Positions 1 to 64,000 of a stretch of 64,000 bases of DNA are shown piece after piece. How positions within the stretch are numbered: the first letter of the stretch is position 1; each line of letters begins with the position of its first letter. Under the pieces are notes generated by a model. It was not told where the DNA came from, did not search any database, and worked only from the letters and a program-made list of their open reading frames with translations. The position numbers and the translations under genes were made by a program. The DNA lies in contig OZ241875.1 of the NCBI GenBank assembly GCA_965203325.1, forward strand, positions 3,680,001 to 3,744,000. Reading direction: 5' to 3'. This DNA comes from a bacterium (GTDB taxonomy: Bacteria > UBA8248).

Positions 1-1
1 C

Positions 2-289
2 GGCCTCCGCGAGGAGGCGGACGGCGTCAGCTTCGAGGTTCAGGTCCAACCACGCTCATCCAGAGCGGAAATCCATGTTGTTCAAGACGGCGCCCTGCGC
101 GTGCGGCTGACGGCGCCGCCCGTCGACGGGGCCGCCAACAGGCAGTGCATCGAGTTGCTCTCCCGAAAGATGAAGATTCCAAAGCGCGCCATACGAATCG
201 CCTCGGGCGCGAGTGCGCGCAGGAAGCGCCTGAAAGTCCTGGGGATGGGCATCGAAGAGTTGAAGAGTATCCTGGGTGGCATGGCGTAG
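2..289 (+). CDS. DUF167/YggU family protein (5' truncated by window edge)
   Basis: Frame from nt 2 reads GLREEADGVSFEVQVQPRSSRAEI...LRVRLTAPPVDGAAN...IASGASARRKRLKV, the typical DUF167 pattern. Confidence 0.85.
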   Translation, partial: GLREEADGVSFEVQVQPRSSRAEIHVVQDGALRVRLTAPPVDGAANRQCIELLSRKMKIPKRAIRIASGASARRKRLKVLGMGIEELKSILGGMA

Positions 290-295
290 GATGCC

Positions 296-1390
296 GTGTA
301 CTCGTGCGAAGCCATGAATGAGAGAAGCCGGATGGGCGGGAACAAGGAGATTGAGGGAAATTTTCACCACATCGCGTTTCGAGACGGCGCCCTCGTATTG
401 CTCGATCAACGAAAGCTCCCCCGCGAAGAGGTGTACCTCGAATGCCGCACGGAAGAGGAGGTGGCCGAGGCCGTCAAGACCATGGTGGTGCGCGGCGCCC
501 CCGCCATCGGGATAGCGGCGGGCTACGGCATCGCCCTGGCTGCCATCCGTCATACGGGTCCGGGCCCGGTTGCGCAGCGCGAGGCGCTCGAGGGGGCGGC
601 CCGGATGCTGGCCGCCACGCGCCCGACGGCGGTGAACCTCTTCTGGGCGATTGAAAAAATGATGGCGCACGTCGACAAAAGCGACTCCGCGCCCGAAACG
701 CTGGCCGGGGAACTCCTCCGCCTGGCGTGTGAGATGCACGAGGAAGACGCCGCGGTCTGCCGACGGATAGGCGACCTGGGCGCAGGTCTGCTGCCGGAGG
801 GGAGCAGCGTTCTCACGCACTGCAACGCGGGCGCGCTGGCGACCGCAGGCTACGGCACGGCGGGCGGTGTGATTCGCAGCGGCTTCCGGGACGGCCGGGT
901 GCGGGAGGTCTACGTGGACGAGACCAGGCCCTTCCTGCAGGGAGCGCGCCTCACCGCGTGGGAGTTGAACCGCGACGGCATTCCCGTCGTGCTCATCACC
1001 GACAGCATGGCCGCGCACTGCATGCGTCTGGGAAAAATCGACGCGATTGTCGTGGGTGCGGACCGCGTGGCCGCAAACGGGGACGTCGCCAACAAAATCG
1101 GAACGTACGGCCTCGCGGTACTCGCAAGAGAACACGGCGTGCCCTTTTACGTGGCGGCGCCGACGAGCACTATCGACACCGAGTCGAAGGGGGGTGCTGA
1201 CATCCCCATCGAAGAACGCCCCGAGGAGGAGGTCCGCTCATTCGGCGGTGTACCCGTCGCACCGGAGGGCGTGCGCGTATACAACCCCGCGTTCGACGTG
1301 ACGCCCGCGCGTTTCGTGGACGCCCTGGTGACGGAGGGTGGGGTAGTGCGGCTCGCAGAGGGAGAATCCCTCGGCTCGGTATTGGGTTGA
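296..1390 (+). CDS. mtnA: S-methyl-5-thioribose-1-phosphate isomerase (true start may be 315 or 332)
   Basis: Motifs LLDQRKLP, MVVRGAPAIG, TRPTAVNL, LTHCNAGALAT, ETRPFLQGARLTAWEL, GDVANKIGTY, NPAFDVTP. Confidence 0.95.
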   Translation: MYSCEAMNERSRMGGNKEIEGNFHHIAFRDGALVLLDQRKLPREEVYLECRTEEEVAEAVKTMVVRGAPAIGIAAGYGIALAAIRHTGPGPVAQREALEGAARMLAATRPTAVNLFWAIEKMMAHVDKSDSAPETLAGELLRLACEMHEEDAAVCRRIGDLGAGLLPEGSSVLTHCNAGALATAGYGTAGGVIRSGFRDGRVREVYVDETRPFLQGARLTAWELNRDGIPVVLITDSMAAHCMRLGKIDAIVVGADRVAANGDVANKIGTYGLAVLAREHGVPFYVAAPTSTIDTESKGGADIPIEERPEEEVRSFGGVPVAPEGVRVYNPAFDVTPARFVDALVTEGGVVRLAEGESLGSVLG

Positions 1391-1519
1391 GCGGAGGCTC
1401 GCCATACGGAGCGACCGTGTTCGTAGAGAAGCGCAACGTAGCTATATCGTGTTGACTTCCATCCCGAGAGCGGGCTATAAACCGACATTCTTCGGGCGGT
1501 TTTCGGAATCTTTCCCGTG

Positions 1520-1597
1520 GGGGCTGTAGCGAAGTTTGGTTATCGCGCTGGCCTGTCAAGCCAGAGATCGCGGGTTCGAGTCCCGTCAGCCCCGCCA
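1520..1597 (+). tRNA. tRNA-Asp(GTC)
   Basis: GGGGCTG/CAGCCCC acceptor stem, anticodon arm CTGGC-CT-GTC-AA-GCCAG, GGTTCGAGTCC T-arm, encoded CCA. Confidence 0.96.
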
Positions 1598-1889
1598 TAT
1601 AGAATATCCTGCTTCCCTTGAGTCTGGAGGCGTAGAAGCCGGTTCTCCTAATTTGATTCCGGAGCATCCGCGAACTTTGGTTTCCGTCGGTAATTGGTTG
1701 TATAATATTTAGAATATTTTTTTTGACATATAAATTTCGCTTTCCTACATCGTAAGCGAATCTTTATCGATCTATGGGCGCATGGTTTGGCTGGCGCTGG
1801 TGGTATGTCGACGCCGGAAGACTCTGCGTCTTTTCAAGATTCCTTGAGCCGTCTCAAGGAAGTCCTCATCCATTGCAAGGAGAAACGGA

Positions 1890-2879
1890 ATGAAAAGGTT
1901 TGTTGGTTTCGCACTGGCCGCCGCGTTCGTAGCAGGGACGTTCGTGGTGGTCGCACCGGCCGAGTCGGCGACGCTGCGAATCGGCGCGCACCGCTCCATG
2001 TGGGGTTCTTTCGAGATCATCGCCGACCGCATGGACTACTGGAAGAAAGAAGGACTCAAGTACAAGGTAGGTCACTTCAAGCAGGGCAAACTGATGCGCA
2101 ACGCCATCATCCAGAACAACCTGGACACCGGCACCACAGGCTTCTCGCCCTTCACCACGGCGATCGCCAAAGGCGCCAAGGTAACGGCCATCGGCGTTAC
2201 GGCGAACATTTGCGCCGCCATCAACATCATCGTGCCCGCGAAGTCGAAGGCGAAGAGCCTGAAAGACCTCAAAGGCTCGGTGTTCGCCAACAAGAAGGGC
2301 ACGAGCACGGACTTCGCTTTTCAGTCCTACGTCGTTCCCGCGTATGGCCTGAAAAGCTCCGATTTCCCGCTTCTGAGCGTCCGCGCCACCGAGCGCATCG
2401 CAGCACTTCTCTCCGGCGCCGCCAAGGCGGCCATGGTCGGCGAACCGCAGGGTGAAATCGCCCGTGAGGCCGGCTACATCCGCTATCTCGAGAATCTCTG
2501 CAAGTACGACAACACGAGCATGATGCACGTGGGCAACCCGCAGACCATCAAAAAACACCCCGATCTCATCTACAAGTATTTCCGGGGCTGGCTGAAGGCG
2601 CATCAGTTGCTGAAGAACGACGTCAAAAAGTACGCTACGGTCTACACCAAGGCCTTGAACGAAGTGGGCGACAAGGCCAAGGTGAGCATCACGCTCAAAG
2701 CCATCAAGAAGCTCAAGACCGAAGTTTTCATCACCGATAGGGTGAAGAACTACCTGAACGACATGGGCGACAAGCAGATCAAGCTCGGCTGGATCAAGAG
2801 CCGCCCCGACTTCACCAAGAGTCCGTTCGTAGATGACTCCATCCTCCGCAAGGCCGCGAAGGACATCGGTTTCAACTAG
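1890..2879 (+). CDS. NitT/TauT/SsuA-type ABC transporter substrate-binding protein, paralogue 1
   Basis: Signal peptide, KSLKDLKG and KGTSTD motifs, AGGAG RBS, cognate permease/ATPase nearby. Confidence 0.85.
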   Translation: MKRFVGFALAAAFVAGTFVVVAPAESATLRIGAHRSMWGSFEIIADRMDYWKKEGLKYKVGHFKQGKLMRNAIIQNNLDTGTTGFSPFTTAIAKGAKVTAIGVTANICAAINIIVPAKSKAKSLKDLKGSVFANKKGTSTDFAFQSYVVPAYGLKSSDFPLLSVRATERIAALLSGAAKAAMVGEPQGEIAREAGYIRYLENLCKYDNTSMMHVGNPQTIKKHPDLIYKYFRGWLKAHQLLKNDVKKYATVYTKALNEVGDKAKVSITLKAIKKLKTEVFITDRVKNYLNDMGDKQIKLGWIKSRPDFTKSPFVDDSILRKAAKDIGFN

Positions 2880-2902
2880 ACGACCACGCCAGACGCAAAA
2901 CG

Positions 2903-2938
2903 AAAACCCCCGGGAGTTTCAGCTCCCGGGGGTTTTTT
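2903..2938 (+). terminator. Rho-independent terminator
   Basis: AAAACCCCCGGGAG-loop-CTCCCGGGGGTTTTTT directly after the stop codon. Confidence 0.8.
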
Positions 2939-3156
2939 GTGAAATTTTCTCGCATGATGTATAATTAAAGCATAGCGATATGAAAATAAGTCTGGTTTTG
3001 GGCGGAATCTCTCTTTTTCATTCTGAGAGGAGGGCATCGTACCACTGGCGAATGGGTTTCCGGCGTCGGGTATACTTCTGCGCCGCAAACTTGTGTCTTG
3101 GTGTAAGGTTTTAGATCATCCATGGAAGTCTTCATTCACTCGAAGGAGGAACAGGC

Positions 3157-4146
3157 ATGAAAAGACTTGTTGGTTTCGCACTGGCCGCCGCGTTCGTAGC
3201 AGGGACGTTCGTGGTGGTCGCGCCCGCCGAATCGGCGTCGCTGCGCATCGGCGCGCACCGGGCCCTGATGGGGTCTTTCGAGGTCATCTCCCACCGCATG
3301 GGTTACTGGAAGAAAGAGGGCTTGAAGTACACGATGAGCCACTTCAAGCAGGGCAAACTGATGCGCAACGCCATCATCCAGAATAACCTGGATACCGGCA
3401 CCACCGGCTTCTCGCCCTTTACGACGGCGATTTCCAAGGGGGCGAAGGTAACGGCCATCGGCGTGACGGCGAACATCTGCGGCATGGTCGCCATTATCGT
3501 GCCTAAGAACTCGAAGGCCAAGAGCCTGAAAGACCTCAAGGGTTCGGTGTTCGCCAACAAGAAGGGCACGAGCACGGACTTCGCGTTCCAGTTCTACGTC
3601 GTTCCCGCGCATGGTCTGAAACGCTCGGACTTCCCGCTTCTGAGCGTTCGCACCACAGAGCGCATCGCCGCGCTGGTGTCCGGCGCCGCCAAGGCGGCCA
3701 TGGTCGGCGAACCGCAGGGTGAAATCGCCCGCGAGCAGGGCCTGATTCGCTATCTCGAGGATCTGTGCAAATACGACAACACGAGAATGATGCACGTGGG
3801 CAATCCCATTACCATCAAAAAGCACCCCGAACTCTACTACAAGTACTTCCGGGGCTGGCTGAAGGCGCACCAGTTGCTGAAGAATGACCCCGAAACCTAC
3901 GCCAAGGTCTACACCAAGGCGCTTCAGGAAGTCGGCGACAAGGCCAAGGTGAGCACCACGCTCAAGGTCGTTAAAAAGCTCAAGACGGAGGTTTTCCTGA
4001 GCGACGAGGTGAAGAGATACCTGAACGACATGGGTGACAAGCAGATACAGCTCGGCTGGATCAAGAGCCACCCCGACTTCACCAAGAGTCCGCACCTGGA
4101 TGACTCCATCCTCCGCAGGGCCGCGAAGGACATCGGCTTCAACTAA
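3157..4146 (+). CDS. NitT/TauT/SsuA-type ABC transporter substrate-binding protein, paralogue 2
   Basis: Same length (329 aa) and largely identical to 1890..2879. Confidence 0.85.
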   Translation: MKRLVGFALAAAFVAGTFVVVAPAESASLRIGAHRALMGSFEVISHRMGYWKKEGLKYTMSHFKQGKLMRNAIIQNNLDTGTTGFSPFTTAISKGAKVTAIGVTANICGMVAIIVPKNSKAKSLKDLKGSVFANKKGTSTDFAFQFYVVPAHGLKRSDFPLLSVRTTERIAALVSGAAKAAMVGEPQGEIAREQGLIRYLEDLCKYDNTRMMHVGNPITIKKHPELYYKYFRGWLKAHQLLKNDPETYAKVYTKALQEVGDKAKVSTTLKVVKKLKTEVFLSDEVKRYLNDMGDKQIQLGWIKSHPDFTKSPHLDDSILRRAAKDIGFN

Positions 4147-4165
4147 GCGCTCGGACAAGACGCAG

Positions 4166-4205
4166 CAGAAGACCCCCGGAGGCGGAAGCTCCCGGGGGTC
4201 TTCTG
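4166..4205 (+). terminator. Terminator-like hairpin
   Basis: CAGAAGACCCCCGG...CCGGGGGTCTTCTG after paralogue 2, related to the hairpin after paralogue 1. Confidence 0.6.
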
Positions 4206-4220
4206 TTGCCGGGGCTGGAC

Positions 4221-4410
4221 GCGGGGTTGTTGATAAAGTCCTGCATTGCCGGAATGACGGCAATGGGATTCCGCTTTGACGAAGGGAGTGTAGGGGCCGC
4301 ATACATGCGGCCCGTCGTTGGAAGGCAAAAAGGCCGGGTCGCATATATGTCGGACATATATGTCCGACCTACACACAAGAGATCCGTCCGATAGGGTTTT
4401 CAACAGCCCC
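4221..4410. repeat. REPIN/MITE-like composite palindromic element
   Basis: Bounded by GGGGTTGTTGATAAA / TTTTCAACAGCCCC; contains GTAGGGGCCGCATACATGCGGCCC...CCTAC GTAG-type REP pair. Confidence 0.65.
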
Positions 4411-4434
4411 GAGGCGCAGCGATCATCCCCAGAC

Positions 4435-4470
4435 AAAAAAACCGGGCGCGGCAAGAGTCGCGCCCGGTTT
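4435..4470 (-). terminator. Rho-independent terminator of the permease gene
   Basis: AAACCGGGCGCG/CGCGCCCGGTTT stem with a U-tract on the minus strand. Confidence 0.65.
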
Positions 4471-4493
4471 GTAAGTATTTGTTCCTGTTCTGA

Positions 4494-5420
4494 TTACACC
4501 TTCTTATCCTGTGCGCCCATCGCCTCCATCATGCCCCAGCGGATGACGGTGCGGCTCTCGATGGGCTGGAAGAGCACCTTCTCCAGCACGAAGCCGAACA
4601 GGCCGAGGATGCCGAGCGCGACCATCATGAACGCGATGTCGAGGTATTCCTGCGCGTCGAAGATGCCGGCCGAAAGCCCCCAGCGGATGCCCGCGAACGC
4701 CTCCGCCCCCACACCCGCGCGCCAGGCGCGCGCCAGGCCGATGCGCATGCCGCTCAGAATCATCGGCAGCGAGCCGGGCAGGACGACGGTGCGGAAAATC
4801 GTCATCTTGTCCGCGTTCATCGACTGGGCCGCGCGTATCCACACCGGGTTCACGGTTTTCACGCCCGTCCAGACCGCCATGGCGATGGGGAGGAACGAGG
4901 CGAAGGCCGTGATGACGATGACCGTCTGATCCCCGATGCCCGACCAGATGACGACGATGGGCGTCCAGGCGATGGCGGGAATCGGCAACAATACGGAGAG
5001 AAGCGGTACGAAAAACGATTCCCAGAAGGCGAAGCGGCCCATCAAGATGCCCACGATGGTGCCGACGACCGCCGCGATGAAGAACGAGAACGGGAGGCGC
5101 CACGCGGTGTTCAGCGTATGAAGCAGAATCGGGCTCTCCAGGAGTTTCCAGATATGATCCACGAAACTCAGGTTCGGATTCTCGGCCAGCGCCCGGAACA
5201 ATGGGTCCGTAACAAGCTCCCAGGCTCGAAAGGCGATGGCGTCGACGGTCGGGAAGAGCCTGCCCTGGTTGCCCTGGGCCTGCATGGCGGCGACCTGCCA
5301 GATGGCCAGGATGACGATGAACGGGTAAATCGGCCTCAGTTTCACCCAGAACGGTGACCTCAACTCTTTTTTCTTCTCGTCCATCGGTTGAGGAACAGGC
5401 GTTGCCTCGGATGTCTGCAT
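4494..5420 (-). CDS. NitT/TauT family ABC transporter permease
   Basis: Multiple TM segments, PIPAIAWTP, AAQSMNA...VVLPGSLPMILSGMRIG (EAA-like loop). Confidence 0.9.
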   Translation of the reverse strand: MQTSEATPVPQPMDEKKKELRSPFWVKLRPIYPFIVILAIWQVAAMQAQGNQGRLFPTVDAIAFRAWELVTDPLFRALAENPNLSFVDHIWKLLESPILLHTLNTAWRLPFSFFIAAVVGTIVGILMGRFAFWESFFVPLLSVLLPIPAIAWTPIVVIWSGIGDQTVIVITAFASFLPIAMAVWTGVKTVNPVWIRAAQSMNADKMTIFRTVVLPGSLPMILSGMRIGLARAWRAGVGAEAFAGIRWGLSAGIFDAQEYLDIAFMMVALGILGLFGFVLEKVLFQPIESRTVIRWGMMEAMGAQDKKV

Positions 5421-5433
5421 GGATTATTCCTCT

Positions 5434-6180
5434 CTAAAAATCGCGAATCAAATCGTTCACGTGTCGTTGCAGTCTGATGAACTCGGGCGCGAGGTCGTCC
5501 CTGGGTCTGGGAAGATCGACTTTCACGATCTCGCGGATTCTCCCCGGATTCGGGACGAAAACCACAATCCGGTTCCCGAGGTAGACGGCCTCGCTCAAGT
5601 TGTGTGTGACGTAGAGGATCGTTTTTTTCGTCTTCTGCCACACGTCGACGGTCAACTCCTGCAGTTCCTCGCGCGTCTGGGCGTCGAGCGCGCCGAAGGG
5701 CTCGTCCATCAGGAGGATTTGCGGGTCGAACGCCATGGCTCTCGCCACTGCCACCCGCTGGCGCATGCCGCCCGAGAGGTTGTGCGGGAAGAAATCCGCA
5801 AAATCCTCGAGGCGGACGAGGCGAAGGTAATCATGCGCGATTCTCGTGCGCTCCTCCTCGGGGATGTTTCTGATTTCGAGGCCGTATTCCACGTTCTGTC
5901 TGGCCGTGCGCCACGGGAACAGCGCGTATTCCTGAAAAACGACGCCCTTGTCGTAGTCCTGGGTGAGCGGTCTTCCGTCCATGGTGATGGTGCCCGCGGT
6001 GATCTCGACGAAGCCGGCGAGCATGTTGAGCAGCGTCGTCTTCCCGCAGCCGGAAAGCCCCACGAGACAGATGAATTCGCCGTCTTCGATATTGAGGTTC
6101 ACGCCCTCGAGAGCGTGCACCCGCCTTTCGGGCGTGTCATAGATTTTTCTCAAGTTTTGAATCGATATTTTGGTGACCAT
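5434..6180 (-). CDS. NitT/TauT family ABC transporter ATP-binding protein
   Basis: Walker A GLSGCGKTT, VFQEYALFPW, LSGGMRQR, LLMDEPFGALDAQTR; start taken at MVTKIS. Confidence 0.93.
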   Translation of the reverse strand: MVTKISIQNLRKIYDTPERRVHALEGVNLNIEDGEFICLVGLSGCGKTTLLNMLAGFVEITAGTITMDGRPLTQDYDKGVVFQEYALFPWRTARQNVEYGLEIRNIPEEERTRIAHDYLRLVRLEDFADFFPHNLSGGMRQRVAVARAMAFDPQILLMDEPFGALDAQTREELQELTVDVWQKTKKTILYVTHNLSEAVYLGNRIVVFVPNPGRIREIVKVDLPRPRDDLAPEFIRLQRHVNDLIRDF

Positions 6181-6465
6181 GTATAAGTGTATTCCCAAGA
6201 TATGAAAGACGAAGCCTTTCTGGTGTATGGAAACGGAGCCAAGGTACCCAGATTCTAGCAAAATCCGAAGTGCAATAGAAACCGCAAATATACTTTCGCC
6301 ATGTTTTGTAATAATCTCATGTGCGCTCCTGTGCGCAGGTGAGCGCTCAGGCGCTGGAAAGCGTTGATATTACTTGAGGTTCAGGCGAATCCAAAGCCTC
6401 GTGAAATGGGCTTCTCCCGTATAGTGAGATACATCTCGGGCCGGAGATTCGCGAAAGGGTTTTTT

Positions 6466-7689
6466 ATGGATGGTCGACTTCCGCTGGAGGGGCTTCGAAT
6501 CCTGGCGGTGGAGCAGTTCGGGGCGGGGCCGCTGGCCTCCCAACTGTTGGGGGACATGGGGGCCGAGGTCATCAAGATTGAGGACCACGCCGTGGGCGGC
6601 GATTCCGCACGGCCCGTCCCCCCGTATGCCCTTCCTCATAACGACAGCTACTATTTCCAGTCCTTCAACCGCAACAAGAAGAGCGTCGCGCTCAGAATCC
6701 GCACGCCCGAAGGGAAGGCGATATTGCGAAGACTCGTCCCCAAAGCGGATGCGCTCTATGCGAATTGCCGGGGCGATGCGCCCGAGAAGCTCGAATTAAC
6801 GTATAAGCACCTGGGTCCCTACAACGAGAAAATCGTGTGCTGTTTTCTCTCCGGCTACGGGATGACGGGCCCCAGGGCGCCCGAGCCGGCTTACGACTAC
6901 CTCATGCAGGCCTACGCCGGCATCATGGACCTGACGGGAGAGCCGGACGGCCCTCCCACCAAGGCGGGCGTGAGCTTCGTTGATTTCTCGGGCGGATTCA
7001 TATCGCTCGTGGGCCTGTTGGCCGCGCTGTGGGAGGCGAATCGCACGGGCAAGGGGAGAGACGTCGACGTGGCGCTCATGGACGGCGCTTTGGTTCAGCT
7101 TGCGTACATGGCCACCTGGGCGCTCAACTGCGGTTATGTGCCGCAGAAATTCTCCCGGAGCGCGCACCCCTCGATGGTGCCCGCGCAGAATTTCGAGACC
7201 AAAGACGGATGGGTGAGCGTGCTTTGCCTCAAGCAGAGTTTTTTCCCCATCCTCGTCGAACGCATGGGCCTGCCGGCGCTGGCCGAGGACCCGCGCTTCA
7301 AGCTGGCCCAGGATCGCTTCGAAAACCGCGAAGTTCTGCTGGACATCCTCGAACGAGCGTTTCAGGAAAAGACGAACGCGGAATGGACCGAATTGCTCCA
7401 GGGCCATGTGCCCTTCGCGCCGGTGAACACCGTGGCGCAGGCGATGGAGGACCCCCAGATCCTGGCGCGAGACATGATTGTCGAGATGAAGCACCCCGCA
7501 GCGGGAAGCATGAAGGTACTCGGGCCGCCCATCAGGCTGCCGGGCGCGGATATGAAGTACGCGCGGGCGCCTTATCTGGGCGAACACACGAAAGAGGTTC
7601 TGGGCGACCTCCTCGGGATGGAGGAAGATGAACTCGAGGCCTTGAGAGAGAAGAACATCGTGTCCTGGGCCGCTCCGCCCGAAGGGTAG
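6466..7689 (+). CDS. CaiB/BaiF family (class III) CoA-transferase
   Basis: PLEGLRIL, AGPLASQLLGDMGAEVIKIE, NRNKKSVAL, AYDYLMQA, APYLGEHT. Confidence 0.92.
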   Translation: MDGRLPLEGLRILAVEQFGAGPLASQLLGDMGAEVIKIEDHAVGGDSARPVPPYALPHNDSYYFQSFNRNKKSVALRIRTPEGKAILRRLVPKADALYANCRGDAPEKLELTYKHLGPYNEKIVCCFLSGYGMTGPRAPEPAYDYLMQAYAGIMDLTGEPDGPPTKAGVSFVDFSGGFISLVGLLAALWEANRTGKGRDVDVALMDGALVQLAYMATWALNCGYVPQKFSRSAHPSMVPAQNFETKDGWVSVLCLKQSFFPILVERMGLPALAEDPRFKLAQDRFENREVLLDILERAFQEKTNAEWTELLQGHVPFAPVNTVAQAMEDPQILARDMIVEMKHPAAGSMKVLGPPIRLPGADMKYARAPYLGEHTKEVLGDLLGMEEDELEALREKNIVSWAAPPEG

Positions 7690-7746
7690 GACGCGGGGCA
7701 GAGCGATAATTTACCGGTTTTCATTCACATTTCTGGAGGTGACTTC

Positions 7747-8175
7747 ATGGCGGATTTGCCTGTACCGCAAGTCGTAAATTCCCTGGACGTAGACGAGGAC
7801 AAGGCCTATGAGCCGCCCTATGACATCCGCTGGGGTGTGAACCGCGAGACGACGGGGACGGATACCATCACGATGGGCAGAACCATCATCCCCCCGAGAG
7901 GCCGCAACGCGCTGCATTTTCATAAAAACTGCGACACCACGATCTACGTGGTGAAAGGCCCCGTCAACATCTACTGGAAAGAGGGTGGGGAGATCGAGAG
8001 AAAGGAAATTCCCGTCGGCCACTTCGTCTATTTTCCCTGCGGGTGCATTCACGGACAAGAGAATCCGAGCACGGACGAACCGGCGGAGTTGATATTCACC
8101 TACGGCGGGATGCCCAACAAGGAGGCGGCGGGCACGACGTTCGTGGACGACCCCAGAGACCCGCTGAGGGACTAG
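7747..8175 (+). CDS. Cupin domain protein
   Basis: [15 protein letters not shown] and YFPCGCIHG cupin motifs; GGAGG RBS. Confidence 0.8.
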
Positions 8176-8243
8176 TGATTCGCATTTCCGGGGCGCTCTC
8201 CATTCGCCCGTCATCGCCCGAGATCGAGGAGGTGAGTACGCGC

Positions 8244-9128
8244 ATGTTTTCCCTAAGACTCCTCGCTTGCCTGCTCTTCATCTGTTTCCTGGGCGTCACC
8301 GGCTCGTTTGTTCATGCGCAGCAGGTTAGAAAGAAAATATCCGGTTTCGACGGTGCAACATTGGTGCACGTTCCCTCGGGGCGGTTCGTGATGGGCAGCA
8401 AGTCCGGTGACAGGGACGAGCGTCCGCCCCGGAAAGTTTTCGTCTCCGGCTTCTGGATTGGTCAGACGGAAGTGACGGCGGAGCGCTTCGCGCGCTTCGT
8501 CTCCCAGACCGGATACAAGACGACGGCCGAGAAGCGGAAATGGTCCTGGACGTGGGACGCTTCCTTGAGAAAGGGAAAGGGCGGCTGGCGAAAGACCAAG
8601 GGTGCGAACTGGCGCCGGCCCGAAGGCCCGAAATCCACCTGGAAAACAATGCCACAGCAGCCCGTCTCGCACGTGAGCTGGCCCGATGCGGAAGCCTATT
8701 GCGGGTGGGCGGGCAGGCGTTTGCCCACCGAGGCGGAATGGGAGCGAGCGTCGCGCGGTGCGGACGGGAGGCGCTATCCCTGGGGTGTGGCGCGCGACGC
8801 GATGAGAGCCAACCTGAAAGGGGGGAAGGACGGGTTCCCCGGCGTCTCCCCCGTGGGCCGCTTCCCGAAGGGCGCGAGCCCTTTCGGGGCGCTCGATATG
8901 TCGGGCAACGTCTGGGAGTGGGTGGCCGACCGCTATGGTTCGAGGGCGTACCGGAAGATGGCCGAACGCGACCCGCACGGGCCGGCGAAGGGAAAGACGA
9001 GAGTCGTTCGCGGCGCCTCCTGGGGCAGTCCCGTCGCCTGGGCCACGGCGCACAACCGCTACCACCGCCTACCCGATTATACGAACAACAAGATCGGCTT
9101 TCGCTGCGCCACGGGCGAGGGTTCTTGA
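8244..9128 (+). CDS. Formylglycine-generating enzyme (SUMF1/FGE-sulfatase) family protein, exported
   Basis: [43 protein letters not shown]-terminal signal peptide. Confidence 0.9.
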
Positions 9129-9252
9129 TACGGCCGGAGTCCCTCGACATGATGCGCTGCGAGGGGAGGACCCAAGCCGCGCAACCCTTCACATTCTTGA
9201 TGAATTAGGAATTGCCACCGAAATCAGGCGAAGCGCCGGTTTGGTTCTCCGC

Positions 9253-9534
9253 TCACTTCGAAGTTCTTTCAATCAGGGCTTCCAGGGCCCTCATGCTTTC
9301 GCGATGGCGGGTATCCAAAGCGGCCATGGTTTCTTCATGTTGCCGCTTGCTTTGTGCTTCTCTTCTTTCGGTTCCACGCTGCATGAGCCTCAGCCCGTAC
9401 CAGATGAGCGCGCATTGTACGACGCCCACCATGAGTGAGATAAAGGCGTGAATCGCCGAAATCCAGAGTCCTATCCGTGAAATCTCGAGCCCTGCACGTG
9501 AAATTTCGAGCGTTGCCATTTGGAATTCCGTCAT
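9253..9534 (-). CDS. Small single-TM coiled-coil hypothetical protein, copy 1 (93 aa)
   Basis: MTEFQMATLEIS...GVVQCALIWYGL...HRESMRALEALIERTSK with GGAGAGG RBS; near-identical copy 496 nt away. Confidence 0.7.
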   Translation of the reverse strand: MTEFQMATLEISRAGLEISRIGLWISAIHAFISLMVGVVQCALIWYGLRLMQRGTERREAQSKRQHEETMAALDTRHRESMRALEALIERTSK

Positions 9535-9748
9535 CTTTTCCTCTCCGCGGGTCTGGCTTGGGAGTGGAGTAGCCTCACGAATATGACGCACGGGGGTGGG
9601 AAAAGCAACATCTGCCGTCACCCGCGCCGTTGGTTCGGATTTCTCCGGTGGGGCGGATTGCGCGGGAATAGTGGAGCGACGCCGCGAGAGGACGCGCATC
9701 AAGAAAGTAGCGAGAGAAATCAGGCGAAGCGGCGGTCTTTTTCTCCGC

Positions 9749-10030
9749 TCACTTCGAAGTTCTCTCAATCAGGGCTTCCAGGGCCCTCATGCTTTCGCGA
9801 TGGCGGGTTTCCAGAGCGGCCATGGTTTCTTCGTGCTGCCGTTTGCTTTGTGCTTCTCTTCTTTCGGTTCCACGCTGCATGAGTTTCAGCCCGTACCAGA
9901 TGAGCGCGCATTGTACGACGCCCACTATGAGTGAGATAAAGGCATGAATTGCTGAAATCCAGAGTCCTATCCGTGAAATCTCGATTCCTGCACGTGAAAT
10001 CTCGAGTGTTGCCATTTGAAATTCTGTCAT
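9749..10030 (-). CDS. Small single-TM coiled-coil hypothetical protein, copy 2 (93 aa)
   Basis: Differs from copy 1 only by conservative substitutions (L/I, M/I, R/K, D/E). Confidence 0.7.
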   Translation of the reverse strand: MTEFQMATLEISRAGIEISRIGLWISAIHAFISLIVGVVQCALIWYGLKLMQRGTERREAQSKRQHEETMAALETRHRESMRALEALIERTSK

Positions 10031-10217
10031 CTTTTCCTCTCCGCGGGTCTGGCTTGGGAGTGGAGTAGCCTCTCGAATATGACGCACGGGGGTGGGAAAA
10101 GCAACATCGGCCGTCGCCCGCGCCGCTGGTTCGGGATGGGCGATGGTCTTTTTACCTTGAGACGAGAAGGAGCCTGCCCGATATAGCGCATGGCGCGCCG
10201 TCGTCAAAGTGAAGGCC

Positions 10218-11189
10218 TTAGTTGATCGGCACGGGCGGTACGACGAGCACGCCGTGCGCCCCGTTTCCCACGCGGATTTTCCTGATATTGCGGTGTGTTT
10301 TCGCGTCCATCACGAACACTTCCCTGGAATCGCGGTTCGTCACGTAGGCGAGCGCGCCGTCGGGCGTGAAGGCGATGAGGTCGGGCCGGATTCCCTGCCT
10401 GACGCTGGCGACGCGCTTTTGTGCGGGCAGGGAGAAGACCGACACCCTGTTCTTGTGCGGCAGGGTGAGGTAGAGGAACTTCCCGTCCGGGGTGATGAGG
10501 GCGTCGTGCGGTTCGCCGGAGAGTTTCATGGTGCGGATGATTTCCAGGGTATCGAGGTCGACCACGCTGTAGGAGTTCCGCTCCCCGTTCATGACGTAGA
10601 GCCTTTTGCCGTCGCGCGTCACGTCGATGCCCTCGATGTAGTGGCCCGCTTCGATCTGCTTGATCGGTTTTCTCGTCTCGAGATCGACGACAGAGACGTC
10701 CTCGCTGAGCTCGTTCGCCACGAAGGCGAGGCGGCCGTCGGGGCTCAGTTTGATGTTCACCGGGTTGTTCCCCCCGTGCTTGATGAGGCCGATGATCCGG
10801 CGCGCCGCGACATCGAGAATCGTCACGTTGTCCGAATAGGTGTTCACGAAATAGGCGAGCGCGCCGTCGGGGGAGAACGCCAGGTTGTAGGGGTCGCGGC
10901 CCGCGCGCACGCGGCGGACGAATTTGAGCTTGTGCGTGTCGAAAATGCGCACGAAGGCGCTGCCGTCGTTGATGACGTAGGCGTGGCGCCCGTCGGGCGC
11001 GAGGGAGAGGCGGTTCGCCTTCCTGCCGGCGGGGATCGTTGCGATGACCTCATGCGTTTCGCGCGAGATGACGCTCAGCGTGCCGTCGCGCGTGTTCGTG
11101 ACGAGAATCCGCTCGCCCGCCGCGAGCGCGAGCGCGGGAGCCGAGAGCAGAATAGAGGAGATGACAAGTGAGAGAGTAATGTCGCGCAT
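10218..11189 (-). CDS. YVTN-type/cytochrome d1-like beta-propeller protein, exported
   Basis: Signal peptide and repeated (S/T)PDGxxAY(V/F)xN blades. Confidence 0.85.
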   Translation of the reverse strand: MRDITLSLVISSILLSAPALALAAGERILVTNTRDGTLSVISRETHEVIATIPAGRKANRLSLAPDGRHAYVINDGSAFVRIFDTHKLKFVRRVRAGRDPYNLAFSPDGALAYFVNTYSDNVTILDVAARRIIGLIKHGGNNPVNIKLSPDGRLAFVANELSEDVSVVDLETRKPIKQIEAGHYIEGIDVTRDGKRLYVMNGERNSYSVVDLDTLEIIRTMKLSGEPHDALITPDGKFLYLTLPHKNRVSVFSLPAQKRVASVRQGIRPDLIAFTPDGALAYVTNRDSREVFVMDAKTHRNIRKIRVGNGAHGVLVVPPVPIN

Positions 11190-11199
11190 GGTATGAAAC

Positions 11200-11634
11200 C
11201 TAGCGGCCTTGTTGTTTCAAAAACGCCTCTTTCGCCTTGGGGTCGAAGCGGCAATCGCACATCTTGCGGATCAGGGCCACCAAATCACGAATTTCCTGTT
11301 TTGTAAACACGTTGCCCCACGGCGGCATAATGGGGGAGAGGTCGCTCGCCCCGCCTCCGCGGGTGATGGTGCGCACCATGTCTTCATCGGAGAACTGGGC
11401 CATGTCCTTGCCGTCGGTGAGGTTGCGGGGGTTCACGGGCAGCTTATCGGTGTTGTTCACTCCCTTACCGTCTCCCTTGGGGCCGTGGCACTGGATGCAG
11501 TACCAGCGGAAGTTCTCCTGTGCGCTCACACGGTTCGCGTGCTCCTCCGCGTCTGCAAGAAGCGGGGCGTTCGCCGTCGCCATGATGCAGGCGGATATGA
11601 GCGTCCCGCTGATGAGACGCGATAAAGGCTTCAT
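11200..11634 (-). CDS. Monoheme cytochrome c
   Basis: Signal peptide, CIQCHG, distal MPPWG. Confidence 0.88.
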   Translation of the reverse strand: MKPLSRLISGTLISACIMATANAPLLADAEEHANRVSAQENFRWYCIQCHGPKGDGKGVNNTDKLPVNPRNLTDGKDMAQFSDEDMVRTITRGGGASDLSPIMPPWGNVFTKQEIRDLVALIRKMCDCRFDPKAKEAFLKQQGR

Positions 11635-12350
11635 TTGAAGCTCGCGATATAGGCGGCGAGAGCGATGAAGTCTTTATCGCTCAGCTTCGTGAACGGTTTA
11701 TCCCCATACACCGGCATCCTGCCGTTGGGGTTGTAGCGCGCAGGCTTTTTGAGGAAAGCCACGATGAAATCGGGGTTCAGCCTGCCTCCCGCCCCTTTGA
11801 AATGGGGCGCGCTGTGGCCGCCCACCTCGATTTTCGTCCGGTACACCGTCTTTCGTATCGCGACCATGTGGCACGAATAACACGGCTGTTTTTTTTGAAA
11901 CAGGATTCTCGCCCTCCTGAGCACTTTTCGGGGGACTTTCTTCCACCGCGGAACGACGCCGGCCGGCATTTCGGGATCTGTAAAGCTTTCCAGATATGCC
12001 GCCACCTTCGCCGCCTCCTCCTCGGGCAGGGCAGGGTGCGGGTATTTGCCCCGCTTCATGGTGCCGTAGACGACGCCGCGAAAAGGTTCGGGTTCCGCGA
12101 GCCATTTCGCCAGAAAGCCGGGCAGAAACTTGCTTCCCGCATACCAGAGCGTAGGGCCTTTGATTCCGTGGCGCGCAGGCGGGGGTATCCTGGTTTCAGG
12201 GCCTTTCAGGGTGTGGCAGCTTCCGCAGTTGTTTCGCTCGAAAAGGGATTTTCCCTCCTGAACCTCCGCCCCGGATGTATGGGCGCACATGAGCAGGAGA
12301 GAGAAAACTGATGCGAACGCGAGGGGAAACATCTTTATCATGCGTTTCAT
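11631..12350 (-). CDS. Diheme cytochrome c
   Basis: Signal peptide, CGSCH and CYSCH, GRMP. Confidence 0.85.
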   Translation of the reverse strand: MKRMIKMFPLAFASVFSLLLMCAHTSGAEVQEGKSLFERNNCGSCHTLKGPETRIPPPARHGIKGPTLWYAGSKFLPGFLAKWLAEPEPFRGVVYGTMKRGKYPHPALPEEEAAKVAAYLESFTDPEMPAGVVPRWKKVPRKVLRRARILFQKKQPCYSCHMVAIRKTVYRTKIEVGGHSAPHFKGAGGRLNPDFIVAFLKKPARYNPNGRMPVYGDKPFTKLSDKDFIALAAYIASFK

Positions 12351-12416
12351 CCGGTTCGTCCTTGATCGGTTCGAATCGGCGCGGGCGGTAACGGGGTGGA
12401 GTTTGCCGAAAAAGCC

Positions 12417-13514
12417 TCACTTCGGCAACTCGGGGGTTTTGACCTCGGGGAGGTCGCCCGTGAGCGCGCCCATGAAGGCGATCAGGTCCTCTTTTTCGGT
12501 CTTCGTGAGCTTGAGCGGCTTCATGTCCGGGTCGAGGTGCGGGTTCGGGTGTCCGCCCTCGTCGTAGAAATCGATCACTTCCGCAAGCGTGGCGAAGCGG
12601 CCGTCGTGCATGTAGGGCGCCGTGTAGGTGATGTGGCGAAGTGTGGGCGTCTTGAACTTACCCCGGTCCTTGATTTTTTTGGTGATCGCCTCTCGCCCGA
12701 GTTGCAGGGGCTTCTTGTCCATCCCGACGCCCAGATTGTGGAACTTATCGTCCGTGAAGGGCGCGCTGAACTCGTCCACCAGGTGGCATTTCACGCAATT
12801 TCCCTTGGTTCTAAAGACCTCGAATCCCCTGATGGCGCGGGACGAGAGCGCGGACTCATCTCCCTCGTATTTCCAGCGGTCGAACGGGGAATTCCCCGAC
12901 AGCAGGGTGCGCTCGAAGGTGGCGATGGCCTGAACGACTCGTTCCAGGCTGATCCCCGGGCTTCCGAACGCCGCTGCGAATCGCTCCCGGTACTCCGGGA
13001 TAGCCCCGAGCGTGCGGATGATTCTCTCTTCGCTCGAAGCCATCTCGCTCGGGTGGAGTATGGGCCCTTTGGCCTGTTCCTCGAGGCTGCCCGCGCGCCC
13101 GTCCCAGAACTGGGACTCGTTGTAGGCGGCGTTGATGACGGTGGGCACGTTCCGGAGTGTGAGCCTGCCCTCGAAGCCGATTCCGTACTGGCGCGCGTTC
13201 GAGAATCCGCGCCGGGGCATGTGGCACGTCGCGCAGGAGACCTTCCCGTCGCCTGAGAAACGTTTTTCGAAATAAAGCAGCCTTCCGAGTTCGATCTTGG
13301 GCCGCGTCATGGGGTTGTCATCGGGCACGGGCACGTCGTCGAGGCCGAGCGGCGGTTCCGGGGGGAGTTCTTCCTGCGCGCGCGCGTCCTGCGGGTGCGC
13401 AGGTGGTGCGGGTATCCACCCGAGCACCGCTGTCAGGAAACACAGCGCTGCGATTCGCGCGAGATGAAACACGGTTTTCCTCTTCGAACCGGGCGGCCAG
13501 GCAGGGCGGATCAA
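12417..13514 (-). CDS. Diheme cytochrome c peroxidase/MauG-like protein
   Basis: ELGRLLYFEKRFS, SCATCH, QFWDGRA, CVKCH, FKTPTLR, TAPYMHDG. Confidence 0.9.
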   Translation of the reverse strand: MIRPAWPPGSKRKTVFHLARIAALCFLTAVLGWIPAPPAHPQDARAQEELPPEPPLGLDDVPVPDDNPMTRPKIELGRLLYFEKRFSGDGKVSCATCHMPRRGFSNARQYGIGFEGRLTLRNVPTVINAAYNESQFWDGRAGSLEEQAKGPILHPSEMASSEERIIRTLGAIPEYRERFAAAFGSPGISLERVVQAIATFERTLLSGNSPFDRWKYEGDESALSSRAIRGFEVFRTKGNCVKCHLVDEFSAPFTDDKFHNLGVGMDKKPLQLGREAITKKIKDRGKFKTPTLRHITYTAPYMHDGRFATLAEVIDFYDEGGHPNPHLDPDMKPLKLTKTEKEDLIAFMGALTGDLPEVKTPELPK

Positions 13515-13527
13515 AGATTCTCCGGCG

Positions 13528-13920
13528 TCATGTTCTTTTCAGCAACTCGATGCTGACGCCGTCGGGCGCCTCGATGAAGGCGATGCGCGTCGTCGGGTTG
13601 AATTGTACCGGTTCCACGGTGAATTTCACGCCCTTTTTCTTGAGGTCGTCGCAATAGGCGTCGAAATCGCCCGAAACCTCGAAGGCGAAATGATCCGTCC
13701 CCCATTCGAGGCCGCCCTTATCCCCTGCGCTCTCACCCGTTCTCTCCCCCCGGACGATGACCGTGGCGCCGTTGAATTTTACGGGAATCTGCGGCGCGCC
13801 CTTGAACACGCCGCCCTCTCCGCGCTCGCCGCCGAGATTCTCGACGAACCAGTTCACGCTCGCCTCGGGGTCTTTGCTGATGACGTGCACGTGATCGAAT
13901 ACGATGCCGGCTGAACTCAT
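13528..13920 (-). CDS. VOC/glyoxalase family protein
   Basis: FDHVH, DHFAFEV, AFIEAPDGVSIEL. Confidence 0.85.
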   Translation of the reverse strand: MSSAGIVFDHVHVISKDPEASVNWFVENLGGERGEGGVFKGAPQIPVKFNGATVIVRGERTGESAGDKGGLEWGTDHFAFEVSGDFDAYCDDLKKKGVKFTVEPVQFNPTTRIAFIEAPDGVSIELLKRT

Positions 13921-13992
13921 TTCTAGGCTCCTATTTCAATTAACCATCTCAAGCGCGCGACGCAGTCGCACGCCCTGAATTCATCCTTTTGC

Positions 13993-14643
13993 TTAGGCGT
14001 CCCAGGTGACGTCCCCGAATTCATCCGGCCCCGGTCTTCCCGCGGCCCGGAACCCGGCGACTTCCGCCTTGCTCTGCGCGACGGTGCTGTTCGCTCCGTG
14101 GCCGGGGTAGAGCACCGTGTCGTCCGGCAGGGCGAACACCTTGTTCTCGATGGAATCGAGCGACGTGAGCAGTTGTTCGTGGTTCCAGGTCTTTCCGGGA
14201 CCGCCGGGGAAAATCGTGTCTCCGCAGACGCAGTGGCCCGGATAATAGAACATCAGCATGCCCTTGCAGTGCCCGGGCGTGTGGATGGCCTTGAGCGTAA
14301 TCTCGCCGAAAGTGATCTCCTCGCCGTCCGCGATGGTGAAATCAGGGCTGATGCCGAACTCTTTGGCGTCCTCGGCATGCTGGCCCAGGGGTGCGCCCGT
14401 ACGGCTGCGCACCTCATCGAGCGCGTCGATGTGGTCGCCGTGGCAATGGGTCTGTAGAATGTATTTGGGCGTGGCGCCTTCGCACGCGGCGAGAATCGGC
14501 TCGGCGGAATGGGAGGTGTCGATGATGACGCACTCCTTCGTCGCCTTGCACGTCAGCACGTACACGTTGTTGCTGTAGGGGCCGATGTTGAGCTTCTGGA
14601 AATCGAGTGCGGGAAGGTCCACTCTCTGGTCGAATTCACCCAT
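13993..14643 (-). CDS. Metallo-beta-lactamase fold hydrolase (glyoxalase II-like)
   Basis: THCHGDH, HTPGH, GDTIF, LYPGHG. Confidence 0.9.
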   Translation of the reverse strand: MGEFDQRVDLPALDFQKLNIGPYSNNVYVLTCKATKECVIIDTSHSAEPILAACEGATPKYILQTHCHGDHIDALDEVRSRTGAPLGQHAEDAKEFGISPDFTIADGEEITFGEITLKAIHTPGHCKGMLMFYYPGHCVCGDTIFPGGPGKTWNHEQLLTSLDSIENKVFALPDDTVLYPGHGANSTVAQSKAEVAGFRAAGRPGPDEFGDVTWDA

Positions 14644-14751
14644 GGTGTTTTCTCTCCTTTGTCTGATGAATGCCGGCGTTCACGAAGACGAGGTGACAGG
14701 AAACTTTACTGCCTTAACCGGGCAGACCACAACCTTGAGTTGAGAAATTTC

Positions 14752-15426
14752 ATGGACAAACCCTTCGTATACGCGAATCTGGCGGTGACGCTCGACGGCA
14801 AAATCGCAAGTTTCGACCGCGAGGATTTCTCCTTAGGTTCGAGAGCGGATCGCCTGGAGATGGATCGGCTCAGGGCCAGGGCGGACGCCGTGATATGGGG
14901 CGGCGAGACGCTCAGGACGGCGCGGCATCCTGCGCGGGTGCGTGAGGAATCCCTCGTGAGTGATCGGGTCGAGCGCGGCCTCCCGCCGCATCCGGCGAAC
15001 GTTCTTGTTACGAAAAGCGGCGATTTCCCCGATAAATTGCCGTGGTTTTCGAGCGATGAAATCGAGCGGTTCATATTCACTGCGCCTGAGGGCGCGCACC
15101 GCCTCACAGAAGACAGGGCCGGAGGCGCGAATATTGTCATTCTGGACGAGGCGGAACCTCTCGCGCCACAGGTGCTGGCCCATTTTGGGGAGTGCGGGAT
15201 GAAGAATGTGTTGATAGAGGGTGGCGGATCCCTGGTATGGGAGTTCGCCCGTTATATCGACGAATTTCACGTGACGCTTACCCCCTGGCTGGCTGGCGGC
15301 TCCGACGCTCCCACGCTCATGGACGGACCGGGTTTCCCCTCGGGCGAGTTTCTGGGGCTCGCGCTCGTGGAGGTCCGGCAAGAGGGGGATGAGCTGTTCC
15401 TGCGCTACAAGGCGAAGCGCGAGTGA
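14752..15426 (+). CDS. RibD C-terminal/dihydrofolate reductase-like protein
   Basis: AVTLDGKIA, LRARADAVIWGGET, VLIEGGG, DEFHVTLTP. Confidence 0.85.
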   Translation: MDKPFVYANLAVTLDGKIASFDREDFSLGSRADRLEMDRLRARADAVIWGGETLRTARHPARVREESLVSDRVERGLPPHPANVLVTKSGDFPDKLPWFSSDEIERFIFTAPEGAHRLTEDRAGGANIVILDEAEPLAPQVLAHFGECGMKNVLIEGGGSLVWEFARYIDEFHVTLTPWLAGGSDAPTLMDGPGFPSGEFLGLALVEVRQEGDELFLRYKAKRE

Positions 15427-15443
15427 GGCATCACGCACCGGGA

Positions 15444-15972
15444 GTGTTGGGAAAGTGCTGTTCTTGAAAACCAACCCCCCGGTCCCTCCTTGTCAGGGGG
15501 TAAAGGTGATGTCTCAGACAAGAAAAGCAACCCCCCCTACCCCCCCCCCCTTAACAGGGGGGTATAAAAAGGCGACGCCCACCGCCGGCAGCGGGGCTTT
15601 TGTTTTTTCTTGCCCCCCTGTTAAGGGGGGGGTAGGGGGGGTTGCTCCTTTGGCAAAGGCTTTTTCACCAACCCCGCCTTGGTCGGAATCGACCCCTGGA
15701 AGGTTGTTCTAAATTGACTAGGAAGGGAATTCACTCCCCCCTTGAGGGTCTGGCTTCCCGAGGGGAAAGCCAGACGGTGAGGTGAGGGGGCTTTTACCCG
15801 AAACCGAACCGGTGGGGGGAGTTTTTTTCTGTGGCATGTCCCCCCACCGATTCAGCCTTCGCATAAATCGCTCGGCTTCATCGACTCCCCCTCAAGGGGG
15901 GAGTTGATTTGAAATTCTCTTTGGTGGAGAGAGTGCCGTAGATAACGAACGCCGGCTATTTCACCAACCCCA
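15444..15972. repeat. Cluster of palindromic REP/MITE-like repeats
   Basis: CCCCCCCTACCCCCC...AGGGGG family (also near 59236-59285) and TCACTCCCCCCTTGAGGG...CCCCCTCAAGGGGGGAG family (also 17170 and 59372). Confidence 0.8.
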
Positions 15973-16087
15973 CACCGCGCGGATTGAACCGCCACCGCTC
16001 CGTGTGATACTCATAAAAGCCTGAAAATCATTTTCTCGCAATACTTCAAAAGGCGTATTCCGTTGTCATCGCCGGGAGGAGGAGGCC

Positions 16088-17080
16088 GTGGCCACCAGGG
16101 CGAAGAAGAGAAGATCGGCGAAGCCGAAGAGGTTGACGAAAAAAGACCTGAACGCGATGTACCGCAACATGCTGCGCATCCGCCGCTTCGAGGAGAAGAC
16201 GGACGAGTTCTTCATGGCGGGCCGGGTGAAGGGGGCGGTCCACGTGAGCATCGGGCAGGAGGCGTGCTCGGTCGGCGTCTGCACCGCGCTCGAGGATGAA
16301 GACGCTATCCTCACCACCCACCGGGGCCACGGGCACTCCATCGCTAAGGGCACCCGGATGCCCGAGATGATGGCCGAGCTTCTCGGCAAGTCCACCGGTC
16401 TCTGCAAGGCGCGTGGCGGCTCCATGCACATCGCCGACATCTCGAAGGGCCACTACGGCGCGCACTCCATCGTGGGGGCGAACATGCCGATGGCCACGGG
16501 GATGGGCCTCGCCTATCAGTTGGAAGGCCAAGGCCGCGTGGCGGTGGTCTTCTTCGGGGACGGCGCCTCGAACCAGGGCAGTTTTCACGAGTCGATGAAC
16601 CTGTGCGCCATCTGGAAGCTGCCCGTCATCTTCTTCTGCGAGAACAACCACTACGCGGTGAGCTACCACGTGGAGCGCTCAACTGCTGTAAAAGACATCA
16701 GCGTGCGCGCACAGGGCTACGACTCGCCGGGCCTCACGGTGGACGGCATGGACGTCGTGGCCGTCTACGAGGCGACGGCCGAGGCCGTGCGCCGTGCGCG
16801 CGAGGGGGGCGGCCCGAGCCTCATCGAGGCGAAGACGTATCGCTTCTTCGGCCACTCGCGCGGCGACCCCCAGTTCGGCCCGTACCGCACGAAAGAAGAG
16901 GTGGACGAGTGGCGAAAGCGCGACCCGCTCACGATCGCGGCCGACATGCTGAAACTCACCGAAGCGCAGAAAAAGGCGCACCTGAAAGCCGTGGATAAGG
17001 AGCTCAACGACGCCATCGACTTTGCGGAGGGCAGCCCCGAGGCCACGCTCGAATCGGCACTCGAGGACGTGTATGCCTAG
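16088..17080 (+). CDS. TPP-dependent 2-oxoacid/acetoin dehydrogenase E1 alpha subunit
   Basis: HVSIGQEA, THRGHGH, RGGSMH, FFGDGA...ENNHY, KTYRFFGHS. Confidence 0.93.
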   Translation: MATRAKKRRSAKPKRLTKKDLNAMYRNMLRIRRFEEKTDEFFMAGRVKGAVHVSIGQEACSVGVCTALEDEDAILTTHRGHGHSIAKGTRMPEMMAELLGKSTGLCKARGGSMHIADISKGHYGAHSIVGANMPMATGMGLAYQLEGQGRVAVVFFGDGASNQGSFHESMNLCAIWKLPVIFFCENNHYAVSYHVERSTAVKDISVRAQGYDSPGLTVDGMDVVAVYEATAEAVRRAREGGGPSLIEAKTYRFFGHSRGDPQFGPYRTKEEVDEWRKRDPLTIAADMLKLTEAQKKAHLKAVDKELNDAIDFAEGSPEATLESALEDVYA

Positions 17081-17106
17081 AAGAGGGGATGGTGGAATCA
17101 TTGACC

Positions 17107-17393
17107 CCTGAGGGGGTTGTTGAAAAGTCCTGATGAACGAGGTGTTGACGCGACCGATGAGAGCAGATTTCACTCCCCCCTTGAGGGGGAGTCGCAGAAG
17201 CCGAGCGTTTTTTGCGAAGGCTGATGCGGTGGGGGGAGGTTTACTCTGTGGCATGTCCCCCCACCGGCGCGACTTCGGGCTTTGTCCTCGTCTTGCCGAC
17301 TCCCCCTCAAGGGGGGAGTTGATTTGAAATGCTCTTTGTGGAGAGAGATCGCCGCAGGTGACGTACACCGGCTTTTTCAGCAACCCCCTCAAG
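17107..17393. mobile_element. MITE-like element with terminal inverted repeats between E1 alpha and E1 beta
   Basis: GAGGGGGTTGTTGAAAA / TTTTCAGCAACCCCCTC termini enclosing the CACTCCCCCCTTGAGGGGGAGTC...GACTCCCCCTCAAGGGGGGAG palindrome; no ORF. Confidence 0.65.
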
Positions 17394-17550
17394 GGGGGAG
17401 TGAAAAAAGCTCAAGCAGCGGAGAGTGTTTTTCGAGAAGGAATGATGAATTGATCGGCAAAAAGAAGTTGCCAACCAAAGTATATAATTCCCCTGGAAAT
17501 TCCCGTTCCGTGGCGCGGCGCGCCCGGTGAAAACACTGGAGAGAAATGAG

Positions 17551-18531
17551 ATGCGAGAGATCACATTTGTGGATGCGTTGACCGAAGCCCATCACGAGGA
17601 GATGGAGCGCGATGAGCGCGTGATCGTCATGGGCGAGGACGTGGAGCTTGCCTACGTCTTCGGCGTGACGAAGGGCCTCGCGGAGAAATTCGGGCGCGAC
17701 CGCGTGCGCGATACGCCTATCAGCGAACTCGGCATCGTGGGCGCGGGCGTGGGCGCCGCCATGGCGGGTTACCGCCCCATCGTCGAGATCATGTTCATGG
17801 ATTTCATCATGCTGGCGATGGACCCGCTCATCAACCAGGCGGCCAAGCTGCGCTACATGCTGGGCGGGCAGTTGAGCGTGCCCCTGGTCGTGCGCACCCC
17901 CGGCGGCGGCGGCGTGCAGTACGGTCCCACGCACAGCCAGTGCCTGGAAGCCTGGTTCATGCAGATACCGGGCATCAAAGTGGCGGCGCCGAGCGACCCC
18001 GCCGACGCCAAGGGCCTCATGTGCGCGGCGATAAGGGACGACAACCCCGTGCTCATGGTGGAGCACAAGATGCTCTACAAGATGAAGGGTGCAGTCCCCG
18101 AGGGTGAGCACGTCACCCCCTTCGGGCAGGCCGCCGTGAAGCGCGAAGGCGGCGACATCACCCTCATCGGCGTGGGCTACCAGGTGCACAACTGCCTGGC
18201 GGCGGCGGATGAACTTGAAAAAGAGGGCATCAGCGCGGAAGTGGTCGACCCCAGGACGCTGGCCCCGCTCGACACCGCGACGCTCGCCGAATCGGTCCGC
18301 AAGACGAACCGCTGCATCATTGTCGAGGAAGGGCACTTGAGGAGCGGCGTGGGCTCTGAGATTTCCGCCGCCGTCCAGGAGGAAGCCTTCGACTACCTCG
18401 ACGCCCCCATCGGCCGCGTGGCCGCCCTCGACGCGCCCATCCCCTTCGAGCCCCGCCTCGAGGACTTCGTGCTCCCCAACACCGCCAACGTCGTCGACGC
18501 CGCGAAGAAGGCGCTGGGGGTGAGTGTGTAA
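17551..18531 (+). CDS. TPP-dependent 2-oxoacid/acetoin dehydrogenase E1 beta subunit
   Basis: MGEDV, RVRDTPISE, RPIVEIMFMDF, HSQCLEAW, EVVDPRTLAPLD. Confidence 0.93.
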   Translation: MREITFVDALTEAHHEEMERDERVIVMGEDVELAYVFGVTKGLAEKFGRDRVRDTPISELGIVGAGVGAAMAGYRPIVEIMFMDFIMLAMDPLINQAAKLRYMLGGQLSVPLVVRTPGGGGVQYGPTHSQCLEAWFMQIPGIKVAAPSDPADAKGLMCAAIRDDNPVLMVEHKMLYKMKGAVPEGEHVTPFGQAAVKREGGDITLIGVGYQVHNCLAAADELEKEGISAEVVDPRTLAPLDTATLAESVRKTNRCIIVEEGHLRSGVGSEISAAVQEEAFDYLDAPIGRVAALDAPIPFEPRLEDFVLPNTANVVDAAKKALGVSV

Positions 18532-18925
18532 AACAGGAGCAGTTTCCATCAGAAGATAGTAGAGCGGTTTGGAAAATTAGACTGATGAGATCAAATCCGA
18601 CTGAGGAGGGGCTGTTTAAGAAGTCCCTTACCGTGAACCTCCCACCCCCCTTGTCATAAGGGGCTTTTCCACCATCCTCCCATTATTAAAATTTAATGCT
18701 TAAACCTTGATAATGAAATTTCTTATTAAGCTTTAGCGCGATATAACTGAAAGTAGGGGTTCTTTATTAATTTTTTAGTATTAACTCTTAATAACGGAAT
18801 TTCTTATGGAGCCTTGGTGAATCAGAATTTCCTCAATACCTGTCCGGCACGAAGGTCTGATCGCTGAAGGGAGGGGGGGCAGCCTGTCTGAGAGGAGCAC
18901 CCTTCGACGCAAACGCTCATTTATA

Positions 18926-19262
18926 GGGGTTGTTGAAAAAGTCCTCTCCGCTCGGAATTGACCACCGCCGTCATTCCGGCGAAAGCCGGAATGACGAACC
19001 AAATCCGCACCGCCTCATCCTGAGTAGCGGCGAAGCCGCGTATCGAAGGGCGAGGCCCCGCACCTGCCGGGGGACGTTCGTCCCTCCTCCTTCGATACGG
19101 CGCTGGCGCGCCTACTCAGGGTGAGGTCGGTATGGAGGCTGCTTGGATCGAGAGAAAACAGTCCCCTCATCCCGAGTAGGCCCGAAGGGCCGTATCGAGG
19201 GATACGCACCCGGCGTCATCCCGCCTCGACAAAAACGGGCGGCTCACGAGCCGCCCCTACGG
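18926..19262. repeat. Cluster of palindromic REP-like repeats
   Basis: CTCATCCTGAGTAGCGGCGAAGCCGCGTATCGAAGG and an inverted partner (also at about 59096 and 59600), CGTCATTCCGGC-GAAA-GCCGGAATGACG hairpin, GGGCGGCTCACGAGCCGCCCCTAC. Confidence 0.75.
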
Positions 19263-19437
19263 GAAGATCACCAAGCGAACGAACGCGAAGAGACACCGAA
19301 TTCCGCAACCCCTCCTACCTCAGTCGGGTCAATCGCTCCTTCATCAATCGTGTTTGACCCTCACCGCATCCGCCTTTGCCAAAACGCCCTTGCATCCGAC
19401 CCGTTCGTGGACTATATTCAGCCCACAGGAGGCGGCC

Positions 19438-19713
19438 ATGACCCTTTCGAACCGGATAAAACCCATCAGTTACTTAAAGGCGCATGCCGCGGAGATCGTC
19501 CGTACGCTCGGGGAGCGGGGGGAGCCCCTGGTGATCACCCAGAACGGAGAAGCCAAGGTGGTCATGCAGGACATCGACAGTTACGAGCGGATGCAGGAGA
19601 CGCTCGCCCTGCTCAAGATTCTCGCCCTGGGCGACCGCCAGGTTGAAGCCGGGCGGACGCAACCCGCCGCCGATGTGACGGCGCGGCTCCGGGAGCGGCT
19701 ATCGGCCCGCTGA
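19438..19713 (+). CDS. Phd/YefM family antitoxin
   Basis: IKPISYLKAHAAEI...PLVITQNGEAKVV; overlaps toxin start (TGATG). Confidence 0.9.
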   Translation: MTLSNRIKPISYLKAHAAEIVRTLGERGEPLVITQNGEAKVVMQDIDSYERMQETLALLKILALGDRQVEAGRTQPAADVTARLRERLSAR

Positions 19714-20039
19714 TGCCTTTTGCGGTCCATATGAGCGAGGACGCGGCGCGCGACCTGGAAGATATCTGCGATTACATCGAGCGGCGCGATTCGCCGGCCG
19801 CTGCCGGCCATGTGCTCGATCGGATCGAAGAGGCGTTCGCAGGGCTGACCGAGCATCCCCTGCGCGGCGCTTTCCCGAAGGAATTGCTGGATATCGGAAT
19901 CCGCGAATACCGCGAAGTTTTCTTCAAGCCCTACCGGATTATCTACCGGGTTATGGACGAGAACGTCTACGTGCTGCTGATCGCAGACGGCAGGCGCGAT
20001 ATGCGGACGTTGCTGGAGCGCCGCCTGCTTCTGGCGTGA
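19713..20039 (+). CDS. RelE/ParE family toxin
   Basis: AARDLEDICDYI, YREVFFKPYRIIYRV, IADGRRD. Confidence 0.9.
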   Translation: MPFAVHMSEDAARDLEDICDYIERRDSPAAAGHVLDRIEEAFAGLTEHPLRGAFPKELLDIGIREYREVFFKPYRIIYRVMDENVYVLLIADGRRDMRTLLERRLLLA

Positions 20040-20205
20040 ACAGCGAACCGGGCGTTTTTGAAAATGTGCGTGTTGCCGGGCGGTTGAAGGGTAGGGCGCG
20101 CCCGGCGAACTCTCCCTCATCGGTCGAGTTCGACTCTTTGACTAATCCTCCGCCCTAGGCGAAACTGCCAGAAGCTGCTCCACGAGGCAGGCCGGAGAAA
20201 AGCGA

Positions 20206-20562
20206 ATGACGGAATACGAAGCCGCAAGTCTCGTCTTGCAACAAGCCGCCGTATGGGTCGCGGCCGTCGTCGGGGCCGCGCAATGCAGCCTGATCGGGGT
20301 TGGCCTCTACATCATGCGCCGGGCCGCGATTCAACGCGACGCCCAGCACCAAGAGAACATGGCGCAACATCGACAGACCATGGAGGAACTGAAGGCTCAG
20401 CGAGAAGCGCAAAAAGAGCAGCACAGGGAAACCATAGTCGTCCTACAGGCTCAGCGCGAGGCGCACAGCGAACAGCATCGGGAAACCATGAAGGCGCTGG
20501 AAGGGCAAAACAACGCGCTCATGGAACTCATCCGCCGCACGTCCGCGCAACGGGATGGTTGA
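20206..20562 (+). CDS. Small single-TM coiled-coil hypothetical protein, same family as the 9.3-10.0 kb pair
   Basis: MTEYE..., VGAAQCSLIGVGL vs VGVVQCALIWYGL, repeated QHR(E/Q)T units, ends LMELIRRTS. Confidence 0.7.
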   Translation: MTEYEAASLVLQQAAVWVAAVVGAAQCSLIGVGLYIMRRAAIQRDAQHQENMAQHRQTMEELKAQREAQKEQHRETIVVLQAQREAHSEQHRETMKALEGQNNALMELIRRTSAQRDG

Positions 20563-20798
20563 AGGGGGACGTTACCGTCTCGGCCGTCTCGGTTTTTTAC
20601 CCACGCTTCCAGCGGCGCGCGCATTTTTTCGTATTGCAAAGAGAAGAGGCGCTCCACGCGCTCGCGATTTTCCTTTGAAGCAGGCTTTTCGGCTGATACA
20701 ATCCGCTGGATGGTCCCGTTCATCCTGGCATATTATCGAAGCAACCTGCGCCCATGTTTGTTGGCTTCGAATACGAGGAATCAATCAGGAGTCGAAAC

Positions 20799-21620
20799 TT
20801 GAAAAATCGTCCGGCGCGGAAATTTACGCCAATCCTTTGCCTGATCTTCTTGTTCGCCTGGCTTCCGTTCGCCGAAGCCGGAGAAGGAAGCGATTGGGAT
20901 ATTCGCATCGGCCTGGGCGCAAGATACGATGCGAAGTATGAAGGTTCCGAGGAGATGAAAGCGCGGGTTCTTCCCCTGATAGACGTTACCTGGAAAGACC
21001 TGGTTTTTCTCAACCCGCGCGAGGGTTTGGGCGTGCACGTTTACGACGGCCACAACCTCACGGTCAGCGTCGGGGTGGGGTATGTGTTCGGCAGAGATGA
21101 ATCGGACAGCGACGACCTCAGAGGCATGGGCGATATCGATGACGCCGCTGCCGCCAACCTCAAAATAAAATATGCCATCGGACCGGTTGCGCCCTACATC
21201 GGCGCTTCCAGACATTTAGGAGATGTCGACGGGACTTTGGTGGAGGCGGGAGTCGGGGGCATCGTGCCGCTGGCTTTGATAACCGGAGGTATGGATTCGC
21301 CGGGCATGGGTGCCGGCGGGCTGAAAGGACCGGCGCTGCAACTCGGCGTATCCGCAACCTGGGCGGACGGCGACTATATGGAAGGCTACTTCGGCGTGAA
21401 TTCGCTCCAGTCTTCGCGTTCGGGTTATGCCCGATACGATGCGGAATCCGGATTCAAATCGGTGGACTTCAGGTTTGGCGTCATCTATCTGTTTGCGGAA
21501 AACTGGGCGGTGAATGCCCGGGGCGGGTACTCACGATTGCTGGGCGATGCCGCCGACAGTCCAATCGTCAAAGACGACGGACGGTTTTCCGGCGGTTTGT
21601 TTCTCTCTTACCGTTTCTGA
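20799..21620 (+). CDS. MipA/OmpV family outer-membrane protein
   Basis: KYEGS, LRGMGDID, YMEGYFGV...SG, GYSRLLGDAADSPIV, C-terminal YRF. Confidence 0.88.
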   Translation: MKNRPARKFTPILCLIFLFAWLPFAEAGEGSDWDIRIGLGARYDAKYEGSEEMKARVLPLIDVTWKDLVFLNPREGLGVHVYDGHNLTVSVGVGYVFGRDESDSDDLRGMGDIDDAAAANLKIKYAIGPVAPYIGASRHLGDVDGTLVEAGVGGIVPLALITGGMDSPGMGAGGLKGPALQLGVSATWADGDYMEGYFGVNSLQSSRSGYARYDAESGFKSVDFRFGVIYLFAENWAVNARGGYSRLLGDAADSPIVKDDGRFSGGLFLSYRF

Positions 21621-22796
21621 CGCTTCGGGAATTCCTGCAGAACCTTCATTTCATCGCACCGGGCTGGGAGCGTATGTGTATCTACCTCGGCGCGCGTGGA
21701 AACCGAGGGGCCGGCATCCAGAGGCGGCGAAGATTACGGGTATCTGTATCTGAAGGATAATGAAAAAAGACCCGGCTCGACGCATCGAGATGTTCAGCAA
21801 AGGACCCGAAAAGATAAGTCCGCATTTCCCCGCAGTTGGGGTTGTCGGGTTTTCGCGCGCGTGAGGGAAAATCCCGCGCGGGAAAGAAATCGTTCCCGGC
21901 GATGGGAGGAGGGGGAAAATGGAGAGGGCGATTCGGGTCGAGCAGAGACGAACTTCCTCTCCTCGGGGAAGCGCAATCGCTCCCTCATCGGTCGCATCAA
22001 TCCCTCCTTCCTCAGTCGGAATTGAGGAGAAAAAATCGATAAAAAGGCCCGAACAATTCGATAAATTAGATTTTCAAGACATTTCCGACAACTGCAAAAT
22101 CCATTTATCTCATTGATATTAAATGAGACACCTGTTTCTGATGGAATTTGCCTTCCCCGCTCCGTAATCAAGCCGAAAGCGGACTCGTTACAACTCCAGC
22201 GCATCCCGGCGGGCGCGTGTCCTACGTCGGACCATCCCCGGGCTGGGTAGGAGGGGTCTTTACCGAGCCCCTCCTGCCTAGCCGCTTTCCGCAAGAAGCC
22301 GTCGACGGGGTTGTTGAAAACCGCCGCGAAGGGGAGCGGTTCCCCCCTTCCCGGGGGTGAAAACACCCACACGCCGAATCATGCAGCCGGGGATTTTTTG
22401 TCGACCCTCCCAGCGTCGTTCACCTGCTGGCGGGACGGACGCCGTTTTCGCCTATCAGTGCGCCGCAGAGCAGGACGCCGCTCTCGGTCAACTACTCGCC
22501 GGCGGGTTCGGTGAGCGAGGTCTCGAAGCCCCCGCCCGTCTCCGGGGCGACTCGCGATCGGGATGCGCCGCTACGCAGCGGACCTGGCGGAGGACAGGCG
22601 CGTCAATTCATAAGGCGCGGAAGCGGAGAGCGACGGCCGGGCGGCAGCGTCGCGATGGCGTTTCGCGATGCGGTTTCAGGCACGAACCCGATGACGGCCA
22701 CCCGGAGGCTGATCTTTCGTGTGCGCAGGGTATCCCTGCGATTTTCCGGAATTCCTTCGCTTGACACCCCATGCCGCGGATGGAACGCTACAAATC

Positions 22797-23903
22797 ATGG
22801 ATGCCGGTGGATCGGAAACACAGGCGGTTGTGTCGACGGAAGACGCGGCTTCGGCGTTCGGCACCATCCTCGACGCTCTGTCTCGCGTCGTTTCCCCGGC
22901 GCTGATCGACGGCGCCGGCTGGGAACGCCTGCGCGCCGCGGTCGGAGGCTTGCCGGTCGACCCCGGCAGCGGTTTCGGTTTCGAGCTTCGGCTCGGCGAG
23001 CCAGCGGCCGGAACGGATTTCTATATCGCGCTGCCGCGCGGAAGCGCGCTCGCCGATCACTATATCCGGCACGGCGGACGCGCGGCGCCCGGTTCGGCGG
23101 CGGCGGCGCTGCGCGATCATCTCGCCGCGATAGATGCGGGCGCTCCGTGGGCGGAGGTTCTGGGCGTGGAGTTTGACGTCTCGTCCGGATCGCCCGGCGC
23201 CCCTCCCGGGCTGTTCGCGCGGCTCCGTTCCGACTCGGCGGAGACCGGCGCCGCCGGATTTCCGAGCGCGGAAACGGTGGCCGAATGGATCGCGGGCGCG
23301 GTCGGCCTGCGCCTGGCCGCGGGAGAGCGCGAGGCGCTCGAGCGGGCGTTCGACGAACTGGCGGCCGGCGGCGGCGCGGTCGATTGCGTCGGGATAATGC
23401 CGGGCCGCCCGGAGCGGGCGTTCAAGGTCAACAGCCGGTCCATGGAACCCGCGCAGGTGGCGCCCGCCCTGGAAAAGCTGCGATGGAGGGGGCCGATCGG
23501 CGAGGTCGAGGCCTTCTTGTCCTCGTTCGGGAGGCTGTTCCGCTCGCTCCGGCTCGCGGTCGGCGTCGCCGCCGGGGGTCTTTCGCCGCGCGTCGGCCTC
23601 GAACTGTTCCAGGGGACGCCGGGGTCGTTGAGCCACCCGGGAGTCGGCGACTGGGAGCCTTTCCTCGCCCGGCTGTGTGAGGACGGCCTGTGCCTGCCGG
23701 AGAAGATGGCCGGGCTGTTGGCCTGGCCCGGACGGGAAATCGTGTTCGGCGGGCGGCAGACCTTCGGCATATTGACGGGCCTCGCCCATTTCAAGGTTTC
23801 CTTCGAGAAACGCGGCGGCGGAGCCACGATCGAGGCGAAAACCTACCCGACCGTCGGCTATCTCCCCTTCGATGCGGTCGCGGCGCGATTCGGGTCGCGG
23901 TGA
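22797..23903 (+). CDS. Hypothetical RiPP-associated enzyme A (possible ABBA-fold aromatic prenyltransferase)
   Basis: Paralogous over its whole length to 29985..31013 (GWERL, FGFELRLG, VEFD, GLCLPEK, HFKVSF, AKTY); converges on the NHLM exporter; function inferred. Confidence 0.6.
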   Translation: MDAGGSETQAVVSTEDAASAFGTILDALSRVVSPALIDGAGWERLRAAVGGLPVDPGSGFGFELRLGEPAAGTDFYIALPRGSALADHYIRHGGRAAPGSAAAALRDHLAAIDAGAPWAEVLGVEFDVSSGSPGAPPGLFARLRSDSAETGAAGFPSAETVAEWIAGAVGLRLAAGEREALERAFDELAAGGGAVDCVGIMPGRPERAFKVNSRSMEPAQVAPALEKLRWRGPIGEVEAFLSSFGRLFRSLRLAVGVAAGGLSPRVGLELFQGTPGSLSHPGVGDWEPFLARLCEDGLCLPEKMAGLLAWPGREIVFGGRQTFGILTGLAHFKVSFEKRGGGATIEAKTYPTVGYLPFDAVAARFGSR

Positions 23904-23919
23904 AGCCCCGCCGGCGGAG

Positions 23920-26871
23920 TCAGTACATCTGCCGGCGAACCAGGTTGCGGAACGGGCCGTCCTGCCCGGCGAGCTCCTCGAAACGCCCCACCTGGACGAC
24001 GCGCCCGGCCTCGAGAACGTAGATGCGGTGCGCCTCGCGGATCGTCGATATCCTGTGGGCGATGACGATCCGTGTGGCGGCGGAGTTGCGGATGCCCTCC
24101 ATCAGGGCCGCCTGACTCTTGCGGTCCAGCCAGTTCGTGGCCTCGTCGAGGAAGACGATGCGCGGGTTTCGCGCCAGCGCGGCGGCGACGCGGATGCGCT
24201 GGCTCTGGCCGCCGGACACGACGGCCGCCCGTTCTCCCATGCTGGTGTGCATCTGTATGGGCATCAAGGCGATGTCGTCGTCCACGGCCGCCTGTTTCGC
24301 GGCGCGCCAAGCGTCGTCCATCGTCAAGGTTCGGCTGAGGCCGATGATGTTGTCGAGAACGGTGCCCAGCTGGACGCCTCCGTCCTGGAGCACCACGCCG
24401 ACCTGCCGGCGCACGGAGACCGGGTCGAGATGGGCGAGGTCGCGGTCGTCGTAATAGACGGCGCCCCCCGCCGGCGTCTCGAGGCCGAGCGCGAGGCGAA
24501 CCAGCGTGCTCTTGCCGGAGCCGGACTCGCCGACAATGGCGATGAATTCACTCGGCCCGGCGTGGATCGTCACGCGGTCCAGAACCAGTGGCCCGTCTTC
24601 GGTGTAGCGGAAACTCACGGTCTCGAAGCGTAGCCCGCCGTCGAGCGCGACCGGAGGAGCGGAACCGCGCCCGGCCTCGGGCGTGGCGGCGAGGATGGGC
24701 AGAACCTGTTCGCAGGCCGGCGCGACCGAGGCGATGGTCTCCAGCGCGCCGCAGAGTGAGACGATGGCCGCGTAGAAGACCATCGAGGCGATATAGACGA
24801 CGAGGAACCCGCCGACCCCCGGGCCGCCTTCCTCGGGCGAATGGACGGCGGCGGCGAACAGGGCCGCAGCCGCCAGCAGGGGCACGGCCGCGCTGAAGGC
24901 ATGGAGATGTTCGTTCAGGACGCCGATGCGGATGTCTGCCAGCTTCTGCTCGCGGTAGCGCCGCGCCCAGGACGCCCGCGCCGACCCTTCCGCCCCGGCG
25001 GCTTGCAGTTTGTCGACGCAGCCGATGAGCTGGGAGAGGTGCCCGGCGAGAAGGCGCTCCTCCCGGAACCGTCGTCGCTGGGGGGCCGTCTGCGCCGCTC
25101 CGAACGCGGCCGCCACGACCAGCGCGGCGACGCCGATGCCCAGCACCAGCTGGCCGAGCGCGGCGTCGTAAAGGAACACGAAGGAGATCGAGGGGATGAG
25201 AAACGCGGCGGACAGCAGCGCCGTCGCCGTCGCCCCGGAGATGCGGTCCCGCAGCGCCTGGAACACCGACGCCCTCATGGATATCTCGCCCGAACTGTAT
25301 TCGCCGTAGAACCGGGTCTGCAACCGCAGCAAGCGGTCCCAGAGCGCGGCGGTCACGCGCGCGGCGAGCCGGCCCTCGATCCGCATGACGGCGGCGCCGC
25401 GCAGCACGTGGGCGAGCGCCGCCGTGAGCGCGACCAGCGCCAGCAGCAGCGCAAACTGCACGAGCCGCCCGCCCTCGCCCGAGGGGATCACGTGCCGGAC
25501 CAGCACGCCGATGCCCACCGCCGGCGCCAGGGCCAGGATACTCGCCGCAAACCCGGTGACGAACACCCGGGCGATATCGGGGGCGAACCTGCCGGAGGCG
25601 TTCGACAGCAGCGAACGCACGCCGCCGGGCGCATCGTCGGGCAGCGGCCGGTAAAGGATGTAGGCGTCGGCCGTCAGCGTATCGGCGTCCGCCCGCCGGA
25701 CCTGCCTGGTCCGGCCCGTTTTCGGGTCGTAGAGTCGATACCGCCCCATCGCCCCGGGCAGGAGGGCGACGGGCCAGCCGCCCTCGCGCCGGAAGGCCAG
25801 CATCGCGCCGCTGTCGCCGCGCCACCAGCGCTCCTCCGGCGAGAGCCGCACCAGCCGCGTCCGCACGCCCGATGCCTGCGCGAGATCGTTCAGGGTCGGC
25901 GGCTCGCGCGAGGGGCCGGACGGCGCTCGGATGTCGATGCGCCCGTGGCGCCCTACCGCGCGAAGCGCGTCGAGCAGCGCCTCGCCGCCGGAGACAGCCT
26001 GCGGAGGCGGTTCGAGGAGACCGAACAACCGCCCCCGAGCCTCGTCCTCGTCGCGGCGGCGCCACTCCGCCCGGTTGACCTGGAGGTTGGCCTGATCGAC
26101 CAGCGCCAGCCGCCGGTTGAATATCTCCGCCCCGAAGACCAGGCGGTGAAACCCCGGCAGCGCGCGGAAGAGCAGCGCCTCGACCTCGAGGGTGCGCGAA
26201 GTCAGAACCCCGATCTCGGCGGGTTCGCGGAGCACGGCCCAACTGTCCGGGGTGAGCGGCACCGCCTCCCCCTCCTCGGGGTCCTCGGTGCCGAAGAGTT
26301 GCGCCTCGGCCCCCTGCACCCAGACGACGCCCCCGCCGCTCGTCAGGACGCCGCTCGCCTCGATCCCTGCGCTTTCGGCCAGCAGTGCGTCGGGGCGCGG
26401 ACGGGGAACGATCTCGGCGGCGACCGTTGCGCTGAAGCCGATAATCCAGTTGTCGGCGTCTTCGGCGACGACGTCGGAGAGCGGGGCGGCGGCGAGTTCG
26501 GCGGCCGGAATCCGGCGCAAGACGGTGTCCGGCAGCCCCTTGGCCATCAAGTACATCTGGTCGGCGCCAGCGGCGCCGAAGGCCAGCCGGCCGGCTTCCA
26601 GGCGCAGCGCGTGGTGAAACGGCGCCTCCGCCACGCCGTCGTCGTTGTAGACGAAAAAGACGTCGAGGACGCCGCGCTCGACGAACCAGACGCTCCCGGG
26701 GTCGTCGAGCCGCACGGGCCGGTTGCCCGCCGTGGCGACGGTCTCGCCCGCGGACGCGGCCATTTGGGCGAGACGGCGGCGGCGCGGATCGGATGTCCAC
26801 GGACCGCGCGGTTCAGGAGGCATGGAAGAGCTCCCTGTAGGGACTGCCTTCGACGGCGATGAGGTCGTCAT
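23920..26871 (-). CDS. NHLM bacteriocin system ABC transporter permease/ATP-binding subunit (no peptidase)
   Basis: LDDPGSVWFVERGVLDVF N-terminus, WWRGDSGAMLAF, GESGSGKST, SGGQSQR, LDEATNWLD. Confidence 0.88.
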   Translation of the reverse strand: MTTSSPSKAVPTGSSSMPPEPRGPWTSDPRRRRLAQMAASAGETVATAGNRPVRLDDPGSVWFVERGVLDVFFVYNDDGVAEAPFHHALRLEAGRLAFGAAGADQMYLMAKGLPDTVLRRIPAAELAAAPLSDVVAEDADNWIIGFSATVAAEIVPRPRPDALLAESAGIEASGVLTSGGGVVWVQGAEAQLFGTEDPEEGEAVPLTPDSWAVLREPAEIGVLTSRTLEVEALLFRALPGFHRLVFGAEIFNRRLALVDQANLQVNRAEWRRRDEDEARGRLFGLLEPPPQAVSGGEALLDALRAVGRHGRIDIRAPSGPSREPPTLNDLAQASGVRTRLVRLSPEERWWRGDSGAMLAFRREGGWPVALLPGAMGRYRLYDPKTGRTRQVRRADADTLTADAYILYRPLPDDAPGGVRSLLSNASGRFAPDIARVFVTGFAASILALAPAVGIGVLVRHVIPSGEGGRLVQFALLLALVALTAALAHVLRGAAVMRIEGRLAARVTAALWDRLLRLQTRFYGEYSSGEISMRASVFQALRDRISGATATALLSAAFLIPSISFVFLYDAALGQLVLGIGVAALVVAAAFGAAQTAPQRRRFREERLLAGHLSQLIGCVDKLQAAGAEGSARASWARRYREQKLADIRIGVLNEHLHAFSAAVPLLAAAALFAAAVHSPEEGGPGVGGFLVVYIASMVFYAAIVSLCGALETIASVAPACEQVLPILAATPEAGRGSAPPVALDGGLRFETVSFRYTEDGPLVLDRVTIHAGPSEFIAIVGESGSGKSTLVRLALGLETPAGGAVYYDDRDLAHLDPVSVRRQVGVVLQDGGVQLGTVLDNIIGLSRTLTMDDAWRAAKQAAVDDDIALMPIQMHTSMGERAAVVSGGQSQRIRVAAALARNPRIVFLDEATNWLDRKSQAALMEGIRNSAATRIVIAHRISTIREAHRIYVLEAGRVVQVGRFEELAGQDGPFRNLVRRQMY

Positions 26872-29020
26872 GGATGCCGTCCTGTACCGCGCGTCCGCCG
26901 TCGAGCACGATAATCCGGTCGCTGTCGCGGATCGTGCTCAGGCGGTGGGCGACGATCAGGCAGGAGCAGCCCCGGCGGCGCAATGCGTCGTCGATATAGA
27001 CTTCGGTGGTGGCGTCGAGCGCAGCCGTGGCCTCGTCGAGAATCAGCACCGCCGGGGAGGAAACCAGCGCGCGGGCGATCTCCAGCCGCTGGCGCTGACC
27101 GCCGCTGAAATTGCGTCCATCCTCCTCGATCGCGTCGTCGTAGCCGCGCGGGCGCACCATAATCTCGTCATGGATCGCCGCGTCCCGCGCCGCGGCGATC
27201 AGGAGCGGGTCGGGGACGTTCGGGTCCCAAAGGGTCAGGTTCTCGCGAATCGATCCCTCAATGAGCGCCGTCTTCTGGGTCACGACCGAGAGCGAATCGT
27301 TGAGCACGTCGCGCGGGATGTCCTCGGGCTTCATCCCGTCGAAGAGAATCTCGCCCGACCAGGGCTGGTATATTCCCGCAGCCAGCAGCGACAGCGTGGA
27401 CTTGCCCGATCCGCTGGGGCCGACGACGGCGACGCGCTGGCCGGGATCGATGGTGAGGTTGAACCCGTCGATCAGCGGCGCCCGATGCCGCTGAAACCCG
27501 AATGTGACGTTGCGCATCTCGACCCGGCCGCGCAAGCGGAGCCGTCCGCGCACGGTCGCGACGCCCTGCGCGGTGGGCCGCTTCGCCTCGCTCGGGGCGT
27601 CCTGCTCCTGGGCGTCGAGCATGTCGTCGAGCCGCTCGAGTTCCGCTTCGAGCGTGCGCAGCAGTTCTGCGAACTGCACGAACCGGCCGATCGGCTGGAA
27701 GAAATGCCAAGCCAGCATGTAGAACGCGAGCAGGCCCCCGAGGCCCATCTCTCCGGACATTACCCGCCATCCGCCGAGCCCGAGCACCGTCGCTCCGCCG
27801 AGCGCGATGAACAGAACCGGGATGGCCTCGGTGACGTGCCCGAGCTCCTGGAACCCCTGCCGGGCGTTGAGTTCGCGCGCCTGGTGTCCGCTCCAGCGAG
27901 CGAAGAAATCATCTTCCGAAGCGGTCGCCCTGATGGTCTCCATGATGCGCAATCCGGCGAGACCGACGCCCGTCAACAGACCCTGCTCACGGCGCAGGCT
28001 GTGGCTTGCATCGGTCCGGTAGCGGCAGACAGCCCGGGCCGCGGCCGCGCACGACGCCGCGAGGAGCGCGACCCAGAACGCGAGGGCCGCATCGTAGACT
28101 ACCATCAGCAAGAAGAACGCGAGACTCATCGTCAACTCGACCGTCACGCCCACCATCTGGTTCACCCCGAAGGCGGCGACCTGCTCGATCGATTGTATAC
28201 GCGACAGCAGATCCCCCGTCATGCGCCGGGCGAAGAACTGGGCCGGCCGGCGTAGCAGGCCGCCCAGGAAGCGGTCCGTCTGGTGGATGGCGACGGCGAT
28301 CGACAATCGGCGCAGCGCGCGCTGGCGGAGCCAGGTGAAGACATAGACGACGATGGCGGCGGTCGTCATCCCGCCGATCAGCGCGCCACTCCAGTCGTCC
28401 TGGCTGCCCGCGAGAACGTGATCGACGAACAGCGCCAACAGCACCGGAGCGGCGACGCCCGGAGCGGCGAGCAACAGCCCGGCGAGGACGGCGAACAGGA
28501 GTTCCGACCGGAAGCCGCTCACCCAGGGCCACAGCCGGCGCAGCACCCCCGGAGGCGGTTCGTTGCGGCGAAACGATTCGGCCGGCTTGAGTTCCAGGGC
28601 CACGCCTGTGAAGGCGCGGTCGAAGCCGTCTTCGTCGACCACGCGCCGGCCACGGCTCGGGTCGTTGAGGAAATACTTTCCCTTCCCGACCCCCTCCAGC
28701 ACGACGAAATGCCGGAACTCCCAGAACAATATGGCCGGCAAGGGCAGTTTGGGGATGTCTTCGAGTTCTTGCTTCCAGCCCGTGACTTCCAGGCCGTATT
28801 CCCGCGCCGCGCGTACGATATCGGCGGCGGAGCAGCCGTCGCGGCCGACGCCGCAGGCTTCTCGCATCTCCTCGAGCGGCACCCAGCGCCCGAAATAAGC
28901 GAGCACCGAGGCGAGGCACGCGGCACCGCATTCGGTCGCCTCCAGCTGAAGCACCAAGGGCGTGCGGACGCGGCGCCCGAACGGGCGCCGCAGCCACTTT
29001 CTCAAACGATCAGCCGACAC
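26813..29020 (-). CDS. NHLM bacteriocin system ABC transporter with C39 peptidase domain
   Basis: VRTPLVLQLEATECGAACL (catalytic Cys), HFVVLEG, LNDP; GPSGSGKST, FSGGQRQR; GTG start overlapping the HlyD stop. Confidence 0.92.
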   Translation of the reverse strand: MSADRLRKWLRRPFGRRVRTPLVLQLEATECGAACLASVLAYFGRWVPLEEMREACGVGRDGCSAADIVRAAREYGLEVTGWKQELEDIPKLPLPAILFWEFRHFVVLEGVGKGKYFLNDPSRGRRVVDEDGFDRAFTGVALELKPAESFRRNEPPPGVLRRLWPWVSGFRSELLFAVLAGLLLAAPGVAAPVLLALFVDHVLAGSQDDWSGALIGGMTTAAIVVYVFTWLRQRALRRLSIAVAIHQTDRFLGGLLRRPAQFFARRMTGDLLSRIQSIEQVAAFGVNQMVGVTVELTMSLAFFLLMVVYDAALAFWVALLAASCAAAARAVCRYRTDASHSLRREQGLLTGVGLAGLRIMETIRATASEDDFFARWSGHQARELNARQGFQELGHVTEAIPVLFIALGGATVLGLGGWRVMSGEMGLGGLLAFYMLAWHFFQPIGRFVQFAELLRTLEAELERLDDMLDAQEQDAPSEAKRPTAQGVATVRGRLRLRGRVEMRNVTFGFQRHRAPLIDGFNLTIDPGQRVAVVGPSGSGKSTLSLLAAGIYQPWSGEILFDGMKPEDIPRDVLNDSLSVVTQKTALIEGSIRENLTLWDPNVPDPLLIAAARDAAIHDEIMVRPRGYDDAIEEDGRNFSGGQRQRLEIARALVSSPAVLILDEATAALDATTEVYIDDALRRRGCSCLIVAHRLSTIRDSDRIIVLDGGRAVQDGIHDDLIAVEGSPYRELFHAS

Positions 29021-29984
29021 GGCCGACGCCTCGCCTCGGCGATCGGAGCAGGAGACCGAATGGAGAGGTGTGTTCGAGGACAATCTCGATCCGGCAAGGC
29101 GTCCCGTCCTCGAGGCGCCCCCCCGGCGGGCTCCCGGCGGGGGGATCGAGCCCCGCAGGGTCCGTAATCGCGAAGCGCAGGACATGGCCCGGACCCCGGG
29201 CCGCGGCGTCCGGGCGCATCCGCGCAAGCCAGGCCGGGGGGCTCGATGCACGCGGCGTGATCGACACGAGTCTGGCCGGAAGCAGCCGACCCCCTCCGGG
29301 CGACTCGACGCGCACCCGCGCCTCCATGCCGGGGGTGAGCACCCACGAGTCCCCCGGCGCGGCGAAGGCGACCGCCTCCAGCACTCCACCGCCGCCGAAC
29401 ACGATATCGGCGATCGGGGCGCCGACCGGGAGCGTCTGGCCGGGCGCGACGAGAATTGCGGCGACCACGCCGTCGGCGGGGCTCGCGACGGCGCCGGTTC
29501 CCTGGAGCGCCGCGAGTTCGTCGAGCATGGCCCGGACCGAAGTCAGCAATTGCCGCGTTTCGGCGGAACCGGCGCTCGCCGCGCCTTTCGCTTCGTTCTC
29601 CAGCCGGCGGACGGATGCGGCGGCGGAACGCACCCGTCGCTCCATCTCGGAGAGGGCGATGCGGACGATTGCTTGGCCGGCGGCCGCCCGTTCTCCCTCG
29701 GGCGTCACAATCTCGGCGACCTCGCCCGAAACGCCGGAGAGCAGGGTGCGCCGCTCGCCGGAGATAACCAGCACGCCGCCCGAGCGCAGTGTCCGCTCCA
29801 AGCTGCCGAACAGTCCCCAGACGACGAGCGCGGCCACGGCCGCTGCGAAAAAGGCGAGAACCGCCCATTCGCGCGGGGCGGTGAGTTGCGCGCGCTCATC
29901 CAGTGATTCTGGCTCGGCGTTGCGAATGACGGCGTTCTCCCGAAACTGACTGGAGCCCAATCTGGCCAAAAGCCTCTTCCTCAA
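29010..29984 (-). CDS. NHLM bacteriocin system HlyD-family secretion protein
   Basis: FRENAV...PESLDE...TAPREW, TM anchor with WGLFGSL, VASPADGVV, C-terminal TPCRIEIV...SPFGLL. Confidence 0.85.
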   Translation of the reverse strand: MRKRLLARLGSSQFRENAVIRNAEPESLDERAQLTAPREWAVLAFFAAAVAALVVWGLFGSLERTLRSGGVLVISGERRTLLSGVSGEVAEIVTPEGERAAAGQAIVRIALSEMERRVRSAAASVRRLENEAKGAASAGSAETRQLLTSVRAMLDELAALQGTGAVASPADGVVAAILVAPGQTLPVGAPIADIVFGGGGVLEAVAFAAPGDSWVLTPGMEARVRVESPGGGRLLPARLVSITPRASSPPAWLARMRPDAAARGPGHVLRFAITDPAGLDPPAGSPPGGRLEDGTPCRIEIVLEHTSPFGLLLRSPRRGVGRVG

Positions 29985-31013
29985 TCAAGACAGGGGGTGA
30001 AGGACGCAGACGATATAGCCCTTTGCGGCCGCGGGGCCCTCACCGAAGGCGGGGCCGCTCCGCCCCGCCGGGGGGAAAGCGAGCTTGACGTGGTTGATTC
30101 CGAAAATGAAATCGAAGACCCCGAAGCGCGAGAAAATCCGTTCTCTATGAGTCCCCGCCAAGCCGCCGAGCGCGGCCGCCTTCTCCGGCAGGCACCAGCC
30201 TTTGCGGGTCATCATATCGAGCGTCTCCTTCAAGGCCGTGTTGGCCTGCTCCGGCTGGGACAATTCGATGCCGAGGCCGGGCGAAACGCGCCCCGCCGCC
30301 ACGTCGAGGGCGAAGACGCGATTGTCGACTCCACAGGCGCGGAACTCCGATAAAACCGCCTCGAGCGCCGCCTCGTCGCCGACCCGGCCCATCTCGCCCA
30401 GGAACGACACGCCACCGTCCTTTGGGGAGCGCACCAGCAGGCGCACGGCACGCTCCCGGTCCGGGAACGCGCCGACCCAGCGAATCGAAGCGCCGCCCGG
30501 CAGGGCGGCGAAGACGCGGGCGATCTCGGCGCGTTCGGCAGTATCCTCGCCCCAGCCCGCGGCCAAGCGGACAGCGTCGCTCACCACGCCGGCATGCGCA
30601 TAACCTCCCCCGGCGCAACGCAGAAACACGCCCGGGGCCGGAGAGTCTTCTACGCCGACAATATCATATTCGAGCGCAACGAGGTCAACCGACGCCGCAA
30701 GCGGGGAATCGGCCTTCTTCAGTTCGAAGAGGAAACGGGCGAGAGACGCGGCTCCGGGGCCGCCCGAACCCCCCTGTCGAACGAGCGCGTCGGAGAAGCG
30801 CGCGTCGGGAGGGACAGACAACAACAAATCGGCCGAGGCTTCCCGGTCACCGAGACGGAACTCCAGCCCGAACGCGGCATCCGCGGCGGACGGCGGTAGA
30901 TTCCCGGCCCGCGCAATCAGCCGTTCCCAACCTGGGCCGTCCAGCAACGCCTCCGGCAACACAGAGCGGGCAAGGAGAAGGATATCGGAAAGACTCCGCG
31001 CTTCCGCACCCAA
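29985..31013 (-). CDS. Hypothetical RiPP-associated enzyme B (possible ABBA-fold aromatic prenyltransferase)
   Basis: AAGGAG RBS and TTG start 14 nt after the precursor stop; stop abuts the HlyD start; paralogue of 22797..23903. Confidence 0.65.
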   Translation of the reverse strand: MGAEARSLSDILLLARSVLPEALLDGPGWERLIARAGNLPPSAADAAFGLEFRLGDREASADLLLSVPPDARFSDALVRQGGSGGPGAASLARFLFELKKADSPLAASVDLVALEYDIVGVEDSPAPGVFLRCAGGGYAHAGVVSDAVRLAAGWGEDTAERAEIARVFAALPGGASIRWVGAFPDRERAVRLLVRSPKDGGVSFLGEMGRVGDEAALEAVLSEFRACGVDNRVFALDVAAGRVSPGLGIELSQPEQANTALKETLDMMTRKGWCLPEKAAALGGLAGTHRERIFSRFGVFDFIFGINHVKLAFPPAGRSGPAFGEGPAAAKGYIVCVLHPLS

Positions 31014-31027
31014 GGGCGAGTCGCTCC

Positions 31028-31300
31028 TTAATAGTATATCGCCCCTGCGGCGGTCTCGAGTTCGGCTTCGGTGAGTTTCTTCGAGCGCGGCAGCACCAGA
31101 TGAGCGGTCGTCGCGTCTTCCTCGTGGACGAACAGCTTCAGGCTCTCCGGCACGACGAGGTCATAGTCTTCGCGCAGAACCTCCTTCGGATCCGCCAGCA
31201 GCCGGGCGCGAAATTCTTCGCTCTCGGCCGCTTCCGCAAGAAGTCGGTCTCGAAGATCGGATGCCGTCATCGCGCCGCGCGCGGTTTCAACTTTCTTCAT
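31028..31300 (-). CDS. NHLP (nitrile hydratase-like leader) RiPP precursor; predicted core IYY or AIYY
   Basis: AESEEFRARLLADPKEVL...VPESLKLFVHEED...HLVLP...LTEAELETAAGA-IYY; AGGAGG RBS; first gene of the exporter operon. Confidence 0.9.
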   Translation of the reverse strand: MKKVETARGAMTASDLRDRLLAEAAESEEFRARLLADPKEVLREDYDLVVPESLKLFVHEEDATTAHLVLPRSKKLTEAELETAAGAIYY

Positions 31301-31353
31301 TACCCACCTCCTTCTGGTTTTATCTTGGAAAATCCGCTCAACGCGAACAATCC

Positions 31354-31385
31354 ATTGTATTTTACATCGGCGGAGTTACTGTCAA
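31354..31385 (-). promoter_or_regulatory. Candidate hybrid sigma70 promoter for the precursor operon
   Basis: TTGACA (31385-31380, inside the IS256 end) followed by TAAAAT at 15 nt and TACAAT at 20 nt spacing. Confidence 0.35.
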
Positions 31386-31885
31386 ATGTTGTGTATGGCC
31401 GTCCTGAATCCAGCGGCCCTCCTGCCTGTTTCTTTTTCCTCCACCCCATTGATGAACCTCACGTCGGCGAGATGACGGAAGCCGCGTAGCCGGCGCCACC
31501 GCTTCCCGGCGCTCATAGCTAACGGATGCACAAGGCTCAGCGCCGCCGGGAAGTTGCAGAAGGCGAACAACTTCTCCCGATCCGGTTTGCCACCTCCACG
31601 TACAATGCAAACCCAACCACCGGATTCATCTTTCATTATACCAAAACTATCTATCTGTTTCATATTCAATACCTTTATTATCATACTTTTTTCGTGTATT
31701 ATATAATTTTTAGGCCGCGTAGCCGGCGCCATCGCTTCTCGGCGCTCATGGCGAGCTGATGCACGAGGCACAGCGCCGTCTTCTCACTCAGGCAGTTCCT
31801 GGTCTTCGCCGTTCGCAAGCGAATGGTGGCGAAGGTCGACTCGATGGGGTTCGTCGTCCGTAGATGCCCCCCAGTGCGCCGCCTT
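31371..31885 (-). mobile_element. Fragmented IS256-family transposase remnants with terminal repeat
   Basis: Minus-strand fragments HWGHLRTTNPIESTFATIRLRTAKTRNCLS...MSAEKRWRRLRG and DREKLFAFCNFP...KRWRRLRGF, ending in CATACACAACATTTGACAGTAACTCC. Confidence 0.8.
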
Positions 31886-32079
31886 CTTCAATTCAGCCCA
31901 TACACGAGATCCGAGGGTAACTCCATCGGCGAGGGATGTGATGTAAAGAAACCTTTAAGGGCGTGATGGTGGCCCCCCCTCGGCGTTTCCCCGTCTCCGG
32001 CCGGCTTGCATATTCCCCGAGCGGCGCGATATTCTTCGCGACGACGCTTGGCGCGCCAACCCTGCCGAGGGAGAGGGGG

Positions 32080-33342
32080 ATGTCCGGAAACGGCGCAACA
32101 CGGTTCGAGGAGATGGTCGCTTTTTACAGCGGCCGCGCGCGCTCGCCGTTCGCCGACTATTTCGCCGATCCTTACCGATTCTTCGCGTGGGCCAGGGCCG
32201 AGGCGCCCGTCCTGCACGTGCCGGAAGTCGACTGGTGGGCGGTCGCCCGTTTTGACGATATCATGTCGGTCTTCCGGGACCTGGAAACCTTCTCTACGGC
32301 CAACGTCCGTCGGCCCATGGCGCCGCTTTGTCCCAGGGCAATGGAGATTTACGAGTCGGCCGCTATCCGGATGGAGCCGACGCTGATCGACGAGGAGCCG
32401 CAGACCCATCGCCGTCACCGGCGCATCTTCGGCGAGGGTTTTTCCGCGCGGCGCGTCGAGCGCTACGAGCCGAGAATCCGCGCAATCGTTTCGCGCCTTA
32501 TCGAGGATTTCGCGGGCGAGGGCCGCGCGGACCTTCACGTCCGGCTTCTGCAGCCGACCGCCGGCAGAATGACCTTTCATCTTCTCGGCGGCGCCGACGA
32601 GGATTTCGATCTGGCCGACTGGCCAGGCGGGATGCGGCGGGTCGAAATCCTGGGACCCCCGACGGAGGCGGCGCAAGTCTCGTTCATGGAAATCCTCGCC
32701 CGGTTGTGGCCCTTCGGCGGCAGGCTGGCCGAGGCCGCGATCAAAAATCCTGGCGACAACTATCTCGGCGACCTCGTCCGGCTGCGTCGCGAGGACCCCT
32801 CCCTGTTCACGGATAACTACTTTCACAACGTCGTGCTCCTGCTGCAAACCGCCGGAGCGGACAACCAGAGCCACGCGCTGGCCAACGGTATCCGGGCGAT
32901 GCTCGATGCCCGGACGCCTTGGGAGCGCCTGTGCGCCGACCCCGGCCTCATCCCCAACGCTGTGGAGGAAATCCTGCGTTTCGGCACGCCCCTCATCGCG
33001 TTTCCGAGGCTCGCGACCCGCGACGCCGAGATCGGCGGGCGGCGAATCGCCGCAGGCTCCGGGATTTTGCTGCTGCTCGCTTCCGGCAACCGCGACGAGA
33101 CCGTGTTCCCGGACGGCGAGACGCTGGACATCGAGCGCGAGAATGCCGGAGATCACCTCTCGTTCGGCTACGGTGCGCATTTCTGTCTCGGGGCGCCGCT
33201 CGCCCGACTCGAGATGAAGATTATCCTGGAGGAGTTGACCTCGCGCCTGCCCCACATGCGGCTGGCCGACGGCGGCGTTCCGGACGTATTTCGGACGTTC
33301 ACGTTCCGGGGGCTGAAGCGCCTGCCCGTCGAATGGGATTGA
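32080..33342 (+). CDS. Cytochrome P450
   Basis: EEILR (ExxR), SGNRDE, HLSFGYGAHFCLGA heme motif; I-helix AGADN. Confidence 0.95.
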   Translation: MSGNGATRFEEMVAFYSGRARSPFADYFADPYRFFAWARAEAPVLHVPEVDWWAVARFDDIMSVFRDLETFSTANVRRPMAPLCPRAMEIYESAAIRMEPTLIDEEPQTHRRHRRIFGEGFSARRVERYEPRIRAIVSRLIEDFAGEGRADLHVRLLQPTAGRMTFHLLGGADEDFDLADWPGGMRRVEILGPPTEAAQVSFMEILARLWPFGGRLAEAAIKNPGDNYLGDLVRLRREDPSLFTDNYFHNVVLLLQTAGADNQSHALANGIRAMLDARTPWERLCADPGLIPNAVEEILRFGTPLIAFPRLATRDAEIGGRRIAAGSGILLLLASGNRDETVFPDGETLDIERENAGDHLSFGYGAHFCLGAPLARLEMKIILEELTSRLPHMRLADGGVPDVFRTFTFRGLKRLPVEWD

Positions 33343-33547
33343 GCGGAGCCCGTCGCGCGTCCGGCCCCGGGCGACCGGGAGTGAGGCGGCGAGAGCGGGG
33401 CGCGTTGCCCTGCGCCGCGCCGGGGGACGGAACCCGCCTCGTTTCGTCGTTCGCAAACGCAGTTTCATGTCTGGATTCGACGGACTCGCCGCGGCCGCTC
33501 CGTTCCGGGCGATTCGTCGATATTCAACGGACCCAAGGAGGGAGCGA

Positions 33548-34420
33548 ATGAACCCCGCAGAAACGGCTTCGTCCGGTGGAAAGGAAATGGAGAGGTCGGT
33601 TTCCGACCTTTACGCCGCGCTGACCGAACTCGTGGTGAAGAAAAACCCGGATACGCTGTCGATTCATCGCGGCCTTTGGGGGCCGGACACGAAGACCAGT
33701 CGGGAAGGCCTGGAGCGCGCCAACCGCATTCTGGCGCGGGGATGCCGCCTCGACCCGGAACGGCGCGTGCTGGACGCCGGCTGCGGCGTGGGCGGCACGG
33801 CGATCTTCCTGGCTGAGGAATACGGCGTCCGGGTCACCGGATTGACGATCTGCGAGCCACATGTCGCCGTGGCGACTCAATATGCGGAAGAGCGCGGGGT
33901 CGGCCATCTGGTCGAGTTCCGGCACGGGGACTTCATGGATTTGCCGTTCGCCGACGAGAGTTTCGACGTGGTGCTGAACCACGAATCCTTCTGTTACGCG
34001 GAAGACAAGCCCGCCTATCTCCGGGGCGTCTACCGGGTGCTCAAGCCCGGGGGGCGCTGGCAGGCCCTCGACGCGGAACTGCTGAGCGGCGCGCCGAAGT
34101 CCGAAGAGCACCAGGCGCTCGTCGCCGCCGTGGAGCGAAACTGGCGCCTGCCGCCCCTCCCGCCGTGGCGCGACGTGCTCGCCATGGTCGAGGAGGCGGG
34201 CTTTACGGAAATCGAGGAACGGGACCTCTCCGCCGAAGCGCTGCCGTCGACGGAGCTCATCCGCAAGGGCTACACGTTGTTTTTATTCCTGAACCCGCAA
34301 TTCGGCGAGATGAATCCCGCCGCCCAGGAGTTTATGGACGCGAGCGTCTGCTACGCCCAGGGATTGTCGCAAGGCCTGTTCACTTACCGCTTCATCTCCG
34401 GAACGCGGCCGACTCAATGA
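33548..34420 (+). CDS. Class I SAM-dependent methyltransferase
   Basis: IHRGLW, VLDAGCGVGG, GDFMDLPFADESFDVV, RVLKPGG; AAGGAGG RBS. Confidence 0.9.
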   Translation: MNPAETASSGGKEMERSVSDLYAALTELVVKKNPDTLSIHRGLWGPDTKTSREGLERANRILARGCRLDPERRVLDAGCGVGGTAIFLAEEYGVRVTGLTICEPHVAVATQYAEERGVGHLVEFRHGDFMDLPFADESFDVVLNHESFCYAEDKPAYLRGVYRVLKPGGRWQALDAELLSGAPKSEEHQALVAAVERNWRLPPLPPWRDVLAMVEEAGFTEIEERDLSAEALPSTELIRKGYTLFLFLNPQFGEMNPAAQEFMDASVCYAQGLSQGLFTYRFISGTRPTQ

Positions 34421-34589
34421 TCCCTGCCGAGGCGGCGCTCCCACTGCGAGCGCCGGTGGATCGGTTGGTGGCCGAGGGTTTAGACAGTCGCAACCGTCTC
34501 CGCATGGAGACTCTTCCCGTTTCAGGCGTCAGGTGATTTCCATCAGAGGTGAAAATCCGGCTAACAGTTGAATTCAGATTTGACATGTG

Positions 34590-34781
34590 GAAGGCCTTGA
34601 GGACGGCGGCGGTGGACTCCGCCTCGCCCCAGACGGGCCGGTTGTCGAACTCGTCGGGGCCGGGGGTCGCGCCGAACAGCTGGGCCTGCTCGCAGACCAT
34701 GGCGGTGAAGGATTCGTTCTGCGCTTCGATGTTGTCGACTTCGTGCATGATCATCTCCTTGTGTGTCGCTGTGGCAGTCAT
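34590..34781 (-). pseudogene. Probable truncated mobile-element gene fragment
   Basis: AGGAG-preceded start (MIMHEVD...QAQLFGATPGPDEFDNRPVW) that runs abruptly into unrelated AT-richer sequence. Confidence 0.3.
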
Positions 34782-35824
34782 CGTTCACTCCTTTGGTTGT
34801 CCTCGAGCGAGGGGATGGTTGAATTCGGGAAGAGCGTAGCCACGCTCGTTGCGCCCCACTTCTTTTGGCATCTCGTCGAGATACCCGGCGGCCCACTCGG
34901 CGGCGCGCCGGCGGTGGCGTTCGCGCTCTTTCCTGCGTCCCTCCTCGGGGTCCTTGTAGGGCATCCGTCTCTCCCCCCTCAGCGCCGACTGCTTTGGCCG
35001 AAGAGGCCGATCGAATAGACACCCCAATACTGGACTCCGCTGTCCCTGGTGCGCAGGCCCGTGCAGACGATGATCTCGTCCCGCGCGGGCCGCATCTCCC
35101 GGACGGCTTTCCGGGTGGCCGTAGCTTTCTTCGTCTTGCGCCCGCTCCCGGTCTTCGCTTCCGCAGCGGGCATGGGGCGGATCTCGCCGTCCATCGCGGA
35201 CTTGAACCGTTCCACGGCGTATCGCTCGTCTTCGAGCCCCCGGCCGAAGGTGTGGGTGAGGAAGGTGTTCGACTCTCGCATGGTCGCCCGCATCGCGCGC
35301 CTCCTTGCTGTGGGTGGTCGGGAAGGCGGAGAACGTCCTCTCCCGGACGCCCTTCCGCCGCCCCCTCCAGGCCAGGCTCTGCCTCTCGCCGGCGCGGGGC
35401 TTGGGCGAGGCGCTTTGCGGAAAAAATTTTTTGTCATATCCCCGCGCAGCCGGTCGTATGCGAGCCCCGCCCGTATGACGTCGGAGGATCGATCGGGACG
35501 AAGGTTCGAACGCGAAGGAGAGACGCATATGAACCGAAACGACGGGAACAGCCTGAGCGCACGAGTGCGCCGCCTGCTCGCGGCGGGGGCGGACCGCGAG
35601 CCTCTCGAGAAAAAATAATCACAAACTGCCTGGAAAATCAGGAAATTTCCCGGAAATCAGTTGCAATCCCTGTCACCTCGACCCACATTTGTTTCGTCCG
35701 CCTGCGCCGCTTCGGCGGGACCGGTTCTGCCGCCGGCGGGACGGCAAATGCGCGAAGGACGTCTTCGCACCGGCCGCTTCGGGTTCAGCAAGACTTCCCG
35801 GCGCCGAAGAAAGGGTGAATCACG

Positions 35825-36226
35825 ATGAGAATTCAGACGCGGCCCGTCATCATCGATCAGGCGGATTTGCCCTGGGAAGGGTGGGAGGATGCCGCTGTCG
35901 CCGCGCGCAGCGCCATCCGCTGGAAACTCCTGACCGCGGGCGAACGCACGGGGAGCGCCGGGCTCGTCACCGGCATCGCGGAGATTCCGCCGGGCGAGCG
36001 GCTCCTGTTGCATCACCACGGGCCGGAAGAGACCTATTACATCGTGCAGGGGCGCGGGCGCATGGAAATCGACGACCGTGCGGCCGACATCGGGCCCGGA
36101 TGCGCCGCCTATATTCCGCCCAATGCCAGGCACACGTTGCACTGTACCGGCGCGGAACCCCTCATCCTGGTATTCTCGTTCGCACGTGACCGCTTCGACC
36201 AGGTCGACTACCACTTCGACGAATAG
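35825..36226 (+). CDS. Cupin protein resembling DMSP lyases DddK/DddW
   Basis: RWKLL...GSAGLVTGIAEIPPG...LHHHGPEETY...YIPPNARH...DRFDQVDY. Confidence 0.7.
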   Translation: MRIQTRPVIIDQADLPWEGWEDAAVAARSAIRWKLLTAGERTGSAGLVTGIAEIPPGERLLLHHHGPEETYYIVQGRGRMEIDDRAADIGPGCAAYIPPNARHTLHCTGAEPLILVFSFARDRFDQVDYHFDE

Positions 36227-36429
36227 CGCCTCGCCGTCATCGGTCTGCGTATAACCGCTCAATGCGCGGACCGGGCCGTGCAACCCGATCGCGCCATGGC
36301 GGCACCGCTTCCCGCCGGAAATATTCGAGATCCTCATTCGTGCAGCGCTTTGCCGGCTGAAGAAGGAGTCGGGTGACGACCGCTCTTCGAGGCCGTCCCG
36401 CACCGGGGAGGATGTGTTCCGGAGGGTTT

Positions 36430-36673
36430 TCCTACAGCAGGTCTTCGGCGATGCTCTCCGCCACCCGCTCGGCGGACTCGCGCAGCGGCTCACCGTCACG
36501 CGCCTGGGGCCTTCCGGTCCACGCGCCTGGGCGACGTAGACTTTTGAGCCGGTGGGGTAGACCCGCACCTCGAAGCCGGTGAGGTCCCTGTCCCAGAACA
36601 CCGTGTCCTTCTCGACCGTGAGTTTCCTCACCAACCGGTTCGAGAGCGTTTTCATCATGGACTTCGTCGTCAT
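36430..36673 (-). pseudogene. Tyrosine integrase 2, internally deleted
   Basis: N-terminus LSNRLVRKLTVEKDTVFWDRDLTGFEVRVYPTGSKVYVAQARG joined directly to a C-terminal ESAERVAESIAEDLL-like tail. Confidence 0.7.
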
Positions 36674-37721
36674 CGCTCCATCCTCCCGTTCGTGACGTGG
36701 ACGCCGATGCTCTCGCCCACGCGGGCGGCCGCCGCCTTCTCGGCCTCGCGCATCAGGTGCGCGTAGCGCGCCGTGCTCACCACGTGACGGTGTCCGAGCA
36801 GCCTGCCGATCGCCGATAAACTCTCGCCGAGCGCCAGCGCCCGGCTGGCGTACGAGTGCCGGAGGTCATGAATGCGGACATCATGAAGCCCCGCCCGCTC
36901 CCTCACGGCCTCCCACTAGTAGGAGAGATTCAACGGGCGGCCGTTCCCGTTCCCTCTGGAGATCACCCAGGGGTCCTCCGGCGAGCGGGGGATCCCCTCC
37001 AGCACCCTCTTGGCGGGCGCCGTGAGCGGTACCATGCGCGGACCCGCCTTGGCGTCCCTCAAGCGCAGCTCGCCCGTCATGCGGTCCACGTCGTCCCAGT
37101 GCAAGTCCAGTATCTCGCCCCTCCGGCAACCGGTCAGCGGCGAAGCCCCCGGCAGGGGTTCTCCCCGGGCGGGAGAAGGCCCCACGCCTCGGCCATCTTG
37201 AACATCTTGGAGAGCAGTCCCAGGAACGCGTTGGCCGCGACGGGCGTCGCGCGCAGGCCGTGATGAAGCGCCGATACCTCCGCCCGGCCGACATCGGCGA
37301 GCGACTTCCCGCCCAGCGCCGGAAGGATGTGGTTCCCGATATAGGAGCGGTACGACTCAGCGGTGTCGGGCTTGCAGTGCGTTTCGGCATGGTCGCGCAT
37401 GAAGCGCCCGGCAAGCCCCGCCACCGTGGGCACGGCCTCGGGAGGCCCGGGCTCGGGCTCCTCGCCCCGCTTGATGCGGTCGATGACGCCGGCCGCCGTC
37501 TTCCTCGCCTCATCACACGACATCTCGCCGTGTCTGCCCAGCGCCACGCGCTTCGGCCCCCACGGACCCCGGGACTGCACCACGTAGACTTTCCGGCCCG
37601 TGGCGTATACCCGCACCCCGAAACCCGCCAGTTCCCGGTCCCAGAAGACGGCGTCGTCCTTCTCGACGGATAGCGCGTCGACGACGCGTTTGGTAAGCTT
37701 GCGTTCGCTTCTTTTGGGCAT
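36670..37721 (-). pseudogene. Tyrosine integrase 1 (Arm-DNA-binding type), frameshifted and deleted
   Basis: Pieces in three frames: KLTKRVVDAL...FWDRELAGFGVRV; LTGCRRGEILDLHW...DAKAGPR; RIHDLRHSYAS...LLGH...TARYAHL. Confidence 0.88.
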
Positions 37722-38061
37722 GGGCGCTCCCCGGAAAATCGTGTCACGGACCGGAGGACATGGACGAGCCGTAATCAAATCGCATACGTCCGGCATCAAA
37801 TATGCGTCCGTTATAGCGTAAATATGACGTAAACGAAAAGGGGAGCGAAAAAGAAAGTGTGATAATTACCGCTTTTAATACAGCAGTTTATCGTGTTTTA
37901 GGGTGTCCAGTCGTACGATTGTCCGTAGGGTGAGACTATGAACGTGTCTTTCGATAAATTTCTGAACAGAAAAAATGCCGGTGTGAGATAATTGCGTCCT
38001 CAAAAATGGCGGAAGCGAGGGGAGTACGCCCCCGGATCGATGGCGTAAAAGGAGGCGCGAG

Positions 38062-38505
38062 ATGGGCTTGACGAGCATCAACCATACGAGTTTCACGGTG
38101 TCAGACGCTCGGGCGATTGCCGAGTGGTACCGAGAAACCCTTGATTTTACGATACTTTCCGATGAAACCCGGCCCCAAGACTACAGCGAGAAGGTGACCG
38201 GCATCGCAGGCGCCGACCTCCGCATCGTCTACATCCGGGGCGGTGAGTACAACATCGAACTGGTCGAATACGTCGGCGCGCCCGGCGTCAAGATAGACAC
38301 GGCCACGAACAACGTGGGCAGTGCGCACATCGCCTATAACGTCAATGATCTCAATGGGATGTACGAGGCGCTCAAGCCCAGGGGGGTGCGGTTCGTCTCG
38401 CCGCCCGTGCCCGTCACCCAGGGCCCCAACAAGGGCGGCTTCGTCGTCTATCTCGAGGATCCGGACGGCAACACGCTCGAACTCATCGAGCGGCCGAGCA
38501 ATTAA
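38062..38505 (+). CDS. VOC/glyoxalase family protein
   Basis: INHTSFTVSD, IELVEY, HIAYNVND, YLEDPDGNTLELIE. Confidence 0.85.
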   Translation: MGLTSINHTSFTVSDARAIAEWYRETLDFTILSDETRPQDYSEKVTGIAGADLRIVYIRGGEYNIELVEYVGAPGVKIDTATNNVGSAHIAYNVNDLNGMYEALKPRGVRFVSPPVPVTQGPNKGGFVVYLEDPDGNTLELIERPSN

Positions 38506-38516
38506 GTCAAGCTAAA

Positions 38517-39224
38517 TCAGAGCGTTACGCTATCGCCGGGCTTTAAGACGATGATTTCCGTATTGAGGCCGCGTTTCCCGACTTCCTCGATGAACGCCTC
38601 GGGCGTTCCCGTCAGGTGGGGCAGGCTCGAGTGGTGGATGGGCACGACGCGCTTGGCTTCGAGCAGTTCACAGGCCAGCGCCGCCTGACGCGCGCCCATG
38701 GTGGCCCTGTCCCCGATGGGCAGGCAGCACAGGTCGGGCGCGTAGAGTTCGGCGATGATGCGCATGTCGCCGAAAACGGCCGTATCTCCCGCGTGATACA
38801 AGCGTTTGCCGTCCTCGAAGGTTAGAATCAGACCGCAGGGCTCGCCGGTGTATTTCAGTTCCGGCCCATAGGCGCCCCCGTGAAAGGCGTGGGTGAGCGT
38901 GAGCTGGACGCCGCCAAAATCGACCGTGCCGTCCTTTCCCATGGGGGTGGCGTGAGATCCTAAGTCGTATTCGGCGCCTATGGTGCGGATGAGGTCCATG
39001 TGGCCCGCCACGGGACATGGATTCGCCTCGAAAACGGGGATCACGTCACCCGTATGGTCGAAATGGCCGTGCGTGAGGCAGATGAGGTCCGCCTTCTGGG
39101 GTGTTTTGAGTTCCGGCGGGCAGACGGGGTTTTTCTCCAGCCAGGGGTCGATGTAGATGGTCTTGCCGCCGTCGGTTTTCACCAGAAACGTCGATTGTCC
39201 ATGAAATATCAGCGTGGTGCCCAT
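38517..39224 (-). CDS. UPF0173-type metal-dependent hydrolase (MBL fold)
   Basis: IYIDPW, THGHFDH, YHAGDTAVFGDM, LPIGD, PIHH. Confidence 0.88.
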   Translation of the reverse strand: MGTTLIFHGQSTFLVKTDGGKTIYIDPWLEKNPVCPPELKTPQKADLICLTHGHFDHTGDVIPVFEANPCPVAGHMDLIRTIGAEYDLGSHATPMGKDGTVDFGGVQLTLTHAFHGGAYGPELKYTGEPCGLILTFEDGKRLYHAGDTAVFGDMRIIAELYAPDLCCLPIGDRATMGARQAALACELLEAKRVVPIHHSSLPHLTGTPEAFIEEVGKRGLNTEIIVLKPGDSVTL

Positions 39225-39265
39225 GTTTTCAAATGCCTCCTAAATGGTTGATTTACCTGCGAATC

Positions 39266-40156
39266 CTATAAATGTTCCCGGAACCAGGCCGTCGTTTCCT
39301 TCAAGGCCATATCGAAGAGCCCCGGGTTGTTCACCTGGTAGACGTCGTTGTGGCGGCCCCTGGGAAGCATGACGATTTTCTTGGGTTCTCCACAGGCCGC
39401 ATAGCAGGCGTGCGCCTCGGAGGGGGGAACCATGACGTCTTCTTCCCCGTAGATGAACAGGACGGGCCGGGGCGAGATTTTACCGGCCACCCATTCGGGG
39501 CGATAGCGAAAACACGCCTCCACGCTTTCGAGGTCGAGTTCGAGCACTTCCTCGGAGCCGTGCTCCTCCAGCGTCATCGGTGGTTTGGGGTTGTCCGGGT
39601 CGTCTCTGTAAATGTCGTGGCGGATAATCGTTTCCCGCTCATTGGTGGTCACGCGCTTCCGGGCGGATTCCCGAACTCGGGACTTGAAGGCGAGCCATTC
39701 ATAAGGCCTCCTCAACGATTTCAGCCAGCGTTCGCCGTCGTGTACTCCCACGGCGGAGACGGTCGCCTTCACCCGCTCGTCGAACGCCGCCACCCAGATG
39801 GCGTGCGCGCCGCCGAAACTGGTGCCGTAGAGGCCGATTCGCTCAGGATCCACGCCATCTACTGTTTGCAGATAGGTGATCCCGTCGTGGGTGTCTTGGG
39901 CCTGTTCCAGCGGGCGGTGACGCCCGCGAGCACCCTCGCTGACGCCGTAGCCGCGATAATCGGGCGCGAGAGTGAAAAACCCTGCTTTGCTCAGGTGGAT
40001 GGGCATATCGATCGTGGCCAGATTCTTTCGACCGCTGTATCCCGTGACACAGACGATTCCCGGCCGAGGCGGGCCGCCGGGCCGCCAGTCGGGAGGACGG
40101 TAGAGATGCGCGGCGATTTTGAGGCGGTCGCTGAAATAAGTGATGTTTTCGTGCAT
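39266..40156 (-). CDS. Alpha/beta fold hydrolase
   Basis: DYRGYGVSEG, GLYGTSFGG nucleophile elbow, GEEDVMVP, GRHND. Confidence 0.88.
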   Translation of the reverse strand: MHENITYFSDRLKIAAHLYRPPDWRPGGPPRPGIVCVTGYSGRKNLATIDMPIHLSKAGFFTLAPDYRGYGVSEGARGRHRPLEQAQDTHDGITYLQTVDGVDPERIGLYGTSFGGAHAIWVAAFDERVKATVSAVGVHDGERWLKSLRRPYEWLAFKSRVRESARKRVTTNERETIIRHDIYRDDPDNPKPPMTLEEHGSEEVLELDLESVEACFRYRPEWVAGKISPRPVLFIYGEEDVMVPPSEAHACYAACGEPKKIVMLPRGRHNDVYQVNNPGLFDMALKETTAWFREHL

Positions 40157-40364
40157 TTCCACTTCCTTTTTGATATGTGACATAGTTGTTTGCAGGATAC
40201 CGGGTTTTTGACACAAAGGGCCACTGCTGATAGGGGTAAGGAGGCGTGCTATACACGGATTCTCTGGAAGTTTCCGAGAAATTCAAGTCCCCCGGCAGAC
40301 CGCTCAAGGGTTTTACCGCATGGCTCGTCGTATCGCCGCTTAGAGAGGAGAGGCTGAAAATATA

Positions 40365-41690
40365 ATGTCTCGTCAAAAGGTCTTTATCGTTCTGGCCGTC
40401 GTGGTTCTGGCGGTCGGGGCGGTGATTACAAGACTGGTAATTCAAAATCGGCCGAAACCAGAGGTTGTAATTGCCCCGGAGCCGCGCAGATTCGTCAGAA
40501 CCATGCTCTTGAAAAAACAGAACAAAACCTTCTGGGTGAAGGGATTCGGAACCGTGCGGCCCAAGAGAGAGCTTTCCATCGTGCCCGAAGTGTCGGGGAA
40601 GGTGGTCGAGCGCTCGCCAGGCTTCAGGACGGGCGGCTTCATCAAAAAAGGGGATTTACTGTTTCAAATCGACCCGGCGGATTACGAACTCGCCATTGAG
40701 CGGCGCAAGGCGGAAATCGCGCAACTCAGAGCCGACATCGCTCGATTGAGACAGGAGGAGAAGAACCACCAGGCCGATCTGGACATCGCCGAGCGCCATT
40801 TGGAATTGGTTTCCCAGGAAAGGGAACGCAATAACAGATTGCGAAGGCAAGGCGTTATTTCTTCCGGGCAATATGATCAATCACAACAAAATTTTCTCAG
40901 GCAAGAAAGGACGGTCCAGTCCATAAAAAACGTTCTGGCGCTACTGCCCGTTCAGTTGAGGCAGAAAAGTGCGGCGCTCAGCGCGAGCCGCTCGGAACTC
41001 CAGAGGGCGGTATTGCAGTTATCACGCACGAAGCTCGTGTCTCCATTCGATGCGCGGGTGCGGGATACGAGTCTGGATGCGGGCGATTTCGCGGCAGCGG
41101 GGCAATCGGTGGGAAAGATTTATGACGTATCGGTGCTGGAAGTCCCGGTTTCCCTGCCTGTCGAGGATGCGCGCTGGGTGTTTCGCCGCAATCAGGGAGC
41201 GGCGTTTCTGCGTAGCCAGGAGGAGGTGAAGCCGTTTTTGCCCACGGCGAGAGTATCGTGGAGTCAGTTTGGAGAGAAGGTCGAATGGCGCGGGCTGGTG
41301 TCGCTGGTGGACTCGGGTCTGGATGAGTCCACGCGCGCGCTCACGCTCGTGGTCGAAATTCCTGAACCCATGAAGAATTGGATGCCCGGGGAGCATCCTC
41401 CCCTTTTCGTGGGCATGTTCGTTGAAGTGAATATAAAAGGCGTCACGATGCCTGACGTGTTTGTTATTCCGCGCGCCGCATTGCGAGAACGGGATCATGT
41501 GTATTTGTTGGACGAGGGGATACTCAGAATCCAGAAGGTGGAAGTCATTCGAAAAGGTCAGGATGGCGTCGTCATCAGAAACGGAGTGAACGAAAACGCC
41601 CGCATCATTATTTCCGCGATCCCCGACCCCGTTTCCGGCATGAGACTCAACGATCAAAACGGGATTGCCGGAGGGGCTTCCGCTCAATGA
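40365..41690 (+). CDS. RND efflux periplasmic adaptor subunit
   Basis: N-terminal TM, IVPEVSGKV, KKGDLLFQIDP, coiled coil, SPFDA, GMFVEV. Confidence 0.9.
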   Translation: MSRQKVFIVLAVVVLAVGAVITRLVIQNRPKPEVVIAPEPRRFVRTMLLKKQNKTFWVKGFGTVRPKRELSIVPEVSGKVVERSPGFRTGGFIKKGDLLFQIDPADYELAIERRKAEIAQLRADIARLRQEEKNHQADLDIAERHLELVSQERERNNRLRRQGVISSGQYDQSQQNFLRQERTVQSIKNVLALLPVQLRQKSAALSASRSELQRAVLQLSRTKLVSPFDARVRDTSLDAGDFAAAGQSVGKIYDVSVLEVPVSLPVEDARWVFRRNQGAAFLRSQEEVKPFLPTARVSWSQFGEKVEWRGLVSLVDSGLDESTRALTLVVEIPEPMKNWMPGEHPPLFVGMFVEVNIKGVTMPDVFVIPRAALRERDHVYLLDEGILRIQKVEVIRKGQDGVVIRNGVNENARIIISAIPDPVSGMRLNDQNGIAGGASAQ

Positions 41691-44600
41691 AGCAAATTCT
41701 GAATTGGTCTGCACGGCATACCGTTTTCGCCAACCTTCTCATGGGGATAATGCTGATCATCGGTGTTGTCGCCGTTTTTCAAATCCGCAGCGAGTTGCTC
41801 CCTCAATTCGCCCTCGATCGGGTGAGCGTCAACGTGGTGTGGGAGGGCGCGAGTCCTGCGGAGGTCGAAGAGGGTATTTGCATCAAGATCGAAGAGGCCC
41901 TGACCGGCGTCGAAGGGGTAAAAAAGATCACTTCGGTTGCTTATGAGGGTCGTTGTGACATTGCCGTGGAACTACACGGCTGGTTCAAGAACTCCCGGGA
42001 TTTGATGGAAGATATCCGAAGCGAAATCGACCGTATCAGGACATTTCCCGAGAACATAGAAAGACCCGTCGTTTCGGAAGTAAAGCGGATAAATCAAGTA
42101 ATTCGTCTCTCCTTGTTCGGCAATGTGCCCGAAGAAGCCCTGAAACGAAAAGCCACGGAGATTAAAGATGAATTGCTGGATTTGCCCGACATTTCAAAGG
42201 TGGTTCTGAGCGGCTTGAGAGACTGGGAAATTTCAATCGAAGTCTCAGAGGAGATGTTGCGCCGCTACGGTCTGACGTTTGACCGGGTGGCGAATATCAT
42301 TCGCAAGAACGTGCTGGAGCTTTCAGGCGGGGATATCCGTTCTGCGGAGCGGAGAATCAGAATCAGGACGTTGGGAAAGCGTTATACGGGACCCGAGTTC
42401 GAGCGGCTTGAAATACTTGCCCAAAAAGACGGCGCAATTTTAAGGCTCGGTGATATTGCCCGTGTGGTCGACGCTTTTGAAGACAGCGATAAATCGGGTC
42501 GATTCAACGGAAAACCGGCTGCGCTCATCCTGGTGTATCGAACCGATGAGGAAGATGCGCTTTCGATTTCTGAAACGGTAGTTGAATATGTAGAGAAAAA
42601 GCGGAAAGAACTGCCCGAAGGACTGGATTTGGCCCATTGGGCGGATACCTCGCGCATGATACGGGACCGGATCGATCTTCTGCTGAGAAACGGTCGCGTC
42701 GGACTCGTTTTGGTTTTCATCTCCATGTGGCTGTTTTTGAACATTCGCCTTTCATTTTGGGTGGCGATGGGAATTCCCGTCTCCCTGTTGACGGCTTTGG
42801 GTTTTTTGAACTTCTCCGGCGGCACGCTCAACATGCTCTCGATGTTCGCCTTCATCATGGTTTTGGGGATACTGGTGGACGACGCCATTGTAGTGGCTGA
42901 AAATATCTATTCGCATATGGAAAGAGGCAAGAATCGCGTTCAGGCCGCTATTGACGGCTGTTATGAAGTCGTCCTGCCGGTTACCGCCACGGTCGTGACG
43001 TCCATTGTGGCTTTCGCTCCCTTGCTGATGGTGGAGGGAACGGTCGGGAAATTCATGGCGGTGCTCCCGGCGGCCATCATCGCCGCGTTAATCGCTTCTC
43101 TCATCGAATCGTTGTTTATTCTGCCGGCTCATCTGGGACATTGGGTGCGGCCACCCAGGACGGGTGGAATATCAGCGCGCGTCAGGAACGCCATCGATAG
43201 AGGCATAAACTGGCTCATCCATCGATTTTACGCGCCAATTCTGAGATTTTGCCTCAACGCCAGGTATCTGGTCCTCTCCCTGGCTTTGGTCGTTTTTATG
43301 GTGACGGTGGGTTTGGCTGTTGGCGGGCATGTGAGATTTTTGTTTTTTCCAAAAATCGATTCCGATTGGGTGCATGTCAGAATTCTGTTCCCTCCTGGAA
43401 CCCCGATTCGGCAAACGCAAAACGCGGCGCAAAGGATTGAGCAGGCAGCCGTTGCCCTTGACGGGGTTGTTCGCTCGAAAACGGGTGAGCCGGTCGTCAA
43501 ACATGTATTTACAATACTGGGTGAGAATATTGACCCAGGCGGCGGGCGCGTCGCGGGAGGGAGCCATATGGCGCAGGTGATCCTCGAGATGCTGCCCTCA
43601 GAAGCCAGAGGAATCAGCTCGGAGGAAATCATCCATCAATGGCGTGAGAATACAGGAGAAATTCCCGATGTAACGAGCCTTACTTTCAGTACAGGAGGAG
43701 CCGGTCCGCCCGGTGGAAAACCCATCGATGTGCAGTTCTATGGTGATGACATCGGGACTTTGATAAGAGTAGCTCAGGAATTCAAGCGAGAGCTGACCAA
43801 ATACCCCGGCCTATATGATATTCAAGATGATTTCCGGTCCGGCAAGCTTGAGTTCCGAACATCATTGAAGCCGCAGGCCCGCGTGCTGGGAGTGAATCTG
43901 GATGATCTGGGGCGTCAGTTGCGCGCGCGCTTTTTCGGGCTGCAAGTCCTGCGCCTGCAACGTGGCCGGGATGACGTGAAGGTCAAACTTCGCTATCCGT
44001 CCGAGGAGAGGCGTTCTCTGGAAGATATCAGGAAGATGAGGGTCAGGACGTCATCGGGGGCGGAAATCCCTTTCCATGAGGTGGCGGAAGTCGAGATGGT
44101 TCAAGGGCTTGATGCAATTAGGCGAGTAGCCAGATCAAGGGCGATTAACGTAACGGCCGAAATCGACCCGGACCGCGCCAATCCCACCGAGGTTCTGAAT
44201 GACTTGAATGCGAGTTTCTTCCCAGAGCTCCTGAGCCGCTATCACGGGATAGGAGTTCGATTCGAGGGTCAGGCCAAAGAGACGAGTGAATCATTCGCCA
44301 GCCTGTTTCGCGCTTTTGCGCTTGCAATAGCCGTTATTTTTGCGATTTTGGCTACATTGTTCAGAAGCTATTTCCAGCCCCTCGTCGTTATGAGCGCTAT
44401 TCCGTTCGGGATCGTAGGCGCAATATGGGGGCATATTGTCATGGGTTTCGATATCTCCATCTTGAGCATGATGGGGATATTGGCTCTTACAGGCGTTGTG
44501 GTGAATGACTCTTTGGTTCTTTTGGATTTCGCGAACCGAAGTATCAGAGACGGGATGCCTATAGAAGACGCGCTGCAGCGTGCCGGTGTCGCCAGATGGA

Positions 44601-44872
44601 GAGCCATTGTTCTGACTACACTCACAACAGCCGCAGGCCTGGGGCCGATGTTGTTCGAGAAAAGCTTCCAGGCGCAATTCTTGATTCCCATGGCGATTAG
44701 TTTATGCTTCGGACTGCTTTTCGCCACGGTGATAACGCTCGTTCTGGTTCCTGTCATTTCATTGATAGGAAACGACGTGGGGCGGTTTTGGTGGTGGATC
44801 TGGACGGGTAGATGGTTGACGAGAGAAGAAGTAGATGTGCATTCTCCACAGAAAGGAGAGATGAGCATCTAG
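41687..44872 (+). CDS. RND efflux permease (AcrB/CzcA superfamily)
   Basis: 1061 aa, LGILVDDAIVVAEN, GVVVNDSLVL, RAIVLTTLTT. Confidence 0.93.
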   Translation: MKQILNWSARHTVFANLLMGIMLIIGVVAVFQIRSELLPQFALDRVSVNVVWEGASPAEVEEGICIKIEEALTGVEGVKKITSVAYEGRCDIAVELHGWFKNSRDLMEDIRSEIDRIRTFPENIERPVVSEVKRINQVIRLSLFGNVPEEALKRKATEIKDELLDLPDISKVVLSGLRDWEISIEVSEEMLRRYGLTFDRVANIIRKNVLELSGGDIRSAERRIRIRTLGKRYTGPEFERLEILAQKDGAILRLGDIARVVDAFEDSDKSGRFNGKPAALILVYRTDEEDALSISETVVEYVEKKRKELPEGLDLAHWADTSRMIRDRIDLLLRNGRVGLVLVFISMWLFLNIRLSFWVAMGIPVSLLTALGFLNFSGGTLNMLSMFAFIMVLGILVDDAIVVAENIYSHMERGKNRVQAAIDGCYEVVLPVTATVVTSIVAFAPLLMVEGTVGKFMAVLPAAIIAALIASLIESLFILPAHLGHWVRPPRTGGISARVRNAIDRGINWLIHRFYAPILRFCLNARYLVLSLALVVFMVTVGLAVGGHVRFLFFPKIDSDWVHVRILFPPGTPIRQTQNAAQRIEQAAVALDGVVRSKTGEPVVKHVFTILGENIDPGGGRVAGGSHMAQVILEMLPSEARGISSEEIIHQWRENTGEIPDVTSLTFSTGGAGPPGGKPIDVQFYGDDIGTLIRVAQEFKRELTKYPGLYDIQDDFRSGKLEFRTSLKPQARVLGVNLDDLGRQLRARFFGLQVLRLQRGRDDVKVKLRYPSEERRSLEDIRKMRVRTSSGAEIPFHEVAEVEMVQGLDAIRRVARSRAINVTAEIDPDRANPTEVLNDLNASFFPELLSRYHGIGVRFEGQAKETSESFASLFRAFALAIAVIFAILATLFRSYFQPLVVMSAIPFGIVGAIWGHIVMGFDISILSMMGILALTGVVVNDSLVLLDFANRSIRDGMPIEDALQRAGVARWRAIVLTTLTTAAGLGPMLFEKSFQAQFLIPMAISLCFGLLFATVITLVLVPVISLIGNDVGRFWWWIWTGRWLTREEVDVHSPQKGEMSI

Positions 44873-45046
44873 TTTGGTGCCATTAAGTTCAATCGTTTGT
44901 TCAGCTTGCGGAAAGTTTGTAATTGATTTCCAGGAAATGTTGCATTCATTCCATCAATTGAATCTCGCGGACAAATGGATGAAGGAGAATTTGATTTTAT
45001 GTCCCCAAGGGTCGATGTGCGTTATGGTGAAGAGATAGGAGACAAG

Positions 45047-46099
45047 ATGGAAGCGGTTGTGATGACTGCTCCCGAAAATCTTGAAATTCAATCTGTTCCC
45101 GTTCCCGAACCGGATATCGGAGAGGTACTGGTAAAAGTAGAATGCACAACGATTTGTGGAACGGATATTGAAATCATCAAAGGCGGTCACCTCCCCAACT
45201 GGCCACCCAAACTTCCAGCTATCCTGGGACACGAGTGGGCCGGCAGAATCGTGGCGATGGGTCCGATGACCGAGGGATTCGGTCTTGAGATGGGTGATGC
45301 CGTGGCGGGTACGAGCCATGCAGGGTGCGGCGCCTGTCGCATGTGTCTGATCGGCCGCTACAACCTCTGCTACAATTATGGGAATACGGTTACGGGGCAC
45401 AGACAATATGGTCATATTACGCAAGGCTCATATGCGGAGTATGTGACAAACAATATACGCGCGTTGCACAAGATGCCGGAGGGGATGTCTTTTGAGCATG
45501 GTTCAGCCGTAGATCCGGCCGGTTGCGGGCTATGGACGGCGAAACGCGCAGGCGTCAACCCTGGTGATACTGTCGTGATATTGGGTTCTGGTCCCATCGG
45601 TGTTTTTGCTTATGAGTCAGCCAAAGCAATGGGCGCAGGGCGCGTGATTGTCGTGGGTGGTGGCCGGAGACTTGAGATATTAGAGGAACAAGGCGCTGAA
45701 GTAGTCAGTTACCGGGATGGTGGTGTGCCGGAACGAATAGATGAGATGACAGACGGAAGAAAAGCAAACGTGGTGCTGGAGACAGCTGGAACCACGGATA
45801 GCTTTAGATGGAGTGTGGATTGTGGTGGCAAAGGCGCGCGTGTCGCCATTACCGGCATACCGGAAAACATTCCTGATATGGCATGGAAACGCGTTGTGCT
45901 CGAAGAGATGGATATTTTTGGCGTTCGAGCGAACCCCAATTGCGGAGATGAGATTTTGGCGCTCATTCATGCAGGCAGACTGAAGGTGGATCCATACATC
46001 ACCCATCGGTTCCCCCTTAAAGAATACCAGGAAGCGCACGATACGTTTGTGGCTCGAAGAGATGGCGCTCTGCTGGTGAATCTGACTCCTGGAGAATAA
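45047..46099 (+). CDS. Zn-dependent alcohol/polyol dehydrogenase
   Basis: ICGTD, GHEW, CGACRMC...C structural Zn, GSGPIG. Confidence 0.9.
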   Translation: MEAVVMTAPENLEIQSVPVPEPDIGEVLVKVECTTICGTDIEIIKGGHLPNWPPKLPAILGHEWAGRIVAMGPMTEGFGLEMGDAVAGTSHAGCGACRMCLIGRYNLCYNYGNTVTGHRQYGHITQGSYAEYVTNNIRALHKMPEGMSFEHGSAVDPAGCGLWTAKRAGVNPGDTVVILGSGPIGVFAYESAKAMGAGRVIVVGGGRRLEILEEQGAEVVSYRDGGVPERIDEMTDGRKANVVLETAGTTDSFRWSVDCGGKGARVAITGIPENIPDMAWKRVVLEEMDIFGVRANPNCGDEILALIHAGRLKVDPYITHRFPLKEYQEAHDTFVARRDGALLVNLTPGE

Positions 46100-46104
46100 C
46101 GAAA

Positions 46105-46506
46105 ATGCCTCGAGGCGAGATGAAATATGGCGCGAGGATGATTGCAGAAGCGAACCTTGAAGCCGTTCCGAATCCTTCAAGGCGACGAGATTACGTAGTC
46201 GATTTTACTATTCCCGAATTCACCTGCCTTTGTCCGATCAGCAATTTTCCCGACTTCGCCACCATTCGTGTTAAATATGTTCCTGGAGAAAAGATAGTAG
46301 AATTGAAATCCTTGAAACTCTACATCAATAATTTCAGAGAGCGAGAAATTTTTCACGAGCAGGTGGTCAGCACTATACTTGATGACTTGGTTGAAATATG
46401 TGAGCCGAAGTGGGTCTGGATTGAAGGCGATTTTAATGTGCGGGGGAATATCAAAACTAAAATTCGAGCCACTTTTGGCACGAGACCATCCGATGTGCCT
46501 GAATAA
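46105..46506 (+). CDS. queF: NADPH-dependent preQ0 reductase (type I)
   Basis: PEFTCLCP, PDFATI, VELKSLKLY, FHE, FNVRGNI. Confidence 0.92.
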   Translation: MPRGEMKYGARMIAEANLEAVPNPSRRRDYVVDFTIPEFTCLCPISNFPDFATIRVKYVPGEKIVELKSLKLYINNFREREIFHEQVVSTILDDLVEICEPKWVWIEGDFNVRGNIKTKIRATFGTRPSDVPE

Positions 46507-46611
46507 ACAAACTTGTGAGTAAATTTGTGCGTTAGGTGGACTTGGTATTAAATGATTCATGAGTCACAGAAATTTCCAATGGGTTAAATTATATTTTTCT
46601 ATGAGGTGTAA

Positions 46612-48861
46612 ATGACAGACTATAAAGTAGCAGGTATGGGCCTCACCCGAATCGATGCCCCAGACAAAGTGGCTGGAAGCGCCAAGTATGCAGCTGACAT
46701 CCCGTCGAGTCGCTCACTCATCGGTCTCGTTTTAGGCAGCCCACATCCGTATGCGAAAGTGTTAAACGTGGATGCGAACGAGGCGCGCAAAATACCTGGC
46801 GTCCGTGCAGTCGTGACGCGAGACGAAGCTCCCCGAATCCGTTTCGGCGCCAATATCAAGGATCAGAGTTGGTTTGCGCAGGATGGTTTTGTTCGATATG
46901 GCGGTGAACCGGTGGCTGCCGTGGCCGCCGAAGATATGGATACCGCCCAAGAAGCCCTCGAATTGATTCGCGTGGAATATGAAGTTCTTGAGCCGGTAGT
47001 GAACGGTTTGGATAGCCGTGCCGGTAAAGGTCTTGCTGTTCATGAAGATTGGCGAGATTTAGGACTGGGCCCGAATGCGGACAAAAACATCATCGCCCGT
47101 TTTGAAAAAGAAATTGGAGATGTCGATAATGGGCTCAAAGAGGCGGATCGTATTTTTGAACATACCTTTTCCACGCCCTTCGTACATGCCGGTTATATTG
47201 AGCCCCATGCATGCACTGTTGAGGCTGGTACCGACGGGAAGGTCACAATCTGGACAACTACGCAGGATGCTTGGGCAATTCGCGCAGATGTAGCCGAGGC
47301 ACTTGGACTTCCGGCAACACATGTTCGTGTTATTCCTACTGAAATCGGGGGAGGTTTTGGCGCAAAGCTGAAGAGCACTTATGAGCATATCGCCGCACTT
47401 TTGGCTTTGAAGACTGATCAAGCTGTTCGCATGGAGATGACCCGCGAGGAAGATCACATCGGTGTGAATCCGAGGCACCCTCATTTCATAACGATACGCA
47501 CTGCGGTTAAGAATGACGGTACGTTTGTCGCTCGCGAACTTGATGTCACGATGGATCATGGAGCCTATGGCCGTGGCGCGCCGTTCCAGTGCAGTAGCAA
47601 GATGCTTATGGGTTCATGCTCATATCGTATTCCCAACGTCAGAATTCGTGCATGTACAGTGTATACCAATGGCCCTGTTTGCGGTCCCGTGCGTGCTCCT
47701 AGCGGACCTCAGTACCACTTTGCCACAGAAGTGCAGATGGACATCATCGCGCGCGAGATGGGGATTGACTCACTCGAAATTAGGCGAATTAACTCCCTTC
47801 GGCCAGGAGATGAGACACTGGCTGGAAAGGAGCAAAATCCATCCATGCGTAGCGTGCTCGACTCAACGGCCGTGGAAGGAAAATGGGGCAAGAAGATTGA
47901 GGCTAACGGAGAAATCGAGGGAGCTGGATGGAAACTTGGTCGCGGAATTGCTTGCGGATATTGGCCGGGGCCTGGAGAGGCATCTAGTTGCACGGTTCGC
48001 CTAAACCAAGACGGGACAGTACAAGTGGTAGCAGGAACGGTGAATCTTACTGGCATGAGCACTTCCATATGCCAACTCGCCGCAGAGGAATTGGGCGTAA
48101 GTTTAGATGAGGTGCGTTATACGAACGGAGATACGGATTCTGTACCTGAATCATCGGCAGCATCGGGAAGCAAGGCGACGCGTGCGGTGGGAATGGCTAC
48201 CTTGAGTGCTGCGCGTGATTTGCGAAGTAAGATTTTGAATGTGGCGAGTATAAAGCTCGAAGCCGCTGCGGACGATCTGATATTGGAAGATGGGCAAGTC
48301 AAAGTGTCTTCGGCTCCTGATCGTGCCTTGTCACTTGCGCAGGTAGCCAAGGCGGCGCCTGAAATTCAGGGATTTTTGATTGGACAAGGTGAAAGCGCGA
48401 AGCCGCCTCCATGTCCGATACATACCGGCCAGATAGCGGATGTGGCCGTAAATCCCGAACTTGGGGAAATCAGGGTTTTGCGACTCACATGTGTGCAGGA
48501 CGTAGGATTCGCCATCAATCCATTGTCTGTCATTGGACAGATTGAAGGCGCCATGATCCAGGGACTTGGATTGGCCCTCATGGAGGAGCAGCCCAGACGT
48601 CCAGATGGAAACCTGCACGGAGATACCTTCCACGAATATCTCATACCTACCAGCATGGATATGCCTGAACTGAAAGCCGTTTTGTATGACAACCCGGCCG
48701 AGGGCACACCTTACGGGATGCGGGGTGTGGGTGAACCTCCCATTGTGGCGACTGCGGCGGCGATTGTGAATGCCATACAAGACGCTGTGGGAGTACCTGT
48801 TTTTTCATTGCCTGTTGGCCCGCATCATATTCGAGAGGTTTTGGTTACGAACAGCGCATAA
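46612..48861 (+). CDS. Xanthine dehydrogenase family molybdopterin-binding large subunit
   Basis: RIDAPDKVAG, IGGGFGAK, GQIEGAMIQGLG, GMRGVGE. Confidence 0.92.
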   Translation: MTDYKVAGMGLTRIDAPDKVAGSAKYAADIPSSRSLIGLVLGSPHPYAKVLNVDANEARKIPGVRAVVTRDEAPRIRFGANIKDQSWFAQDGFVRYGGEPVAAVAAEDMDTAQEALELIRVEYEVLEPVVNGLDSRAGKGLAVHEDWRDLGLGPNADKNIIARFEKEIGDVDNGLKEADRIFEHTFSTPFVHAGYIEPHACTVEAGTDGKVTIWTTTQDAWAIRADVAEALGLPATHVRVIPTEIGGGFGAKLKSTYEHIAALLALKTDQAVRMEMTREEDHIGVNPRHPHFITIRTAVKNDGTFVARELDVTMDHGAYGRGAPFQCSSKMLMGSCSYRIPNVRIRACTVYTNGPVCGPVRAPSGPQYHFATEVQMDIIAREMGIDSLEIRRINSLRPGDETLAGKEQNPSMRSVLDSTAVEGKWGKKIEANGEIEGAGWKLGRGIACGYWPGPGEASSCTVRLNQDGTVQVVAGTVNLTGMSTSICQLAAEELGVSLDEVRYTNGDTDSVPESSAASGSKATRAVGMATLSAARDLRSKILNVASIKLEAAADDLILEDGQVKVSSAPDRALSLAQVAKAAPEIQGFLIGQGESAKPPPCPIHTGQIADVAVNPELGEIRVLRLTCVQDVGFAINPLSVIGQIEGAMIQGLGLALMEEQPRRPDGNLHGDTFHEYLIPTSMDMPELKAVLYDNPAEGTPYGMRGVGEPPIVATAAAIVNAIQDAVGVPVFSLPVGPHHIREVLVTNSA

Positions 48862-48892
48862 ATTACCTATCCCACTTTTCGAGGAGAACCCA

Positions 48893-49558
48893 ATGTCTGT
48901 GGACGAAGGAACCAGTTTGCCGGATAGTTTGGGCGTGACCGAAGAGATGATGGCGTGTCCTTTGCCAAGGCTACCCTTTGTTGATCCTGAAAACATTCCT
49001 GAAGAACTCAAGGAGGAACTTGCTCCGCTCTATGATTGGTCGAAACGGATGTGGGGCACAGTCCCACGCTTTTTGCAGCTTTTGGGAAATTCGCCCCCCA
49101 CCGTGGAGGGATGGATGTTGCTCGACCAAAAACTGCGCACGAATCGATTGAAGACGGAGTCCGATTATATCCGCCTCATGGAGCTTGTCATCGTCAAAAC
49201 GGCCATATTGACAGAGTGCAACAACTGAATCGGGCACAACGTGGAGCTCGGTCGAGCTCTGGGTCTTACCCAGGATCAAATCAATCTGTTGGAAGGCGAT
49301 GACTGGCAAGACAGCCATTTGTTCGACGATAAGGAAAAAGCCGTCATCCGATGGGCGGATGAAGTATCGAAATTCAGGGCGAAGAATAACGACTTCGCAT
49401 TCAATGAGATGAAGAAATATTTTTCCAATCGGCAAATCGTAGAACTCACTTTTATTTGTGGTATGTGGCATCTTTCCGGGAGATTGGCCGAGGCGCTTCA
49501 CCTTGTGGTGGAACCGCCGGGAGGACGCATCGAATTTCAAGCGCAAGACATGGCCTAG
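48893..49558 (+). CDS. AhpD/carboxymuconolactone decarboxylase-like protein, probable selenoprotein (Sec at UGA 49226-49228)
   Basis: Two in-frame ORFs joined by one TGA giving ECNN-U-IGH (CxxU at the family CxxC position); GAGGAG RBS; downstream hairpin. Confidence 0.78.
49243..49260 (+). promoter_or_regulatory. Bacterial SECIS-like stem-loop
   Basis: GGAGCTC-GGTC-GAGCTCT; the loop begins with G, 21 nt downstream of the UGA. Confidence 0.65.
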
Positions 49559-50156
49559 ACACAGGCCTGTTGCCTAAAACATTTGTCGGGCGAGCCTTCG
49601 GTCGTTTCGTGTAGGCTCGGTGTACGCGCTTGAAACTCATCTTTCCGGCTTCCGTTCTTCGCCCTCCTCGAAAAGTTGACAGTTCACACGCACACCCGGC
49701 AACAATGCAAGAATTTGCTTTGAATAACATATTTTACTGGTTGAAAAATAAGGGCTTAGATATAGAAAAGGTTGCTTTTTTTAACGATTTCTGTATACTT
49801 GCCCGCTTTGTGATGTCGCCTGTGGCAAAGCCCGGGCTAATTTGCATAAAGCCGCCCGTAGGATGAGGATGAAATGATCGAGTTAAGAGATAGCGATGTC
49901 GTTTTGGATCACGAGTTTTTTGCAGAATCTGGAGATGTGCTGCCAAGCGATGTGGACTATGGTGTGTCTGACAAAGGTGTAGCTGATGATTTCTATATTT
50001 TGAGTGACGGCGAAGGGGGGAATGCTCCTGCTGTAGAATAGTGTTCCTTTTAAGAAAGGATTCAACGCCCGGTTGAAGTATCGGCCGGGCGTTTCTTTTG
50101 TCCTGAAATTTTTGCAGGATATGTGTTTTCCTTCATGAATCGGGAAAGAAAATGTG

Positions 50157-51002
50157 ATGGCTACGGACGAACACACGATTCACCATGAAGACATGCGAGG
50201 CCGGATTCTCTCAGCGGATTCGATGACGTATTTTGACGAAAGGGTTGGGGAAAGGGACGTTCTCATTGGAGGTTCTTACGCCGCACGAATGACGATTGCC
50301 TGGGCAATGCGGCTGGGTGCGAGAGCAATCATTGCCCATGCAGCGGGAGTCGGGAAGGATGATGCGGGGATCAGCGGCTTGTCTTTGGCTCAGGAATATC
50401 ATGTGCCTGCGCTGGCGTGTGAGACCATGTCCGCGAGGCTCGCCGCGGGAGAATCCGTGTATGAAGGCAAAGTCGGCCATGCGAATCAGGCAGCCCGAAG
50501 TCTTGGTGTTGAAATCGGTCAGTCGATTGCTGAAGCTTCGAATCATTTGCTCGATGCCGAGATGGGCCGGAAAGTAATTGTCGAGGAAAGTCTTGATGAT
50601 AGAATTTATGAACTAGAGCAATTTCCGAATGGTAACATACGCGCTTCATGGGGTATTCCCGTCCTGCGTTCCATCAAAGAACCAAGGCCAGATGATGTCT
50701 TTATCCAGGCTTCTCATTGCGGACTTACTCTCGTCCCTCATGTTATGGAGCTTAATCTGAAGGGTGTAATTGCGAATGATGCGGGCCGGGGGAAAGATGA
50801 TTCTGGTATCGCGTCTTTCCCCTATCTGTCGCGAGAGGGGATAGCCGTGGCGGCGGTCGGCGCAATGAGCGCGCGCATTGGCGATGTGATGAGCACATGG
50901 GAGGACGGCATCATTTCATGTATGAATGAAGTAGCCGAAAAGCGTGGGGTGCGAGAAGGCATGCGGACGCGAGAGGCGGCTCACGCCATGCTCAATGCGT
51001 GA
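50157..51002 (+). CDS. Hypothetical protein with two internally repeated domains
   Basis: HAAGVGKDDAGISGL...MSARL...N..A vs NDAGRGKDDSGIASF...MSARI...N..A. Confidence 0.75.
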   Translation: MATDEHTIHHEDMRGRILSADSMTYFDERVGERDVLIGGSYAARMTIAWAMRLGARAIIAHAAGVGKDDAGISGLSLAQEYHVPALACETMSARLAAGESVYEGKVGHANQAARSLGVEIGQSIAEASNHLLDAEMGRKVIVEESLDDRIYELEQFPNGNIRASWGIPVLRSIKEPRPDDVFIQASHCGLTLVPHVMELNLKGVIANDAGRGKDDSGIASFPYLSREGIAVAAVGAMSARIGDVMSTWEDGIISCMNEVAEKRGVREGMRTREAAHAMLNA

Positions 51003-51011
51003 GGGTTTCAA

Positions 51012-51087
51012 TGGTGGAGGTGAGGGGATTCGAACCCCTGACCTCGTGGGTGCGATCCACGCGCTCTCCCATCTGAGCTACACCCCC
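51012..51087 (-). tRNA. tRNA-Ala(CGC)
   Basis: GGGGGTG/CACCTCC acceptor with G3:U70, anticodon arm CGTGG-AT-CGC-AC-CCACG, GGTTCGAATCC, CCA. Confidence 0.96.
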
Positions 51088-51140
51088 ACAAAAGGAACTT
51101 GAAGGTAGGCGAAGGAGCTTCGGGTGTCAAGTAAAATAGG

Positions 51141-51384
51141 GAGAGCCGATGAAGAACTCCCCCTAGGAGACTTCACCGGCTCTCGACCTGCCGCAGAGTC
51201 CGCCCGTTTCCCCCGCAGCAGGGAATTGCTTTTGACTTGAAACAGGAGCCGAGGACTCAACCCCTGAGGTGCATTATCCTCTACTCCCAATCCTGATTTT
51301 GGTGAGAGCCGGGGGATAACCCTCCGAGGATTTTCCCCCGGCTCTCGTCCCGTCGCAGAGTCCGCCCGTTTCCCCCACGACGGG
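51141..51384 (-). ncRNA. Tandem two-copy structured RNA motif of unknown class
   Basis: Two units of about 81 nt with an identical 20-nt core GGGGGAAACGGGCGGACTCT and differing but pairing-preserving stems. Confidence 0.5.
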
Positions 51385-51393
51385 TAAATAATT

Positions 51394-54300
51394 TCAAGAA
51401 CACCCACTCGTTGCGCCACAAGTCATACACTTCAGACACGTGCCGTTTCGCACCAAGGTGAATGAACCACAATCGCCACATGCCTCACCCTCATACCCTT
51501 TGGCGCGGGCTTCTTCGATACGCGAATCGAGGGCGGAGCCTGCTTCTGCTATAGGCGTCAACGAAGCGATGGTGGATTCTTTCTCATAATTCAAACTTAT
51601 CCGGTCACTGCGCGGTGCACTCGCATCCGGTCCCGGGAATACCGTTTGAATCTCCTCTTCTTCTTCGGTGTCGAATTCCGGTATCTCTTCCTGAGGGCGT
51701 CCAATCGTGTCGCTCCTCAAATCCTCCGACACGACTTGTGCAAGATCGTGGCGACCGAGATATGAAACTGCCAACTCACGGAAGATGTAATCGATGATGG
51801 AGGTGCTCATCTTGATGTGCGGGTTTCCTGAAACCGCTCCCCCGGGCTCGAAACGTGTGAAGACGAAGGCATCCACGAATTCATCCAGAGGGACGCCGTG
51901 CTGGAGACCCAGCGAAATTGCGATGGCGAAACAGTTCATGAGGCTTCTGAAGGCAGCGCCTTCTTTGTGCATATCTATGAAAATTTCGCCGATAGAGCCA
52001 TCCTCGTATTCTCCGGTTCTAAGATATACCTTGTGTCCACCGATGACGGCTTTTTGTGTGTATCCACCACGGCGGGTAGGCAACTTGCGTCTTCTGGATT
52101 GGTAAATGATCCGGCGCACAATTTGCTGAGCTACGTGCACGGGAGCGCTTTGAGTAGCTGGTTCTTCCTCATTGATGTCAGCGAAGAGTTCTGCTTCGCT
52201 TTGCGCGGAAAGGGGTTGGCTTAGTTTCGAGCCATCGCGGTAAATCGCTATGGCTTTGGTCATCCGCTGCCACGATTCATGGTAGATGTCCAAAATATCT
52301 TGAATCGTTGATTCCGCGGGCATGTTGATGGTTTTGCTGATGGCGCCTGATATGAAAGGCTGCGCCGCCGCCATCATCCGGACGTGCGCCATGGGGCTGA
52401 TGAAGCGTTTGCCTTCGCGCCCGCATTTGCTCGCGCAATCAAATACAGCCAAGTGCTCTTCTTTTAGGTGGGGTGCGCCCTCAAGCGTCATTTTCCCGCA
52501 AACGAAATCATTCGCTTCGCTGATTTGCTCTGGAGTGAAACCAATGGCTTCGAGCAGATTCATATCCCAGTCGCTTATCTGCGATTCACTGAGTCCTAAT
52601 TGCTCACGACAGAAGTCTTCACCGAGGGAGTATTTGTTGAAGGCAAACTGGATTTCAAACGCCCCTTCGAGCGCGGCTTCCACTTTTTCCAGAGCCTTGC
52701 TCGTAAACCCTTTCTCATGCAAAGACTCCGGATTGATATGAGGCGCATTCGTGAGGGTGCCCCGCCCTCGGCAATAGGCGACGATTTCGCGGACCTCTTC
52801 ATCGTCATAGCCCAGATGCCGCAAGGCAACGGGAACGGATTGGTTGATGATCTTGAAATAACCGCCTCCGGCCAGTTTTTTGAATTTCACCAAGGCAAAA
52901 TCCGGTTCGATTCCCGTTGTGTCACAATCCATCACCAGACCAATGGTGCCTGTCGGCGCGATAACTGTGGCTTGTGCGTTCCGGTAGCCGTTTCGATAGC
53001 CGATGGCCAAAGCATCGTCCCACGCTTCACGCGCCGCTTGGAGAAGATAATCGGGACAGATACCCGCAGCAATTCCGTTTGGCGCTTTAGAGAGCATTTC
53101 GTATTCTGCTTCCGGTACGGAATAAGCTGCGCGGCGGTGGTTTCTCAGAACTCGTAGCATATGTTCTTGGTTATCTTGATATCTGACGAAGGCGCCCAGT
53201 TCTCCGGCCATCTCGGCGCTGGTGGCGTACGAGCAGCCTGTCATGATCGAGGTGAGAGCGCCGCACCACGCTTCCGCTTCCGGAGAATCGTAAGGGATGC
53301 CGAGAACCATTAACGCAGTGCCGAGATTGGCATACCCAAGCCCCAGGGTACGATACTCGAATGAGCGTTTGGCTATTTCCGGGCTGGGGAATTGCGCCAT
53401 GAGCACGGAAATTTCGAGGACAACCGTCAATAGACGAATGACATGACGATAGTCTTCTATCTGGAAATGATTCTTTTCAGTATCTAGGAATTTCATGAGA
53501 TTCATGGATGCCAGATTGCATGCGGTGTCATCCAGGAACATATATTCCGAGCAGGGATTAGAACCATTGATACGCCCATCAGTGGCGCACGTGTGCCAGT
53601 CGTTGATAGTCGTATCGAATTGAAGGCCTGGGTCTGCGCAACACCACGCCGCATACCCAATCTGATCCCAAAGTTCTTTTGAACTAACGGAGTCGGCGAT
53701 TTCACCATCGGTCCGCCGAATCAAGTTCCACTTCGTATTTTTCTCGATGGCTTTCATGAATTTATCTGAAACACGTACCGAATTGTTCGAGTTTTGTCCG
53801 GACGCCGAGGCGTAGGCCTCGCCTTCCCAATTCGTGTCGAATTCCTCGAACTCGATCTCGGTGATGCCTTGCTGCGCGAGTTGAAGAGTTCGATGAATGT
53901 AATTGTCCGGAACACCGGCGAGCCTTGCGGCGCGTATCGCTTTGGCGAGCGATGGGTTCTTGTCCGGCTGATGGAGGTTGCCATTCAAGGTCAGGTTCTT
54001 CTCTTTCCGGCAAGCTCCGAGAATGGCGTTCATGTGCCGGTTGCACATCTTGCTGCCCGATACGAGCGCAGCCACTTTCTGTTCTTCGTGCACCTTCCAG
54101 TTGATGAATTCCTCGATGTCGGGATGATCGATATCGAGCGTGACCATTTTCGCCGCGCGGCGTGTCGTGCCGCCCGACTTGATGGCGCCCGCAGCGCGGT
54201 CCCCAATCTTGAGGAAACTCATCAGGCCGGAGCTTTTTCCGCCTCCCGAGAGAGATTCTCCTTCTGCTCTCAAGCTAGTGAAATTCGTGCCGGTGCCCGA

Positions 54301-54984
54301 GCCGTATTTGAAGATGCGCGCCTCTCGCGTCCATAAATCCATGATCCCACCCTCGTTGACGAGATCATCTTTCACCGATTGGATGAAGCACGCGTGCGGC
54401 TGGGGACGTTCATAGGCGTTGGTGGAGCGGAGTATTTCCCCGGTTTCGGGGTCGCAATAGAAATGGCCCTGTGCGGGGCGCGTAATGCCGTAGGCCCAGT
54501 GGAGGCCCGTATTGAACCACTGCGGCGAGTTGGGAGCCGCCATCTGGCTCGCGAGTATGTATACAAGCTCCTCATAGAACGCCTTGGCGTCCTCTTCGGT
54601 GTGAAAATAACCGTGTTTCCAGCCCCAATACGTCCAGCATCCCGCCAGGCGGTGGAAAACGTCCCGTGCGTCTTGTTCGCTCCCGTATTGCTCATCCTCG
54701 GGCAGGGATTCGAGTTTTTCCGTGTCCGGCTCCGAGCGCTGCAGCCACTCGGGCACGCCGTCTTCGGGAATCTTTTTCGAGTGGGCGGGGACGCCGGCTT
54801 TTCGGAAGTATTTTTGCGCCAGGATGTCGACGGCCACCTGAGACCAGTTCTCCGGCGCCATGATGTCCTTCGCTTCGAAGACGACCGAACCGTCCGGGTT
54901 GGTGATGCGTGAGGTGCGCGGCGCGAAACCGACCTCGCTATACGCGTCATCTCCGTCCCGTGTAAAACGCCTCGTAAACTCCAC
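51394..54984 (-). CDS. nrdJ: Class II (adenosylcobalamin-dependent) ribonucleotide reductase
   Basis: [49 protein letters not shown]-terminal CGDC...[11 protein letters not shown]. Confidence 0.95.
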
Positions 54985-55018
54985 TTCCCGTCTCCTTCGC
55001 AGGGCGCCCCGCTATGCC

Positions 55019-55166
55019 GGGGCATATTTAGTATGACGAAATCAAGCCGTAACACTAAATGTAGTATGTTTTGCTATCGTCTGTCAATACCCTAAAAACG
55101 GATATGCACAAAATATATGAACTTACCCACACGTTATCCCCAAATGTTGTGTTTTCCTGTGGATAA
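55019..55166. promoter_or_regulatory. NrdR-box-like and DnaA-box-like sites upstream of nrdJ
   Basis: ACACTAAATGTAGTAT (55052-55067), a weaker box at 55019-55034 and TCCCCAAATGTTGTGT near 55137; DnaA box TGTGGATAA (55158-55166) plus TTACCCACA and TTATCCCCA. Confidence 0.55.
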
Positions 55167-55460
55167 GCGGCGCAAGAAGGGCAATTGGGGGCAGAGTACC
55201 GCGCCGTCAGCCCGCACCGCCTCGTTTTGAGGGGCCGCGACGCGCCCCGGGAAGGTGCGCCGGAGCGCCTGAATCTGGAGGGAAGAGCCGCCATCCGCCA
55301 GGCTGATACCGCGAAAAACGCCCTGCAACTCCCCGCATTTGCGCGCATTTCCCCTCGTTAATTTATCGAAAAACACCGTGAATTTATCTGAATTTATCGA
55401 ATTTTTCAGTATTGTTCAGGAATGGTAAGGCTCGGTTTCGCCGCCCGGCGTTCGCCGCAA

Positions 55461-55640
55461 TGACCCCCTCTCCCTGAAACCCGGATAGCGCTGTGAGAGA
55501 TTCTGCAACGGCCGTCCTCCAAGCGGCGACCCGTGGCTTCAAGAGCGAAGACCGCGCGTCGAGCAGGGGGATGGTACACCCTTTCGGAACGCGCTTCTGC
55601 GGGGAAATGCGTGGTCGAACCCGTCTGAGGATGGGGGTCA
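55461..55640 (-). ncRNA. Putative 6S RNA-like rod-shaped RNA
   Basis: 180 nt; ends pair (UGACCCCC/GGGGGUCA), long imperfect apical stem and central bubble; strand uncertain. Confidence 0.45.
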
Positions 55641-55755
55641 AGCGCGAGTGAGGAGGGAGCGTTTGCCGACCAATGTGGGGGTCAGCTTTTCCGGTACGGG
55701 GGTAGGAGAGACTGAGGCAGGAGGGGCTGGGCGACGGATTAACACACAGGGTCGC

Positions 55756-56121
55756 TCAGTCCTGCTCCAAGAGTACAGCCAGCTTTTCGAGCGTCTCGCC
55801 CACCACGCGCGGCGGAGCCTGCGACGCGAGGCGCGCGCCTCTGGCGCGCCAATCGAGGCTCTTCACCTGATCGGCGAGAACCACGCCCGTAACGGGGCCT
55901 TCGGCGGGCAGCGTCACCTCGAAGGGATAGCCCTTGACTCTCGAGGTGATGGGGCAGAGCAGCGCCAGACTGCTTTTCTCGTTATAGCTTCGGGGGCTGA
56001 CGACCAGCGCGGGGCGGCGACCCGCCTGCTCGTGCCCGGCCTGGGGGGTGAAAGAAAGCCAGACGACGTCGCCTCTGCCCGGAACGTAGTCCGCGCCTGA
56101 AACCTCCCGTCTCGCTATCAC
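55756..56121 (-). CDS. mazF: MazF/PemK endoribonuclease toxin
   Basis: YVPGRGDVVWLSFTPQAGHEQAGRRPALVVS, CPITS, DQVKSLDW. Confidence 0.93.
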   Translation of the reverse strand: MIARREVSGADYVPGRGDVVWLSFTPQAGHEQAGRRPALVVSPRSYNEKSSLALLCPITSRVKGYPFEVTLPAEGPVTGVVLADQVKSLDWRARGARLASQAPPRVVGETLEKLAVLLEQD

Positions 56122-56354
56122 GCCTCGGCGCCCTGCGCCGGACCGGCGTCTTGCTCGGCGTGTAGGTTGCCCGCGTTTATTTCGGCGAGCATGTCGGCCA
56201 GTCGGTAACCTCTCTTTCTCATCACCACCCGGTCGCCGCGCGCGTTCATCTCGATGGCCGAACCCTCGCGCACGCCCCATTGCTCGGCGATGGGCTTGGG
56301 GATGCGGACGGCCAGGCTGTCCCCCCATTTGGCGATGTGCGATTTTGCACCCAT
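56118..56354 (-). CDS. mazE: MazE/AbrB family antitoxin
   Basis: KWGDSLAVRIPK; 4-nt overlap with the toxin. Confidence 0.9.
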   Translation of the reverse strand: MGAKSHIAKWGDSLAVRIPKPIAEQWGVREGSAIEMNARGDRVVMRKRGYRLADMLAEINAGNLHAEQDAGPAQGAEA

Positions 56355-56531
56355 GCGGTTATCCTCCTATTGAGAAATCATATCTATAATATATATCTAA
56401 ATGAAAGCGTTGTCGAGAAAAACTGAGATATTGAATGAGATTAGGGATGATATGGCCTTGACGAATCGTTTATGGAAACGCCATACATCCACGTCGGGAA
56501 TAATCCATGTCGCCGGAAATGGAGAATGTAA

Positions 56532-56705
56532 ATGAACCGGATGAATTTGATTGGGAAAGACGAACTCTTGGCGCCCGTTGAACGCCCCGCTATCGAGCTT
56601 GATGATGAGGCCTACAATGCGTTTCTCGCGGCCTTCGATACGCCTGCCGAACCGAACGAGCGCTTGCGAGAGCGCCTTAAGCGCAGGCCGTTTTGGGAGA
56701 ATTAA
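56532..56705 (+). pseudogene. DUF1778/TacA-type antitoxin C-terminal fragment (57 aa)
   Basis: IELDDEAYNAFLAAFDTPAEPNERLRERLKRRPFWEN; lacks the N-terminal RHH part; no GNAT toxin follows. Confidence 0.55.
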
Positions 56706-56778
56706 TGGGATCCGAGCCACTCGTGGTGATAAGTTAGGGTGTCTTTATGGAGGCGCATCGAACAAGAGGACTTATACA

Positions 56779-57456
56779 ATGAACACAGATTTACAAGATG
56801 ATGACATGACAAAAGAGCTTCTCAACAATTTTGAATGGGTTGTTCAGGAAATGAATAAATTTGGACATGCTGTGCTTTGCGCCGTCCCGAAAAATAATCC
56901 TGAATTTAATGAAGAAATAGTTAACTGGCAGGAGATTTGGGAGCGGGATAAAGTGCAGGATTTGGCCGAATCACTGTCGGCTGAATCCGGAATAGAAATA
57001 ACGGGGATTCGCTCGAACCGTGATGATCCTCCTGACTGCTTCGCTATTCGGACGGGAGAAGGAATAGGAATCGAAGTTACGATATTAATCAAATCGAAAA
57101 TTCTCAGGCGCATTGCTCAAGCCCGGCCAGACCGGAGAAATCGAAAATCTTATCCATCCTGGGAAAAGTTCTTAGATGAGCAATGGACCCATGAAGAATT
57201 TATAAAGGAAGTCCAGAATCTAATCATTAAGAAAGATGATAAAGCCAAGAACAAGGTTATTATTGATGTGCTCCTCATATATACCGATGAAGGTGATTTG
57301 TCGCCGGAGCGTCTAAAGGATTGGTTGTCGAATCAGAAATTTTTTGCGACTAACATTAAAGAAGTGTTTTTGCTTCGTTCTTATTGGCCGGGCTACAAAG
57401 AGCACGCACCACTATTCAAGCCGAATATTGAACGTAGTGAAATTTCTGACGAATAG
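56779..57456 (+). CDS. AT-rich hypothetical protein, possible PD-(D/E)xK-like fold
   Basis: Open frame with DPPDCFA...IGIEVT; markedly lower GC than flanks. Confidence 0.55.
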   Translation: MNTDLQDDDMTKELLNNFEWVVQEMNKFGHAVLCAVPKNNPEFNEEIVNWQEIWERDKVQDLAESLSAESGIEITGIRSNRDDPPDCFAIRTGEGIGIEVTILIKSKILRRIAQARPDRRNRKSYPSWEKFLDEQWTHEEFIKEVQNLIIKKDDKAKNKVIIDVLLIYTDEGDLSPERLKDWLSNQKFFATNIKEVFLLRSYWPGYKEHAPLFKPNIERSEISDE

Positions 57457-57638
57457 TTTCGTGGACCCAAAACTTAATTCCCTAGGCATTTCATTCCACA
57501 TTCTGTCGATCACTGTTCGGCCGATTTTCTTTTGATGCTTAACCTCCCAACCCCTCCCCCCATTTGGCATCGGCGCGGAACCTTGGTCTAATGGGCGCGG
57601 TTTATCGTCTTTGGAGCGCCTAACCCGAAGGAGGAAAC

Positions 57639-59045
57639 ATGGCGGCGTATGACGTGGCGGTTATCGGCGGGGGGCCTGCGGGCTACGTGGCGGGCGTGCG
57701 CGTCGCCCAGAGCGGGGGAAGCTGCGTGGTCATCGAGCGCGACGAGCTGGGCGGCACCTGCCTGAACTGGGGCTGCATCCCCAGCAAGAGCCTCATCGCC
57801 GCCGCGGAAGTGTATCGGAACATCAAGAACGCGGACGCCTACGGCATCGAGGTCACGGGCGAAGTGCGCGCCGACTTGGCCGCCATGGTCGAGCGCAAGG
57901 ACAAGATAGTCGCAGGCCTGGTAAGGGGAATCGGCGGGCTGTTCAAGGCCCACGGGGTGGCCCACATGGCGGGCGAAGCCGAGATTCTGGAGATGGGCAA
58001 AATCTCGGTGCGCGGAGAAGACGGCGAGCACGAGGTGGTCGAGGCCGGTAAGATCATCATCGCCACGGGTTCCCGGCCCGCGCAGATTCCCGCCTTTCCC
58101 ATCGACGGCGAAAAAATCATCTCATCCGAACAGGCCGTGCACCTGAAAAATCTGCCCGAGAGGGTGCTCATCGTGGGCGCGGGCGTCATCGGCTGTGAGT
58201 TCGCGTGTCTGTATAGAGAGCTCGGGGCGGAGGTGACGATGGTGGAACTGCTCGACCGCGTCCTGCCCTTAGGAGACGAGGATGTCTCGAAACTCATGGC
58301 GCGCGAACTCAGGAAGCAGAAGATCAAGGTGCGCCTGAATGAAAAGATAACGGGCGTCTCGCGCAAGGGCAGGGCAATGGTCGCCGGCTTCGAGGGTTCG
58401 GATGATGAGGAGCGCGCGGACCTGGTCCTCGTCTCCGTGGGCCGGACGATGAACACCGACGGCCTGGGTCTCGATCGAATCGGCGTCGAACTCGGCCCGC
58501 GCGGCGAAATCAAGGTGAACGATTTGATGGAGACGAACGTCTCTGGCGTCTACGCGGCGGGCGACGTGGTGGGCGAGCCCATGCTCGCGCACGTGGCCTC
58601 CGCCGAGGGGGTCGCCGCTGCGGAAAACGCCATGGGCGCGGAGATACGGATGGATTACCGCGCGATTCCGGCGGGCATCTTCACGCATCCTGAAATCGGC
58701 GTCGTCGGCATGGCCGAACACGAGGCGGAGAAGGCGGGGCACGCGGTGCGCGTGGGCAAGTTCTCGGTTCGCACGCTCGGCAAGGCGCAGGCCGAACGCG
58801 CGCTGGAGGGAGAGGTTAAGGTCATCGCCGATGCGGGGGATGACGCCATCCTGGGCGTTCACATCGTAGGCGCCCACGCCGCCGACATCGTGCACGAGGC
58901 CGCCGTCGCCATGCAGCACCGCGTCACCGCTTCGGAAATGGCAAGCACCATTCACTCCCACCCCACGCTTTCGGAAGCCGTCATGGAGGCGGCATTGGAC
59001 GTCCACGGCGAGGCCATCCACGCCCCACCCAAGAAACGTTCATAA
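57639..59045 (+). CDS. lpdA: Dihydrolipoyl dehydrogenase (E3)
   Basis: GGGPAGY, GGTCLNWGCIPSK, GAGVIGCE, HSHPTLSEA. Confidence 0.95.
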   Translation: MAAYDVAVIGGGPAGYVAGVRVAQSGGSCVVIERDELGGTCLNWGCIPSKSLIAAAEVYRNIKNADAYGIEVTGEVRADLAAMVERKDKIVAGLVRGIGGLFKAHGVAHMAGEAEILEMGKISVRGEDGEHEVVEAGKIIIATGSRPAQIPAFPIDGEKIISSEQAVHLKNLPERVLIVGAGVIGCEFACLYRELGAEVTMVELLDRVLPLGDEDVSKLMARELRKQKIKVRLNEKITGVSRKGRAMVAGFEGSDDEERADLVLVSVGRTMNTDGLGLDRIGVELGPRGEIKVNDLMETNVSGVYAAGDVVGEPMLAHVASAEGVAAAENAMGAEIRMDYRAIPAGIFTHPEIGVVGMAEHEAEKAGHAVRVGKFSVRTLGKAQAERALEGEVKVIADAGDDAILGVHIVGAHAADIVHEAAVAMQHRVTASEMASTIHSHPTLSEAVMEAALDVHGEAIHAPPKKRS

Positions 59046-59046
59046 G

Positions 59047-59662
59047 GGGGTTGTTGACCCTCCCCCCAATGGGATTGTTGAACAAGCCCTATCCACCTCA
59101 TCCTGAGTAGCGGCGGAGCCGCGTATCGAAGGTCAAATGCGATTGATGAATGAGCGCTTGCTCTCGCCCGGCGCGGCTGCCGAATTCGCTCTCGAACAGC
59201 ATTGCCATCCGGCGAGAGAGAAGAGAACCACTCTCCCTTGTCAGGGGATAAAGGCAACCCCCCCTACCCCCCCTTGACAGGGGAGTAAAAGCGACGCCCC
59301 CCGGCGAGGGGCTGTTGAGAAAGCCCCGTGGAGCGATTTTGGGAATTCAGGCAACCGACGAGAGAGAAGAAATCACTCCCCCCTTGAGGGGGAGTCGAAG
59401 AGGCCGAGCGGTTTGTGCGAAGGCCGATTCGGTGGGGGGAGCTTTTTCTGTGGCATGTCCCCCCACCGATTCGCTTGCGGGCTTACGCCCTTAGCTCATC
59501 GACTCCCCCTCAAGGGGGGAGTGAAATTCAACGCGCTCCCTCAGGGGACTTTTTCAACAGCCATGACAAGGGGGGGTGGTTTTCAAGGCGACAAGGCATC
59601 CTTCGATACGCGGCTTCGCCGCTACTCAGGATGAGGCGGAGAGGACTTTTTCAACAACCCCA
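59047..59662. repeat. Nested mosaic of at least three palindromic repeat families
   Basis: GGGGTTGTTG.../...CAACAACCCC ends; inverted CTCATCCTGAGTAGCGGC pair; CCCCCCTACCCCCC family; 59372-59524 CACTCCCCCCTTGAGG element. Confidence 0.8.
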
Positions 59663-59701
59663 ACAGGGGTCGTCGAAACAACCTTGCGGATTTCGGGAGA
59701 A

Positions 59702-60682
59702 CTAATACGGCACGTCGATGAGCATGCCCTCGCCCGAGCGCATGTCCTCTTCCAGAAGCTCGCGCATCGCTTTGGTCACCGGGCCGGGCTTGCCGTCCCC
59801 GATGACCTGATCGTCCCACTGCACGACGGGGGCGACGTATATCGAGCTTCCGATGAGCATCATCTCCGCGGACGCCTTGGCCTCGGCCACCGGAATGTCG
59901 TCCACAACCACGTCGGCGATGACGCCTTGATCCACGAGGCGGCTTGCGAGTTCCAGAAGCCGCTTCACAGTGCAGCCGGAGAGGATGTTCTCGAACCTGG
60001 GATGCCTTAATACGTTGTCGTTCGTCACGAAGGCGCAGTTCATGTTCGAGCCCTCGCCCACGTTCCCCGCCTCGTCCACGAAAATGCCGTTGTCGAGGCC
60101 GTGTTCTTTCGCCTCCATCTGCATGAGGGTGTTGGGCAGGTAGTTCGTGCTCTTCGTGACGGCGTAGAGCGGCGGCTTGATGGGGTAGGTGGTCGTCATC
60201 ACCTTCATGCCCTCGGCGTAGTAGCGCTCGGGGTAGTCGAGGCCGCCGAAGATCATCACGAAAAAGGCGGGCTTGGCGTCTCCTGCGGGGATGAGTCCCA
60301 GGTTCCCAGTACCCGAGGAGGCCCAGTAGCGGATCGAACCCTCGCGGCGGCCGGAGAGCGCGCTCGTGCGGATGACGATCTCGCGCATCTCCTCGCGGCT
60401 CGGCAGTTCGAGTTTCGACGCCTCCGCTGAGCGGATGAAGCGGTCCAGGTGGTTTTCGAGGTCGTAGATCTTCCCCTCGATGATGGCCGCGGTGTCGAAG
60501 ATGCCGTGGCCCCGGTGGACCATGTGGTCGTCGAAGGGGATGACCATGAGGGCGGGGTCCGTCACCACGCCGCCCAGGTGGCTCGAATAAAACGCCGAAA
60601 AATCGACCTCCTGCGTCTCGCGCAGGTTCTTGAGGCTATCGAGTACGTCCTCTCTCGTGAGCACGCCAATGGTTTCCGCCAT
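59702..60682 (-). CDS. Class IV aminotransferase (D-amino acid transaminase/ADC lyase-like)
   Basis: DDHMVHRGHGIFDT, KSTNYLPN, EGSNMN, ILSGCT. Confidence 0.88.
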   Translation of the reverse strand: MAETIGVLTREDVLDSLKNLRETQEVDFSAFYSSHLGGVVTDPALMVIPFDDHMVHRGHGIFDTAAIIEGKIYDLENHLDRFIRSAEASKLELPSREEMREIVIRTSALSGRREGSIRYWASSGTGNLGLIPAGDAKPAFFVMIFGGLDYPERYYAEGMKVMTTTYPIKPPLYAVTKSTNYLPNTLMQMEAKEHGLDNGIFVDEAGNVGEGSNMNCAFVTNDNVLRHPRFENILSGCTVKRLLELASRLVDQGVIADVVVDDIPVAEAKASAEMMLIGSSIYVAPVVQWDDQVIGDGKPGPVTKAMRELLEEDMRSGEGMLIDVPY

Positions 60683-60863
60683 GGTTTTCTCCTATTTGTT
60701 GCATCTATTCCCTGGAACTTCAGGGAGTCATCCGGGTTGTGGATACATATTTCATCTGATTTCATCCGCATGATGCCGCTTGGGTGATTTTCCGGCAAGG
60801 GCCTGCTACATTGTCGTCCTGAGAAAGTGCTGACGGGCGCGTGCGCTGCAGGAGAGACGGGTG

Positions 60864-62006
60864 ATGCAGGAAAATGGTTTTTTGAACGAAGAGCAGAAGA
60901 TGGTGCGCGATATGGTGCGCGATTTCTGCGAGCGCGAAATCGCTCCAAAGGCGGCGGATATAGACGAGGGCCGCTTCCCGGCGGAAGTCGTGAAGAGCAT
61001 GGGCGAACTCGGGCTGATGGGCCTCACCGTGCCGGATTCCTACGGCGGAGGGGGTGCGGACCCGGTCTCGATGGCGCTGGCTACAGAAGAAGTCGCCGCC
61101 GCGTGTCCTTCGACGAGCGCGATTTTCGCCGCGCACAATTCCCTGGTCTGCGAGCCCGTGCATCGCTTCGGGAGCGAGGGGCAAAAGAAAAAGTTCCTGC
61201 GCGGTCTGGCGAGTGGCTCGTGCATCGGCGCCTTCGCCCTGACGGAACCGGGAGCGGGTTCCGACGCCGCCTCGCTCACCACCACCGCCGTGCGCGAGGG
61301 AGACGTTTACCGCATCAACGGCGTCAAGCGCTTCATCACCAGCGGCAAGCAGTCGGGCCTGTGCCTTCTCTTCGCGGTGACGGATCGCGCCATGCGCCAC
61401 AAGGGGCTGAGCGCTTTCCTGGTGCCGCGCGACGCCCAGGGTTTCGAGGTCGTGCGCAGCGAGGACAAGATGGGGATGCACGGGTGTTCGATATCGGAGC
61501 TTCGCTTCGACGCCGTGGAATTGCCCGAGGAGAACCGCATGGGGGAGGAAGGGCAGGGCTTTGAACTCGCGATGCGCATCCTCGATTCGGGACGCATCAT
61601 CGTCGCGGCCCAGGGGCTCGGCTTCGCGCGCGCATGCCTCGACGCCTCGGTGGCCTATGCGCGCGAGCGCGAGACGTTCGGCGTCCCGATAAAGGATCAC
61701 CAGCCCGTGGCGTGGAAACTCGCCGACATGGCCACGCGCGTCCACGGCGCGCGTCTGTTGACCTTGAAGGCGGCGCGGCTCAAGGCGGCGAGCGCCCCCT
61801 ATTCGGCCGAATCCGCCATCGCCAAGGTATTCGCCACCGACGCCGCCCAGCGAAACGCCGAAGAGGGCGTACAGCTTCACGGGGGCAACGGTTACATGCG
61901 CGAATACCCCGTGGAGCGCTTCTACCGGGCTTCGAAGGTGACGCAGATATACGAGGGGACGAACGAGATCCTCCGCCAGGTCATCGCCAAGCACCTGCTC
62001 AACTGA
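60864..62006 (+). CDS. Acyl-CoA dehydrogenase
   Basis: FALTEPGAGSDA, NGVKRFIT, KMGMHG, RETFG, HGGNGY, IYEGTNEI. Confidence 0.94.
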   Translation: MQENGFLNEEQKMVRDMVRDFCEREIAPKAADIDEGRFPAEVVKSMGELGLMGLTVPDSYGGGGADPVSMALATEEVAAACPSTSAIFAAHNSLVCEPVHRFGSEGQKKKFLRGLASGSCIGAFALTEPGAGSDAASLTTTAVREGDVYRINGVKRFITSGKQSGLCLLFAVTDRAMRHKGLSAFLVPRDAQGFEVVRSEDKMGMHGCSISELRFDAVELPEENRMGEEGQGFELAMRILDSGRIIVAAQGLGFARACLDASVAYARERETFGVPIKDHQPVAWKLADMATRVHGARLLTLKAARLKAASAPYSAESAIAKVFATDAAQRNAEEGVQLHGGNGYMREYPVERFYRASKVTQIYEGTNEILRQVIAKHLLN

Positions 62007-62047
62007 TACGAAATCCGCCCACCGCCCATATACTGAACGCCATCAAT

Positions 62048-63836
62048 GGAAGAAAGCTGTTTTGAAGCGCATCTATACAACACAAAATTGTTTGTGGAGC
62101 ACTTTTGGGCCGAAAGTGCGAGGAAACGCCGGTTTCTTCGAACTCGTTATAAGAAACATACCGTCGCCGCCCGGATAGAGAGCATAACGACGAACAGGAA
62201 ACCGATTTGCCGCTCACTTTTGGGCGAAAGTGATTGACAAGATGGCGCAAGTTTCATCTTCGAGAGAGAAACGCTATGTTCAGAGGTTCATTCAAAGGGT
62301 TGTGGAGCGGTTTTTTTGATTGGAGCCGTTGTTTCGTATACTTGAAGAAATTTAGAGAGGACTGATGGCCCCGGTTCATTATCACGAAGGGCGATTCCCT
62401 CCCGAGGCGCGTCTTGATTGGCCGACGCTGGTGCCGTTGATTGGCCCTGCGGTCGCGGCCCTCGCGCGCTACGACGGGGTGCTTGCCGCCATTCCCAACC
62501 CTGATGTCTTGCTTGCGCCCTTGACTACCCAGGAGGCGGTGCTCTCCTCGCGCATCGAGGGCACCCAGGCCACCATGAGCGAAGTGCTGGAGTTCGAGGC
62601 GGGGCAGGAGGTGGACTCATCCGAGCGACGTGGCGACATTGAAGAAATACGCAACTACCGCTCCGCTATGGGGGATGCGGAGAAGATGTTGGAAACATTG
62701 CCGCTTTCCGTAAGGGTCGTCTGCGAGGCGCATCGCGTATTGCTTTCGGGGGTGCGCGGGAGAAACAAATCCCCCGGTGAGTATCGGCGTATTCCCAACT
62801 GGATCGGGCCGCCGGGATGTTCCATCGACACCGCCACGTTCGTGCCCATCGGGGCGGAGAAACTCGACGGGGCCATGAGCGCTTGGGAGCGCTATATCCA
62901 TCAGGAGACGCCCGATCTGCTGGTGCAGGCGGCTGTCCTGCACGCCGAGTTTGAAGCCCTGCACCCGTTTCTGGACGGCAATGGCCGTCTGGGGCGGATG
63001 CTGGTGCCTCTTTTCCTTTGGCAGCGCGGTCTCATCAGCCGGCCCATGTTCTATGTCAGCGCTTATTTCGAGGCGCATCGCGATGCGTATTACGATGGGC
63101 TGCTCGCCGTCTCGCGCGACGAAGATTGGACGGGCTGGTGCACATTCTTTCTCGAAGGAGTCAGGGTGCAGGCGGAGGATAATCTGTCGAAAGCCAGGGC
63201 CATTCTCGATCTCTACGAGGATATGAAAATGCGCGTAGCGGAATTGACTCGCTCCCACTACGCCGTCCACGCCCTGGACTGGATGTTCGAGCGTCCGATT
63301 TTCAGCACCGCCTCCTTTGTGGCTTGGGCGGGGATTCCGAAACATACAGCGCGCCGCGTTCTGGGAGTACTTCGCCGGAGTGGAATCCTGAGTGTTGTTA
63401 GAGTCGGGGGAGGCCGCCGATCAACCATTCTTTCTTTTCCGGCTCTTTTGAACATTGCGGAAGGGAAAAAGCTGTTTTGAGGCGCATCTATGCAACACAA
63501 AGTTGTTTGTGGATCACTTTTGGGCTAAAAATGATCATCAAAATCGTTTGTTGCGCACTCATTAACAACAAGCGTATTGATACTACCCGAATATAGAGTG
63601 TCACGACACGAAGGGAAGAAAGCTGTTTTGAGACGCATCTATGCAACACAAACTTGTTTGTGGATCACTTTTGGGCCAAAAGTGTGAGGAAACGCCGGTT
63701 TCTTCGAACTCGTTATAAGAAACATACCGCCGCCGCCCGAATATAGAGCATAACGACGGCACAGAAACCGCTTTGTCGCTCACGTATGAACGACAAACTA
63801 TCTTGCCGCTCACTTTTGGGCGAAAGTGATTGACAA
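62048..63836 (+). repeat. Direct repeats flanking the Fic gene (62048-62240, partial 63464-63533, 63614-63836)
   Basis: All begin with (G)GAAGAAAGCTGTTTTGA-GCGCATCTAT; full copies end CACTTTTGGGCGAAAGTGATTGACAA. Confidence 0.85.
62365..63480 (+). CDS. Fic family protein (Fic/DOC N-terminal domain, Fic core, C-terminal HTH)
   Basis: EAVLSSRIEGT inhibitory motif and HPFLDGNGRLGR. Confidence 0.93.
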   Translation: MAPVHYHEGRFPPEARLDWPTLVPLIGPAVAALARYDGVLAAIPNPDVLLAPLTTQEAVLSSRIEGTQATMSEVLEFEAGQEVDSSERRGDIEEIRNYRSAMGDAEKMLETLPLSVRVVCEAHRVLLSGVRGRNKSPGEYRRIPNWIGPPGCSIDTATFVPIGAEKLDGAMSAWERYIHQETPDLLVQAAVLHAEFEALHPFLDGNGRLGRMLVPLFLWQRGLISRPMFYVSAYFEAHRDAYYDGLLAVSRDEDWTGWCTFFLEGVRVQAEDNLSKARAILDLYEDMKMRVAELTRSHYAVHALDWMFERPIFSTASFVAWAGIPKHTARRVLGVLRRSGILSVVRVGGGRRSTILSFPALLNIAEGKKLF

Positions 63837-64000
63837 AACCCTTTGCCGTGCATTTATTAACAACAAACGCATCTTCGCCCCACTATGATGATGAATCGAT
63901 GTCGTACTCACTCGTTCGCTTGACTGATTCTCCGAAAAAGCGGGCGCCTCGTGCGCATTGGCGCCGGCGTCTTTCGCTTACTCTCGCTCTCGCTTTCCTC

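Follow-up and report, generated by a model that had tools for sequence, protein, structure and literature searches.

Two paralogous predicted PT-barrel proteins flank the exporter of an NHLP-leader RiPP cluster and are candidate peptide prenyltransferases

Two related ORFs, here called A and B, form the exact two ends of the span 22797..31013 in the 64,000-nucleotide stretch of DNA analysed (the window). Paralog A (22797..23903, plus strand) encodes 368 amino acids and paralog B (29985..31013, minus strand, TTG start) encodes 342 amino acids; from the ORFs, the translation of A, AF2 models and Foldseek searches, both are predicted to be PT-barrel (ABBA-like) proteins. The two align by BLASTP over 331 columns with 32% identity (E = 8e-26). 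By this comparison of sequences the similarity is far above chance and A and B are true paralogs, which bears out a claim of the first-pass annotation. That annotation had also listed a series of colinear motifs, and all of them occur in the order given in the A/B alignment: ALIDGAGWERL/ALLDGPGWERL, FGFELRLG/FGLEFRLG, EFD/EYD, PGLF/PGVF, RPERA/RERA, SPRVGLEL/SPGLGIEL, GLCLPEK/GWCLPEK, HFKVSF/HVKLAF and AKTY/AKGY (A/B in each pair). One of them, written as RxERA, fits only A, because the spacer residue is absent in B.

The three genes between A and B, all on the minus strand, match HlyD, C39-ABC and ABC models, confirming that an exporter lies there. An HlyD-family adaptor (29010..29984; PF13437, E 7.7e-9), whose start abuts the stop codon of B, reaches 75.9 bits with TIGR03794, well below the cutoff of 156.2. 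It is followed by a C39-peptidase/permease/ATPase ABC exporter (26813..29020; Peptidase_C39, E 2.8e-33), which scores 881.9 bits with TIGR03796, above the cutoff of 853.3; its open frame extends up to 29389, and the likely start is the GTG at 29020. The last of the three is an NHLP-type export ABC permease/ATPase (23920..26871; TIGR03797, E 3.7e-202; PF00005 and PF00664), which at 673.5 bits falls just under the cutoff of 709.4. Thus all three models of the NHLP exporter are top-ranked for their genes and one of the three scores is above its curated cutoff. The A gene is convergent with the exporter genes and is separated by about 6 kb from B, which is on the other strand.

Only 14 nt upstream of B, and on the same strand, is the gene for an NHLP-leader RiPP precursor of 90 amino acids (31028..31300, minus strand), ending ...LTEAELETAAGAIYY. 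It scores 54.9 bits with the NHLP-leader model TIGR03793 (cutoff 50.9). The precursor closes with AAGAIYY, and its core is presumed to be AIYY or IYY. Divergent from the precursor operon is the gene for a cytochrome P450 (31963..33342, plus strand; PF00067), which among solved structures comes closest to CYP116/RhF-type heme domains (6ldl, E 7e-83). It is followed by a gene for a class I SAM-dependent methyltransferase (33467..34420, plus strand; PF08241, E 6.9e-24). Two further ORFs, at 34785..35528 and 35657..36673 (both minus strand), were rejected as cluster members, having no counterpart in ten related loci. The window cluster contains no PatA/PatG-like genes.

These ten loci were found by a search seeded with 12 close orthologs of A, so the set is biased towards A-type orthologs. 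The MAGs they come from carry the labels Alphaproteobacteria, Rhodospirillales, Acidobacteria and Spirochaetia, and the flanks of the loci are unrelated. What recurs is A with the precursor, as a rule accompanied by B, by P450s (one or two) and by methyltransferases. Orthologs of A (56-70% identity) and of the precursor are present in 10/10 loci, and A and B occur together in eight of them as well as in the window; wherever B is found, it is immediately preceded, on the same strand, by the precursor gene (window and 8/8 loci), while the relative position of the A and B genes differs among loci. The P450 is found in 9/10 loci, with two copies in four of these, and methyltransferase orthologs in 4/10, with two copies in L006 and L010. 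Six of the ten loci carry orthologs of the C39-ABC protein (74-77% identity), and six carry near full-length orthologs of the second ABC protein. In locus L006, A is the sole copy and B is absent; also missing are HlyD, the C39-ABC gene and, from the second ABC protein, the N-terminal part. Upstream of A, L001 and L006 have an Asp/Asn beta-hydroxylase gene without a counterpart in the window. A prenyl-diphosphate synthase gene was found neither in the cluster of the window nor up to 6 kb away from the ten loci. DMAPP and FPP are ubiquitous, so this absence is weak evidence.

A terminal YY is kept in 10 of the 11 precursors (window plus ten loci), whereas the one to three residues preceding it vary; this lends support to the earlier suggestion of two enzymes for two tyrosines. 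The single exception, in L002, ends in FW, and there B is reduced to a 62-residue remnant, no P450 is present and A is intact. All 11 precursors share, without variation, an L(X)4L motif (L76-L81) and Gly86.

The first-pass annotation had assigned the PT-barrel fold to A and B from motif patterns, naming beforehand AlphaFold modelling and Foldseek as the test, and both proteins came out of it as PT-barrels. The AF2 models have a pLDDT of 85.7 and pTM of 0.86 for A, and 93.6 and 0.92 for B. In DSSP order each consists of five repeats of helix-helix-strand-strand, the order expected of the superfamily's barrel of about ten antiparallel strands, built from alpha-alpha-beta-beta units with helices around them. 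Foldseek returned 97 PDB matches for A and 87 for B at E <= 1e-3, and aromatic prenyltransferases (ABBA/DMATS) account for 33/33 and 40/40, respectively, among the matches listed, all at probability 1.00. The best neighbours are AmbP1 for A (5yk9, E 1.5e-7) and IptA for B (7w8v, E 3.2e-6); CymD, NphB/Orf2, EpzP, CloQ, PriB, LimF, PagF and TleC are also among the matches listed. The similarity is at the level of the fold only, with TM 0.40-0.58, rmsd 6.7-9 A and 9-18% identity to the PDB structures. An independent lead comes from the nearest named ESM-Atlas clusters (scores 0.89-0.92), in which the labels are Trp_DMAT for 12% of members, DUF5838 for 12% and PTase_Orf2 for 41%, so that prenyltransferase families are only minority labels there. 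On the AF2 models, the predicted fold of A and B is the barrel of the aromatic prenyltransferases.

Sequence models do not detect this relationship. Neither A nor B has a Pfam match at E <= 1 or an NCBIfam match, and the prenyltransferase families PF11468 (PTase_Orf2), PF11991 (Trp_DMAT) and PF19156 match 0/129 family members at E <= 10. A family profile searched against PDB sequences at E <= 10 found no prenyltransferase, with two chance matches to a transcription-repair factor (E ~0.36). The family is nonetheless large: clustering at 50% identity leaves at least 461 clusters. In its tree the A and B clades are separate, each with support of 100. A and B are distant relatives, and their divergence is probably ancient. 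A literature search found no report of the family, of NHLP precursors ending in YY, or of the Azospirillum member described below.

The motifs extend across the whole family. In an alignment of 129 distant homologs, whose mean column identity is 19%, ten residues are at least 90% conserved: E51, D62, E115, D117, R186, R191, H308, K310, K331 and Y333 (B numbering). All ten are present in both A and B. In the AF2 model of B most are borne on strands (48-53, 61-67, 109-116, 190-195, 298-313 and 329-341); the exceptions are D117, a single residue beyond a strand, and R186, in a loop joining two strands. The set includes an H-x-K and a K-x-Y pair. ABBA enzymes, as described in the available text of a review, neutralise the diphosphate with positive residues and tyrosines, and NphB binds Mg2+ via Asp62 (PMC7973389). 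The near-invariant acids E51, D62, E115 and D117 are more than that text gives for typical metal-independent ABBA sites (PMC7973389), and so acid-rich a conserved set, seen at the level of sequence, could signal chemistry unlike that of typical ABBA enzymes.

Modelling also points to a contact between B and the precursor. The complex gave an ipSAE of 0.65, while the best of three controls gave 0.00; the calibration mark was reached by 116/157 solved complexes and 2/215 mismatched pairs, counts that are approximate because separately made alignments were used as input. At least 80% of the contacts are shared between runs, the partner pLDDT is at least 77, and the precursor residues in contact with B include 8-16, 42-54 and 72-89, L76, G86 and Y89 among them.

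More distant members of the family occur on plasmids of Azospirillum sp. B510, Pseudanabaena, Nostoc and Acaryochloris, in 4/4 cases within NHLP/Nif11 RiPP clusters and as a single family gene. The Azospirillum gene accompanies a TfuA-YcaO-LanM operon, and seven of the eight NHLP precursors there end in Trp; Haft 2010 lists these eight NHLPs, and the portion of that paper available is silent on the adjacent barrel gene and on the C-terminal Trp (PMC2887384). The Pseudanabaena precursor ends in IKW, and the four precursors in the Nostoc context have non-aromatic C-terminal residues. The family domain in Pseudanabaena is part of a fusion protein with a 2OG-Fe(II) oxygenase and keeps the conserved residues. 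This fusion came from the plasmid search; a search for longer proteins returned no fused forms, which is weak evidence, and six longer homologs have no additional Pfam domain.

Given the predicted fold and the conserved cluster with its mostly YY-ending peptide, A and B probably attach prenyl groups to that peptide. In the reading we favour, with a probability of roughly 55%, they represent an extensive and so far unannotated group within the PT-barrel (ABBA) superfamily whose members tailor NHLP/Nif11-leader peptides by prenyl transfer, one enzyme per tyrosine. As modelled for B and the precursor, the structured NHLP leader would dock outside the last beta-hairpin of each enzyme, and the disordered tail with L(X)4L and the C-terminal Tyr-Tyr would head to the barrel. 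There an allylic prenyl diphosphate may be held by R186, R191, H308, K310, K331 and Y333 and alkylate the tyrosine ring or its oxygen, with E51, D62, E115 and D117 serving as base and/or Mg2+ ligands. The two tyrosines would be served by the two anciently diverged paralogs, the conserved P450(s) and methyltransferase(s) may oxidise and methylate the tail further, and the C39-ABC protein, by analogy with the known behaviour of its family, would cut after the invariant Gly86 and export a modified peptide of 3-5 residues. Several observations sit uneasily with this reading: L006, itself depleted of exporter genes, keeps YY with A alone, the Nostoc precursors lack a terminal aromatic residue, the Pseudanabaena oxygenase fusion also suits an adaptor role, and the P450 is nearest to CYP116/RhF-type hydroxylases or dealkylases.

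A possible but unlikely alternative is that the PT-barrel serves something other than prenyl transfer, either another chemistry on the tail with a different electrophile or phospho-donor, or leader docking as an adaptor that offers the tail to the P450 and methyltransferase. The latter enzymes have no recognisable leader-binding domain, an adaptor too would need the modelled docking, and the oxygenase fusion, the acid-rich conserved set, the absence of a sequence match to any prenyltransferase family and clusters without a prenyl-diphosphate synthase gene all fit. However, a pure adaptor has no need of ten polar residues at least 90% conserved at so low a mean column identity, and these are kept even in the oxygenase fusion. 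The structural neighbours among the matches listed are all prenyltransferases, and the pattern of H-x-K, K-x-Y and arginines fits the logic of ABBA diphosphate binding as the available review text presents it (PMC7973389).

It is improbable that A and B form an obligate heterodimer making one single modification. Their co-occurrence in the window and eight of ten loci, and their separate, fully supported clades, would be expected of a co-inherited pair, but A is intact beside the B remnant of L002 and is the only copy in L006, and each of the four plasmid contexts holds a single family gene. The opposite strands, the distance of about 6 kb and the variable relative position of the two genes also argue against a heterodimer; moreover, because both retain the full conserved residue set, neither looks non-catalytic. 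Least credible is the proposal of two aromatic prenyltransferases for small molecules (free tyrosine or a released dipeptide, for example) whose genes just happen to neighbour a RiPP exporter. The closest structural neighbours of A and B are indeed small-molecule enzymes (AmbP1, CymD, IptA, PriB and NphB), with the cyanobactin enzymes lower. Against this stand the tight linkage to NHLP/Nif11 precursors in 10/10 MAG loci and 4/4 plasmid loci, the position of B immediately downstream of the precursor gene, the score of the B-precursor model against its controls, and the coincidence of B loss with the change from YY to FW in L002.

Comparison with known systems sets this prenyl-transfer reading in context. 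The soluble ABBA/DMATS enzymes (NphB/Orf2, CloQ, EpzP, AmbP1, CymD, IptA and PriB) have the same ten-strand barrel as that predicted for A and B, provide the top Foldseek matches, and are described as binding diphosphate through the kinds of residue, basic and tyrosine, that A and B conserve mostly on predicted strands. They differ in that A and B lack detectable sequence similarity to them, align at a TM of only ~0.4-0.58, carry the acid-rich set and lie in a RiPP cluster rather than in small-molecule pathways. The cyanobactin F-family (PagF, LynF, LimF and PirF) also has the ABBA fold, and its targets for prenylation are Tyr, Trp or His of ribosomal peptides; the matches of B include LimF and PagF (E 8.6e-5 and 2e-4), though these are not its nearest neighbours among those listed. 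According to the available text of one source, the cyanobactin prenyltransferases act leader-free, after leader removal (PMC12715784). Here, by contrast, the NHLP leader docks on B in the model, A and B have no Pfam match to the F-family, and an NHLP precursor and a C39-ABC exporter make up the cluster context in place of PatA/PatG-type proteases.

In the same available text, MppC of Moorena producens is a leader-dependent ABBA lanthipeptide geranyltransferase acting on a Nif11-leader peptide, and is grouped with the cyanobactin enzymes in one family (PMC12715784). It is described, in the parts of two sources at hand, as needing the long, structured Nif11 leader in cis and as modifying an aromatic residue near the C-terminus (PMC12715784; 10.64898/2026.10.04.756588). 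A and B match no sequence model of that family and are set apart from MppC by its description; the MppC substrate has a lanthionine ring, whereas a linear ...YY tail of 3-5 residues is presumed here. PalQ, in the available part of its description, prenylates a conserved C-terminal Trp of an NHLP-type precursor, a target resembling the C-terminal YY or W seen here (PMC10853753). The PalQ/ComQ enzymes have an all-helical isoprenoid-synthase fold with an aspartate-rich motif (for the fold of PalQ, PMC10853753), unlike the alpha/beta barrels predicted for A and B from their AF2 models. Biarylitides, in the accounts at hand, pair a minimal aromatic core with a P450, as here. Cittilins are small Tyr-rich RiPPs with a minimal aromatic core, a P450 and also a methyltransferase. 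To our knowledge, biarylitides and cittilins have very short leaders or no long leader, and PT-barrel proteins are absent from both; the P450 of this cluster is nearest to the CYP116/RhF type.

A wider picture, which we offer tentatively and think rather doubtful as a whole, is that of an unnamed PT-barrel branch dedicated to NHLP/Nif11-leader peptides, reading the folded leader and derivatising aromatic residues at or near the C-terminus. The 86-residue leader would be a scaffold on which two barrels, one or two P450s and methyltransferases yield a very small Tyr-Tyr metabolite that is doubly alkylated and oxidised, and the cluster would spread horizontally between phyla; in the boldest version, the acid-rich site would carry out non-prenyl chemistry.

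Prenylation and lipidation of ribosomal peptides are valued for drug-like peptides, and we know of only a handful of enzyme families that carry them out. A large family that is invisible to sequence models would add a candidate, open to testing, for modifying C-terminal Tyr or Trp under the guidance of a leader, and the pair described here may offer a natural two-enzyme, two-residue system for studies of regioselectivity. The presumed core of 3-5 residues would be among the shortest on an NHLP leader. Annotation based on fold can thus give function to "hypothetical" genes that recur in the RiPP clusters of uncultured bacteria.

The two paralogs, A (22797..23903, plus strand, 368 aa) and B (29985..31013, minus strand, 342 aa, TTG start), enclose three genes on the minus strand, and the interval from A to B spans 8.2 kb and five genes. 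The enclosed genes encode an ABC permease/ATPase (23920..26871; TIGR03797, 673.5 bits against a cutoff of 709.4), a C39-peptidase ABC transporter (26813..29020, with a likely GTG start at 29020; TIGR03796, 881.9 bits against 853.3) and an HlyD-type adaptor (29010..29984; TIGR03794, 75.9 bits against 156.2). They make up the NHLP-type bacteriocin exporter; the first-pass annotation had likewise placed an exporter between the two paralogs. The paralogy that this annotation read from shared motifs is borne out by 32% identity across 331 alignment columns (E = 8e-26), and the motifs keep their order in the A-B alignment. An NHLP-leader precursor gene (31028..31300, minus strand; 90-aa ORF, TIGR03793 at 54.9 bits, above the cutoff of 50.9) precedes B by 14 bases in the same orientation and ends ...LTEAELETAAGAIYY. 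Two plus-strand genes diverge from it. One (31963..33342) encodes a cytochrome P450 whose nearest solved structures are CYP116/RhF-type heme domains (6ldl, E 7e-83), and the other (33467..34420) a class I SAM methyltransferase.

A and B had no matches in Pfam or NCBIfam, and none of the 68 close homologs of A has a name beyond "hypothetical". In an exhaustive phmmer search, B matched 461 clusters (50% identity) at E <= 1e-3; 183 of these lie at or below 1e-10, and 20 at or below 1e-30. AlphaFold2 models built on family alignments (A: 22 sequences, pLDDT 85.7, pTM 0.86; B: 66 sequences, pLDDT 93.6, pTM 0.92) both consist of a helix-helix-strand-strand unit repeated five times. Foldseek searches of the PDB at E <= 1e-3 returned 97 matches for A and 87 for B, and every one of the matches listed, 33 of 33 for A and 40 of 40 for B, is an ABBA/DMATS aromatic prenyltransferase, in agreement with the PT-barrel (ABBA) fold first assigned by pattern recognition. 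Those listed for A include AmbP1 (E 1.5e-7, TM 0.58 on the target), CymD, NphB/Orf2, AmbP3, EpzP, CloQ, PriB and DMATS1; those for B include IptA (E 3.2e-6), PriB, the Streptomyces coelicolor 5-DMATS (6zrz/6zs0), AmbP1, EpzP, CloQ, LimF, TleC, CdpNPT, FunA, PagF and NotF. In these comparisons the TM-scores range over 0.40-0.58 and the rmsd over 6.7-9 A, which indicates the fold of known ABBA enzymes in a very divergent form. An independent pointer is that the named neighbors found with a protein language model carry PTase_Orf2 (41% of members), Trp_DMAT (12%) and DUF5838 (12%).

Among 129 homologs, in an alignment with a mean column identity of 19%, twelve residues are at least 90% conserved (B numbering): E51, D62, E115, D117, P127, G181, R186, R191, H308, K310, K331 and Y333. 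The full set is present in both A and B, and E51, D62 and D117 are invariant in the 66-sequence set. Except for D117 and R186, the conserved polar residues sit on predicted strands (48-53, 61-67, 109-116, 190-195, 298-313 and 329-341), and the conserved residues may face the barrel lumen. The H-x-K and K-x-Y motifs and the arginines fit the diphosphate-binding logic of ABBA enzymes, which PMC7973389 describes together with an Asp-bound Mg2+ in NphB.

Twelve A orthologs, used as queries in a single scan of species-representative genomes, identified 10 related loci in MAGs (L001-L010), labelled Alphaproteobacteria (4), Rhodospirillales (2), Spirochaetia (2), Acidobacteria (1) and "bacterium" (1). 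Synteny is conserved among them: as judged by tblastn with the window proteins, A and the precursor occur in all 10, full-length B in eight (L006 has none, and L002 a 62-aa remnant), the P450 in nine (two copies in L003, L004, L005 and L008), the methyltransferase in four (two copies in L006 and L010) and a complete exporter in six. Gene order differs (in L004 and L005, A and the precursor are transcribed divergently and the P450s come after A), and the flanks are unrelated to one another. In a FastTree phylogeny of 147 family members, the 12 A orthologs and 11 B orthologs form separate clades (support 100 each) that are not sisters; the two are old subfamilies, not products of a recent duplication. 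L009 also carries a second B copy cut by the contig end (17521-18438) and a second, truncated NHLP-like ORF (14800-15090) without the L(X)4L/Gly motif and YY tail. Directly upstream of A in L001 (9310-9867) and L006 (785-1366) is an Asp/Asn beta-hydroxylase gene (PF05118); the two products are 83% identical, and the gene is confined to these two loci and absent from the window.

The cluster itself looks like an acquired island. Its G+C content (67-72% at 22000-30000) exceeds that of the left (58-62%) and right (62-66%) flanks, and a truncated phage-type integrase gene, with Arm DNA-binding and N-terminal SAM-like domains, lies about 3 kb past the methyltransferase (37134..37799, minus strand). 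A 57-aa stretch of ORF 35657..36673 recurs at 37533..37703 with 61% identity. Taken with the occurrence of A orthologs, 56-70% identical, in several phyla, these features point to an island that moves horizontally. The 660-nt divergent intergenic region between precursor and P450 contains a 65-nt direct repeat (31481-31545 and 31714-31778; 88% identical, 233 nt apart), both copies of which encode ...AMSA(G/E)KRWRRLRG on the minus strand. This peptide has no Pfam match; it resembles the C-terminal end of IS256-family transposases, and the repeats may be IS remnants. Unrelated to the finding are a Phd/YefM antitoxin gene to the left (19354-19713, plus strand) and, in a lower-GC stretch to the right, an HlyD/AcrB-type RND efflux pair (40365-44872, plus strand).

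The orthologous precursors are 66-72% identical to that of the window, without any change in the L(X)4L motif (L76...L81) or at Gly86. The tails read AIYY (window), AYY (four), SGGYY (two), SSYY, GAYY, GNLYY and AQFW, so 10 of 11 share a terminal YY, and the 1-3 residues that precede it vary. A complex model of B with the precursor, each supplied as an alignment, scored 0.65, against 0.00 for the best of three controls; of 157 solved complexes 116 reach the score mark, as do 2 of 215 mismatched pairs, and these counts are rough given the use of our own alignments. Contact agreement between runs was at least 80% and partner pLDDT at least 77. The modelled contacts involve the 288-307 hairpin, the C-terminal strand 335-342 and the N-terminal helix of B, and precursor residues 8-16, 42-54 and 72-89, including L76, G86 and Y89. 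The model, in which the leader is docked on B, supports binding of the precursor and fits the published account (10.64898/2026.10.04.756588) of NHLP leaders engaging enzymes by a folded nucleus and the L(X)4L region.

We favor a reading in which A and B tailor the peptide as leader-dependent PT-barrel enzymes, most likely prenyltransferases, with one acting on each C-terminal tyrosine. Each would transfer a prenyl group to one of the two tyrosines, the P450 and methyltransferase would further decorate the peptide, and the C39-ABC exporter would release a product of 3-5 residues. The data show the paralogy, the fold, the conserved synteny and the conservation of YY, and leader docking is modelled; the prenyl donor, modification sites, pairing of enzymes with tyrosines and cleavage site are inferred. 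Non-prenyl chemistry or an adaptor role for the two proteins is a rather unlikely alternative. At the sequence level, prenyltransferase Pfam families were matched by none of 129 family members at E <= 10, the family profile found no prenyltransferases among PDB sequences, and the flanks of the 10 loci contain no prenyl-diphosphate synthase. Small-molecule substrates seem very improbable.

The first-pass annotation had left a choice between two enzymes for two tyrosines and a heterodimer. In the Alphaproteobacteria MAG locus L002 (17306-18028), the only one whose precursor ends in FW, B is reduced to its remnant, A and the exporter are intact, and the P450 is absent across the 21-kb locus. The coincidence of the FW variant with a broken B, no P450 and an intact A fits, in this single case, a division in which A modifies the last residue, and B with the P450 the tyrosine before it. 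That A and B form an obligate heterodimer is improbable.

Leader-dependent ABBA prenylation is already known from MppC, acting on a Nif11-leader peptide (PMC12715784), as is C-terminal Trp prenylation of an NHLP precursor from PalQ (PMC10853753), which, unlike the barrel of A and B, has an all-helical fold. Our literature search found no description of the A/B barrel family; what is new here is this sequence-orphan family, found as a conserved pair, together with the minimal ...YY core.

Four more family genes were found on plasmids by tblastn, all in RiPP clusters. On pAB510a of Azospirillum sp. B510 (L012) the gene is followed by TfuA, YcaO and LanM genes, with NHLP-type ABC exporters nearby, and stands beside eight tandem NHLP precursors with hypervariable cores (26501-32385). 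Seven end in Trp (KPW, RKW, IKW, GSW, RKW, AKW and AKW), mostly as a Lys/Arg-Trp pair, and the eighth looks frameshifted; the available text of Haft 2010 makes no mention of this C-terminal Trp or of the adjacent barrel gene. On Pseudanabaena galeata pPg_03 (L013), with LanM and a Nif11-leader precursor ending ...PPIKW, the barrel domain retains all conserved residues and forms a fusion protein with a C-terminal 2OG-Fe(II) oxygenase (8911-10704; PF13640, residues 471-584), the only function annotated in the record. Nostoc sp. UHCC 0926 pn1 carries LanM, a radical-SAM enzyme, and two Nif11 and two NHLP precursors with non-aromatic ends (ILGGG, TVNK, QYVKS and QIVKS). In Acaryochloris pMB07 the family gene is broken into two ORFs, neighbored by a Nif11 precursor, a radical-SAM C-methyltransferase and a SAM methyltransferase. 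Since the setting is a long-leader RiPP cluster in 14 of 14 contexts (15 with the window), the link of the family to long-leader RiPPs is general, and the association with an aromatic C-terminal residue is common without being universal.
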